Assembly: GCF_016433145.1 (NCBI RefSeq)
Contig: NC_058133.1
Location: 457,899,366-457,963,365, forward strand
Length of the DNA stretch: 64,000 nucleotides
DNA from: Gracilinanus agilis
Taxonomy: Eukaryota
Direction: 5' to 3'
Below are positions 1 through 64,000 of the stretch, piece by piece. The notes below the pieces were generated by a model. It did not search any database, was not told the origin of the DNA, and saw only the letters and a program-made list of their open reading frames with translations. How positions within the stretch are numbered: position 1 is the first letter of the stretch; each line of letters opens with the position of its first letter. Position numbers and translations under genes: made by a program.

Positions 1-47
1 ACCCCACTGCTCCTGGTTGTTGCTGTTCCTGTGACAGAGTATGTATT

Positions 48-200
48 TGGAACCCAAGGACCTGAGTTCAATCCTGGCTCTGTTCCTACTCGTGTGACCC
101 TGAGCAAGTCTCTTAATCTCACTGGGGCTCAGTTTCCTCTTTTGTGAAATAATGTTCTAGACAACCTTTAAAGATCTTCTCCATTCTAAAACTATGATCC
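48..200 (+). mobile_element. MIR-type SINE fragment
   Basis: Core 'gacctgagttcaatcctggctctg...gtgaccctgagcaagtc...cagtttcctc' and 'ttctaaaactatgatcctat' tail; boundaries approximate. Confidence 0.6.
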
Positions 201-468
201 TATCTTCTTAAGACTTTTTAAGAACTATGGAAGAAGAAAGCAAGGGAAAGGCAGCTACCTAGCCTGCTATCACAGTAGTCTGAGATGATCTGAACCTGGA
301 AATAGGGTGGTGGAAATTGATAACAATTTAAACCCATTAATGTTTTGTTTTCATGAAATCTTTTAAGTAATATGTGAAAATTATAAAAACATGTTGTGAA
401 GAGAGCAATATCTTACTCCTTTCCCCCATAGAAATTGGACTGGCTTTTCCTTAAAAAGTATTGAAACA

Positions 469-665
469 GGGGCAGGTGGGTAGCTCAGTGGAGTGAGAGC
501 CAGGCCTAGAGACAGGAGGTCCTAGGTTCAAACCCAGCCTCAGCCACTTCCCAGCTGTGTGACCCTGGGCAGGTCACTTGACCCCCATTGCCCACCCTTA
601 CCAATCTTCCACCTATGGGACAATACACCGAAGTACAAGGGTTTAAAAAAAAAATTAAAAAAAAA
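469..665 (+). mobile_element. Young opossum tRNA-derived SINE (SINE1_Mdo-like)
   Basis: Head 'gggcaggtgggtagctcagtgg...ggttcaaacc', A-tail, flanked by aaaaagtattgaaaca (453-468, 666-681); about 96% identical by eye to the copy at 38132-38319. Confidence 0.9.
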
Positions 666-681
666 AAAAAGTATTGAAACA

Positions 682-872
682 GGGGGCAGCTGGGTGGCTC
701 AGTGAGTTGAGAGCCAGGCCCAGAGACAGGAAGTCCTGGGTTCAAATATGGCCTCAGACACTTTCTAGTCCTGGGCAAGTCACTTAACCCCCTTTGCTTA
801 GTCCTTACCACTCTTCTGCCTTAGAACCAATACACAGTATTGATTCTAAGATGGAAAGTAAGGGTTTAAAAA
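682..872 (+). mobile_element. Older SINE of the same superfamily, tandem to the previous copy
   Basis: Same head, tail 'ttctgccttagaaccaatacacagtattgattctaagatggaaagtaagggttt'; right TSD aaaaagtattgaagca (873-888). Confidence 0.85.
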
Positions 873-1325
873 AAAAAGTATTGAAGCATCCCTTGTGATT
901 GGCTGGCTCAGGGGACCAGGAGCTCAGACTTGTGACAGTACTTATTCCCCCTGAATGTTGTTTTCTCTTCAATTTGGTTGGTAGATTACAGTGGGGGGGG
1001 GGGGGGGAGGTAGGTCAGCAAAGGAGTTTCATCTAATTGAATCAGCTGAAGGTGTCCTCAATGTTTAATATCTTTCTCCTGCTCTACTTAAGTGAATCAC
1101 TTCTTTTTGAACTATTAAATTATTAACAAGTATCTAGTTTTGTTCTAATATCAGACCTAAACTACCAGGGGACTGGCCCTTCCAGGTGCCCTCTCCCTCC
1201 CCCCCCAAAGCACATGGAATATGGAAGGGTTTTTTTGTTTGTTGTGTTTGGGTTTTAACCACAATTCCCTGGTAAAATCCCAATCCGCTCTAGACTTAAT
1301 TCCTGTTTCTGTATGATTTTTTCAG

Positions 1326-1368
1326 AGTGGGATCTGGTGCATATGAACAAGTCGTGATCAAACGCTAA
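1326..1368 (+). CDS. FAM102B: Last coding exon of FAM102B/EEIG2 (phase 2): (R)VGSGAYEQVVIKR*
   Basis: Acceptor 'tttttcag' ending at 1325; the peptide matches the C-terminus I recall for human FAM102B; synteny with HENMT1 and PRPF38B supports it. Confidence 0.85.
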
Positions 1369-4300
1369 CATGGAGCTTTCCTGTGGATTTCAGAGCTGAA
1401 AATTAGATTTTGGGGGGTCTCTTTTCCCAAACTCTTGTGAGAAAATGTCCAGAAGATGAATTGGATTCTTCTTTAAAAAGAAAACAAATATTGGTTTGTC
1501 TTGTTCATCTCAAAGTGCCTCTTGTGCCATGAAAGGACACTTCAGAATGGTAGTACAAGGCACCATTACGCACCAAGGGCCATGTGTGGGCAAAAGTTGC
1601 AAATGTACATATTAGTGAAATACTTGCTTTTTATCTAGAAAACATCCTATTGTGGGAAGGAGGAAAAGAATGCTATATATTTTAAGTGTCGTTTCTATAT
1701 GTACATTCACAATCAGTGATAATTACTATATTTGGAATTTGGCTTTAAGAAGTTCCTCTTTTTAACTGACAAACATTTGTGAATCCAATTTATAAATTAT
1801 TCCTATATTAATAGTTTTTTAAGGAACTCTTCCTATATACTACCTATAATATCACTACCAAATTGTCATCAGTTTTCCAGGCAGTACTTAAAATATGGAT
1901 TTATGCTATTAGGGGAAAAAATACTTCTCTGGTCTAAAAATACAAACTTTTTGTTATTAGGTCTAAATTTATCGAACATAAATATGCCTTCAGTACTCAG
2001 GAACAGGTACATAAAAATTAAGAAAAGTGATTGGGATTGGCACCATCAAATGGAATTCTTGTATAAAATATTGCTTCTGTTTGCTAATAGCTATAGAAAA
2101 GCTATGGGCACTGCCACTCTGGAATTGTTTCCAAATAAGCTTTTAAGTTTAACATCCAATATATTAGGTCACCAGAAGTCACCTTGACCCAGCCAGGAGT
2201 TCATTTATCTCACAGAACAATGGAATCTACTGGTTTGGATACAAAAATGTCATCTCAGTGGAGCCTGGATGGTCTTTGGCCCTAAAGTTCAGCTCTATGT
2301 GAGCCTAGAAAATGAATCCAACATGGCACAGCATAAAGCAAAGCAGACCAGCCACTGCTCAGCACTGATGACATGGATGTGTTTCTTCTATCAGCCCTCT
2401 GTGGTCAGGTATTAAGAAGTTTTTTCCTTAACATGCCCAAAGGTGCCTTGAGAAAAAAGAGGCTAAGGAGAACCACATCAAAGAATACAGAGACTATGCA
2501 GCCAATTTCCACTTAATTATGGGATATGAGTCATTTCTAATGGGCACAGGGGAAGCAGTTGACACTGTAGTATACATGTTAGAACTTCACCCTTTTCATT
2601 CTGGGTCATTTAATCACTGTAACAAAATGTTAATTCTTAATGAGTAATTCAGAGCCTCTTAACTCCCAGACCTGACATGTAGTGTCCAAGAAAGGCATTG
2701 CATTAAAATGTCTGGAAATAGAATTTTTTTGGCAAAACTATTTTCATTATTTAGAATAAATTAGGGAGTAATTATAATATTTATTTAAATGAAAGCCATT
2801 TTTTATATTCGAGTTTTATTTTTAACCTACTATATAGAGGTTTAGAACAGTTATAATAGCAAATGTTGGGACTTAACTGTTTTTCTTGTATTCCATTGTT
2901 TCATATATGTATTCTAAGGTTGCTTTGGCCCAGTGCTATTTTTTAAGTGTAAGACCTGAGCTGGATTGGGGGGAAGAGGGGAGAGGGTAGGCAGATGGAA
3001 CTAGGCTTCTGATTTCATTAGTTTAGGAAATTCTTGGAATCAATATTCATCCTGCCAAAGCATATTAAAATAAAGGGAAGGTAATATTTATTGAAGAATG
3101 CTTAGAATGATAATGGTTTGGGTTACCAGAATCATTATTTAGAAATTCTTTTGGAGAAGCAATCATTGAGAATGAAAAAAAGCTTATTTTAAAGGTGATA
3201 AAAAGTTTATTTGCAAACACATAATACAGACTGCCCCATATATTATAGAAATCATTGTAAAAAGTAAAGGACAATTTTAATAGAGAGCCAAAAGTATTGT
3301 TTTAAAAAGAACTATTTCTTAATGGCATAACACTGAGAAACAGATATTTTTCTATTACCCAAATATTGTTTCTAGGTTATATTTTTTATTGGAGTTACAA
3401 ATGTTGGCTATGTTGTATGAAGATGAGAGCCAGAATGTGTTTCCATAGTGCAATACTATTTTAAAATAAATAACAATAAAGTGTGGAGAGAAATGGAAAA
3501 ACTAAAAATCATATTTTTATTTTAAAAATCTAATAGTTACCAGTAAATCTTGCTCTTGGAACTGTCAAATACAAAGTTGAAAAATGTTTTAATGAACATA
3601 AGCATTAATTAGGAGAGGGGGAAAAGCACTTGTAAGTGCCTTTAGAATATGAATTCAGTGACAGACTGTTACAACATTTTATTTCTCTATCATGTTCCAT
3701 TAGTATTGCATTCATGGATTTTAAAAAAAAAACTTTCTCTAGCCTTGGTACAAATTTTGTATTATTTAATGTTTTGATTAAACATCTGCATTCCCTTTCT
3801 AGTTTTATTCACCTAGAGCTCCAGTTGCCTCAGAACCTCACAGTAGTCATCAAGTATTTTTAAAGCCACAAGTCTAATTTTTATTCTAACTTACAATTAG
3901 AAAATTGAATTCTAAGAATTAGTTGCAGTTTTAGTAAATTTTTTAAACATTAAAAAAAATTCAAATACTTAGGACCAAAGAAGTTTTAGAAATCTGAAAG
4001 AGGGAAATAATGTTTTTCTTTTTTTCTGATTCTGTCCCAAAGAAGAGCATTAGGATATTCTTAAGGAATATAATTATATTTTAAAGTGTTGGGGAAAAGC
4101 AACAGTAAAGATGAGGAAAAAAACTAAAAGGATATGTTTCTGAGGAGTCTATCTGTAGATGTCAATCTGAATGCCCATTTTCACAAGGCCAAGCATGGTT
4201 CCCCAAAATCAAAAAAGATCTGAAAAAAACACATGGAAAACTCTTTCTAATCTGGCAAACTTTCTAGCAGGACAGAATGGACCCCAAACACTAATGCCTC

Positions 4301-4404
4301 ATTTGAGCTCATTCCAAGGACACACCAACAATAATGTTAATACCCAAACCTCTAATACCTCTAAGAATGCTTTGCTTTTATGTAGTAGGAGAAACAGGCA
4401 CAGA

Positions 4405-4850
4405 GGATGGTAAAATCAAAGATTTAGAGTTGGAAAGAACCTTAAAGTTTAGTTATGTCATTTTACAGATGAGGAAACTGAAGGCCCAAGAGGTTGTGTG
4501 TGGCATTCCCAAGGTCACACATTCAGTATCTGAACCAGGTCCTCTGGCTCCAAGAACACCAGAAGCCTTTAAATTTAACCTAGTAGTAGTTTGAATGGAG
4601 TAAACATCCCAGCAGACTCCAATGAAAACACACTCAAATAAGATAACATTGAATGTCTTCCAGATGGTCAGTGAAATAATCTGGATTTAATTACCAACAT
4701 TTGAGTCAATGTGGTGTTAGTCAAACAGAGTGGGAGTCAGGAGACAGAGAAGTTTTTAATCCTGGCCTTGCAAATTATCCCTCCTCTCTGGGCATCAGTT
4801 TCTGTGTAAAATGAAATATCTGGACAAAGAGGTCTCTGAGGTTCGAGATT
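4405..4850. mobile_element. Two MIR-type fragments (about 4405-4560 minus, 4715-4850 plus)
   Basis: 'cattttacagatgaggaaactgaaggccc...aaggtcacac' and 'ggagtcaggagac...ctctctgggcatcagtttctgtgtaaaatg' MIR cores. Confidence 0.6.
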
Positions 4851-6094
4851 AAAATATCCATTTTAAATTTCCTTTGTTGCAAAACTTGGTAGCCATGTTC
4901 AAAGCTGATAAGGTACTGAATAATTTAGTGCAGATTGTTCTTACAGGCTAGTTTAAAAAGCTCCAAAGCAGTTCTGATTATGTAATAACATTGAAGTATG
5001 AGACTTCCAGAATACAGTAGTACCACTCTCATTGATGAGATGCTATTGGAGTTTATCTCTTTCTGAGAAGGTTTTTTCACATAGTTCTTGAAATCTGACA
5101 TGATCTTTATAGCAACTAGTGATTGTTCCCTGCCATCAAGGAATGATAACATTGTCCGTTACTCTTTCTATGGATGGTGCTTCATGTGGAAAGTCTCTAA
5201 CTTGATTATGATTTTCTTCTGCCCTAACATTTTTCTAGGTACAGTGCATAACTTAATAGTTTTAGTAGAGGAAGAAGAAGCACTTCTATTCAATGTTAAT
5301 TTTTGTTTATTCAGTTAACAAAATCATTGTTAGTTCTTCATTCTTGACAAGAAATTCCTAGCCTCTTACTCTCAGATCTGATACACTGTGTCCAAGAAAG
5401 ATTTTGCAGGTACAATGTACCTGCATTATGAGGAATTAAATAAAAGTCTATTAAATCATTTAAAATGCACTAATGAAATGGACATATAGTCAAACCTACC
5501 TTAAGAGACCACCCCAGGAATATTCCCTAATTTTGGAATTTTCCTACTTAAGATGACACAGTAAGCATTAAATATTTGGCTGGTCTTAAGCCAGTTTCCT
5601 TAGAGACCAAAACTGGCAAAGGCCTTAAACTCTGTGGACAATATATATTTTGTTTCCAGATTTCTGCGGTTATCTTCTATTATTAAAAACCCAGAAATAT
5701 CTTGCCAATTTTGGTGGAATTACATGAGCAGGGCACTTTGTACCTATTCCATTTGGTTACTCTTTGGGAATCATTACAGTCAGCGTCCCCTTCCTCTTGA
5801 AGGTTGATTCAGTCTGTGGAAAGAAACACAGACAAACCCAAAGAGGTAGATGTGTTTTATTGGTTAATTGTGAAAATTTTTATCAATAAATAAATATATA
5901 TATATACATATGTGTATTTTGATGAAGTGAGTCCATAAGTATTCTGCTGTGATACTTGGGGAATGACCTTCATATTTAAATATCATACTCTTTTGCTTAA
6001 ACTGTACAATGACAAATCCAGGAAAATGTAATTTTTTAAGCTGATTTTTTTATTGTAAAGTATTTGTAATAATGTAAAAGTCTTACAAATGTTC

Positions 6095-6100
6095 AATAAA
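6095..6100 (+). terminator. Candidate distal polyadenylation signal of FAM102B
   Basis: AATAAA preceded by U-rich and UGUA elements ('attgtaaag','tttgtaat','atgtaaa') and followed by 'gtttgg'. Confidence 0.5.
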
Positions 6101-8054
6101 AATCATGTCTTAAAAGTTTGGCTATATTAATATAGATAGAAAGTGGGAGATATCCCCTCTTTACCTCAGAAAGTTGGAAAATGAAGGATTCTAAATTTAC
6201 AGATCTAGGTATGTCTTCCTCTCTAAAGCTTTCCTTGTATTCCACTAGAAAAAATTTATAGAAAATAATTGTTACCAACTTCATTTTACTTCTTTAGCTC
6301 TATATCCCAGCCCTCTCTAAATCATCCTACCTAGTTTTATCCATGAGAATAAGTACTGGACCTATAATTTCACTGGTGATGGGGAAGCTCCTTCTACAGT
6401 GCAAATCAGCACCTTTTCTATAACCTGAAGTCTTAGTTTCCTAAAGCCCTGAAAGCTTACTTAATCAGGGGTCCATACTATAAGTAACTGGTAGTTTCCA
6501 GGCCAATTTTTCTCCAGTGCTGTTTGATAATCAGTGCAAGGTCCTTCCCATTGTAATATACAGCAGGAGTGACTTTCTCTGCTCCCTTATTGGGTCAGTA
6601 TTCTATCCTCACCCTGGACATGTTCTATTGCCACCACAATTTGTTGATGGATCATGCACATATTATCTGAGGTAATGCTGTTAAAACTCTGTTGTGTATG
6701 ACCAGCAGCTCCTGACTGATTGTTGCCCATTCCTGTGAATGGGCCTGTATCCAAGAGAACTGGAGAATGGGGCAGAAAATGCTGCCCATTCAGTAAGCTA
6801 CAAGGAATAGAGACAGTTTCTAGCATCCTTCAAGGAGACGTCTTTGTAAGAACACATCCAATGTCAGATCTCTTTTGGATTTCCAGTGAAGAGAAGGGGA
6901 TTTCTCTGCACTATCTTCTCAGACAACAGTGGTGACAATAGCAGACTCAAGACTGAATCCAAGAAAAATGATGAGGGAGAGGGAGGTGGAATGAGTCCTG
7001 GCCCCTTCTATCACTTCTGTTACATGTAGATAACTAAGAATTCATTGCCCTATTTATTTAGTAGAGAAAAATAGGGTATTTCATGGGATTCATTAGGTCC
7101 TCTCTCCTGATCCAGTGAATTTTAAAATCAAGAAAATTAAAATGTTAAAAGTAGAAAGGAACCAAAAAATCTCAGGGTTGGAAGGGACCTGCAACCCATA
7201 GCTGAACAAGAATCCATCCCAATCATCATCCTCTACTTGAAGTTGTCTAGGGAAGGAGAAACCACTATCTTTCAGAGCAGTCCATTTAACCTTTAAATTA
7301 CTCTACTTCTTGGGAAAAATCCCCTACATTAAAACTTGCCTCTGCAGTTTTTGACAGTTATTCCTAATTCTGTCCTTTTTTGGAGCTAAGCAAACAAGGC
7401 TAATCTTTCATCCATATGATGGATTCATTGAAACTTCCCTGGTAATAGAAAAACTGTTGAGCAAATGACCACATGTAATTACAAATATGTGGAGTGTTGA
7501 ATCGAGTTACTAAATGGAGATGAGTCCCATCTCTCTACTTAGAGAAGTAAGTTTTAACATCTGTTCTCAAGAGAAGAGATTTGTCCTTAAATTCATTGTA
7601 GTTTTAAGTTCCTCTTAGTACATTAGTCATTCTGTGTATTCTCCTGGTTCTGCTTACTTCATTCAGCATATTGAATATAACAAACAGACCAAAAACATCA
7701 CTACAAACACATATATGTATTTTTTAAGTAGGTCAGTGGAATACAATAAAGTATAGCTCCATCCCCCATTAATACAAACAAAAGCCCAAACCTTTCAGAT
7801 CAATCAAAAGCAGAGGAGCAAACACTTGGTCATTTTAGGAAAACTGAAGTGTTCTGATCACTGGATAAAGACATGATACAACACAGACAATATCTTATGA
7901 TTGGCTGAAAGGATAAGGAGAAAAAAATTTTAATTAAAAAAGAAGACACCTCTGAGTTTATCTGCAATACAATAAGCCAGTTTAAAATGGCATTTTGTAG
8001 CAATAGGTCAATGAATGGTGACTGGATCTGGAAGTTAAGAATTCCTGAGGAGTT

Positions 8055-9445
8055 GCGTGCTGGAAGCTAAGATGGCAGCATAAAGGATGCTCAGTTCACC
8101 CAAACCTTCCAAACAAACACAAAAATAGGAAAAAAAAAAAAAGCAAAACAACAAAAAGTAGGAAGGATATGACTCACTGGGTTTAGAGAGGAGAATAGCC
8201 CAATGGTGTGCTGCATGAAGGGAGCCTGCAGAATGAACACCAGCCCGAAGGCTTCCACCTGGCCTGAAGGCAATAAGGTACCAACAGGGAAGCAGCTGGT
8301 CTAAGGCAACAAAACAGTGAACAGGGAGAAGCACAAGACCAGCCCTATAGTAGCCTGGGATAAGGAAACTTCAGAGTTGGGAATAGCCCTACATAGGACC
8401 TAAGGTAACAAAACCAATGAGGGGGAAAGGGGAGTAGATTAATGCCAGCTCTGTCTGCTTCCACATGATATGAGGCAATGAAAAATTAGAGCTATGAACA
8501 GCCCTAGGAGTTGCCAAACAGCCTGAGGTAACAAAACAGCAGATCCAGTAGCAGCACTATGCTTCCAAATAATCTGAGGCAACAAGACAGCAGAGTGGAG
8601 GAGGAGCAGCCCAACATAAGAGACAGCAGGGAAACTGAAAGAAGGGGGGGGGGGGGAAGAATCCAGCTGGATAAAACTGCTGCAATCCTCCCCACAAGAA
8701 GGCAGGCATACCCCAAGCACCAAAGAAGGCTTCACTGCAAGCTTGGAACAGTGCTCCCTCCACCCCTGGAGAAGAGCAGAACCTCAACAGATAGACAAGG
8801 TAACAAGGAAGGGGGAAAATCACTAGAAAATTACCAAAAGAACCACTGAAGAAAACAATTCTCTAAAGACTAGAATGGGTCAAATGAAACAAAGGCCAAA
8901 AAAGGCCCAAAAAAAGGCCAAGAAACAACTCCCAAAAGACTAGAATGAACCAAATGAAAAAGGAAACACAAAAGCTCAAGGAAGAAAATTACTCCCTAAA
9001 AATTAGAATTGAGCAAATGGAAGCTAATGACTCCATAAGGGATCAGGACATATAAGACATAATCAAAAGAAAGGGGGAAAAAAAGTAGAAGAAAAACTGA
9101 AATATCTCACTAGAAAAGCAACTGACCTGGAAAATAGATCCAGGAGAGATAATCTAAGAATCTTCAGAATACCTTAAAGCTATAATCAAAAAAAGATCTG
9201 GACAACATAATGCAAGAAATCATGAGGGGAAAGTGCTTTGATATCCTCAAACAAGAGGGGAAAATAGAAATTAAGAGTCCACTTATCACCTACTGAAAGA
9301 GATGCTATCTCAGGACTATTACAGCAAAATTCAAAAATTCTCAAACTAAGGAAAAAGTACAGCAAGCAGCCAGAAGAAAATAATTCAAATGTGCTGCATT
9401 CAGAGCCACATCTGGAGCCAGTCAGGGTTACACAAATATGGTACT
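8055..9445 (+). mobile_element. Degenerate L1 (or HAL1) 5'UTR plus ORF1, no ORF2
   Basis: 5' YY1-type AAGATGGC at 8069-8076; coiled-coil-type repeats 8860-9020; ORF1-like 'gacctggaaaatagatccaggagagataatctaagaatc' (DLENRSRRDNLRI). Confidence 0.75.
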
Positions 9446-9899
9446 GATTGAACCAGGAAAAGCTTTGAAGATCTGATCAATTTGGAACAGAAGTCCTACT
9501 GGCAGAAGTCTCCAGCAATTATTCTAGAGTTCATTGGAGAGAATGACCACCACCAAGAATTGCCCCAAGCTTGGCCATTTCAACAGAAAACAGGTACCCA
9601 GAGTTGTTTTGACAGTGTAGAGATGAAGTTAATGGAAAGTATTAGCAATACCACAGACAACTTTATGTCCTTGTGAGGTTTAAGTATCTACCTTCCAGCA
9701 GAATCTAACAATATTCAATCCAGTTTGTCATTCCATATGCCAGATTTTGTGTTTAACATTTCCTTCATGTATTAGAACAAATTAATTACCTGTTCCACAT
9801 TTGATTTGTATTACAGATTGAATACTTTAGAGGGAAAACCTAAACATGAGCCATAACTTTTGTAAACTTGTCTCTATGGCACTGAGTTGGGAGTTCAAC

Positions 9900-10410
9900 A
9901 ATCAGATTGTAATTTCCCTCTCCAATGTTATTTTCCACAGATCTACAATCTTCAAGTGCAGGTCTGACCACACTATTCTCCTCCTCAAGAATTTTCAGTG
10001 GTTCCTTATTGCCTCTGGACTAAATACAATTTCCTTTTATTGTCATTCAAAACTTTCACAACAAAGCTGCAGACCGCCTTTCCAAACATTTATTATTCCA
10101 CTATTTTATATTGCAGCTAAAACTGGTTTACTCACTCTTCCCTCTGAGCAGGCTGTCCTAAATCACTTCACCTCAGCCTTTTAGAATTCTTAGCTTTCAA
10201 AATTGAACTTGTCAGTCCTATGGGTAATCTTTCCTGATTTCCATCCTCTTTCTTGTTAGTGTTCTGTCCTTTCTCAAATTATCTTATTTACTGATATTTA
10301 CAAGTGGTACTCCTCAAAAGACTAAGCTCCTAGATGGCAAGACTTTGTCTCTATATCCTCAGCACAAGCCTTGCATGTAGTAGGTATAAATTATTTGAAA
10401 TGAATTACTG
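9900..10410 (+). mobile_element. L2 3' region fossil
   Basis: 'caggtctgaccacactattctcctcctcaagaattttcagtggttccttattgcc' and an L2-type tail at about 10360-10410. Confidence 0.65.
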
Positions 10411-11856
10411 GTTCTATTTGGTACTAGAGGACAATATCAGAAGAAAGAGATAGAAAATACAAAGGATAAGTTTTAGACTTGATATGCAGAAAAACATCCC
10501 AACAATCAGCTGTTCAAAAGTAGAACAGGTTCACTTAAAAGGTAGAATTTACAAATTATTTGGGGATAACTGTTAGGCGTGGACTGGACTAAATGTTTTC
10601 CAAATTACTTTTCAACTCAGAATCTTCATGAAATGTTAGGCAACTGAAGTTTCCAGAATCCTTGAAGAACCTACCTGTTCATATAGTCCTGGATGACAGT
10701 TCTGATTTTCACTTAAGTCATTTTAAATATTACTTCCTGACCAAACAGGTAAATTCAAGTCAATTTTACAACATTTTAATAAACATAGGAAGATTTTTCA
10801 TATCACACAAAGCCTTGACTTTCCTATTCTGACATGTTTATCTTCTGGCTACTCTTGGTTTTCAGCTTTGACATAGCAGTCTCTGGTTTCTGATATATCA
10901 CATTTGTTTCTATGCCTACAAACCACAATCAGGGTATGTAAGGCAAATGTTTACTGTCAATCGCTAATATTTTCTGGTTGTACGGTACTAGAAAATGAAG
11001 GAATCCCTGTTGTAACTGATGCAAAGACAATGTGGCTAAGTGTTTAGAACTAGCCTTGGAGCCAGGAAGGCCCGGATTCAACTCTCAGGTCTGACACATG
11101 CAGGTGAGATGTTCCCACGATGTTTCTTCTTCAGTAAAGTCACAGGTCCAATCCTTATCCCTTTTCAATATAGTTCTGGTAACACAAATACAAAAAAATA
11201 GGAAGACAAATCAAGATGCCTTGCAGTAGAGATGAAAGCTTTTTAAAAGTGGTGGGAGGGTGGGTAAAGGAAGAGTGTACTGGGAGAAACACCACTTCCT
11301 AAAGCTGGACTCCCTTTACAAGAAGAATATTCACTTTGCTATTCATCTCATCTAAGTGTCTGAGAGGTCAACGCCATAACATTTCTTCCTCCCCCTATAT
11401 ATACTACATACAGCTCACATAAAAAATTTCCTATTTCTTGAATCCATAATTCCCTATCTATTCATCTCACACATTACTTCCTCAGCTTCCATAATCAAAT
11501 ACATCATCTCATCTTGTTCTGTTTTACAATATATGCATGGTCATTTTTAAACTCGTAAATAGGATTCCCTTTAGCTCCAGAGAAGACAAAACAAAAAGAA
11601 AATATAACAGGCCTTTGCAAGTACAAGTGGGAAGAGGGCAAAGCAAAGAAGCAGCTGACAAATCCTTCAGCCGTGTTGCCAAATCACTTTGTCTTGAGTA
11701 AACTCAGTATCTATCCTAAGAGTTCCAATGGAAAAAAAATGTCTCACTAGGGAATTTTTGCTATTAATGCTTAGCATAGAAGGGCATAATCTGTCTCCAT
11801 GACAGGTGCTTCTACTCACTTGCTTCTGTTAAAGGTCAGACTAAGGAAGTTTGAAC

Positions 11857-12020
11857 CAGAGGTGTCAAATCAAGAACCAAATTAAAATGTCACTGGGACA
11901 TTTTTAACAAAATAAATATACAATAGAATATGAAAAATGATAATATGTGGTCTTTTCTAAGTAAGTACGTAACTCCAGGGACCCTTATGTATGATTTAAT
12001 GGCTCCATTTAACACCACTG
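11857..12020. mobile_element. Old hAT-type MITE (related copy at about 23372-23573)
   Basis: TIRs cagaggtgtcaaa / tttaacaccactg (11/13); degenerate 8-bp flanks gtttgaac / gtttacaa; similar interior ('aaccaaattaa') in both copies. Confidence 0.5.
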
Positions 12021-12124
12021 GTTTACAATATCAAGAATTTAAATTTAACCAAAAACACTAAACTGATAAAAATTGTCCTAAGATTCCCACAGGGGAAAAA
12101 AAAACAGCAAAGCCCATTAAAAAG

Positions 12125-12130
12125 TTTAAT
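12125..12130 (-). terminator. Candidate HENMT1 polyadenylation signal (ATTAAA)
   Basis: About 90 nt past the stop and followed about 20 nt later by a U-run on the minus strand; I found no minus-strand AATAAA until 10036. Confidence 0.4.
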
Positions 12131-12220
12131 TCCCTAAATTTGTGAAAACAACAACAATGGCTCAGTAATGATCTTTGTGGTCTTCCTCATTAAAGCCACC
12201 ACCATTATGCTCCTTCCCAT

Positions 12221-12649
12221 TTAGTGATCCAAATCATAGTCATCCCCATCATTGTCATTCAAATCACAGTCCTCTTCATCGACAATGTTAATCATGACAG
12301 AAGAACCATCACTGCTTAGTGTTACTTCATCAGCAATTAGCATTTTTAACGTCTCAAGGTCACCACACAGGTGTTTTATTTTGGGGAAAGAGAAAAGCCT
12401 TTCCAGAGGTACATAAAATACATTTTCAATACAGAATGGCTTGGGGGTCTCCTCAGTGGGGTCATTTTTGAACTCATCACATTCAGGTTGGACATATTCA
12501 GGCTCATCACAACCATCACTGTCATTCTTCATCTTGAGACTCTCGAGTAGATCTCTCTTCATTTTTAAGATGTGAGAAAAAACTTCATTGGACACTGCCT
12601 TCCGAAGGTACTTCTCTTCCTTCAAGCTTGGATATATCACTGTACCAAC
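12221..12649 (-). CDS. HENMT1: HENMT1 exon 8 (last coding): VGTVIYPSLKEEKYL...SSDGSSVMINIVDEEDCDLNDNDGDDYDLDH*
   Basis: Acceptor 'ccctccag' (AG 12651-12650), phase 0; YPSL, PFC..FYVPLERL and LSSDGS match HENMT1; 429 nt including TAA. Confidence 0.93.
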   Translation of the reverse strand, partial: VGTVIYPSLKEEKYLRKAVSNEVFSHILKMKRDLLESLKMKNDSDGCDEPEYVQPECDEFKNDPTEETPKPFCIENVFYVPLERLFSFPKIKHLCGDLETLKMLIADEVTLSSDGSSVMINIVDEEDCDLNDNDGDDYDLDH

Positions 12650-13144
12650 CTGGAGGGAGTAAAAAACAATTTCAGAGACTATTCTCAACACAAAAAATGT
12701 TCCTCAAAAACATACATACACAAACATACACAAAAATAATCAAGAAAAAAAAGAAACCAAATCATGGCAAAAATCTCACTACAAAATGACTGTATTCTAG
12801 AGGAAGAAAGAAGAAAGTATATGAAATTAGCTGGAGCTTGTTCTCCTGAAGGACATCACAAGAAGTTTATAAGGGCTATTTAATTCTATTCAACAAATAT
12901 TTATTTGTAATGCATTTATTTCATGCTGTCTTTTTTACACTGATATACACAATGGTTACAAAGACAAAAATCACAACATTCTCTTCCCTCAAGAAGCTTA
13001 CATTCTAGTGAAAGTGAAGGGGGAGAACTATAAAGTGAACTGTAAAATTGTATACAAAGTGTATAAATTTGTGGGAGTAAGAACAAGATAGGGCCAAGGT
13101 AGGAGCCTGCCCCTGACTTAAAACTTGAAGGAAGCTCAGAATTC

Positions 13145-13400
13145 TAAAGACAACTAGGTGGTGCAGTTGATAAAGCACTAAACCTGAGATCAGAAGTCCT
13201 AAGTTAAATCTGGTCTCAGATACTTACTAGCTAGCTGTGAGTCCCTGGCCAAGTCACTTAACCCTGTTTGCCTCAGGTTCCTCATCTTTAAAATGAGCTG
13301 GAGAAGGAAACAGCAACTCCAGTATCTTTGCCAAGAAAACCCCAAATGGCATAATAAATAGGCAGACATGACTGAAATGACTAAACAACAACAAACAGAA
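13145..13400 (+). mobile_element. Marsupial MIR-derived SINE (MAR1/WSINE type)
   Basis: 'caactaggtggtgcagttgataaagcac...ccagtatctttgccaagaaaaccccaaat...catgactgaaatgactaaacaacaac'; similar copies at about 51490-51690, 54270-55170 (LTR-interrupted) and 59680-59920. Confidence 0.75.
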
Positions 13401-14272
13401 TTCTGAGAAACTGGAAAGAAGGGAATGTATTCCATGCATGGAGGACAGCCTGAGCAAAGACATGAAACCGGAAATAAAATGTAGGAACGCAGGTGGGCTA
13501 GAACCTAGTATAAAGGAGAATAATGTATAAAGCTGGAAAGGAAATGCTAAAGATACCAAATAATAAATATAAAAACATTCTTTGCCCTGAATAAATTAGT
13601 GATATTCTAATTTCTAGAGGTCATTCTAAAATACAAGAAGTAAATTTATGTGGTACAAATTGATATTACATCTGGAATAACCCAATTATACAGACTAACT
13701 AAATTGAAAGACTCATTTAGTTTTTTAAATTATTAGAAAAGAATGGGAAAAGAAAGGATATTTTCTTCACAATACTTTTTACCCTGACACCTATGGCAAA
13801 AAGTCATATGTTTTTAACGTACATTTTGTCCATAGTGAAATGTAGTTTAAAAGTGTTTATCTTTCAAAAGAATTTTTTTAGTATTTTTTAATTATATTTT
13901 TCTCCAATTACATGTAGATACAATTTCTATTACTCATTTTCTGGCACTTTGCAATCCACTTTTTCTCCCACCCTCCATCCCTCCCCAAATTCCTCTCCAA
14001 GAGAGCAGGTAACATGATACAGGTTATATGTGAGATATATATTTCCATGATTGTCATATTGGAAAACAAGACAAATGTCACTTATAAAGGAAATAAAGTG
14101 AAAAGTGGTATGCTTCAGTCTGCATTCTGCCTAAGGTAGTGGATAGTCTTTTTCATCATGAGTCCCCCGGAGTTGTTTTGGATTGTTGACAATAAAGTCA
14201 TTCATAGTTGATCATCACATTCTATTGCTATTCCTGTGTACAATGTTCTCCCAGTCCTGCTCACTTTGTTTT

Positions 14273-15647
14273 TTTGGTCTTTTTTTTAAATTTAAACATT
14301 TATTAATATTCATTTTTAACATGGTTACATGATTCATGCTCCTACTTTCCCCTTCACCCCCCGCACTCCCCCCACCCATGGCCGATGCACATTTCCACTG
14401 GTTTTGTCATGTGTCCTTGATCAAGACCTATTTCCAAATTGTTGGTAGTTGCATTGGTGTGGTAGTTTCGAGTCTACACCCTCAGTCATGTCCACCCCGA
14501 CCCATGCGTTCAAGCAGTTGCTTTTCTTATATGTTTCCTCTCCTGCAGTTCTTCCTCTGAATGTGGTAGCATCTTTACCATACATCCCTCAGAGCTGTCC
14601 TGTGTCATTGCTTTCTGCTGGTACAGGAGCCCATTACATTCGATTTTACCGCAGTATATCAGTCTCTGTGTACAATGTTCTTCTGGCTCTGCTCTTTTCA
14701 CTCTGCATCACTTCCTGGAGGTCTCTCCAGTTCGCCTGGAACTCCTCCAGTTTATTATTCCTTTTAGCACAATAGTATTCCATCACCTGCATATACCACA
14801 GTTTATTCAGCCATTCCCCAATTGAAGGACATACCCTCATTTTCCAGTTTGTTGCCACCACAAAAAGCGCAGCTATAAATATTTTCGTACAAGTCTGTTT
14901 ATCTATGATCTCTTTGGGGTACAAACCCAACAATGGTATGGCTGGATCAAAGGGCAGACATTCCTTTATAGCCCTTTGGGTATAGTTCCAAATTGCTATC
15001 CAGAATGGTTAGATCAGTTCACAACTCCACCAGCAATGCATTAATGTCCCAATTTTGCCACATCCCCTCCAACATTCATTACTTTCCCCTTCTTTCATTT
15101 TAGCCAATCTGCTAGGTGTGAGGTGATACCTCAGAGTTGTTTTGATTTGCATTTCTCTAATTATTAGAGAACACTTTCTCATGTGCTTATTGATACTTTT
15201 GATTTCTTTACCTGAAAATTGCCTATTCATGTCTCTTGCCCATTTATCAATTGGAGAATGGCTTGATTTTTTTATACAATTGCTTTAACTCCTTGTATAT
15301 TTGAGTAATTAGACCCCTGTCAGAGTTTTTTGTTATAAAGATTTTTTTCCCAATTTGTTGTTTCCCTTCTGATTTTGACTACATTGTTTTTGTTTGTACA
15401 AAAGCTTTTTAGTTTAATATAATCAAAACCATTTAATTTACATTTTGTAATTTTCTCTAACTCTTGCTTGGTTTTAAAGTCTTTCCTTTCCCAGAGATCT
15501 GACAAGTATACTATTCTGTGTTCACTTAACTTATTTATAGTTTCCCTCTTTATATTCAAGTCATTCACCCATTCTGAATTTATCTTGGTGTAGGGTGTGA
15601 GATGTTGATCTAAACCTAATCTCTCCCATATTGTTTTCCAAATTTCA
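14273..15647 (-). mobile_element. Young 5'-truncated L1 (ORF2 C-terminus plus 3'UTR) inserted into an older L1 3' end
   Basis: Perfect 16-bp TSD ctgctcactttgtttt (14257-14272, 15648-15663); T-rich tail at left; ORF2 peptides LGLDQHLTPYTKINSEW, IIREMQIKTTLRYHLTP, GEWLNKLWY. Confidence 0.95.
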
Positions 15648-16086
15648 CTGCTCACTTTGTTTTGCATCACTTCATGTAAATCTTTCCAGGTTTTTTGTGA
15701 TCATATTATTTGTCATTTCTTATGGAACAATAGTATCCCATTACAATCATATATAACTTATTCAGCCATTTCCCCAACTGATGGACGATGCTTCTGTTTC
15801 CCATTCTTTGCCACTACAAAAAGACTTGCTAAAAATCTTTTTGTACATGTAAGAAGAGTTTTTCAAAAACACAGGATCACTGAACCAAGTCTAGGTAATG
15901 AAGATATCAAGGAAAATGTATAGCTCTCTCTGACCCAGTAACTTCACTGTTAGAAATACCCAAGAGTTTAATCAATAACAAGCATTCAGAGACTTTTATA
16001 GCATTATTTGTAACTTGTAAAGACTGGCAAAAACTACATGCCCAACAATAGGAGAGATTATTTAAAGTTCATATCATAAAGTTTAT

Positions 16087-16889
16087 TGTGGGAAGCCGTT
16101 CTATGTATTAAAGCCTTTGGAGAAATAGGATCAAATTTAGGGCCTGTTATCTGGATTCCCTACGTGACCAATCCAGGCTGAGGCAGTCTTTGTGTTTGGT
16201 CCTGGTCACCTGAGCCCCAAAAGGCTCTGGTACCAGCAGGTAGGTTAAATCCAAAATCAACTTGATCCCTCCAAGAAGGCTATGAGGAGTCATTTAGAGA
16301 AACAGAGTCTGTAACAGATATTTTATCTGGATCCCATTACAAAATCATCGGCAAGTAAAACTGTGTGTATGATTTTCTGCACTGCATGTCAGGATGCAGA
16401 CTGAATGGGCCATCTAAGATAAAAATCTGAGGCTCCTCTTTTGACTCAGTCTTTGATCCCCACCTTTTTTACAATTCTTATTGGAGAGCTTTGAAGTGGC
16501 AGACCAGCATCTACTGAGTTAATGACTCCTTTCCTAACAAATGTTAATTAGATAAGAGTGCATATTCAGATTAGAACTGGTTCCTTTAGGATTTGACTGG
16601 TGAGCATCTCCCTGGGATATTTCCTCTCCCGAAATTATCCCCTCCTGAATTGGGGTTTGGAATTTGACCATTTGTCTTTGCATCTGTATTCTTTAGATTT
16701 CAATGGATTATGCGTGACTTATTGCCCCTTACCAACTGTGACTTCTTTTTTGAAAAAGGTATATAATAAACTTCCATGCCCGCAGAATTCGGAACAGCAT
16801 GGGCTAACCACTAGTCTAGTTGTTCTCATTTTCTTTCTCCTGCCTTAACCATCCTATGCCACCACGCCGCTCAGGATCCCAAAAAATCA
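16087..16889 (+). mobile_element. Probable solo LTR
   Basis: Begins TG, ends CA, AATAAA near 16766, some retained CpGs, LTR-like composition; no TSD found. Confidence 0.5.
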
Positions 16890-18012
16890 GATAGAGGCAT
16901 GGCTCCCTGTAGTTTATATCTTTTATCTCATTTTATCTTCACATAGAATAATAATTCACAAATAATAAATAAGAACATAAGTACTCTTCTAATTCCCATT
17001 TTAGTGATATGGAAACTGAAGCTGAGTGAAGGTGACATTCCCTGGGCTCACAGAGCTAGTGAGATAGTACTTGAATATAGGTGTTCCTGACTCCCAAACT
17101 GGCACCATATTCACTTGGACACTTCTGTGCCTACTACAATACAATTAAGAAGATCAAGTATGGGTAATATTAAGAATTCTAAATAAACCTTTATAAAATA
17201 ATGCAAAGCAGGAAAAACAGAAGCAAAATAGAGAATTAACTAAAATTCACTTAAAATGTCATAAAATATTTAATGTTATTTATGACAAATTTTAAATCTT
17301 AAAAATAAGAAAAAAATTAATAGTAATGAAACAAAAATAGATGAGCATACTTTGCATTCAACTCTTGCCTCCTCCAGATCTGACTTCCAGTCTCTCTCCT
17401 TGGTCAACCATGTCTAAAGTGCTAAATCCAATGAGCTCTCCTTGTCTTTCTCCTTCTTGAGCTGACTATGGTTTCTGACACTGCTCAGGACCTCCTCATG
17501 GATATACTCTTCTTTCTCAGTTTGTGACACTACTCTCTCTTGGTCTAATCACTCCTCAATTTATTTTGCTGAATTATCTATATTCCACCCCCTATGTGTG
17601 GGTACTGTCCCCAACAAGGCTCTGTCCTGATTACTCCCAAATGTATCTCAAGTTCAACATATATAAAAAAGAATTCCCTATGTTATCCCTTAAACCTGCC
17701 TCTCCCTCTAGGTTGTTTCTTGAAGGTACCATCATGCTTCTAGTCACTCAAGATTCATAATGTTAGGGTTGCCCTTAACTCTTTCCTCTTCCTGACTCAT
17801 CAGCCCCCAAACCAATCAGTTACCAAGTCTCACCATTCTACCACTGCAACATCTCTCATATTTATTCCCTTTTATTTTACTCAAATTCAGAAGGTCCTTA
17901 TCTCTACTTGTTTGGACTATTACAATTGGGCTACTGCAAAAGACTCCCAACTTGCCTCAAGTATCTCCCATCACATATGTAAGTACTGTCTTCCCTGTTA
18001 AGAGTGTAATTT

Positions 18013-19115
18013 TGTAAATTAAATGGTTTTGATTATATTAAACTAAAAAGCTTTTGTACAAACAAAAACAATGTAGTCAAAATCAGAAGGGAAACAACAA
18101 ATTGGGAAAAAATCTTTATAACAAAAAACTCTGACAGGGGTCTAATCACTCAAATATACAAGGAGTTAAAGCAATTGTATAAAAAATCAAGCCATTCCCC
18201 AATTGATAAATGGGCAAGAGACATGATTAGGCAATTTTCAGGTAAAGAAATCAAAAGTATCAAAAAGCACATGAGAAAGTGTTCTAAATCTCTAATAATT
18301 AGAGAAATGCAAATCAAAACAACTCTGAGGTATCACCTCACACCTAGAAAGAAGGGGAAAGTAATGAATGTTGGAGGGGATGTGGCAAAATTGGGACATT
18401 GATGCATTGCTGGTGGAGTTGTGAAATAATCCGGCCATTCTGGCTGGCAATTTGGAACTATGCCCAAAGGGCTATAAAAGACTGCCTGCCCTTTGATCCA
18501 GCCATACCATTGCTGGGTTTGTACCCCAAAGAGATCATAGATAAACAGACTTGTACGAAAATATTTATAGCTGCGCTTTTTGTAGTGGCAAAAAACTGGA
18601 AAATGAGGGGATGTCCTTCAATTGGGGAATGGCTGAATAAACTGTGGTATATGCAGGTGATGGAATACTATTGTGCTAAAAGGAATAATAAACTGGAGGA
18701 ATTCCATGCAAATTGGAGAGACCTCCAGGAAGTGATGCAGAGTGAAAGGAATAGAGCCAGAAGAACATTGTATACAGAGACTGATATACTATGGTAAAAT
18801 CAAATGTAATGGGCTCCTGTACCAGCAGCACTGCAATGACACAAGACAGCTCTGAGGGATTTATGGTAAAGATGCTACCCACATTCAGAGGAAGGACTGC
18901 AGGAGAGGAAACATATAAGATAAACAATTGCTTGAATGCATGGGCTGAGGCGGACATGAATGGGAAATAGACCCTGAACAAGGACACATGGTACAACCAG
19001 TGGAAATGTGCGTTGGCCATGGGTGGGGGGAGAGCGGGGGGGTGAAGGGGAAAGTAGGGGCATAAAGTATGTAAACAGATTAAAAACGAATATTAATAAA
19101 TGTCTAATAAAAAAA
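18013..19115 (+). mobile_element. Young 5'-truncated L1 (ORF2 C-terminus plus 3'UTR) inserted into an L2 fossil
   Basis: 13-bp TSD aagagtgtaattt (18000-18012, 19116-19128) at a tt/aa site, A-tail, ORF2 peptide in ORF 18399-18797. Confidence 0.95.
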
Positions 19116-19582
19116 AAGAGTGTAATTTCACTAAGGGTAGGGCCTGTCGTTTTTATCTTTGTAACATCACTGCCTGCTACAGGGCCTGGTGCACAGGAGG
19201 CATTTAATAAGTTGATAACTGTTAGCTAATTTTACAGTGTAGGCCAGCCCTGGGTTATAGTAAAAAAATTCAATTGCTTCTCATTATAACCAAGTCTTTT
19301 CAGCTTCCCTAGGCTTGTTTTACCATTCCCTGTTCTGTGTAGCAAGAACTCCAAACAGTCTGATTCAGGTATCAGGCAAATGACACAGGAAAAACTATAC
19401 ATAGCAACTTCCCATACATCATTTCTATTACAAGAGGCTCAACTTTTCTATCAAAAATGCAGCTGAGGAAATTATCCTATCACCAAGTTGAGGGAATAAC
19501 AGCCAATCTTGCAAGTCTCTAAGTCTGTAAGACTATCTCCTACAAAGATCATTCATAAGTTATATTTCATCTTATGGGTTTA

Positions 19583-19795
<213 letters not shown>

Positions 19796-20719
19796 TTAAG
19801 TTACATACTTTAATTGGTTCTAAAATTAGATCAAGTTATATTAGATTCTATAAGACTAATCAGAAGAAAATTGTACCTGAAACAGTTTCATTTTTCAAGT
19901 GAGCAAAGTTTTTAAAAGCTAAAGAGATATATGAACAAACATATGTGGTATAGATATTTTAAGACATGCTAATCAATTATACAATGCTTCAAAATGCAAA
20001 TTTTTCAAAAATAATGCTTTACTATTCAATTTGGAGATCAGAGGCTAATAACATTGGGTTGATAGCTGAGTAGTGTTAACTATAAATCAATTCACACTAA
20101 CAGAGGAGGAGATAGTGCCATAACAAAACAATACCTATCCACATTTTATATTTGTCTTTGAAATGCAACAGGTAACATAGGCTCACTCACTTAAGCAAAC
20201 AGAAAGGCCTAAGAGTAGCCCTAAACAACATTATCCAAAAAGCCCAATTTCTCTTCAGTACTCCAACTTCTCCTTTCTTTGGCCTTCTGGTATAGTAGAA
20301 AATGATGGACTTGGGAGTAAAAAGGCATGGGTTTCATTCCTGGATCTCTTATTTACTAGCCATATAGCCAGAACAAGTTACTAAACCATTTGGAGCCTGA
20401 ATCTTCAGATATCTGAAAATGAGGCTAATACTTATATGTCTCCCTCACAGTTGTTTTGAGGAAATAAGCTTTTAAGTGCTATGTAACTATAAGTTTTTGT
20501 TACTCCTATAGAACTTGTTATTCTTTATCCAGTCTTATCTAGCCCCAGAGACTCACCAGTATCTTCACATATTCTGTGTGTTCACTCTTTATCAGAGATT
20601 CCTCAGTAAAGAATTTTATAACAGTCATTCATTTCTTAGTATGAATAGAAGATTATATATTCCCTCTCTCTAAGAATTTACAGTTTAAATCATATTTCAA
20701 GTTGGTAAATAAAAGACTT

Positions 20720-23700
20720 TGTTCTGGCATCAGCTAATTCTTGTAGCTGGCAACATACTCCCTGACCAGACATCCCAAGGCAACCATAGACATGAATAAG
20801 AAAAAATCTGGCTTTCCTGAGGCATGTATCTAGAATATGAAAACAGGTCCATCAACTAAGAGCTAATATTCACTTAAGGCGAGCATCATTGGGACAAATG
20901 ATGCTGCCAGAAAGAATTTAAGGAGTCCTACTAAAGAATAGGAAGTCCTAGGCAAGAAACTAAAGGCCTTAAAGTGATGATGTCAACACTGCTGCCAATT
21001 GAGGGTTGGGGCTTCTGAAGGAGAAGTTGGATATGGGAAGTAAAATCATTAATAGGCTGGTATATGAAACAGAGATTTGGAGTCTGGGATCATGGCTTAG
21101 ATTACTGGAATCATGAACTTTTGGCCTGGGATAAACTACATCCAATTAAGGCTAGTAAAAAAATATGTAAGTAATAAAACTTACAAATCTGATCAAGAAA
21201 GCTTTGACCTGAAAATAAGGAAGAAAATTTCCCACAAAAATTTGATATCTGCCAAGTCAGATATCAAAAGGTACAACATAGGAAATATAGAGAAGAGAAG
21301 CACTTATTCACAGGAAATTATATCCAAGAAAGGTAGTACTAAAACCCACAGCCTCAAATGTTGGTATAAAAAAATCTCTAGAGTATGTACAATAAACAAT
21401 GTGACATAGAGAACCTAATTCCAAGAAATTATAAGTTAAGTCTCATAAGAATTATTGTGACTAATAACAATAACATTCTCAAAATAGGTCCTATTCCAAA
21501 GCAACAAGCAAATACAATAATTTCCATCAGATATAGTTATCTTCCTCCCCGTCTATCTTCTACCCTTTCCCAGGGCTAATGTCTAGCTATCATTCTCCTG
21601 GCTAAAAAAGACTACAATGACTCCCTGGCTTTAGGATCAAATGTAAATGCTTCAACATGACATTTAAAACCTTCCACAAAATTATTTCAGTTTACCTTTC
21701 AAGACTTCATATTACGTCCTTTCATATATTCTATCTTTTTAGCTACTCCCCATACTTAGCATTCTCTGTTCAGCCCCTGTGTATTTGTCTAAACTGTCCC
21801 AAGCACAGACAGTACAATCTCTGGCTGTGTCTCTCTCCTCCTTCCTTATTTCTATCTTTTAAAATCCTTGCTTTCCTTCAAAATCCTTCTTGGCCTCCAC
21901 CACCATGTTTCTTTCCTCAAATTAACTCATATTTTCCAACACATATGATATATATCCTTCTAATTGAAAATAAATACCTGGAGGGCATGGGCTCTTTTGT
22001 TTCTATCTCTGTAACACCTCCCCCCTCCAGAATCCAGCCCAAGGCCTTGCACATACTTTGATGGATCTATGATCTTATCAATGTAGGTGCCCCCTCTGAC
22101 AGTGCAGATTCCAACCCATCAATATCTTCTCTTTCTTGAACAGGTCTTCCCATAAATCGACAGAGATTTACATTCTATGGGTCTGTCTAAATCTCAACAT
22201 TGGGTACTAGACAAACTATTGGTTATCACTTACTATGGCCAGCCCACTTTCCTTTCTTGGTACATATTTCTTTGAGAATATGTAGTAGAACTAGAAGAAC
22301 TGTGTAGTTCCTCATTGGCAACATGTTTCTCCACTGTCCTTCAGTTGACCTGAACCTTGAAATCTATGGAGACTGGGGCATGCTGCCATACTTGGTAGCC
22401 ATATCACATCACCAGAATATTAGTGCTAAAAAGATGGGCCTTTTTTCCAGAGAAGTCATTAAAAGCACAGTGCAGTTTCTCCATATACAAGCCAGTCTAT
22501 TTTCTTCTTCAGTTCTGTACTTTTAAAATATCTATCCAGGGGGGCAGCTTGGTAGCTCAGTGGATTGAGAGTCAGGCCTAGAGACGGGAGGTCCTAGGTT
22601 CAAATCTGACTTCAGATACTTCCCAGCTGTGTGACCCTGGGCAAGTCATTTGCCCCCCCCCCCCCCATTGCCCACCCTTACCACTTCCACCTATGAGCCA
22701 AGTTAAGGGTTTAAAAAACAAGCAAATAAATGAATGAATGAATGAATGAAGTGTCTATCCAGTATATATTCACATAAAAGGTCTAGCATAATGGGCTGTT
22801 AGTCGAAAAGCCTAACAGTCTAGATGACAGGAATTTTTTGTCTTATGGGATGTTCTTTGAAGTGGGGAATAAGGCTCGACTCTTGAGTTCTACTGGATCC
22901 CATTTAGGAAGAAAAGTTTGCAGTATTCCAGAGATTCACCTCATCATCCATAAACAGATTCTGTCAGAAATGTTGTCTACAACAGTGGTAAATGACATGC
23001 TCTTGCAAGCATATCACCCTGTTATTATTATAGAGTTTAACTGGACATTTAATATGCATACCCGAAAGAGTTATGATTTCTTCAAAAAAAACTGCAATTG
23101 ATTGTGTATGTACTTAAGTTACTTCATTCAACAGCAAAATATCAATCAACAGGCATTTGTTAAGTAGTGTCCTATGCCAAGCGGAGAATACAAAAACTCT
23201 CTGTTGAGAGCCTCCCCCTACCAAATGACAAACCTAACTTAGTAGCTAATTCCTAGGAAAATTCCCAAGGCCCAGAAACTAATCAGCATTCTCGCTATCA
23301 TAACTCAAACCAAAATGAGACTGGAAAACTGGCTCTTTCCCATTCTAAGCCCAGGACTCTATATACCACACCAGTGGCATAATCTGTCTGCAGGCTACAA
23401 TACTCCTGAGTATAGACTGAACCAAATTAAGATGGGAGAAATGTGTCACAAAACAAATTAAAATACAGTAAAACATAGATAATACTACATTTTAAACTCA
23501 ATTATGCAATGCAGAAGGATCTTGATATACAGTTTAGGGGCCCTCAAACTTCTATTTGAGTTTGATAACACTGTGCTATACTTCATACATTTAATAAATG
23601 TAAATAATTGAAATTTTTTAACTGAACCTGTAATTTCATTAATTATAAGGAACTCTTGATGAGAAAACTCCCTCTATCAAAGCAAACCAGCATCTAAAAT

Positions 23701-26096
23701 GCTCTTAAAAATTGACCTGTGACACCATGAGGTCAATCACTTACCCAGGATCACATGACCAGTATGTGTGAGAGGGAAGCCTTGAATCCAGATCTGATTT
23801 CAAAGCCACTACACCACTGCTGTCTCAAGGGGAAAATGTGAAGAAATCCACGTACTGGAGGCATGGAAGAAAGAAGTTAAGGGAGAAATAGAAAGGCTAT
23901 CATGGTGGAAATATATTAAAGAACAGCCCATAAAGCTTATGATTAGTTTCTGAATCTTAGATATTTTTATAGCAGTAATGGAGAGTAAGAATTATGCAGA
24001 CATCTGCTGGCATGCACTATTAAAAGCAGAAGTAGCTGTTAAATATTAAATTGCCTAAATGATCACTTTTCAAAAAAAATACTTAAGTGACAGAGGATAA
24101 AGAGACTGCAATTTTGGACTTGCTTCTGATCTTGAAGGATTAGTTGCTAGATTATGTAGTTAAAGAGGTAGAACCCCAATGACAACTCTCTCATGAAGGT
24201 TTGTTACAGCTAAAAAGGGAGAAGCAGGCCTAGGCATTGTCTGTGGTACACTAAAAACAGATTTCAACATTTCAAAGAATAGGTAGGATCCCACTGTCTG
24301 CAGTTCTGCAGGGGAAGCTGACCCAAGATAGATGAATTAGTCCCTAAAGAATTCTCACAAGTTATCTCAATGATAAGCAAGATGGAAATAGGAAATTCAT
24401 CAACTGAATTACAATTTATTTCCTAAAAGAGAAACAAAGGCCTGAAACTGATCATGAACTCAAAAATCCAGATCATGATTGCTAGGGCCCAGAATGAGGT
24501 AGGGTTATCAATGGATGTTGAGGACAAAAAAAAAATGGTTTTCCTCAATAAAGCTATATTTTCAAGAGGAAAAAAAAACCAAAAGAAGGTATGTGTCCAC
24601 AGGAAGTAGGGAAGGAATGGAATGGCAAGATAAGAGAAGACAAAATTACTTAACTCTTATTTTTTATAGAGACCTCTCAAAAGTCTTCCATGATCCCTGG
24701 TGGCTGTGTGAATAGATATGGAAACACTTCTGGAGAAGTTTATGAAAGAATTTTAGAAAGCTGACTGAGACAGGTAAAATGGCATGGGGCTTCAAAGCCT
24801 TTTGACAGTTTTGGGAACCTTGAGAGTTCCTCTCCCCCATCTCAACATTATGATGGGGGAGGTACAAAAGCCACAATGCTGATAAAGCTACAAGAGGCTG
24901 GAAAAAGGGAATAGGAAAAGGGGTGACTTCTGATGTTTGTGGAGGTTTTTGCTGTTTGATGCTTCTTTGGTCCCACAGAATTTACTATAATACAAAGTAA
25001 TGCTCCCATTTAGATCAGTCAGTATTTTTCACTTTAGTAGGAGCTCAGCACAAGTGGTTTTGAGTGGATGCTAACCCCAATGTGCCACAAACTAAATGAG
25101 AAAGCTTTCAAGGAGTTCACAATTGAAAGAAGGGCCCAGGGCTATATTACCCTCCTCAAAATGGCTTTCCTAAACTCTCTTCCTTAGGCCTTATAAATGA
25201 TCCCTTGCTTTCTCTCAGGGGACTTCTATTTTAATGAAGAAATTGAAGCTATCTTAAGCTCCTTCTCCCTGCTCTCTACCTCCTTCTATATCATACATAT
25301 TGTTTCTTCCTTTATTTGATAAAACAATGGGTTTTCTCCTAGTAAGGCTAAGCCTTCTAATTATATCCTAAATTCTCTTCATCTCTTCCAAGACTTTTCA
25401 TCTTTAAGAATTCCCTATCTTTTTCCCAGCCAAATGCTTCAAAAGAGCCATCTACTCTTGTTGCCCTGATCTTTATCTTGGGCTCTTTCCTCAGTCTCTT
25501 GAAGTCTAGTCTGGCTTTTAACCTACCTAAAACTGCTTTCTCCAAAAGTACCACCGACCCTCTTAGTTGCCAAATTTGACAGCCTTTCCTCAGTTCTCAA
25601 TGTTTCCAGTTGCTTTGATTTTCTCTTCTTTCTGGAAACTGTTCTCTCTCTTAGCCTTTATGATACTGCTCTCTGCTGGTCTCCTCAATCCTGACAGCTT
25701 CTTTTTATAGTCTCCTGGGTTTTTTAAGTGGACCCTAAATTCAGTGAACCAAAAGTTTAATATGATCATCTAAAAACCCAATATAATCCTGAGCACGCTA
25801 CACTAAAGCAGAAGTTCCAGGAATAAATGTGTGATAGTCACTATTATACTCTGTCCAGTTCAAATGAAGCTAGAATATTATTTCATTCTGGGCACTGAAT
25901 CTTGGGAAGGGCACTAATAGATAGGAGAAGATGCAAAGGATGGTAACAAAGATAGCAGAGGGCTTCAAATATGTGCCCAATGAGGAATGGTTGAAAGAAC
26001 TGGGAATACTGAACCTACACAAGACTGAGAAGGAATAGATAGCTATCTTCACATTTTTTATGTGAAAGAAGGATTAGGTATCCTCTGTTTTGCTTC
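20720..26096 (+). mobile_element. Fragmented ancient CR1/L3 LINE (ORF1 esterase, ORF2 EN/linker/RT end), interrupted by younger repeats
   Basis: IGTNDAARKN (20888), STLLPIEG, FGVWDHG, DKLH (21130); L3-like segments at about 21350-21450, 24000-24700 and 25730-26096. Confidence 0.7.
22540..22751 (+). mobile_element. SINE1_Mdo-like SINE with (AATG)n tail
   Basis: Canonical head and body; TSD tatctatccag / tgtctatccag. Confidence 0.9.
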
Positions 26097-26504
26097 TGTG
26101 AAGATGGGATTAATCCTACCTTGCCCATTTTTAGATCTAGTCACCTGTTAATTGAAATTTGGGAAAGGCCATTTAAAAGTATATATATATATATATATTT
26201 TCTATGGATACATGGGAACTATCAAACTACATTTCCCGTGGTCCAACAGGTTTCCGTTTCCGGTTCTTTGGGCGTGGGAATGCCTGCATCACCACGCAGA
26301 GGACAGTTTAAATGGGAGGAGAATCGAAAGTGGCTCTTTGGCTAGCAGGCACGGGAAGAGACGGGAGGTAACAATAATGGCGGAGGCGCCAGTTTTGAAT
26401 TCTTACAAGCGAGTGGTCTAATGATTTTATCTCTATCAGCATGGCTTTAATTAAACTACTAATTTATATTATTATATCAGTCTTTATCATTTTTAATCGT
26501 AACA
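26097..26504 (+). mobile_element. Probable solo LTR, CpG-retaining
   Basis: TG...CA ends; 'actacatttcccgtggtcc', 'tttccggtt', 'tttaaat'; 3' end 'atcatttttaatcgtaaca'. An LTR-like fragment follows to about 26820. Confidence 0.55.
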
Positions 26505-27352
26505 CACCAAAAGTGTAAACATCCCACTTACACTTGAGTTGGGGAGGTCTGTAACCCACAGGTGCAAGAGAGTCGGTGATGAATCAGAATTGACTGCCCC
26601 CTGGACAGTCCTAAGCAAAGCCTTTATTGTGTTTGGTACATGTAAAGTAGAGGAAGGCACTGGAAATGATGCAAAAGAAGCACCTTTAAAAGGTAGTGAC
26701 AACTTCCTCTGAGTCAGTTTCTTGTTAGTTCTTTGGAGTTGGAGTTAGAGACTCTGCTTGCTGGATCTGAGACCTGAAACCTTGGTGAGACTGTTCTTAA
26801 ATCTCTCCTTTTGAACCCTAATTTTCCCCCCTTATCCTTCAGAAAGCAAAGGAAGGAGCTAAACTAGAAGCTACCAAAAACCATGTTTATACTTCATGTA
26901 AAGAGAAATTTCTTAACATTAAAGTGAAATAGGTTACCCCTTTAATGAAGGTCTTTGCTCAAGAGATGATCATTTTTCCAGGTACAAATCAAACTTAATG
27001 ACCACTAAGATTCCTTCTAATTATAAAATTGTAATATTTTTTATATTTCATCCATCTCCCACCTTAGTTAGTTACTCAATGGCTTATCCTGGGCCATTTT
27101 CTCTACATTTCCTTTAGAGATTTCACTAGCGCTAATGACTTAAATTATCTCTAAGTGGCCCTCTTATATGAACCCATTCCAATATCCTCCTAATAGGTCT
27201 TCAAACAAGTCTTCACACTGCTGCCAAAATAAACTCCCTAAAATGTGGACCTACCATGCCCGTCACCTGTTCATGAGCCTTCAGGAACATTCTACCAAGA
27301 TAAAGAAAGAAGTCCTCAATTTGCCATTTAGAGCTGTGCATCATCTAGCTAA

Positions 27353-27541
27353 CAGTTGGCAACCTTTTTGGTTGTGAGAGCCATAAACGCCTGTGGAAGG
27401 AGGAGGATGGAGGCGGAAGGCGCTGGAATATGGGGCGGGGGCTGAAGGGCCCCCTGGGGCACATCCTGGGGCTCTGCCTCGCCTGGCTGGTCGGGAGGTA
27501 GAGCCAGATATGGCTCGAGAGCCATATGTTGCCTACCCCTG
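27353..27541. mobile_element. hAT MITE with GC-rich interior
   Basis: Both ends match the element at 50153-50358 (34/41 and about 31/33 nt); left TIR damaged, TSD degenerate. Confidence 0.75.
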
Positions 27542-28380
27542 AGCTACAGCCTACCTTCCTATTTATTTGGTATATAGCTTGCTTGGTATATAATTGTTTG
27601 CATGTTATCTCCCCCATTTAACTGTGCATTCCTTGAGGACAGGGGTTTTTCTGTGTCCTCAGTACTTTGTACTATGCCTGGTACATAGTAGGTGCCTAAT
27701 AAATACTTATTGATATGTTCTAGCAAAAATGACCTGGTTGACATTACTTGAACTATGTATTCCATCTCCTTCTCACATCTTGCATAGGTTTTCTCTAATC
27801 CTGAAATATACTCCCTATTCACCATTATTTCTCAGATCCTCTAGCCAACCCTCAAGACCTTCCCTTCAGCTAGCACTCTCTCCTTCCTCAGGCTAAGGCC
27901 TCTGTGTCAAGTGATGACAATGTCTGCACTGGGAGTCAAGGTTCTTCAAGACATTCAATAGAAAAGCTGCATCATATGCAAGAGAAATATCCTGAAGATT
28001 CCAAAAAAAGATCTCCAGGAGCTGTGAGTTATGCTTTTGCCACATATTCTCTGGATTCCCAAGGTTCTGGTGGAAGACTATGTCCCAGGCTTTTGAGGAG
28101 GACGTTTGTACAAACTGTTCTTACTATACCACCTTAGTAAGTAACCCTCTCTAAAAGCTAATTAAGAGATTTCCAGGTTAAGATGGCTGCAGAGTAGAAG
28201 CAATGTGCTTAACCTCTCCTAACCCACATACACATGACTCCTCAAAAGGACACAAAAACCAAATCCAGATGAACGACAGGACCCCACAATAGGGTGCAGC
28301 ATTGAAGGTACATGGGATTTGGGCATTTCCATGCTATGAGGGGGTGAAATAGCTCTCACTAAAATGCGAGCTGATCAAAA

Positions 28381-28427
28381 CATGCGCACATGTGCGCGCG
28401 CGCGCACACACACACACACACACATAC
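28381..28427. repeat. Alternating purine-pyrimidine tract (CG)n(CA)n
   Basis: catgcgcacatgtgcgcgcgcgcgcacacacacacacacacacatac, 47 nt of unbroken Y-R alternation. Confidence 0.9.
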
Positions 28428-28770
28428 CCCTACAGTGCCAAAGCCAGCACACAAGAGTTAGAGCAACTCTGGGGCATTCATTAAGTTCTTGGGATCGCCA
28501 GGGCCTGCTCCTGAGAGTAGCAATACTTAAGACCCCAAGAGGCTAAAGAATGCTGACTTTGAACACAGACCTTGAGCACAGACCTTGGGTGGGGACCTAG
28601 TGCAGAGGGGTGCCTGACTGTGGAAGCTGTGCTCTGAGACTCTGAAAGTAGCTTCAGGCAGAGGAACAAGCAAGGGGACCACCAGGAGTCTTGACCCTGA
28701 GAACAGCTAGACTTGAGACTCCAGGAGCCTAAAGAGTGCAGACCGTGGGCACAAGGATAAAGCTGAGAGG

Positions 28771-29736
28771 TGTAGTATACAGAATTGGGGGTTATAGTTT
28801 TTTCTAGCTTTGGCTGAGTTCCAAAAAGCTGTTAGAGGTTTTAGAATCTTGAGGAGAGGCAGTTGACTGGATCTTCTGTGAAGGGAGGAAGTCAATGAGC
28901 GAGCTCTTAGATTATCTAGCTTCAATATTGAAATTTAGCCTAGCATTGATATATTTACTTAAGAAATTATTATTTTAGATAGACCCTTTATATCTTCCTT
29001 TCCTAATACCACCCTGCCTTCCTTCCCTTACCTTAGTGGCTGTGGAGTTTATAAGGAGAGAAATTAGAGAGGAGTTAAATCTGTGAAGAGTTATCTAATT
29101 GACAGCATTATTTATAATTTAATCAAATCATCATTTATTCTCTTTAGATAGCATTTTGTAAAACTGAGTAAGGCAGGTCCTTACTCAGATTCCATCTTTA
29201 CTTCCCTTCCCCCACCTGAGGTTCCTGAAATAACTGATAGGGCTTTCCTTTAACCCACCTTCCTAACAAACATTCTTCAAACAATTAAACCCTTTGTGTT
29301 TCAATAGTTCTATTTAGTGTAATTTGTCTGTTAGTTATCAAGAGGGAAGAAGAGGGAAAGAGACAACATACTCTGGGCTCAGAGGGTAGCTGGGGCATCC
29401 ATCTTGAAGGAAGGTGTTACTTCAAAATAGGTCCCTTCCTGTGAAATTAACTAAAGCCTGTTTGTTAATTTCAGTCTAGTCTATTTCCCTCAGCTTGTGT
29501 TTGAATCTAAGTCCCAGTCTGTAAGCCTGCTGTGTTAGTCTGTTTAGTTTAACTTCTTTCTCCCAAGAAGATCTGTTTCCCTTCTGTGTTATACTCCTGA
29601 CTTCAGTCCTATTATACCCTGAATCTCCTTTAATCCCAGTCTACCTGTAGCCTAATTTATCCATTTACCAAGTCTCCAACATCCTCCTTTCAATTCCCTT
29701 ATCCCAAACACCTTTCCTCAAATTACCCCCATTACA
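28771..29736. mobile_element. Solo LTR (ERV1-type 4-bp TSD)
   Basis: TGTAG...TTACA termini; gagg duplicated at 28767-28770 and 29737-29740; L1 5'UTR resumes on both sides. Confidence 0.8.
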
Positions 29737-30149
29737 GAGGGCAGCACTGTGCTGTGACTCAGGTAAAAACTGCTCCACATCTAGATAGAGAGGTTGCCTG
29801 CCTCAACCAGACTTCTGAGAAAGATAAACAGCATAATAATAATGGCAAGCCATGCCCAAGAACATCCAAAGAGAAAGATCAAGAAGAACGCTTTAACACT
29901 TGATACTTTTTACAGAGAAAAAATCCAGACAATAGAGCAGACAGCAGAGGAGAACAAACAAGAAATCACATCCAAACCTTCCCAAAAAAATGAAAACTGG
30001 TCACAAGCTCTTGAAGAGTTCAAATGTGAGATCAAGAGAAAGATGGGAGAGATTTGGCAATAAAAGTGGGAAATAAAAGCTAATTGAGACCAGCTAAATA
30101 ACTGATATTAACTGATAATCCACATGGGAAGCACAATGGTTGGAATTCA

Positions 30150-30350
30150 TTTTTTATTTTTTTTATTTTTTTTTTAAACCCTTAACTTCTGTGTATTGGC
30201 TCATAGGTGGAAGAGTGGTAAGGGTGGGCAATGGGGGTCAAGTGACTTGCCCAGGGTCACACAGCTGGGAAGTGTCTGAGGCCGGATTTGAACCTAGGAC
30301 CTCCTGTCTCTAGGCCTGACTCTCAATCCACTGAGCTACCCAGCTGCCCC
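30150..30350 (-). mobile_element. Young SINE1_Mdo-like SINE
   Basis: TSD aatggttggaattca / aatgattggaattca; T-rich tail at left. Confidence 0.92.
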
Positions 30351-30479
30351 AATGATTGGAATTCAGGAGATGAATAGCATTATGAAGACTTCCTCAACCC
30401 TTAAGGAATGCCATTATAACTCTTGGGACAAATATAGGCTATGCTCTGGGAGACTGAGACTAAAATGTGTATTACGCTT

Positions 30480-30840
30480 TAAAAAAATAACGGCAAACTG
30501 AAGAGGTCCTATAGGATTGGAAACTGACAAATGTCTCAATTGTCAAAACTAAGGAAGAAAGTAGTGAATAGATCAAACTATAGACCAGCAAGGATGACGG
30601 AGCTCTGTCAAAATTTTAGAATGCATGTAAGTGATGGGACAAGCATTTAGAAAGAAGTCATAATTTCTTAAAGCCAGCATATTTAGAGCCATTTTGGTCA
30701 CACTAAGAATCTCATCTCCTTTTCTGACATGTTATTAGGCTTGGTAAGTCAGAGGATTGCAAGAGATATAGTACATCTAGATTTTAACAGAGCACTTAAC
30801 AAAATTTCTTATGATATCCTAATGGATAAAATGGAGATAA
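30480..30840 (+). mobile_element. CR1/L3 reverse transcriptase fragment
   Basis: DIVHLDFNRALNKISYDILMDKM resembles the CR1 RT consensus DVVYLDFSKAFDKVSH.IL..KL. Confidence 0.75.
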
Positions 30841-31674
30841 TACATTTTCTAATTCATTATCAGCTAATGTCCATGAACAATGAAATAACTGGCAGTTTTA
30901 CCAATGTTAACATTTTTGTGATTTAAGTATTATCAAGGTTACAAAAAGGTAAATAATTAGCCTTGACAAAAAAAATTATAAAAGACAGGTATAGTTTCAA
31001 TAAAAGGCATTCTCAATGGCTTCTAAAATAATAATTGGGGAAAAGAGATCCTTACATTGATATATCTCCCATACTATAATCTCTGCTTCCAGCCTTGCCC
31101 TTTTACCTATCATCCAGGAAAGTACTTTGTGGAGAAAGAGCTGCCACTACCAACAACAACCACCAACCATATGCCACTAATAAGCAGGCATCCCAGAGCC
31201 CCAATAATAGCAGTACTCTTAGACCACTAGCTCTGCTTCAAGCCTAGCTCCCAAAGACATTATCTAGGGAAGCAACCCTTGTGGAAATTCAACCTACTTG
31301 TCCAGAAAAAACAAAGTTCTCATTACCAAGACCCTTACTATTGTCAAATAGTTCAACAACAGAAATGGATATGATCCTAACTAAAAAAAAAGATATATTC
31401 ACGTCTGTTTTTTCATTGAACCCTAAGAACCACTGGGCCTTTCCATATAACTTGGAACTGAAACTTTCTATGAATGTTGTTTCCCCCAGCTCTCTTTGAG
31501 AGCAATTGTCTTCTTTTTGATTTGTATTCCCAGCACTTATGCTAATTCTTAATACATGGCAAAAATTTAATAAAAACTTTTTTATTTATCCTATAATTTA
31601 ACATATACTTTAACATATAAAGAGATAAATTTTATTATTTTAACCTGAACTGTGACAGTTATTCACAAAACTTA

Positions 31675-31911
<237 letters not shown>

Positions 31912-33749
31912 CTAAAGCAGTTTAATAAAAACTATACCTGGTTTAACATTGATTTCTTTTTAAATGTCTATAATGACTAATATTTATAATATCTATAGTA
32001 CCATATTAGTATTTACAACAAAATTTAGACATCAACTCAACAAGCATTTTTTATTAAGCCCTCACTATGAACCAGGCATAGTTCTAAGCATTGGGGACCC
32101 AAAAAAATCAGAGAGTGTGTTCTCTTTATTTTTTTTCCATCAACTATTTCACTTCTGAGCCTTATACTTTCTGCCCTAGATGTTAGATGAGACATATTTT
32201 CGAGACATGGAACCCCTAAACTAGCAGGGTACACATGCAGGTAGCTAATAGAGATACAAAAAAATTCCCACATATCGGTGGTAAGGTTCTTACCATTTCT
32301 GGGTTGGAGGAGGACAATCATTAAGGAAAGTTTCATGCAAGGGGTAGCTTCTGACTTGGATTTTAAAGGATGGGCAGAAATTTATTTAACCAAAAAGCAT
32401 GTATTAAACCCTTACTTTGCACCAGGCCCTGTGCAATAAGCTAGGGATGCAGAAACAAAAAATAAACAATGGCTGCCTTCATAAAGCTTACATTCTGTGG
32501 GTAAAGATGAAGAGGAAGGACATTCTAGAAATAAAGTGGGAGTGAACAAAAACATGGAGGCTGGCAGACAGAAGATATATGTGGGACCAGAAAATTATTC
32601 AATTTGACTAGAAAATTCCTTCTTTTACATTTCCCATTTCCCCTCAAAGTTCAACTCAAATATATCCAAAATACTTGGGATATTATGGTACTACAAATAA
32701 GATAATCAGAAATTAAATCCAGAGTTAGTTTATCATCAAGGGGCTAATTTGCACAATGCACATTTTGATACTGTTTGGTGCCATAAATTTTAAGAGTCTT
32801 GGTTATTAGATCACATATATTGAGTTGTAAGGCACTTGGGAGGTCACCTAGTTAAAGCATCTCATTTTATAGAAGAGAAAACTGAGGCTGAGAGGTTAAC
32901 TGATTTGTCCAAGGCCATAAAGGAAGTGAGTATCTGAGATGAAATTTGAACCCAGGTCCTCTGACTCTTAATCAGTGCTCTTTCTACTGTACCTTCTTTG
33001 CTCACAGAGATAATTCACAAGTAAGGGGAAAAAACAAGATGGACAAACCTCAAAGTGATATAAATGTCTAAAAAGAAAGTTGAGGAAAAAATGATAAAGT
33101 ACATTTTTAAATAAATGTTTAAATATATACATATATGAGTGTGTATATGTGTTATATGTGTATATGTTTCCATGGCTGTGATTACCAATTAGATAAAAGT
33201 AAGAGGCAGACTGATAATAAGCTGAGAAGGCATCCAAAAGAAAGTGGATTTGAAATCTAGAATTACCAGAAAAGATGTGAACAGTGGAGGAAAACAGGTG
33301 GCACTTGGTGAATTACCCCCACAACTTACAGGACAGTTTCAGGACAGAACTAAAGTGAAAGGAGGCTCATGACAAAGCCGAGTGAGCCACATATCAGGAA
33401 TGAGTGGTTCTGTAAGAAGGAGGATGAAGGGGTAAATCAGAGGTTCCTCAAAGCAGAACAATATGTAAAGTAGTTGGAATTTCCTCAAACAAAAATGCCC
33501 TTTGTTTTTATTTTAACAGTTGTTTATATCAAATAATAAAAATATCACCACCTAAATGATTTTTGTGAGTGGAAATGATAAAATAAAGGATTGAACTGGC
33601 AAAAGCCTCGTCAACTTCATATTTATAAGAAGATCTGAAGAAAATTAATTACATTTTGGGGTTTATCTAACACCTCATTTCTGAAAATATAACAAAAACG
33701 TTTAAGTGCTTTAGAGGGCACTTGCATTATTGAAAAAGCAGGTGTCAAA

Positions 33750-34550
33750 GATGGAGCCAAGATGGCAGAGTAGAAGCACAGAAAGCTGGAATTGCTCTGA
33801 GAATCCTTTCCACTCAACCTTAAAATAGTGCCTCAGAATGAATGGAGTGACAGAACCAACAAGGGGATGGAATGAAGCAACTCCTGCAGAAAACAACTTG
33901 AAAGGTCGGCAGAGAAGGTCTATTTCAGTGGAGTGAGAGAGGAGCACTGCTGGCAGTAAAGCTATGCCAAGGAGTTCAAGCTGCCAATCTAACACTCCAG
34001 GTTCTGAACCTGGGCACAAGCCAACTTCAAGACTCCAAGACCCTACCTAAGCCAACAGCCGAGTACCCTACACTTACCCCTTAAAGTTCCAAGCCCTAGG
34101 CACAAGCCTGCAGTGAGGCCCCAAGCCCTAGTATAAGGCAATCCATGGTACCTGACCCATTCAAACCAAAGGGGAGGCCCAGAGCCACTGCCCAAGCCTG
34201 CAGGAAGGCCCCAAGCTCCATTACAGAGTAGTCCATAGTGCACCTGGGCTGGTGAAGCTTAGAGTGAGGCTCCGATTCCCTGCCCAAGTTTGCAGTGAAG
34301 ACCCAAACCCCACCACAACCCCAGCACAATCCACAGTGCACTAGGAAAATGAGCAAATGGCAAAAAAAAAAAAAAAAACCCACCACCACCACACACAGAG
34401 AATATCTAACCATAGAAAATTATTATGGAAACAAGGAAGAATAAGACACAGACTCAGAAGAAGGCAATGAGATCAAAGCAGTCACATGCAAAACTTCAAA
34501 GAAAAATGGAAATTGGTCTCAGGCTCTAGAAGAGCTCAAAAAAGAATTCA
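33750..34550 (+). mobile_element. L1 5'UTR plus ORF1 N-terminus only
   Basis: 'gagccaagatggcagagtagaagc' start (AAGATGGC 33759-33766), GC-rich repeated UTR, ORF1 'atgagcaaatggc...aattggtctcaggctctagaagagctcaaa' (NWSQALEELK). Confidence 0.75.
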
Positions 34551-34890
34551 ATAAACATTTATTAAGTGCATACCATGTGCAGGTATTATACTAAGCACCG
34601 GGACTAAAAAAAGGCAGATGACAGTCTCTCTTTTGATCATCTTCCCTAAGAAACTTATATATTCATACTATATAAATCTATTACCCAATCTAGATCTCAG
34701 TGACTGGTCGGAATATATCTCCACCTCTTGGCTTCTCTGGCTTCCTTCAAGTCCCAGTTAGAATCCCATCCTTTACAAGAAACCTTCCCTAATCTCCTTT
34801 AATTCTAGTACCTCCCCTCCAATTTATCATGCATATAGTTTATTTGTACATAATTTAAATGTTGTTCCCCCATTAAACTGTGAGATCCTT

Positions 34891-34931
34891 GAGAATAGGA
34901 CTTGTCCTTTGAGAATAGGACTTGTCCTTTG
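34891..34931. repeat. Tandem duplication of about 20 bp within an L2 tail
   Basis: ttgagaataggacttgtcct occurs twice in tandem. Confidence 0.8.
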
Positions 34932-35230
34932 CCTTTTTTTCAGCCCCTGGGTGTTACATAGCACCTGGCACACTTAGTAAATGTTTACTGACTGACTTCT
35001 CAACTCTTGCCCTCATACTATGAGACTTCTATATATTATGATGCCCCCTCGAATACGCAACTTCCTAGTTCCTTAATCTATGCAATTCCCCAAACCTACT
35101 TCTCCATTCTACCTTAATTACATCTTCTACCTTACCATTTTCCATAAACTTCAATTTCCCTGTTCACAAACTCTTAACTTCCTTTATCCAGTCATAATCG
35201 TTCATCATTCCATTTTTATTTAGTTTACAT

Positions 35231-35425
35231 AAGTGGTTCCCAAACTTTTTTGGTCTACCGTCCCCTTTTCAGAAAAAAATACTACTTAGAGCCCCCTGGA
35301 AATTATGAAACTATTTATTGAACTCAAAATAGAAAGCAATACAAAAAAAAGTGTGGCCATCACCACCTCACTGGATCGCTGCAGCACCCACCAGGGGGCA
35401 GTGGTGCCCACTTTGCAAATTACTG
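35231..35425. mobile_element. hAT MITE (195 bp) with CTCF-consensus site
   Basis: Perfect 8-bp TSD gtttacat (35223-35230, 35426-35433); ends aagtggttcccaaa / tttgcaaattactg. Confidence 0.85.
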
Positions 35426-36590
35426 GTTTACATGAACCCTAATTCTCTGCTTCCTCCTCAAATTGACTTCTTTTCCCTCTATTCCTTGCTTCTTTCCCAG
35501 GCTCCTGCGCTGGCCAAACTCTCCTTTCACTCCTTAGTGAATCAACTCAATCCTACACTATCTTCTACTCTCCATCTTCTTGTCCCCCAATTTTATCATG
35601 GATCAATGACCCTGACAAACTCCAATACTAGATTACTCCCATCTTGTCTCCTTTGCTATTTAATATAGCTGGAAGAAATTACAAAACTCTGCTGACTGGG
35701 CCCACTACAAACTCATATTATCTAAAGTATCTGGGCCCTAACAGCAGGAATGCAAACATTCTATTTCCTCCTAATAGGTTCTCTGTGCTGCTTTTCATAT
35801 CAATTATTCCAAAAGTTCTAGTCTCTCCTTAAGCATCACACTGTAACTTTTCCTCCCATTTTCTCAGGTAAGGACTTCATCTCACTAGTACACTGAAGGA
35901 GATCATTCACCAAACTTACCTCCTTATCTCATATCAGACACTCTAGTTTAAGATGAAGAAACATTTCTCTTTGCCAAGACAAACTTCTTTAACAAATCTC
36001 TGAGCACTCCAGCAAACAGCCCCTACTATTATTCTCCAACCCCATCTTCAATCTCTCCCATCTACTCACTCCTCCCCTGATGTCTACAAACATTCCCAAG
36101 TCTCCTCCATCCTTCAAATTAAAAAAAAATTTAAGCCCTTGCTTGGCAAACTACCTCCACTAATTATTGTCCTATATCCCCTTATAAGGCTAAACTTATC
36201 CAGAAAGCAAAATACAACTGATGCTTTTGATAAGCCTTTCATCTCACTCTCTTCTAAAGTGCTCTACAATCTGGCTTCTGATCTCTTTACCTGAAACTTA
36301 CCGATTTAACTGAAAGTTACCAATCTCTTAGTTGCCAGATCTAATAGCCAGAGATGTTATATCCCTAACAAAAGCTAAAGGAAGCATTTGCTATGTCTTG
36401 CATAAAGAGCAAAAGGCTTAAAATTAAAGGATAGGGGAAGGAGAATATATATATGGAAAGAGAGAGAATAATATATCCCCATCCAAGTTAGATAAAAGAG
36501 AGAAGCTACAGAGTATAATAGTTGAGGCATCCAAAAATTCAAAGGAAACAAAATCCAAGAAAAGAGAAAATAGTAAAAAAAAGTTTTTTC

Positions 36591-37600
36591 CTATATACAA
36601 ATCCCACAAATTTAGACAACAAACATGAGGTACTAGAGGTCCTAAGGCAAAGGAGCAAATTTGACATCATAACCATCATTGAGATGTGGTGAGATAAAAC
36701 CCATGATTGGGTCATGGATTAGTATATCTCACTCAAAAGGGGAGAAGAGGTTGTGGTAATGTTATTTTGTAAAGAAATGCTCAAATAAGGAAATCCCAAA
36801 AACAGAGAAGAAAGGCAGAACAGTATGTGGGTGAAGGTGTAAAAAAAGTTATGTCACTGAAGTACACTATAGACTACTACACAGGGAAAAAAAGTCAACA
36901 AGCATGAGTGGTTAAGTAACTTGTGCAAGGTTACACACCTAGTAGTGTCTGAGGCAGGTTTTAGACTCAGGTCTTCCTAATTCTTATTCCAACTCTATGC
37001 CCTGTGCCAATGGGCTCTTTGAGAAGTAATCTCCTTCCCATTCATAGAGGCCAGATGATCACTTATTAAATAGATTGTAGTCAGGATCTTTTTTCAGGGT
37101 AAGGGTTGGACTAGATGGTCATAAAAGTCCCTTCCAATTCAAGAATTCTCTTAATATCAACAAAGAATGCAAGTCTCCTTGTTATGCCACATTTCTTTTT
37201 TTTTTTTTAAATCACTAAACAAAATCCTGTGGTTGCTTCTAAGCCGCAGTTCTAATGCTAATAAAAACAACAAAGCAGGGGTTTTTAAAGATATTTTGGG
37301 GAAAAGAGAATCAGAGAGAGAGGAAAATGAGATAGAGAAGACTGAGCAACTTAATTCTTACTTTTTCCTCTGCCAAAAATAAAATGATCTGGGGACAATG
37401 AACAACAATGTGACTAATCAAGGAGTAAAGAGATAATAGGAGTACCTGTCATCAATAAACTCAAGTCACCAGAACTATAGAATAGAATATTACCCTGGAG
37501 TCCTCATAATCAGTAGCTACAATGTAAGTTGCAATTAGTGATCTTTAAAGGGCTACAGAGAATCTGAGAAGTACCTCAGCAAAGGAGGGTTAATGTTACC
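36591..37600 (+). mobile_element. CR1/L3 ORF2 endonuclease and linker fragments (a SINE and MIR intervene)
   Basis: LYTNPTNLDNKHEVLEVL...FDIITIIEMW*DKTHDW resembles CR1 APE 'LYTNARSMGNKQEELE...YDIIGITETWW'. Confidence 0.75.
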
Positions 37601-38131
37601 TTGATTTAAAAAAAAAGATACAACATTGCTAATATGGAAATATTTTGCATGACTGTATATGCATAAACGATATCAAATTGCCTGCCATCTCAGGAAAGGA
37701 GGGAGAAGGAGAGAGGGAGAGAATTTGGAACTCAACATTTTAAAAAATGAATGTTAAAAGTTATTTTTACATGTAATTGGGGGAAAAAATTTTTAAAGGA
37801 AAAAGCAGACCTTCAGAACTTAAGGTCAATAAGTTTGATTTAAATTCTTGTGAACATTTTCCCTAGGAAAAAATTTAACATCTGCATTATAAGCCCTATT
37901 AATTTCAACTAGGTGTAGAATATGAAAGGGTTTTGTTGGGAGTTTTTTTGCCTTTGACCAAACAAAAATTTTCATGTATAAACCATTAAGCATATTTTAC
38001 AGTTAAGAACTCTGATTTTCCACGTGTTAGTCAATAAGTATTTATTAAGCATTTGCTAAACATGTCAGGTATAGTGCTAAGCATTTAGTAAAGTAAAAAT
38101 TAGTTCCTGTCCTCAACAAGAATATACTTTA

Positions 38132-38319
38132 GAGGGCAGCTGGGTAGCTCAGTGGAGTGAGAGTCAGGCCTAGAGACAGGAGGTCCTAGGTTCAAACCTG
38201 GCCTCAGCCACTTCCCAGCTGTGTGACCCTGGGCAAGTCACTTGACCCCCATTGCCCACCCTTACCAATCTTCCACCTATGAGACAATACACCGAAGTAC
38301 AAGGGTTAAAAAAAAAAAA
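38132..38319 (+). mobile_element. Young SINE1_Mdo-like SINE
   Basis: Perfect 14-bp TSD aagaatatacttta (38118-38131, 38320-38333); A-tail. Confidence 0.95.
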
Positions 38320-39059
38320 AAGAATATACTTTAATGGGGAAAACTATTAGTCTCTATTACTGCTCTTTTAAATGTTAACTTCAATGTTACTCTCTCTTCC
38401 AAAGTAAAGTCAGTTGGGGTAAAAGAATTATAAACATAATAAATGCCACCAATAAGAATCTAGGGCATTTCTCCTCCAAGTTGTAATTTACACATCCTTT
38501 GAAAAATGTAAGAAATGAACCAAATGATTTAATTCTCAGAACACTGTAATGTTTTATCAATGCCTTCCTCAATCCCGCTCCTTCCCTAACAGAACTCTCT
38601 TAGAACCATGTAGTACAGTTATGCAAAACCAAATGATGCCCTGATCATCTCTAGTAAGTAGCACATGCCTCATATTCTGCATCTGTAGTCTCTTCCCTCT
38701 CTGTGAGGAGGTATATTTCATCAGACCTCTAGAGTCAAAATTTGTTTTTGCCTTGATCTGGGTTTTGAGGTCTTTTAATGATGTTTTCTTAGACGTGTAG
38801 TCATCGTGTATGTTGTACTCTTGGCTCTGCCACACATGGTATACACTTGCTCTCTGTTAGATGACTCAACTAGTTGGACTCAGATGGATTTAGGTGGTAC
38901 ACCAGTCTCTAGGAGGTCACCATTGCATTTACATAAGTAAAAAATAGGGCTTAGATGTCATTTATGATATGAAATTTTTCCCTTTGTTTCCCACTAATTT
39001 GTTCAGAAAAAAATCCTTTAATTAGTATCACAGAATACCTGTCATATTAATAATACTCA

Positions 39060-39221
<162 letters not shown>

Positions 39222-40159
39222 CTAAAGGTGCTCTGATGCCCATAATCATTAACAGTCAAAGGTCCACCAGGCCTTCAAGTTGAAGGAATTTTTACTCCCA
39301 AAGAACTATTCATACTAAACCTTGTCTGAGAATCAAACTGTAGCCTAAACTACAAAAACTCTAATGGGCAAAATAGGAAAAGTTAATAGAATAGAAACCA
39401 TGCATATTATGCCACAGCACTCCTTGGCCTACAGATGATAACACAGATAATCAGACCCTCCATAGAAATAGACTTTTGAGAGCTGATATTACAATGAACC
39501 TGAAGTTTAAAAGTACAAAAATATCAACAGGCAAAAGCCAATTCCTTTTTGGTGTGGTAGAGGATTATCAAAATCTAAAGGACTAGCAATCACAGGACTT
39601 TACACTTATGAATAGATATCTAATTTCAAAGCTTCTTACCCTCATGAAAATATTCCTAATACTTATATTGGGAAAATAAGGTGCATGTAGGCTATGAACT
39701 GAGATAGTTAAAGAATTAATTAAGGGGCATATCTCAGTTACAGAGTGGCATTTATTAAACTATCTTCTATAGAAATCTATCTGTAAACAGTCTTGAAAAA
39801 ATTTTGATGCCAGCAATATTTTACTCTAAAACACTTAATATGAAATTGTGCATAAAATGACACAATACTGAATAGATTACAACTTAATTGAATTCAATAA
39901 AATGAAGACTATTAAAAATTCAATTTCTTCTGCTTTGCTATGAAAATTACCCAACTCCATTTAATTAAGGGTCTTCTTTCTTCCCACTCCAAGATAAGCA
40001 TTTATAGGTTAAAAGATATTTTAAGCCCCTAACTATATTCAGTGACCAAATTAATTTGTAAAAATGGAACCATTTTTGTGGCCATGAAAAAATATTTAAT
40101 TTTAAAAAGCAGAAACTAAGGTCTCAAACTGTACACTACTGCAAAACTTCTATGGCATT

Positions 40160-40520
40160 ATGACCTCTATATGGGTTCTCTGTCCATCAACAGAGATTAG
40201 AGCCTTTTGTCATCTAGTATGGTTCTTGTCTACTTCCTTCCAAAAATTGTGCACAGATCTGTACATGCTAGAGATCTTCTTTTACTATGTTAGGAATATC
40301 AATATCTTGATCTAGCCATCCTGTCATCATAATCTCATTTTATGCCCAATTCATCTCTTTTTGCATTCATACACATCTGATTACTAATTGCTCTTACTGT
40401 TTCATCAAAAGAAATAACTGCAGCCAACTTATCACATTCAACCAACATGGAATTCCATGACTCATAGCCATTACAGTATTACTTGGAGAATAATGGAGTT
40501 AAAACTCTAGGCTTTTCCAG
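40160..40520 (-). mobile_element. RTE LINE 3' end fossil
   Basis: Minus strand 'ttttaactccattattctccaagtaatactgtaatggctatgagtcatggaat...agaagatctctagcatg...gacaagaaccatactagatgacaaaaggc' resembles the marsupial RTE 3' end. Confidence 0.55.
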
Positions 40521-41612
40521 TAAGGAACAATCCATTATCAATAAAAGTGCCATGTGCTTTGTTAGATATAATCTAACCTATTCTTTAACCTAATCAACTT
40601 TCAGCTTGGTTCATAGTTCATGTGCAGATTTCATGCAAGATGCATGTACAGGCAGACCAACTCAGTAGGCTGCTCCTTCCATATGTTATACTCTGGGTAA
40701 CAAGCACTCTTCTTTTATTTGCTATTTCCTGTATAGATTTCTAGGTTGAGATTGATATCTTTAGCAAGACATGGATTTAAATGAGATGTCCCATAGTGTT
40801 CCAGAACTTAAAGCAATCAAACACAAAATTATTTGTAAGCAGGATCATCTAAAAATCTATTTGGACTTTAAACACAAGACTCATTTGAGGATATTAGCAA
40901 ATATCTGTAGTGATTATGTTTTCCTACTTTATGCTGCATTTATTCCATTAAATATACAGTCATTTAAAGTTTGCACAGGGCTTTATATGCATTAACTCAT
41001 TTGACATTCATTATCAGATGAGATCATTAAACAAAATTATTTCTGCAGTTTCATCAACAAATCTTGTATGATCTTAATACACACATAAGAAATAGCAAAT
41101 TTGAAAACCAAGACAAATGTTTTGTTTGGTCTTTATTTTGCTATCAACTCTAGATCTCTAACTATATGATTTTATATTCTCAATATAATTATATCAATTG
41201 TGTATTTGAAGACGAGGTTCATACCTGCATGCATTTTCATCTATAATGATAAGATAGAGCATAATTAAATAATAGAGAGCAAACTGGACTGAAATTTTAA
41301 AAAGTCTAATTCACTAAGGGTCATTTTATTGGCCTAAGAATAGTAATTTCTTTTTCCAGTTATGGTTATCACACAAATAAGGTGAGTTTTTTTTTTCCTT
41401 TTTAAAAAACACAATCCAATCAAACTCAAAACAGGCACTCACACACTATCACTCTCTCTCTCATCTTATTCACTGGTTTTGAGTAAGACTATTTCTTCAA
41501 TCTTCCCAACCTTTTCGAGCTCAAAATCTACAAAATTAAACCTAATCATGTTTAGTGATACTCATTGATCTAAAAATAAAGATCCTTTAGGGAAAAAAAT
41601 TTCAAATATTAC

Positions 41613-41725
41613 ATGTTCCGTGTTAATATGTTCTCATCAATATCCAGTCCAGCAAGCACCTCAATGGACTCATGATATTTTAGCCTCCATAACAGCTTAC
41701 AGTTGGCACATCCCAAATCTGCAAC
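41613..41725 (-). CDS. HENMT1: HENMT1 exon 4: VADLGCANCKLLWRLKYHESIEVLAGLDIDENILTRN(I)
   Basis: Acceptor 'ttttatttatag', donor GTAATA; 113 nt, phase 0 to 2; SAM-binding motif I (DLGC) and acidic motif II (GLDI). Missed by the ORF track. Confidence 0.95.
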
Positions 41726-44700
41726 CTATAAATAAAATGGAAAAGATAATAAACACATACTATCTCAAAAGATATTTCATATCAGATATTTTATCACAAA
41801 AATATGCTCAAGCATGAATTTAGGAGGTTCCTGGAAATAAGAACAGAATAAATTAGTTACATGGAAAGGCAGCAAGGTGTATGGGGATATGGCTGGACTT
41901 ACAGTCAGGTGTGGAAGACAACTTTCCCTTGTTCTGACATAGACCAATTGTGTGACTATAAGTAAGTCACTTAACCTCTGGGTCCCAGACAACTCTAAAT
42001 CTATCAGTTCTTCCCTCTATTGAAGCAGATCACAGTTCTGAACCACCTCTCCCCTAGATAATGACACTGTTAAAAACTTAATGAGGTCAAATAATTTTTA
42101 AAAACTGAATAAGAAAGTGGGCCATAGCATCAGAAAACAGGTATTTTTAAACATTTCATTGAATGGCTCAATAAATATTTCCCTGGTTTTATAGAGTACC
42201 TTCTTTGGTGACAAGTTCCCACGAACAACAAAAAGATCTTAATAGTAGAATGACTAATTTGAGTCTTCCATGTAAACAGAATCAATGTATCGATGTATTA
42301 CACTTTTATTATTACTTTGTAGATAGTTTAATATACTGTAGATAGTTTCTTAAGTAGAAACCTATCCTTCCTATTGTAAAAATACTATCAGTCTCACAGT
42401 AATGGCTCTTGCTGGTCTTTAGAAACATCTAATTTAAAGGAATGCAAATCATTCAATTGTCCTAAAAGAGCCATGGCATCAGCTGATCAAAACCTAACCC
42501 CAAAGGCTAGAGTATATCCTCAGTGCCTTAAGACCACACTATAAACTAAAACATTCAAAGAAAGTAACTGCCTTTTGAAGAAGAGATAAATTCTGTCAAT
42601 GTCTGTCATGTACCTAGTGCACTACTAACTCCTTCATCTGGAATAAACCACACATTTAATAGAAGCTCTCACATAGCTGTTTTCTCCACAAGATAGAGGT
42701 AGTTAGGTATAAGCTTAGGAGAAATGCAAAGGTCCTAAACTCTGTATCATAATTCTCTACTAGATATCTAAAAGCTCCAACTTTTTTCCTAACCTTAACT
42801 TTCTCTCTTAGTATCAACTTTAAGGAGAAGGGGAAAAGGGTTTACTTGCCCAGGGTCACACAGCTAGGAAGTGTCTGAGGCCAAATTTGAAACTAGGTCT
42901 GGCACTCTATCCATCTGCTACCTAGCTGCGACCTCCATCTTCTTTACTTAAGGGACTAATGCCTGTTAAAAAGCATACTAACGAATAAAATCCTAGAAAA
43001 GATGTCCATATTGATATCATTTCATCACCTTCCCAACTCACTTCTCCTTTAACTATTCAATTAAAATTGCTTTCTCCAAGATTACCAAGAAATCTCAATT
43101 GCCAAGTCCAGTGGTTTGGTTTTTTTTTCCCCGTATTCACCTGCTTCACTCAATGCTGATGCTCCCCATATTCTCTTTTCTCAGTGTTTTCATAAAACTG
43201 CTCTCTCCCAGTTCTCTTCTTACCTATCTGATTATGCCCAAGTCTCCTTTTTAGGATCATCACACATTTCCTGCCCCCTTTTCAGGTGACTGTTGGATGC
43301 TCTTCTTCACTGGCATCAAACTCAAACAGAAACCAGGCCACTAAATTAGACATAAGGATTTCTGCAGGCTGCCTGTTGACTTGGTCTTGAAATGTAAAAT
43401 TATCTCTAGTTTAGTATGATTTTTTCTAATTTCTCAATTACATTTTAACCAGGTTCTGATCTTGCTGGGGAGAGTTGTACAGTGAGCTGCATGTTTGACA
43501 TGTCCACTTTTCTTCCTTCTCTATATTTTCTCCAGGGAAGGGGGGAGGATCTCATTAGCTACCAGAGTGTAATCATCTTTTTGCAGATGAATTCCAAACC
43601 TATATACCCAGCCTGATGTCCAAAAGACATCTCAAATACATCCTATCTAAAATTGAACTCCTCTTTCCACTTCTCCCCTCATTTCCCCCCTCTAATTTCC
43701 CATTCTATTTGGAATTCAAGTTCTAAACTTTGGAATCATCCTTGATTCTTCCCTCTATTTCTCCACTCCTACTGTCAGTAAGTTGCTAAGTCTTATTGAT
43801 TTTTACTTCAGCAACAGCTTTTTCATCCCTCACCCTTTGCACACACACAGCCACCATCATAATTCAAGACCTTTTTGAAATCCCCTCTCCGCCTTGTTCT
43901 CTCTTTAGGATATATGCTACAAAATATTGAGATGTTCTTGGACTAATCAGAATAAGAAATCTTTATCAGTTTTTAATTATCAATTCTGAAACAAAGTCCA
44001 ACACTGAAATCTTTTTAAAAAATCATTCTTATCAAAGGCCTGCTCAATCTAAAGGGAAAGTTCTAGTTAACCAAGGAAGAACTGGTACCTAAAATGATTA
44101 ATGATCAGACTAAGAGTGAGAACAAGGTTTTAATTAGTGTACCTGACAGAAGTATCTAATGAATTTACCTTTGACCACCCTGAAAGAAGAGACCTTTGTA
44201 AAGAGTGGTTAAAAAATAAATGAATGGTTTTAGGAAAAAACTTTCCAGTGTGCATTAAAAGTTTAAGTGACTTTTATTAAAGTTCTGTTTGATGAGCAAA
44301 ATGTTAACTGAACTTTCGCAAAAGGTCTGCAACTATCTTTTTATCTTTTTTTTGTAGAACTTTGCCATTGTTTGGGAATACTGTTAAATACTGAGTGAAA
44401 ATAAATTTGTGAGGTCTTTAAAGATAGGATGAATTTCTGTTCCACTGGAGTTTCTTAAGCAGAGATATCTAGAATTAGAATTCAATTAATATATTTCTGT
44501 CAGGCTATGCCCAAAACCCATATTACAGTATTTTTCTTCAATATCCTCATCATTTTCTTACCTATATTATTACAGGAACCCTTAAATTGATCTCTCTGCT
44601 TCCAGTCTCTCCCCTCTACAATCCATGATCCAGAAAGCTGATAAATGAATTATTCTTATACCATATCACACTCCTGCTTAATAATCTCCAAGTGGCTTCC

Positions 44701-45034
44701 AAATGCCTCTTGAACGAAATACAAACTCCTCTGTGTGGCATTTAAAAGTCTTTCACAATGGTCCAGGCCATATTCCTAGAATTTTCCCTTCACACACTAT
44801 ATTCTAGCCAAATTCACCTACCTGCTATTTCCTGCACACAACATTCTACCTCCTGCCTTTTGCACAAGGTCTTCCTTGGCCAACATGCTCTTTTTTTTAC
44901 TACTATCTTTTGGAGTCTCTGCCTTCCATAAAACTTCAGCTTCCTTCCCACTTTCTTTATGTGCTCTTTTCTGATTCTATCTCCTCCATTAATATTTTCA
45001 CCCTGTCCCTCAAAAATACTGTTTTAGAGAAGAG

Positions 45035-45220
45035 GGACAGTGAAATGACTCAGTGGATAGAAAGCCAGGCCTAAAGACAGGAGGTCTTGAGTTCAAATCT
45101 GGCCTCAGACACTCCCTAGCTGTGTGGGCAAGTCAATTAACCCCATTGCCTGGCCTTACAACTCTATTGCCTTAGTGCTAATACACAGTATTGATTCCAA
45201 GATGGAAGGTAAAGGTATTA
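45035..45220 (+). mobile_element. Older opossum SINE (further copies at about 46780-46985, 42790-42930, 56530-56700, 60790-60900)
   Basis: SINE head with A/B-box-like motifs and 'gtattgattccaagatggaaggtaa' tail. Confidence 0.8.
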
Positions 45221-46147
45221 AATATATAAATATATATTATTTGGGATATATTTTGCATTTACACATCTGTAGCCATGTTGCTTTGCCTCAGTAGAATGTA
45301 AGTTCCTTAAAGGCAAGAGCTATTTCATTTTTGCATTCCCACAGTCTAGTACAGATCCTGGTACATAGCAGACAAATAATAAATGCTTACTGAATTGAAT
45401 CAAAAGATCCAAGAATACAAGTCAGCTATAGGATGGAAAGGCAAGCAAGAGACACTAGCTTCCTCAAGAAAAAGAACAAGGAGGTGCCGAGAGGAATCTG
45501 GGCAAAGCAGAGGAAAAAGAAAGTTAGCTGGTCACCACCCGTGCACATTGCACATACAGAACCTGAGAGGAATACTATTTTAAGATGTCTATTGCAAATC
45601 TTATTTATTATGAACAAAGCTGCTCTTATTAAACACAACTTTTTAAAACAAGTCAATTTCAACAGAAATATAGGTAAATAGAATTTTACTATAGAATTTG
45701 ATTAAGTACAATGGGCCCTAATCCATGACAATTTTACTACATTGACAATGCAATTGTGTATCAAATGCCTCAACCAATCCTAAATGCTATTAAGTAAAAA
45801 TCTAATTTCATTTATATTGGATAAGTGCTTAATTCAGTTAAATAAGCCTACCAACTTAAAAGCATTCCCTCAATACAGAAAAACCAAGTTGATAAAATTT
45901 TGGCCAAACTCTCTAAAGATGTTCAAACTGCAACATACTCGACTCAACTCAAACCTTTTCATGCACCTTTGTTCCAAGTGTTGTGCTAGGCCTGAGAGAT
46001 ACAAAGACAGAAAAAAACAACATTCAGTTAAATATAACAGTATTTTCTTTGGCTCCACCCACCCGCTCACCCATTTCTGAGATATATTCTGAAGAAAGCC
46101 TTCTTTATACATTTGAACATATTGAAAACAATGAAATAGCAACCAAC

Positions 46148-46276
46148 CTTTTGAGGTTTGTGTTTCCGTACAAAATCTAAAACAAACTTATGGCGCTGTT
46201 CAGATAATGAAGGTGTGAATTTAATATTCTCCTTTACTTGAACTCCTTGAACGTCTGAATCAACCATAACGTCACT
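46148..46276 (-). CDS. HENMT1: HENMT1 exon 3: SDVMVDSDVQGVQVKENIKFTPSLSEQRHKFVLDFVRKHKPQK
   Basis: Acceptor (t)n-ag at 46278-46277, donor GTTGGT; 129 nt = 43 codons, the same count as the recalled human segment CSSVV...EPKK; internal in-frame ATG at 46267. Confidence 0.92.
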
Positions 46277-46619
46277 CTAAAAAAAAAAAAAAGTTTCTCT
46301 AAATAATAGCTAATTTTTTTAACACTTCCCTCAGATGACTCCTAATTAGTTGTTTTTTTTTTTAAAACAGCTATATTATACCCACATACATGCCATTATT
46401 GGACAGAGTTTCCCAAAAGTTTTAGTGCATTTTAAAGCTATCATTAAATGCTAGCTTCTTAAAGCTAAAATTTTGGGACAACTCACATTACACTAAATAA
46501 CCCTTATTTTCCATCATAATATTTCCATCAATACTGTATATTGGTTCCATGGCAGAACATCAGTAAAGGTTAGGCAATGGGGGTTAACTGACTTGCCCTA
46601 TAACCACCACCTGTGTTAT

Positions 46620-47240
46620 ACTGTTATCAGCTGTTGTTAGTCCTTCATTTTTTGAAGAGGCCCAGGGACTATAATGAGTGATGTCTCGGAGTTGCATGTG
46701 GGTTGATTTTAAGACAGAGTTGCACAAAGTCGTCAGCCTCATTCTCTCTTCCAGAGAAATCAAAGTCCAATTGTAAGGGGGGAGGTTTTAGGTGGCTCAG
46801 TAGACTGGGAACCAGGCCCAGAGATGGAAGGTCATAGGTTCAAATTGAGCTCAAAACACACTTCCTTAGCTGTGTGATCCTGGACAAGTCACCTAATGCC
46901 CAATGCCTAGCTCTTACCACTCTTTTGCCTTAGAATAAATACTGTGCATCAGTTCCAAAGACAGAAAGTAAGGGTTTAAAAAAATGAGTAGCAAGACAAA
47001 ATCAGAACTGGCAATTGCCATGGATGCAGTGGATGACCTTGGGATAGACATTCCCCTTACCAAACAGATTTAAAGCCTATGGGCTATCCTCAAGATGGGT
47101 TAGCACTGAGAAAGCACTGTGGCCTATGCTGATGCTATAGCTTCTTGGAACCATAGAAGAAAAAGCTGCATGAAGGTGGACAAGTAACCCTGAAAAGAGG
47201 TGCTAGTCCTCCCTAAACACCCCATATACCCCACTTTGTA
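46620..47240. mobile_element. RTE-related element fragment with an inserted SINE (similar element at 56710-57630)
   Basis: 'gtccttcattttttgaagagg...gtcgtcagcctcattctctcttccagag...gaggtgctagtcctccctaaacaccccatatacccc'. Confidence 0.6.
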
Positions 47241-47890
47241 GGTGAAATTATACAGAAAAAAATTCCTAGCCTTAAAATTAGAGGATAAAGGTTCAAATCC
47301 AAGGATTCAAATGAATTTGGTAACCTAAGGAGTATTACCTAACCTCTCTAGGTCTTGGTTTCTTTAAAGCAAAAAAAGAACTGATCAACTTCTAACAAAG
47401 TTCCTTCTAGAACTAATTCTTAGTATCTTACACTCTGTCAAAGAACTTTCCTAGTACAGAAAAACCTAAAATAACAATTAATTCTGTCCAGAATGTCAGT
47501 GTGATTTTTTTTTTTAAATCACTGTATCTTCAAAGGATATCTTGAATTGTTTTTTTCTAAAGTGTCTTAAAATTCAATTTGTTGATCTATTTAGTTTAAA
47601 ATCAAACATTTTGTCAGCCTGGCCAGTGTACCTTTTCTATAACACACAGTTCTCATTTACCTGGCTTACAAGTCTAAAAATGATAGATTTCATCAGTTCT
47701 CTCTTTTTCATGAAATCTATATTGTATTTTATCTAAATATGCTGGCTCAAGAAAGGAGAGAATTCTATGGCAACGAGAGTACTGCTTTTTAAATTTGTGA
47801 CTTCTGAGTCAAATGTTCTTAAATGATGCTAACTATAAAGTTTTATATTTAATTTAGGTTTACCAAACAATAAACATTCAGTAGAATTAC

Positions 47891-47911
47891 CTGGTCCTTG
47901 AACTTTTCCAT
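47891..47911 (-). CDS. HENMT1: HENMT1 exon 2 coding part (start codon): MEKFKDQ
   Basis: gttATGg Kozak context, 21 nt then CAG|GTAATT donor, phase 0; same length and ME....Q pattern as human MEENNLQ. Confidence 0.75.
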
Positions 47912-47922
47912 AACAATTGTTT

Positions 47923-48098
47923 TTAATCACTATCTTCTGTCTTAGAATCAACACTAAGTATCAGTTCCAAGGCAGAAGGACTAGGCAATTGGGGACAAGT
48001 GACTTGTCCAGGGTCGGGTCACACGGTAAGAAAGTGTCTGAGGCCAGATTTAAATCCAGAACTCCAGACTCTATCCACTGAGCCCCAAAAGCTGCTCC
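47923..48098 (-). mobile_element. Older SINE abutting the HENMT1 start codon
   Basis: Minus strand 'ggagcagcttttggggctcagtggatagag...ttgattctaagacagaagatagtgattaaaaa'; flanked by an 11/14 direct repeat that contains the ATG. Confidence 0.85.
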
Positions 48099-48854
48099 CA
48101 TCATAATTTTTTAAAACCTAAGTCTTGTTAAGCAAAATCCTAGTAGCCTTTATATTCACTTCTCATTAATGGTATAATGTCATCATAAGTAAATCACAAA
48201 ATTGAGAAGGTAATTAAAACTCAGTGAAAGGGGACTTGGGATGGGATGGGGGGGATGGTTTAGATTTTACAACTTCTGAGCATCTCACTGGTCATTCTAA
48301 CTGAAAAGAAGCAATAAAGATGTAAAATAACAGACTGTAATCTGTGCAAAAGGTGCTTCTTTGTTTCTTTTCACCAACCTATTTTTTTAAAAAATGAGCA
48401 TCTCTACCACTGATCCTTACAATGCCAATCATATCTCTTTTTCAGATTTTTCCCTTTAAAACAGTATGACCTATCCACGAACTAAAAGAGTGCATCAGTT
48501 TTCTCTCCTGTAATGTTGGCTTTAGAAGGCATCTTGAAGGCCATCCACTCTAACAACTTCATTTTACAGAGGAAAGAAATTAAGAGCAAAGTTTATGCAA
48601 AGCCCCTAAGGCAATTTCCTAACTGATGTTATGGATATTCTTTAAAAAAAACAAACTGGCATGCTCATGTCAATCCACTAGCTTAATTCTGTAACTTTTG
48701 AGCACTGACCTCCATTTAAGTTGTACAGTTCTTATCGTAAGTGTAAGCCCAAGAATAGGTTCACCTAATGGCGCAAGTAATGCTCCTCTTCTACTCCACA
48801 CCCAGGCTTCGGGCCTTCTGCCTCTCACATGGGGCGTGCCAGGTCCTGACTCAC

Positions 48855-49080
48855 CTCTCTCGAGGAAGCAAGTGCCCTGCAGGGCCCCAAGATCATACCC
48901 CCCCACCCGCCAGGCCTCAGAGCTTCCAGGCTGCCTCCGCCCCCGCCCCCGCAGGCGCCCAATGGCCTCTCTCTCCAGGTCGGCCCTTCTAGGAGAGGAG
49001 GCTAACCCGCCCTAGCCTGCGGCTGCTGCTCCCGCGGCCACCACCAATGCCGCCTACTTCCGGCTTCCTGCCCCTACCGC
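48855..49080 (-). other. HENMT1: Predicted HENMT1 exon 1 (5' end approximate)
   Basis: Lies in the CpG island; consensus donor GAG|GTGAGT with GT at 48854-48853. Confidence 0.55.
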
Positions 49081-49400
49081 TCCCGCTTCCGGTGCGGCTC
49101 AGAGGCCCGCAAACCACGCGGTTTGGTTGAGATTGGGCATGCCCAGGTGTCGAGCCCTCACAGCTCTGCTCCCAACCGCCCTCGGGGATAAGGAGCCGGT
49201 GTGGGCCGGAAGACCTCGGGGTATAGGTAATTAGCTCTCCAGAGTTCCCGTACTTCGTGCTTCTAGGCTGCCTTGGTTGGAGGGGCAGCTGTAAATAGTA
49301 TGGGGCCCAGGCGGAGGCAAGGGGAGGTGCAGAGATTCAGAGTCAGGCCACAGCCCTCGCGGGAAGCCGCGAGAAAAGGTGTGCAAGACCCCTGTTCAGC
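48900..49400. promoter_or_regulatory. CpG-island promoter of HENMT1
   Basis: High GC and CpG in an otherwise CpG-poor window; GC boxes (ccccgcccc about 48941), ETS/GABPA-type cttccgg at about 49058 and 49087, E2F-like gcgggaa about 49359. Confidence 0.8.
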
Positions 49401-50152
49401 TTTCACGCAGGCAACTAAATAGCATTTTGGAAGGACCTACTTTGTGCCAAGCACAGGGTATACCAAGAAAAGCAAAAAAAAAATTGCCCCTGTCCACACG
49501 GTGCTCACCATCTAAAGTGGGCTGCCAGCAAGGGAATCCAAACAAGATAGAGACGGCATGAACTAGGGCTCGTCTCAGAGAGAAGGCCCCAAGGCCAAGG
49601 AGAAGGGGGAAAGGATTCTTGCAGAAGGGAGATGAGGAAGCCAGGAGGTGATAAGGGAGATTGTTCCAGCCTTGTTAAAACCGGATGAAATTCTGCAATC
49701 CTCTAAGGACCTAATATAAACAGAAGATACAAATGAGGACTCATTTGTCTCCTTGGCCTTCATGGAGCTTATGATAAGAGTGTAGTTTTATGGCTGTTTA
49801 AGGTTTGCCCAGAACTGATATCTAAAGAGTCTGAAGACTCACTAGTCTAGCTCTCTGCCCCCAAACGACTTTTGGGTGATCAGAACTGACCCAGATGGAT
49901 GCCTTTGCTCTTTCCCTCAGGTTTTCTTGAACATTACACAGCCCCTTCCCTCATTATCCTTTCCTTGTGGCCTCCCCCACACCCTCTGTTCTCAGTCCTC
50001 TGGCCCAGCACCAGCAGTTCAGAGCCTGTTTTCCCAGTTACACAGTTCAGAACTTTGCAGTGCTGGTGCTTCAGGGTTGCAACTCCCAGCAGGCTTTTGT
50101 GCCAGATTGGATGCTGAGGCCCAAGTAAATCTCTACAGCCTATACTCTGAAC

Positions 50153-50358
50153 CAGGGGCCAGCAATGTAGGGCTCTCTAGCCATATCTGGCTCTTTTGAG
50201 GGCCAGATATGGTTCTTTCTGCAGGAGCCATAAAGTCCATTTTTTTCAGGCACTGTTACAGGAACGCGCACTGTGAGCACTGTAGGACTCTCACGAAATT
50301 ACATTTTTAAAAATGTGGCATTTATGGCTCTCACGGCCAAAAAGGTTGCCAACCCCTG
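50153..50358. mobile_element. hAT MITE (206 bp)
   Basis: Perfect 8-bp TSD ctctgaac (50145-50152, 50359-50366); TIRs caggggccagcaa / ttgccaacccctg. Confidence 0.92.
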
Positions 50359-50366
50359 CTCTGAAC

Positions 50367-50710
50367 AATGCAATGATCTAGGACAATTCTGAAGGACTTA
50401 ACAGGGAGGAATGCTATCCACCTCCAGAGAAAGAACAGTTAGAGTCTAATGGATACTGATCAAAGCATACTATCTTTCACATCCCTGTTTTTATTTGGTT
50501 TTATTTGGGGGTTTTGGTTTTGTATGAGTGTACTCTTACAACAATGACCAATATGGGAGTGTGTTTTGTATAACAATATACATATGGCCCAGATCAAATT
50601 GCTTACCATCTCCAAGTGGGAGGAGGGAATGAGATGATTTGGATCTTATACTTTTGGAAAACATGTGTTGAAAATTATTATACATGTAATTGGGAAAATA
50701 AAGTATCTTT
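50367..50710 (+). mobile_element. Old L1 3'UTR fragment
   Basis: 'aatgcaatgatctaggacaattctgaaggac...atgctatccacctccagagaaagaac...tacatgtaattgggaaaataaa'. Confidence 0.7.
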
Positions 50711-51950
50711 GAATTTTAAAAAATGTTTAGGTAGGTCACAATGAAGAGCACTCCAAGTTTTCACTGAGGGACAATGTGATCTAGGCTTATGTGTGAATTT
50801 TAATCTATTATTTCTTTATTTTGAGGTCCTTGACATTTTTGTTATAGTTTTCACCATATTATTAAATAATTTTAAGTCTGTTCTCTCCTAGGGTCTGCTA
50901 GTGCACTCTCAGTGCTGGTAATGTGGAAGGTTGGTGAGAGGTGCTGAGTGAACTCAGTCAGTGAACATTATCATTTCATGGGTTTGGGTATTGTTTGGTT
51001 TTAACATTGTTTTGGATTCTGGGTGCCCTAGATCATGGAGATAGCTAAAGTTACTTTATCTTTGGGAGATAATTTCTGTTTTGGAGAAGTTTGAGAAGTC
51101 ATGGAGATCAGCAAAAATATTTAGTCCCCCATCTCTTGTTGTTTACTTTACCATCAATGATTGTCTCTTTTACTTCACACAATCACTACTTTAGTATAAA
51201 CTTACATCACTTCCTACCTGGACAATTGTAATAATCTACCAATTGATCTCCTTGCCTCAAATCTCTCCCCTTCGATCCATCTTCCATATACCTGCCAGAT
51301 TTTTTTAAAGTATAAGTCTGACAGTGACACTCCCTTCCTCAAAAAGTTCCAGAAACGGGCAATTTCCTCTAGAATCAAAATTCCTCTTAAAAAAAAAAAC
51401 AAACAAAAACAAGCTTCAAGACCTGGTCTCAACTTCCCTTTCTAGACTCATTACATATTAATAATAGCTAGTGTTTAAAAGGTGATGCTGGGCCTGGAGT
51501 CAAAAAGTCCTGAGTTAAAAAATTTGGCCTCAGACACTTACTAGCTGTATTCACCTAACCCTGTTTTTCTCATTTTCTCATCTGTCAAAGATGGAGAAGG
51601 AAATAACAAAACCAGTTGATTTGCCAAGGAAACTCCAAACACAGTCACTAAGAATCAGACATGACTGAAACAACAGAACAACAAAAGCATTTATATAGTG
51701 CACTAAGGTTTACAAAACATTACAAATATCTCATTTTATTCACATTACATCACTGAGAGATAGATATTATCATCCTCATTTTACAGATGAGGAAACTGAG
51801 TTAAAGAGAGATTAAGTGACTTGCCCAGTGGTAAATGCCTGAGGCCAAATTTGAATTTAGGCCTTCTTGACTCCAGGTTAAGCACCATATTCACTATGTC
51901 CCCTGGTTGCCACTGTTAGTCTCTTCTTCCCAGGCCCACTATGGTATAGC

Positions 51951-52363
51951 CAGCGATGGAGGACCTTTTTGAACTTTTTAGGGACCCCATGACAACCTGT
52001 CCCCAACTGTGTGCCCCATCCACCCCTGCCTACAGGGGGAGGGGCTGAGCTACATGGGGAGGTTCCAGTGCCCCACCCTTCCCTTGCCTTAGGGGGCGGT
52101 GGGGGAGGGCCAGGCTACCAGCTCTAGGGGCCTGCAGATTATGGCCCCTGCCACTGCAGGGGGCGGGGCAAGGCCATGCCTGGGCTGAGCTGAGCTGATC
52201 TGTGCTCAGCCCCTGTGATGGTAGAAACAGGCCAGAATGCCCCACTCCTGTCATTAGGGGACAGGGCCTGGCTCCCAGCTGGCCAAGCCAGGGGCTTACA
52301 TGTGCCCACAGAGAGGTCTCTGTGTGCCATCTTTGGCATATGTCCCATAGGTTCGCCACCATG
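51951..52363. mobile_element. hAT non-autonomous element (413 bp), GC-rich interior
   Basis: Perfect 8-bp TSD ggtatagc (51943-51950, 52364-52371); TIRs cagcgatggaggacct / aggttcgccaccatg. Confidence 0.88.
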
Positions 52364-53725
52364 GGTATAGCCAAACAAATCCTGTCCCTTCCTGGAAGGC
52401 ACTTCTACCTCACCACCCCTAATTCAATTTCCTTGTTACCTTCAAAATTGCTCAAGTGCCATCTTTGGCCCCCTCTACATTTACTTCGTATTTATTTTGA
52501 ACATACTCATTTATATACTTATTATCTCTCCAAAGAATATAACATTCTTAGAGACAGCAATTATTCCATTTATCTCTGTCCCTAGCATTTAGCATAGTGA
52601 ATGGTACAAAATAGGACCTAAGAAATGCTTGTTTCTCTTCTGCTGCCTCAAATGAGGATAATAATTCCCCAGTGTCTTTGTAGTAGTGAGAAGTTTGTGA
52701 AACTCTTGTGCCTGGCTTACTTTCTGGGTAACCCTCAAAATCACTATGCTTAAGGTCCCAATCCAGAAACTCAAAGCATGATCCATTATGTTCAGTAACA
52801 GCTAACTCAAACTCTAATGCTACCATTCTAAGAGTTTCCATATTTATAGCTCTAGGAATAACTCTTGGACCTGCCCCTCTCTCAAACTGCTTTGGGAAAA
52901 CAAAAGATAAGGAAAACCTTGTTCCCCCTTATTTGAAAAGGGAACCAAAACACATCTCGAGAGTTCACAAACAAATGACATAGCAAATTACTGTGCTAGA
53001 AAGGTTTGGGATGTTTGGTTGAATTTTTTCCTCCTCTCCTTATAAGTACTGATCATTCTGGATATTTAGAACTCCAGGATGAGGAGATATCTGTGGCATT
53101 AGCCTTTTTTTAGGCAAACACAGTGGTAAAACTTGATCACTGGACCGCAACCTTAATTAAGCGCATTTAGGGAAGGGTAGACACCCATTTGCTTCTTCCT
53201 CTTTAGAAGTGCCTTCTTAAGATCCTGAGGCTAAGGAGTGAACTGAGGTATATTCCCCTTAAAATTTGGTTAAGATTATTCAAATCACCTAAGGCTAGCT
53301 GCTACAAATACTATCAGTCTGCTTCACTTAGAGCAGCACTTTGAATAATTCCTAAAGCAAAGTCCTGGAGAATGGGACTCAGATTTTTCCTAATGAATTT
53401 CAGATGAGAACATAGAGCAAGACTGCATTTTTATTATGATTCAGGATGTAAGGCCCCCAATACTTAAGTGCTTTTTCACTTTCTTATTTGGTGGGAGGCC
53501 TAAAGAGAAAGAATCAGCTGGAAGGGGAAAACACCAAAGAGAAACTAGGTCTGTAAAGTTGAAGTCTCTTGTCTCTGCAGCAGTTCCTTCACCTATAAAA
53601 CCTGAGGGTAGGACTAGGTTTTCTGTAAGGTCCAAACTAGCTGCAGCATTGTATGAATCTTTGACTGTAGTAGTAAGTGGGATGAAGTTAAAGCTGTTTG
53701 AAAATAGTTAAAGAAATAACCCTTT

Positions 53726-53733
53726 AGAAGAGA

Positions 53734-53772
<39 letters not shown>

Positions 53773-53781
53773 AGAGAAGCA
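53726..53781 (+). mobile_element. Poly(A)-only retroposition: A34 flanked by a 12-bp TSD
   Basis: agaagagaagca at 53726-53737 and 53770-53781 around an uninterrupted A-run. Confidence 0.8.
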
Positions 53782-53789
53782 GATAAATG

Positions 53790-53973
53790 ATTTTTTTAAA
53801 CCCTTAACTTCTGTGTATTGGCTCCTTGGTGGAAGAGTGGTAAGGGTGGGCAGTGGGGGTCAAGTGACTTGCCCAGGGTCACACAGCTGGGAAGTGTCTG
53901 AGGCCGGATTTGAACCTAGGACCTCCTGTCTCTAGGCCTGACTCTCACTCCACTAAGCTACCCAGCTGCCCCT
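53790..53973 (-). mobile_element. Young SINE1_Mdo-like SINE
   Basis: TSD cagataaatg (53780-53789, 53974-53983). Confidence 0.92.
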
Positions 53974-54425
53974 CAGATAAATGGTTTAAAAAAAATCTTT
54001 GCAGCATGTTTCTTCAATAAAGCACTCATTTCTAAAGCATACAGGGAACTGATTAAAATTTATAAAAATAAAAGCCATTCCTGAAATAATAAATGGTCAA
54101 AGGATATGAACAAGCAGTTTTTGGAAGAAGAAATCCAGGCTATCTAACCATATTTTTAAAATGGTACAAATAATTAATAATCGGAGAAATACAAGGCTAC
54201 CCTATGCTCACCTTTGCACTGAAATCATCAAATGTTATGTTAATTTAATTTGGAGAATATTATTGGGTCTATGCAGCTGGGTGGCTTGGAGTCAGAAAGA
54301 CCTGAGCACACATCTCACCTCAGATGCTTAATTGTGTGATCCTGGCACTTAACCCCATTTGCCTCAGTTTCCCCACCTGCAAAATGAACTAGATTGAAGG
54401 AAATAGCAAATTCCTCCAGTAGTTT

Positions 54426-55114
54426 TGTGTTACCTCCTGCTCTAGCGGGCCTAGATAGAGTTCTTTGAACGGGGAGGAGCAACTAACATGAAGCCAAAGG
54501 AATTACAGAAAGAGGAAGAAGGGGGAGAGGAAGGAAGAGCCAAGGAGCCAAAATAATGTTTGGAAAAAGTGCTCTCTCCGATGGCCCAGCACAAGTTTTT
54601 TATTAGGAGCATCATCACACCTTAAACACCGGGTGTATATCAGTGGCAGACAGGGGAAACAATACAGATGGTCAATTCAAAGGAATATTTTTGAAATACA
54701 AAAGTCCTGATAAAACACAGAATTGCTAAATTCTCATTATTGGTAAAGTTCATACATTTTATGGCTATGAGACAAAAAACAATTAGTTGAACAGAGGAGA
54801 GGATGGTCTTTTTGAGCCTAGGTCAGGTGTGCCTTTGTATGTGCTAACTCCAGGGATGTCTGAGATGCTAATTAAAAATGCTAATGAAAACACCTGCAGA
54901 CCAGGCCAACCACCAATTGCAAATTTAATCCTTCTGACCAAAGAATAGATTTTTTAAAATTTGAAAATTATCCCCCAAATTAATTTAGATGGCTATGACT
55001 TAAGATGTTGCCACGAATAGAGAATTGCTTCCGCAGTGATCTCTTGTTTTTACTGAATCTTTTGCCTTTGCCTAGATTCAGTGTGACAACTTTATTTTCT
55101 TCGTGGTTCCTGCA
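54426..55114. mobile_element. Solo LTR inserted in a MAR1/WSINE-type SINE
   Basis: TG...CA ends; flanks gttt / tttt; the SINE motif 'ctccagta.ctttgccaagaaaac' is split exactly by it. Confidence 0.7.
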
Positions 55115-57046
55115 TTTTGCCAAGAAAACTCCAAATGGAATCACTAAGTATAAGACACAACTGAACAACATAGCATTTCTTTAGCTCTTCATCCTGTCCA
55201 ACAGATATTGGCACATGTTGGCCTATAAGTTGCAATTACCTTTTATGGTCATCCTTCGGTTTATTGTTCATCCATGAACACTATGAGGCAAGATGACTAC
55301 ACCAAGTGTTACATGCAATATATTTTGTTGCATTTGTTTGCAGTTAAACTAATTCTATCCAAGTTAAAAAGCTTTTAAGTCTTTACTATATGCTAAGCAC
55401 TGTGCTAACTGCTAGTTACTAAACAAAGACAAAAAGAAAATCCCTTTATTTTTCTCTCCCAGTAGGATCTATGAGCCATTGTTCTATTTAGCTGCAACTT
55501 CTTTATATAGTCTGGTTTCACTTGCAAGATTTATATGATTTAGTTCCCACAGTAACATGCCCACTTATTGGTCATTGTACAATGATTTCACACTTAGACT
55601 AAAGATATAGCTAATGTTTAAGTCTAAAAATAATGTGATTTTTAACACCTTCTGTCCCATTTCCCACTATTCTCCTACTGTCACTGCAGAAGACCATTTT
55701 TAATTTTAACTTTTCTCTCATGTTATTTATATATCATCAGGAGAAAAAAAAAACCTTCTTAATATGGCCTCACCTGTATGATATTTCCTTCTACTCCCTC
55801 ATCGCCCATTCAAAACAAGTTTGTCTCTTTAATATGCTCTGAGATGCAATGGGGGTAACCTAGTTTTCTTTCCTTTCCTTTTCTTATTTTCTCTTGTATG
55901 GAATGCCTCATCCTCCTCCACACTACCCCAAAAAAGTCTACTGATCTTTCAAAGGACTTGATCAAAACTCCTCTAATTTCTTCCATGAAAACTTTTTATA
56001 AAACCTGAAACCTTCATTGCTTTTTAACTTCTCTGAATTCCTACTGCACCTATCAAAAAACACTCATTTTAGCTCTAGTTTCCTCTAGTTGTTTCACTGT
56101 GTTAATTTTGTGTCTTAGACCAGATCATAAGCTGTCCATTATTGCTTCCATGTCATTCATAAAACCTACCTCACATAGGCACTCATTTCTCAGTCACTAT
56201 GCCTAACTATACTTTCTTGTCACTTCTATAACAACAAGTTTCATTAAAACATCACAGAAAACAAAAGGCAGGCAGGACAATTAGAGATGGGATCTATACC
56301 CTGTTAAGATTATACTGTAAGTTTCTTAACCTCTGCCCATTGCAGACATGATGATGGTGCCATTGGAAATCTAGGCAATGCCACCTGTCACACAGAAAAG
56401 ACTATTTCCCCATTAACTGTCCTGGGGCTCCAAGGTTCTAGGGTCTTCCATTTTCTAAACTCTAAGCCCTTTTGCTCTCCTGAGTAGTAGAATAAGCAGG
56501 AGAAAGTCATCAAGGTTGTTTTTCCATTATTATTTTTTTAAACCCCTACTGTTCTAAGGCAGAAAAGCAGTAAGGTCTAGGCAACTTGAGTTAAGTGGCT
56601 TGCCCACGCCATACAGCTAGGAAAGGTCTGTGAGGCCACATTTCAACCCAGGAGCTCCCATCTCCAGGCCTAGCTCTCTCCACTCAGCTATCTAGCTGCC
56701 CCTAGCCCCGCCCCTAGCATTCATTTTTCAAATGGGACTAAAGACATTAGGGAGTGATGTCCTGACTTGCTCATGAATTGGATTTAAGTGAAGAGAACCT
56801 GCACATGTTCACTCTTCCAGAATCATCAAAGACCAGTGTCAGGACAAAAGTCAAGATTCCTGGAAATAGCCCCAGACACAGAGGATCACCTTGGCACCTT
56901 CCACACCTGATCAAGTTCTAAGTCCACCACAACGCCTACTTCAGCCACTTTCATGGCTTTTGGAATTTGTTCTCATCTTACCGTTCTGTCAGAGAAAGTC
57001 TTCATATGCTTGAGTCAGACTCACTAATGAGTCTGAGGCCTGTCTG

Positions 57047-57315
57047 TGTAAGATTTAAATTAATGTTCGATACTTCAAATATTATTTTCATAAAGTTTAT
57101 TTGACAAAATATAACCACATGACTAAGTTTTCTACCTGTTCAAAATGCCCGCTCCACCAAAGCCGCTGATAGGAAGAAAAAGGGTGCCAGACACAGAACT
57201 CCACCCAATTTATATCCTGTCTATGTCAGCCTGTAATGACAGGAATTGAGTAGGGTGCTGGGAATAGTAGTTTTGCTGGGGATCGTAGCTTTTAGGGTAA
57301 CAGATTCAAATTACA
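57047..57315 (-). mobile_element. Short solo LTR inserted in an RTE-related element
   Basis: TGTAA...TTACA inverted termini; minus-strand TATAAA and AATAAA in LTR order; host sequence resumes on both sides; TSD unclear. Confidence 0.6.
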
Positions 57316-57358
57316 CGTTACCTTCATCCTGCTTTAGCTGATCTGCTGAGATAGTTTT

Positions 57359-57551
57359 GGTTTGTTTTTTTTTTTTTAAACCCATAACTTCTGTGTATTG
57401 GCTCCTTGGTGGAAGAGTGGTAAGGGTGGGCAGTGGGGGTCAAGTGACTTACCCAGGATCACACAGCTGGGAAGTGTCTGAGGCTGGCTTTGAACCTAGG
57501 ACCTCCCGTCTCTAGGCCTGGCTCTCAATCCACTGAGCTACCTAGCTGCCC
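57359..57551 (-). mobile_element. Young SINE1_Mdo-like SINE
   Basis: Perfect 16-bp TSD ctgctgagatagtttt (57343-57358, 57552-57567). Confidence 0.95.
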
Positions 57552-58249
57552 CTGCTGAGATAGTTTTACACCTCAGAAAACTCTCACAACAGAGGTGCTA
57601 GTCCTCCCTGAATACCCCATACACCCCAAGCCAGGTGCTTAGGACAAGGTAATTCATTGTCATACCTATAGGCCTAGCTGCCTTTTAAACCCTTTATACA
57701 CATTCATGGTAAATAAATGCTAAAGATAAAGGCTTTTGGCTCACCCTACTTCGATTTTTCAATTGGGAAGAAGCTGACCTACTTTCTCATTAAAAAGTCT
57801 AATATCTTATAGTCACCCAGAAGAAGGAACACCTATGCTACCAGAGATTTTGCCGGGTCTCTGGTCACTGAGACAGGCCATTGACCCAATTTATTGGTTT
57901 TAATTGTTCTGTCACTTTTCCTTTGCATCTGACTCTTCATGACCCCATTTGGAGTTTTCTTCACAGAGATACTGGAGTAGTTTGCCATTTCCTTCTCCAG
58001 CTCATTTTACAAATGAAGAAACTAAGGGAGAAAGGGTTAAGTAACTTGCCCTGAGTCAAACAGCTAGTAAGTGTTTGAAGCTTGATTTAACTCAGGAAGA
58101 TGACTCTGGCCTGGATATGTGAGATGATGAGTTAAGAGATGGATTGTGAACCCAGAAGAGTAGGAGGATGGTAATTCTCTCAATAGGAGAAGAGGAAAAT
58201 TCATAAGAAGGGAGAAAGGATTGGAGGCCCATTGAGGAAGGGGTAGAAA

Positions 58250-59340
58250 AAAAGAAAATGAGTTCTGATTTTATATTTTTTAATAAAATTTTCAAAATAC
58301 ATGTAAACATAATTTTTAACATTCATCTTTTAAAATTTTGAGTTTCAAATTGTCTCCCCTCCCCTTAATAAAGCAATTAATTTGATATAGATTACCTACT
58401 CATTTCACTCATTATCTCATATAGTTCAAGTTTTTTAAAAAAATTAACCTGCTCATTGTTTCTTATGGTGCAATAGTATTCCATCACAATCAGATCCCAC
58501 AATGTTTTAGCCATTCCCCAATTGATGGATATCCACTTGTTTTCCAGTTCTTTGCTACCACAAAGAGAGGTGCTATAAATATTTTGGAACATACAGATTT
58601 TTTTCCTTTTCCCCTGTCTTCCTTGGGGAAAAGACCCAGAAATACTAAGGATACAGAGTTTTATAGCTCTCTAAGTGTATTTCTAAATTGCTCTCCAAAA
58701 TGGTTGGATCAGTACACAGTTTTACCAACAGCGTATTAGTATCCCCATTTTTCCACATCCCCTCCAACATTTGTTATTTTGCCTATTTATGAAGTATTTT
58801 TTTCATATGGTTTTAGATAGCCTAGATTTCTTCCCCTAAAGACTACCTGTTCCTTTCCTTTGTCCAGTTATCAGTTGGAGAATGGCTTTTATTCTTATAT
58901 CTAATATTTATATAGCACTTAATATGTGGCACTGTAAGTGCTTTACAGTTATTTCATTTGATCCTCACAACAATCTTGTGAAGTAAGTACTTTTATTATT
59001 CCCATTTTGCTGATAAGAAAACTGAAATGCAAAAAAAAAAAAAAAATACAGGAATTTAATGACTTGCTCAGTTACACAATGAGTGTCTGAGGCTGTATTT
59101 GAATTCAGATCTTCCTGACTCCAGGTCCAGAGCTTTCTCCATTACACGAGTGAATCCATTTTTTAAAATATTCCTTAGAAATGAAACCTTTATCAGAGAA
59201 ATCTGCAACAAAGTTTTTCCAATCACCTGCTTCTAAGTTTAATTGTATTAGTTTTGTTTGTGCAAAAAATTTTAATTTCATGTATCCAAATTGTCCATTT
59301 TACCTTCTATGAATCTCTCTATTCCTTGATTTGTCATGAG
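58250..59340 (-). mobile_element. Old L1 ORF2-end/3'UTR fragments with an inserted SINE/MIR
   Basis: 'tagccattccccaattgatgg...ccagttctttgctaccacaaagagaggtgctataaatatttt' and 'ttttgtttgtgcaaaaaatttt'. Confidence 0.7.
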
Positions 59341-61165
59341 TTCTTCCTCTACACTCATCTGAGGCAGAATATGAATAGAGGTCTTCTTGACTTCTTTCAG
59401 TAGCCCATCCACTATGCCAATTTCCAGTTATGGGGTTTTCAACCTACCAAGTCTTAGTGATAATTATTAATCTGTCAGGTTTGTCCTTATGTGTCAAGTT
59501 ATCTAGTTCACTTTGCTACCCATATTTTGATTATTTTTGTATCAACATTTAAGGGCTATGTATTTTATTTCTGGATCTTTTCTTGTATTTTTGGTAGTAT
59601 TAATGACTGGTTATCTCTATTATTATTCTTCCTGTGTTTAGTGGCCTCACTTTAAGATACCTAACTTATTAGATACACAGCTGGGTGGCACAATGGATAA
59701 AGTGCCAGGCCTGGAGTCAAGAAGACCTGAATTCAAATCTGTCTTCAGACACTGACTTGCAATGTGACCCTGGACAAGTCATTTAACCCTATTTGCCTCT
59801 GTTTCCTCTTCTATAGAATAAGTTGGAGATGAAAATGGCAAACCACTTCAGTATCTTTGCCAAGAAAACCCCAAATAGGCTCACAAAGAGTCAGACACAA
59901 TAGAAATGACTGAAAAACAATAGCAATTTCCAAAATGGTATAGTAGCATAGATGATATAACTATGTCTATGGCGTACTCTCTCAAAGGGTGAGGGTACAG
60001 GAAAAAGTGGACTCAAGCTTAGAGAGCAGGTAGAGCAAAATAATAACTCATAGACTCCTTGTTGCTTTAAAGTTCTATTCTCTTCCCTATCCAGTGTTCA
60101 GGAAGTTCCCCTTAAGCATAAAGGATCTACCTTTTATTTGTTCATAGCTCCTGATGCAGATATTGCTGCCAGCTGATCAGAAGATGCTGTTCTGTACAAT
60201 CATAGGAAGTCCATAGTTCTCTAAATCCTTCTAAGCTGGAATTCCCTCCTTGGGGATAGGGGAATGACTAGGTCTTCAGGCCTTTCTTCTAGGCATTTCA
60301 AAAGGGATATATTAGAAAGCTGCTGATTCCAATTCTGTAATTTAATCCCTTTTCTACTTACTTGATAATTTATTGACAATCCCTGGGCATATCTAAGTTT
60401 CCTCTGATTATTAGGACAGACTTCTTGTCTGGCATCATTTTACTTCATCCAGAGGCTTTCAAAATCTTTTCACATTTAGCCTAGGGTCTTTTAATTAACT
60501 GTCTGATTAAGACTTGTCTTCATCTAATTAAGATAGCAGAGCTAAAATGAGGTTTAGATCCCACCCTTACATAAATAAGGTTTACTGACTCAAGATCCTA
60601 GGGTCCATTAGTCCCCAGTGTGAGATTACCAGCAAAGATTTAGCTTATAGTACAGATTCCCTATGTAAGTAAAACTTATTCCCTATGTAAGTTTTACCTT
60701 ACAAAGGTCATGTTCTAGTTCAGTGTATTTCTCTCCCCTCCCTGTCCCATTTAGGGTCTCCCTTTGAATTGATATTAAATTACTAGTTCCAAGGCTAAGC
60801 AACTTGCCCAGGTCACATAGCTAGAAAGTGTCTGAGTCTAGGTCCTTCCAACTATATAGGTCTGGCTCTCTATCCACTAAGCCACCTACCTGCCCCTCAT
60901 TATATGTATTTCAAAGTCAAATCATGACAATAATTATACATTAATTGCCTATGTGCCAACAATGTTTCAAGCATTAAGGATGCAAAGGCAAAATAAAAAA
61001 AAAAATACCTGCCCTCTAGGAGGTCACAGTCTAATGGGAGAAATAACATACAAACATCTATGTATAAACAAAATAATATATGGAATAAATTGGAAATAAT
61101 CCTTGGGGGAAGGGACTAGTATTAAGAAGGATGACAAATGGCTTCTTTAAGAAGCTGGGATTTTA

Positions 61166-62056
61166 CCCTCCTGATTAGAGAAATGCAAATTAAAACAACT
61201 CTGAGGTACCACCTTACACCTAGCAGACTAGCCAATATGGCAGCAAAGGAAAGTGATAAATGTTGGAGGGGATGTGGCAAAATTGGGAATCTAATACACT
61301 GTTGGTGGAGTTGTAAATTGGTCCAAACATTCTGGATGGCAATTTGGAACGATGCGCAAAGGGCTTCAAAGGAATGTCTGCCCTTTGACCCACCCATACC
61401 ACTGCTGGGTTTGTACTCCAAAGAGAAAATAAGGGAAAAAACTTGTACAAAAATATTTATAACTAAGCTATTTATGGTGGCAAAAAATTGGAAAATATGG
61501 GGGGGTCCATCGATTGGGGAATGGCTGAATAAATTGTGGTATCTGTTGGTGATGGAATATTATTGTGCTGAAAGAAGTAAAGAACTGGAGGAATTCCATA
61601 TGAACTGGAATAACCTCCAGGAATTGATGCAGAGTGAAAGGAGAACATTGTACACAGAGACTGATACACTGTGGCACAATCACATGTAACAGACTTTTCT
61701 ACTAGCAGCAATGAAATGATCCAGGACAATCCAGAGGAATTTAGGAGAAAGAACACTATCCACATCCAAAGAAAGAACTGTGGAAATGGAAATGCATTAG
61801 AAAAATATGTGATCTATCACATAATGTAATAGGAATATGATTGGGGTTTTGATCTTAAAGGATTGCTCTTCTGCAGATATGAATAACACAAAAATAGGTT
61901 TGAACAATGATACATGTATAACCCAGTGGAACTGCTTGTTGGCTTTGGGAGAAAGGAGAAAGGGAGGGGGAATCATGAATCATGTAACCATGGAAAAATA
62001 TTCTAAATAAAATATATTTTTTTAAAAAGTAGCTGCATAAACTAAAAAAAAAAAAA
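61166..62056 (+). mobile_element. 5'-truncated L1 (ORF2 C-terminus plus 3'UTR) in an L2 fossil
   Basis: 14-bp TSD aagctgggatttta (61152-61165, 62057-62070); 183-aa ORF with IREMQIKTTLRYHLTP and GEWLNKLWY. Confidence 0.92.
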
Positions 62057-63149
62057 AAGCTGGGATTTTAGCTGAGACTTGAAGGACATCAAAAGGCAGA
62101 CGGGATGAGAGAGAGCATCCCTGGAAAAGTGGACAGTCAATGAAAAGACAGGAACTGTGGGAACAGAATAGCATAAGAAATACATATGATTGATCACGTA
62201 GTTTGATGGGGATGTGATTAGGGTTTTGATGTTAAAAGATCACTCTGCTGCAAAGATGGAATAACATGGAAATATGTTTTGAACAATGATACATGTATAA
62301 CCCAATGGAATTGCTTGTCATCCTGGGGGGGGGGGGTATGAATTATGTAACCGTGGGAAAATATTCTAAATAAAAACTTAAAAAAGACAAGGAATGAAAT
62401 ATCTTGTTTGAGGAACAGCAAGGAGGCTAATGTCACTAGAACATAAGGAAAAGTAGAAGGGAGTCCAGTTGTAAAAAGCTCCTCACACCAAACTCTGGAT
62501 TATATACTTGATCCAGCAAGTATTATTGAAAGGGGTAGGTGGGAGGTGACGCAGTCAGACCTGCCCTTTAGAAAGATCAATTTGCTGGGAGGAAGAGTTC
62601 AAAGAATACCTAACTCAGATTTTAAGTAAAACCTGATTACCTCTGATTTTGCTAATTAGCACTTTATGATAGTCTTTTCAGGGGCTGTCTTAATGTTTCC
62701 TTTTGCACCTTTATGCAAAGAATTTTTGCACAGAGTATCAAGGAATTCAGGGAAGACATTTTAAACTGCTTTCAGGGAGCAAACTATCTTCAACTGGAGT
62801 CCCTTGGCATGGGCATTTACAACTACATGTAAATATTTGTGCTAATTACAAACCACTTTGTTGATTTCCATAAAGGATAACCTAAGGAATTCGACTTTGC
62901 AACATTTTTTTTTATCAGTTTTGACACTTTTTCTTTAGAAGTTATTCACTTTTCAGTAATTTGGGTTTAACTAATTTGATTTTCAAATACTGAAGTAGGC
63001 AGAAATGCTGGGGGTGGGAGGGTATGCAAGCCTTCGGTGAACATGAACCCCTTTCTAGAAGGCTTTGGGACTCACCAATTGCCCTCCTTCCTTTTCCCCA
63101 CCCCACCCCCCAAGAAAAGTGGAGTAAAAAAAACAACCTAATTACTATT

Positions 63150-64000
63150 TCCACATCGAGACCAGACTCTTCACGGAAGAAGTGAAAGCACCCGAGAAGT
63201 GGCCGAGGCCGCGGCTAGCTGGAAGGGCCCCAAGAACCCGAATCCGGGTACTTACTCCCTGCGGGGCCTGCATTTCGTGCCTTCCCTCTCCAGGGCTGTT
63301 AGATCGACCCTAATATGATCTCCTCCGCTCGGGGAAAAATCTAGTCCTGTGTCCAGGACTGGAGGGGACATTTCCTGGTATTCAGGAGGCTGTCACTCCT
63401 TCAAGCAGAGGGAAACAGCCCGAGTGCCCGGCAATTACCGGAGATCCCAGTATTTCCGAGAGGACCTCGGGAGGGGGAGTCTCAGCCAGCGAACTTTTCT
63501 CCCACCCCCTAGAGGCCTCTGATTGGACCCGAAGTTGACTTGAAACGCCGGTACGTGGCTACGTAACTTCCGCTCGGGCTGCCATCTTGTTCCCAGGGGC
63601 AGTTGGCGGAAGAGATCGTGCTCCCCGGTCGCCTGCTAGCCTTGTTCCGGGAGTTGCTCTGGCCCGCGTCCCAGTTCCCAGCTTCTGCGTGGGGTTCCCT
63701 CCCCCAGTGCCCCCTTACCCCGCCTTGGCCGGGGCGGAACAGCGAGGGGGCCCCCCGCTCCTGCCGCCGGCGTTCCATGGAGTAGGGTCCCGGACCGTTG
63801 TGCCGAGGAGCGAGAGCGAGCGGCCGAGCTTCGCCGCGCCCCCACTCCCTCCTCCCCCTCCCTTCCTGCTGCTCCTTCCTGCCCTCCCCCCCACCTTCCG
63901 CTGCAACATGGCGAACAACAGCCCGGCGCTGACAGGCAGCAACTCGCAGCCGCCGCCGCAGCACCAGGCGGCCGCGGCCGCGGCCCAGCAGCAACAGCAG
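63150..64000 (+). promoter_or_regulatory. CpG-island promoter and 5'UTR of PRPF38B
   Basis: Very high CpG; ETS-type acttccg about 63566, YY1-type gctgccatctt 63578-63588, GC box ggggcgga about 63731. Confidence 0.85.
63908..64000 (+). CDS. PRPF38B: PRPF38B first coding exon (runs off the window): MANNSPALTGSNSQPPPQHQAAAAAAQQQQQ
   Basis: aacATGg Kozak; matches the recalled human N-terminus MANNSPALTGNSQPQHQAAAAAAQQQQQ; correct synteny. Too short for the ORF track. Confidence 0.95.
   Translation, partial: MANNSPALTGSNSQPPPQHQAAAAAAQQQQQ

What the first reader, a model, noticed from the sequence alone, without database searches (positions are those of the whole stretch)
47891..48119. A SINE inserted at the HENMT1 start codon, duplicating the ATG and creating a SINE-encoded uORF
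Seen (minus strand): ...acttAG|gtttt-aaaaaattatgATG-[SINE 48098-47923]-aaacaattgttATG-gaaaag... The two 14-mers (48112-48099 and 47922-47909) match 11/14, both end in ATG, and the first follows a tt/aaaa endonuclease site. The upstream ATGATG opens a 47-codon ORF (48104-47961, MMGAAFGAQWIESGVLDL...LLPWN*) ending 49 nt before the real ATG. There is no AG between the SINE tail and the real ATG, so any mRNA using this exon carries SINE sequence: either the whole SINE (acceptor 48119-48118) or part of it through a cryptic acceptor. Inference: a retrotransposon rewired translation initiation or splicing of a core piRNA-pathway gene, and its mRNA could be a piRNA target.
Basis: partly seen in the sequence, partly recalled or inferred. 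Interest (0 to 1): 0.78.

Follow-up and report, generated by a model that had tools for sequence, protein, structure and literature searches.

The report
SINE inside relic HENMT1 start exon
In American opossums an old SINE inserted exactly at the ATG of what looks like the ancestral start-codon exon of the piRNA methyltransferase gene HENMT1, but every marsupial gene model seen skips that exon, so this is most likely a tolerated insertion into a relic exon and not a rewiring of translation.

Summary
The window is Gracilinanus agilis (identical to GCA_016433145.1), with HENMT1 on the minus strand. A sense-oriented, diverged CORE-SINE (47923-48098) is flanked by two ATG-ending repeats, and a 47-codon ORF starts in the upstream repeat. 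Monodelphis has the same SINE, so the insertion is specific to didelphids.

- The 7-codon MEKFKDQ|GT exon matches the placental start exon in position and form (blue whale MAENNIE|GT).
- No marsupial HENMT1 protein among those listed (14 species) starts there.
- The RefSeq product of this species joins an exon-1 ATG (48896, donor GAG|GTGAGT) directly to the next exon (46276). The SINE and mini-exon therefore lie in annotated intron 1.
- The listed marsupial proteins all contain the MVDS methionine in that next exon (VMEYG in Dromiciops), and most start there.
- The mini-exon has decayed in Sarcophilus, is frameshifted in Dromiciops, and is undetectable in four other Australasian marsupials (three diprotodonts and the bilby).
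- The uORF is 9 codons in Monodelphis.
- All candidate acceptors are weak.

No RNA data were available. This is an ordinary retroposon insertion with a tidy evolutionary story.

The parts
47923..48098 (-). Diverged marsupial CORE-SINE (MAR1/Mar1_Mdo-like), in the same orientation as HENMT1. It has a tRNA-like head with a 14-nt internal deletion, a CORE region and a LINE-type tail ending TTAAAAA. The 3' end is ambiguous by about 3 nt.
   Evidence: Aligns with other SINE copies in the window. About 80% identical to a crude majority consensus; the deletions are shared with the Monodelphis orthologue. Absent at the orthologous site in Sarcophilus and Dromiciops.
48099..48112 (-). Upstream copy of the target-site duplication (AAAAAATTATGATG). 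It carries the duplicated ATG, plus a second ATG most simply explained by a T-to-G change in Gracilinanus.
   Evidence: Dromiciops has AAAAATTATTATG once. Monodelphis has a 4-nt shorter version with a single ATG.
47909..47922 (-). Downstream copy of the target-site duplication (AAACAATTGTTATG). It ends in the ATG of the mini-exon.
47891..47911 (-). Seven-codon mini-exon ORF MEKFKDQ ending in phase 0, with donor GT at 47890-47889. It is the likely relic of the ancestral therian start-codon exon and lies inside annotated intron 1.
   Evidence: in frame with the next exon. The combined length up to the conserved (I/K)(K/Q)F is 27 residues, the same as in the placental representative. Blue whale encodes MAENNIE on a separate 7-codon exon with the same spacing to a CpG island and to the next exon.
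47961..48104 (-). 47-codon ORF opened by the duplicated ATG and running through the SINE. It would be a uORF only if the whole SINE were in an mRNA.
   Evidence: Only 9 codons in Monodelphis. No gene with this product is on record.
48118..48119 (-). The polypyrimidine tract is weak.
   Evidence: rough score -3.1, against 2.8 and 5.7 for two real acceptors of this gene. The AG is kept in Monodelphis and Dromiciops and is GG in Sarcophilus.
48855..48896 (-). Coding part of annotated exon 1 (MILGPCRALASSRE), followed by the consensus donor GAG|GTGAGT.
   Evidence: 100% match to the N-terminus of G. agilis XP_044531852.1. Sequence. The locus start of L008 maps to 48896.
46148..46276 (-). Next coding exon (SDVMVDSDVQ...), preceded by a T14-AG acceptor. 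The ATG at 46267-46265 is the start of most marsupial HENMT1 models.
48900..49500 (-). CpG island, the likely HENMT1 promoter and exon 1.
   Evidence: GC 0.60, CpG o/e 0.63 at 49001-49500.
12224..41725 (-). Remaining HENMT1 coding exons, approximately 41725-41613, 39195-39061, 31858-31676, 19772-19595 and 12649-12224.
   Evidence: tblastn; junction sequences; PDB match of the 31.7-kb exon to small RNA 2'-O-methyltransferase, E 4e-22.

Best explanation
After didelphids split from the Australasian marsupials plus Dromiciops, and before Gracilinanus and Monodelphis diverged, a sense-oriented CORE-SINE retrotransposed into the small second exon of HENMT1. Insertion was by target-primed reverse transcription at a TTTTT/AAAA-type nick. 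It duplicated about 13 nt (AAAAATTATTATG), so one ATG copy now sits 5' of the SINE and the other stays joined to GAAAAG.

That exon is the positional counterpart of the placental 7-codon start exon. Marsupials appear to have stopped depending on it: their mRNA models join exon 1 directly to the next exon. Translation then starts at a marsupial-wide methionine there (MVDS...) or at lineage-specific in-frame ATGs in exon 1. The SINE therefore landed in an exon that was already optional. At most it completed the exon's silencing by weakening exon definition, and it now lies in intron 1 as a relic.

Shown: the insertion, the duplication, its lineage restriction, the annotated skipping, and the decay in other marsupials. 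Inferred: homology with the placental start exon, the order of events, and the absence of the exon from real transcripts.
For: - The window is identical to the G. agilis assembly, and its RefSeq HENMT1 product maps as exon 1 (48896-48855) joined to 46276.
- Monodelphis has the same SINE with the same internal deletions.
- Sarcophilus and Dromiciops have clean empty sites with one copy of the target.
- None of the 21 marsupial proteins listed starts MEKFKDQ-like. All contain the MVDS methionine (VMEYG in Dromiciops).
- Sarcophilus has lost the acceptor AG and the donor and has a stop after 5 codons.
- Dromiciops has a +1 frameshift and two independent SINEs beside the exon.
- In Petaurus, wallaby, koala and bilby the exon is not detectable.
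- Blue whale has the same architecture: CpG island, about 0.7 kb, a 7-codon ATG exon with GT donor, about 1.5 kb, next exon.
- Candidate acceptors are weak.
- The uORF is not conserved.
- Exonic retroelement insertions in NF1 mostly cause exon skipping (PMC3219598).
Against: - No transcript data could be reached. RefSeq models can miss minor or testis-specific isoforms.
- Monodelphis isoform X2 was never seen among the listed proteins.
- In both didelphids the mini-exon keeps its ATG, an open frame and a GT donor, and 25 nt are identical. That is what a still-used exon would look like, although 14 equally long identical runs occur in the same intron.
- Nucleotide similarity between the whale and marsupial exons is not above chance, so homology rests on position, length and form only.
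Confidence: 0.6

Rival explanations
1. The mini-exon is still a working start exon in didelphid germ cells. Its mRNA carries all or part of the SINE as 5' leader, and the duplicated ATG opens an inhibitory uORF or a cryptic SINE acceptor is used. HENMT1 translation or splicing is thus controlled by a retroposon and perhaps targeted by SINE-derived piRNAs.
For: - ATG, open frame, phase 0 and GT donor are intact in both didelphids.
- Both upstream ATGs and the mini-exon ATG have a purine at -3.
- There is no AG between the SINE tail and the ATG in Gracilinanus.
- RefSeq may miss minor isoforms.
Against: - The RefSeq model of this genome and Monodelphis isoforms X1 and X3 skip the exon.
- The uORF is 47 codons here and 9 in Monodelphis.
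- All candidate acceptors are weak.
- The Monodelphis donor is GTCATT.
- Sequence identity over the exon is no greater than in many other stretches of the intron.
- Read directly from the sequence: including the full SINE exon after the exon-1 ATG runs into a stop, TGA, inside the SINE.
Confidence: 0.15
2. The MEKFKDQ|GT stretch is a chance ORF in intron 1, unrelated to the placental start exon. The SINE is then an ordinary intronic insertion whose target happened to end in ATG.
For: - Whale-marsupial nucleotide similarity is not significant.
- By my own rough estimate, a 2.6-kb AT-rich intron should hold a few ATG-N18-GT open frames by chance.
- No marsupial protein uses it.
Against: - The second codon is GAA (E), as in the placental representative.
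- It has the same 7-codon length and phase 0, and gives the same 27-residue distance to the conserved motif.
- Its spacing to the CpG island and to the next exon matches the whale.
- ATG-GAA and CAG|GTAAT are retained in Dromiciops, a lineage outside the didelphids, where surrounding identity is about 70%.
Confidence: 0.2

Closest known systems
MAR1 / Mar1_Mdo CORE-SINEs of marsupials (PMC2000970, PMC3403934)
   Same: tRNA-like head, a central CORE-like block (GTGTGACC..TGG.CAAGTCACTT), a LINE-type tail of about 60 nt ending in a short A-run, and flanking target-site duplications. Several better-preserved copies of the same type lie in this window.
   Different: No Repbase consensus was available, so the subfamily is not assigned. 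This copy has 14-nt and roughly 11-nt internal deletions and about 20% divergence. The RTE partner could not be checked in the sequence at hand.
Exonic Alu/L1 insertions that cause exon skipping (NF1 series, PMC3219598)
   Same: A retroelement with a TSD lands inside an exon at a T-rich/A-rich nick site. [quoted passage not shown]
   Different: Those are recent disease alleles with RNA proof. This is an old, fixed insertion into an exon that was probably already dispensable, and no RNA evidence was available.
TE insertions into 5' exons and TE exonisation (Sela et al. 2007, PMC2394776)
   Same: A SINE inside a 5' leader or start exon, with the potential to add upstream ATGs and leader sequence.
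   Different: That work rests on EST/cDNA-supported inclusion. Here the annotated transcripts exclude the element.
Placental HENMT1 start exon (blue whale MAENNIE|GTAAGG, L007)
   Same: 7 codons, phase 0, GT donor, about 0.7-1 kb downstream of a CpG island and about 1.5 kb upstream of the exon encoding ..VVDG/..MVDS.
   Different: In the placental proteins seen (whale, placental representative) this exon supplies the start. In the marsupial models seen it is skipped, and sequence similarity is not above chance.

Membership tests
HENMT1 / Hen1 small-RNA 2'-O-methyltransferase gene | Methyltransferase-domain exons matching solved HENMT1 structures | tested here: met
   The exon at 31857-31675 matches PDB 5wy0/4xcx 'Small RNA 2'-O-methyltransferase' at E 4e-22.
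HENMT1 / Hen1 small-RNA 2'-O-methyltransferase gene | Identity with an annotated orthologue | tested here: met
   All exons match G. agilis XP_044531852.1. The locus DNA is identical over 42,676 nt.
Marsupial CORE-SINE (MAR1/Mar1_Mdo type) | tRNA-related head | tested here: inconclusive
   The head aligns with the GGGGCAGCT..GCTCAGTGG..GGTTCAAATC heads of other copies. It carries a 14-nt deletion. ARAGORN and Rfam find nothing.
Marsupial CORE-SINE (MAR1/Mar1_Mdo type) | Conserved CORE block between head and tail | tested here: met
   The block ..GTGTGACC..CTGGACAAGTCACTT.. is shared with all SINE copies aligned. That this block is the published CORE rests on my own knowledge.
Marsupial CORE-SINE (MAR1/Mar1_Mdo type) | 3' tail shared with an RTE-clade LINE partner | not testable with these tools
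   All ten tail matches in the sequences searched (window and loci L001-L006; hits only in the window and L001) have a SINE head upstream, and no LINE copy was present. The RTE-3 partnership for MAR1 is taken from PMC2000970.
Marsupial CORE-SINE (MAR1/Mar1_Mdo type) | Target-site duplication confirmed by an empty orthologous site | tested here: met
   Sarcophilus and Dromiciops carry the target once.
Exonised SINE / TE-derived uORF | Element present in a mature mRNA | not testable with these tools
   No transcript data. The annotated products skip it. The uORF peptide is not on record.
Exonised SINE / TE-derived uORF | Usable acceptor upstream of or within the element | tested here: inconclusive
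   With a rough position-weight score built from my own knowledge, all 22 AGs score at most 0.9, against 2.8 and 5.7 for real acceptors. No calibrated splice predictor was available.
Exonised SINE / TE-derived uORF | uORF conserved in the sister genus | tested here: not met
   47 codons in Gracilinanus and 9 in Monodelphis.
Orthologue of the placental HENMT1 start exon | Same length, phase and position in the gene | tested here: met
   7 codons, phase 0, GT donor; spacing to the CpG island and next exon as in blue whale.
Orthologue of the placental HENMT1 start exon | Sequence similarity above chance | tested here: not met
   Local alignments of the whale exon region to the marsupial sites were matched or beaten by 95 to 745 of 1000 shuffles.

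The most novel reading that the evidence does not exclude
Didelphid germ cells still make a HENMT1 isoform that starts at the ancestral ATG. Its leader is the sense SINE with a strong upstream ATG. Output of the piRNA methyltransferase would then be throttled by a retroposon-derived uORF, or by nonsense-mediated decay, and could be sensed by antisense SINE piRNAs, giving a feedback loop between a transposon family and the pathway that silences it.
Probability: 0.08. Interest if true: 0.65.

Novelty: new member of a known kind. Interest (0 to 1): 0.3.

Why it matters
It is a clean, dated example of a SINE landing on a start codon and regenerating it through the target-site duplication. It also exposes a lineage difference in how HENMT1 begins: placental mammals use a 7-codon start exon, while marsupials skip it and start in exon 1 or at a methionine in the next exon. 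That is useful for annotating marsupial piRNA-pathway genes and as a phylogenetic marker for Didelphidae. As it stands, it does not show any new regulatory mechanism.

Tried and rejected
- Rfam on 44-52 kb found nothing, and ARAGORN found no tRNA in the whole window.
- The first protein search, seeded with a bird HENMT1, returned only birds.
- Profiles on a 237-residue scaffold (P0001) did not separate marsupials from birds in a local test. A profile on a crinoid scaffold did.
- Whale-marsupial nucleotide homology of the exon was not significant.
- A search for a LINE copy carrying the SINE tail found none.
- A look-up of the uORF peptide found nothing on record.
- A second cluster listing to find Monodelphis isoform X2 returned the same 15 members.
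- Earlier findings of the scan held nothing at this place and nothing on HENMT1.
- The perfect conservation of the mini-exon between the two didelphids was rejected as evidence of constraint: it is one of 14 runs of 25 nt or more in the intron.
- Structure prediction and complex prediction were not used because they do not bear on the question.

Full report
**What is there.** On the minus strand the order is:
- AG at 48119-48118
- GTTTT
- the 14-mer AAAAAATTATGATG (48112-48099)
- a 176-nt element (48098-47923)
- the 14-mer AAACAATTGTTATG (47922-47909)
- GAAAAGTTCAAGGACCAG, then GTAATT

The 47-codon ORF at 48104-47961 and the short MEKFKDQ frame are both in the mechanical ORF list. The window has no N runs.

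**The element is a SINE.**
- It aligns with other copies in the window, from a GGGGCAG-type 5' end, through a tRNA-like head and a CORE-like block, to a tail ending TTTAAAA.
- Against a crude majority consensus of 13 didelphid copies it is about 80% identical, with two internal deletions.
- Published descriptions of marsupial CORE-SINEs (MAR1, Mar1a-c_Mdo) fit this build, and MAR1 is reported to share its 3' end with RTE-3_MD (PMC3403934; PMC2000970).
- I could not assign the subfamily, and I found no LINE copy with this tail in the DNA at hand.
- Rfam and ARAGORN see nothing.

**Whose gene.**
- An exon at 31857-31675 matches solved structures of small RNA 2'-O-methyltransferase at E 4e-22.
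- tblastn with family representatives places seven coding exons on the minus strand.
- To reach marsupial proteins I searched exon by exon, by reference.
- Retrieval used a profile alignment in which each exon translation was a separate row on a crinoid scaffold (A4). That profile served for retrieval only. Every conclusion below rests on direct comparison afterwards.
- The N-terminus MILGPCRALASSRE of Gracilinanus agilis XP_044531852.1 matches 48896-48855 at 100%.
- The G. agilis locus (GCA_016433145.1, CM028238.1) is identical to the window over 42,676 nt.
- P0021, a 50%-cluster representative that looks like the human protein, was used only as a local protein query and for its N-terminus. 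No contig that I take for human was fetched, saved or compared.

**Where the annotated start is.**
- Exon 1 reads ATG (48896) plus 13 more codons, then GAG|GTGAGT.
- The next coding exon starts at 46276 behind a T14-AG acceptor and reads SDVMVDSDVQ....
- The RefSeq product joins these two directly. The SINE and the MEKFKDQ stretch therefore lie in annotated intron 1.
- I listed 21 marsupial HENMT1 proteins from 14 species. None begins with anything like MEKFKDQ.
- Most begin MVDS... at the ATG equivalent to 46267. The others carry lineage-specific extensions, mostly from exon 1.
- Monodelphis isoforms X1 and X3 were seen. X2 was not.

**Is the mini-exon real in evolutionary terms?**
- MEKFKDQ ends in phase 0, and the next exon starts in phase 0.
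- The joined frame has 27 residues up to the conserved (I/K)(K/Q)F, the same as in the placental representative MEENNLQ-CSSVVDG....
- In the blue whale, MAENNIE is a separate 7-codon exon followed by GTAAGG. It lies about 0.7 kb downstream of a CpG island and 1.5 kb upstream of the exon encoding CNSVVDG.
- In the window the same distances are about 0.75 kb (without the SINE) and 1.6 kb.
- Nucleotide similarity between whale and marsupial sites is not above shuffled controls.
- I therefore rate homology with the placental start exon at about 75-80%, resting on position, length, phase and the ME start.

**The empty-site test.**
- Monodelphis aligns colinearly at about 83-84% identity and has the same SINE with the same deletions.
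- In Sarcophilus the alignment blocks on either side of the SINE abut and overlap by about 15 nt. The sequence there carries the target once, followed directly by ATGAAAAAGTTAAAC.
- Dromiciops likewise reads TTTTTAAAAATTATTATGGAAAAATTCATAGGAACAGGTAAT.
- The duplication is about 13 nt, AAAAATTATTATG.
- The second ATG in Gracilinanus is most simply a T-to-G change in the upstream copy. Monodelphis has lost 4 nt there.
- The target's bottom strand reads TTTTT/AAAA at the inferred nick, as expected for target-primed reverse transcription.
- The insertion happened after didelphids separated from the Australasian marsupials plus Dromiciops, and before Gracilinanus and Monodelphis split.

**State of the exon elsewhere.**

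| Species | State of the mini-exon |
|---|---|
| Sarcophilus | Upstream AG is GG, donor gone, stop after five codons |
| Dromiciops | ATG-GAA and CAG\|GTAAT kept, one extra base breaks the frame, two independent antisense SINEs beside it |
| Petaurus, tammar wallaby, koala, bilby | No match above shuffled controls |

The methionine in the next exon is present in every marsupial protein seen, where whale, goat and the placental representative have valine (the bear sequence is too divergent to align here). The simplest order of events is that marsupials could already do without the exon before the didelphid insertion.

**Is it used today in didelphids?** No transcript data were within reach.

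Against use:
- The annotated models skip it.
- The Monodelphis donor is GTCATT.
- The uORF is 9 codons in Monodelphis.
- The 25 nt identical between the two didelphids over the exon is one of 14 such runs in the intron.

For use:
- ATG, frame and GT survive in both genera.
- The contexts of the ATGs are good.

Exonic Alu and L1 insertions in NF1 mostly caused exon skipping (6 of 13) and rarely left element sequence in the mRNA (2 of 13) (PMC3219598). That fits the annotated outcome here.

**Verdict.** The claim that a retrotransposon rewired initiation of a piRNA-pathway gene is not supported by the gene models or by conservation. The best reading is a lineage-specific SINE insertion into a relic start exon. 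A literature search found no paper on HENMT1 gene structure in marsupials, so the case is unreported but of a familiar kind.

Noticed in passing
window 63000-64000: A second CpG island at the window edge (GC up to 0.74, CpG o/e 0.85). The stretch 63218-63147 (minus) resembles the N-terminal extension of the dasyurid HENMT1 isoforms (MTRCAATSRALPSL...), which in Sarcophilus is encoded about 30 kb upstream of the MVDS exon. Here it contains a stop. It may be a distal alternative promoter or first exon, or the promoter of a neighbouring gene.
   Followed up: partly
L005 (Dromiciops) about 8990-9150 and 9215-9350: Two independent antisense SINE insertions flank the Dromiciops copy of the mini-exon, one inside its presumed leader and one about 30 nt past its donor. 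The same small region was therefore hit repeatedly in different marsupial lineages.
   Followed up: partly
window 49108-49058 (minus): The stretch GPLSRTGSGSGRGRKPE followed by GT matches the Petaurus N-terminal extension (..GGGRKPQ joined to SDIMVD). This suggests alternative exon-1 donors within the CpG island in different marsupials.
   Followed up: no
window 41613/39195 exon junction: Koala and bilby isoform pairs differ by TRNIYRLHTG versus TRNMLHTG (2 residues). This points to an alternative donor or acceptor at this junction. The window reads ..AAT AT|GTAA at the donor.
   Followed up: no
window 14615-15096 and 18347-18828: 482-nt inverted repeat, 94% complementary, arms 3.25 kb apart, in the intron between the last two HENMT1 exons. 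Further arms continue the pairing (15168-15442 with 18013-18285, up to 100%). It looks like a recent inverted duplication or a pair of young repeats.
   Followed up: no
window 469-654, 22541-22726, 30159-30350, 38134-38318, 53781-53972, 57361-57552: Copies of a younger SINE family; most are 88-96% alike, and the 22.5-kb copy is more diverged. They have the same head but a different 3' part from the HENMT1 SINE. They probably belong to the dominant recent opossum SINE family.
   Followed up: no
window 46277-46280: The acceptor of the MVDS exon reads TTAGAG. The Antechinus X1 protein joins at DVMVD rather than SDVMVD, which is compatible with a tandem acceptor 3 nt apart.
   Followed up: no
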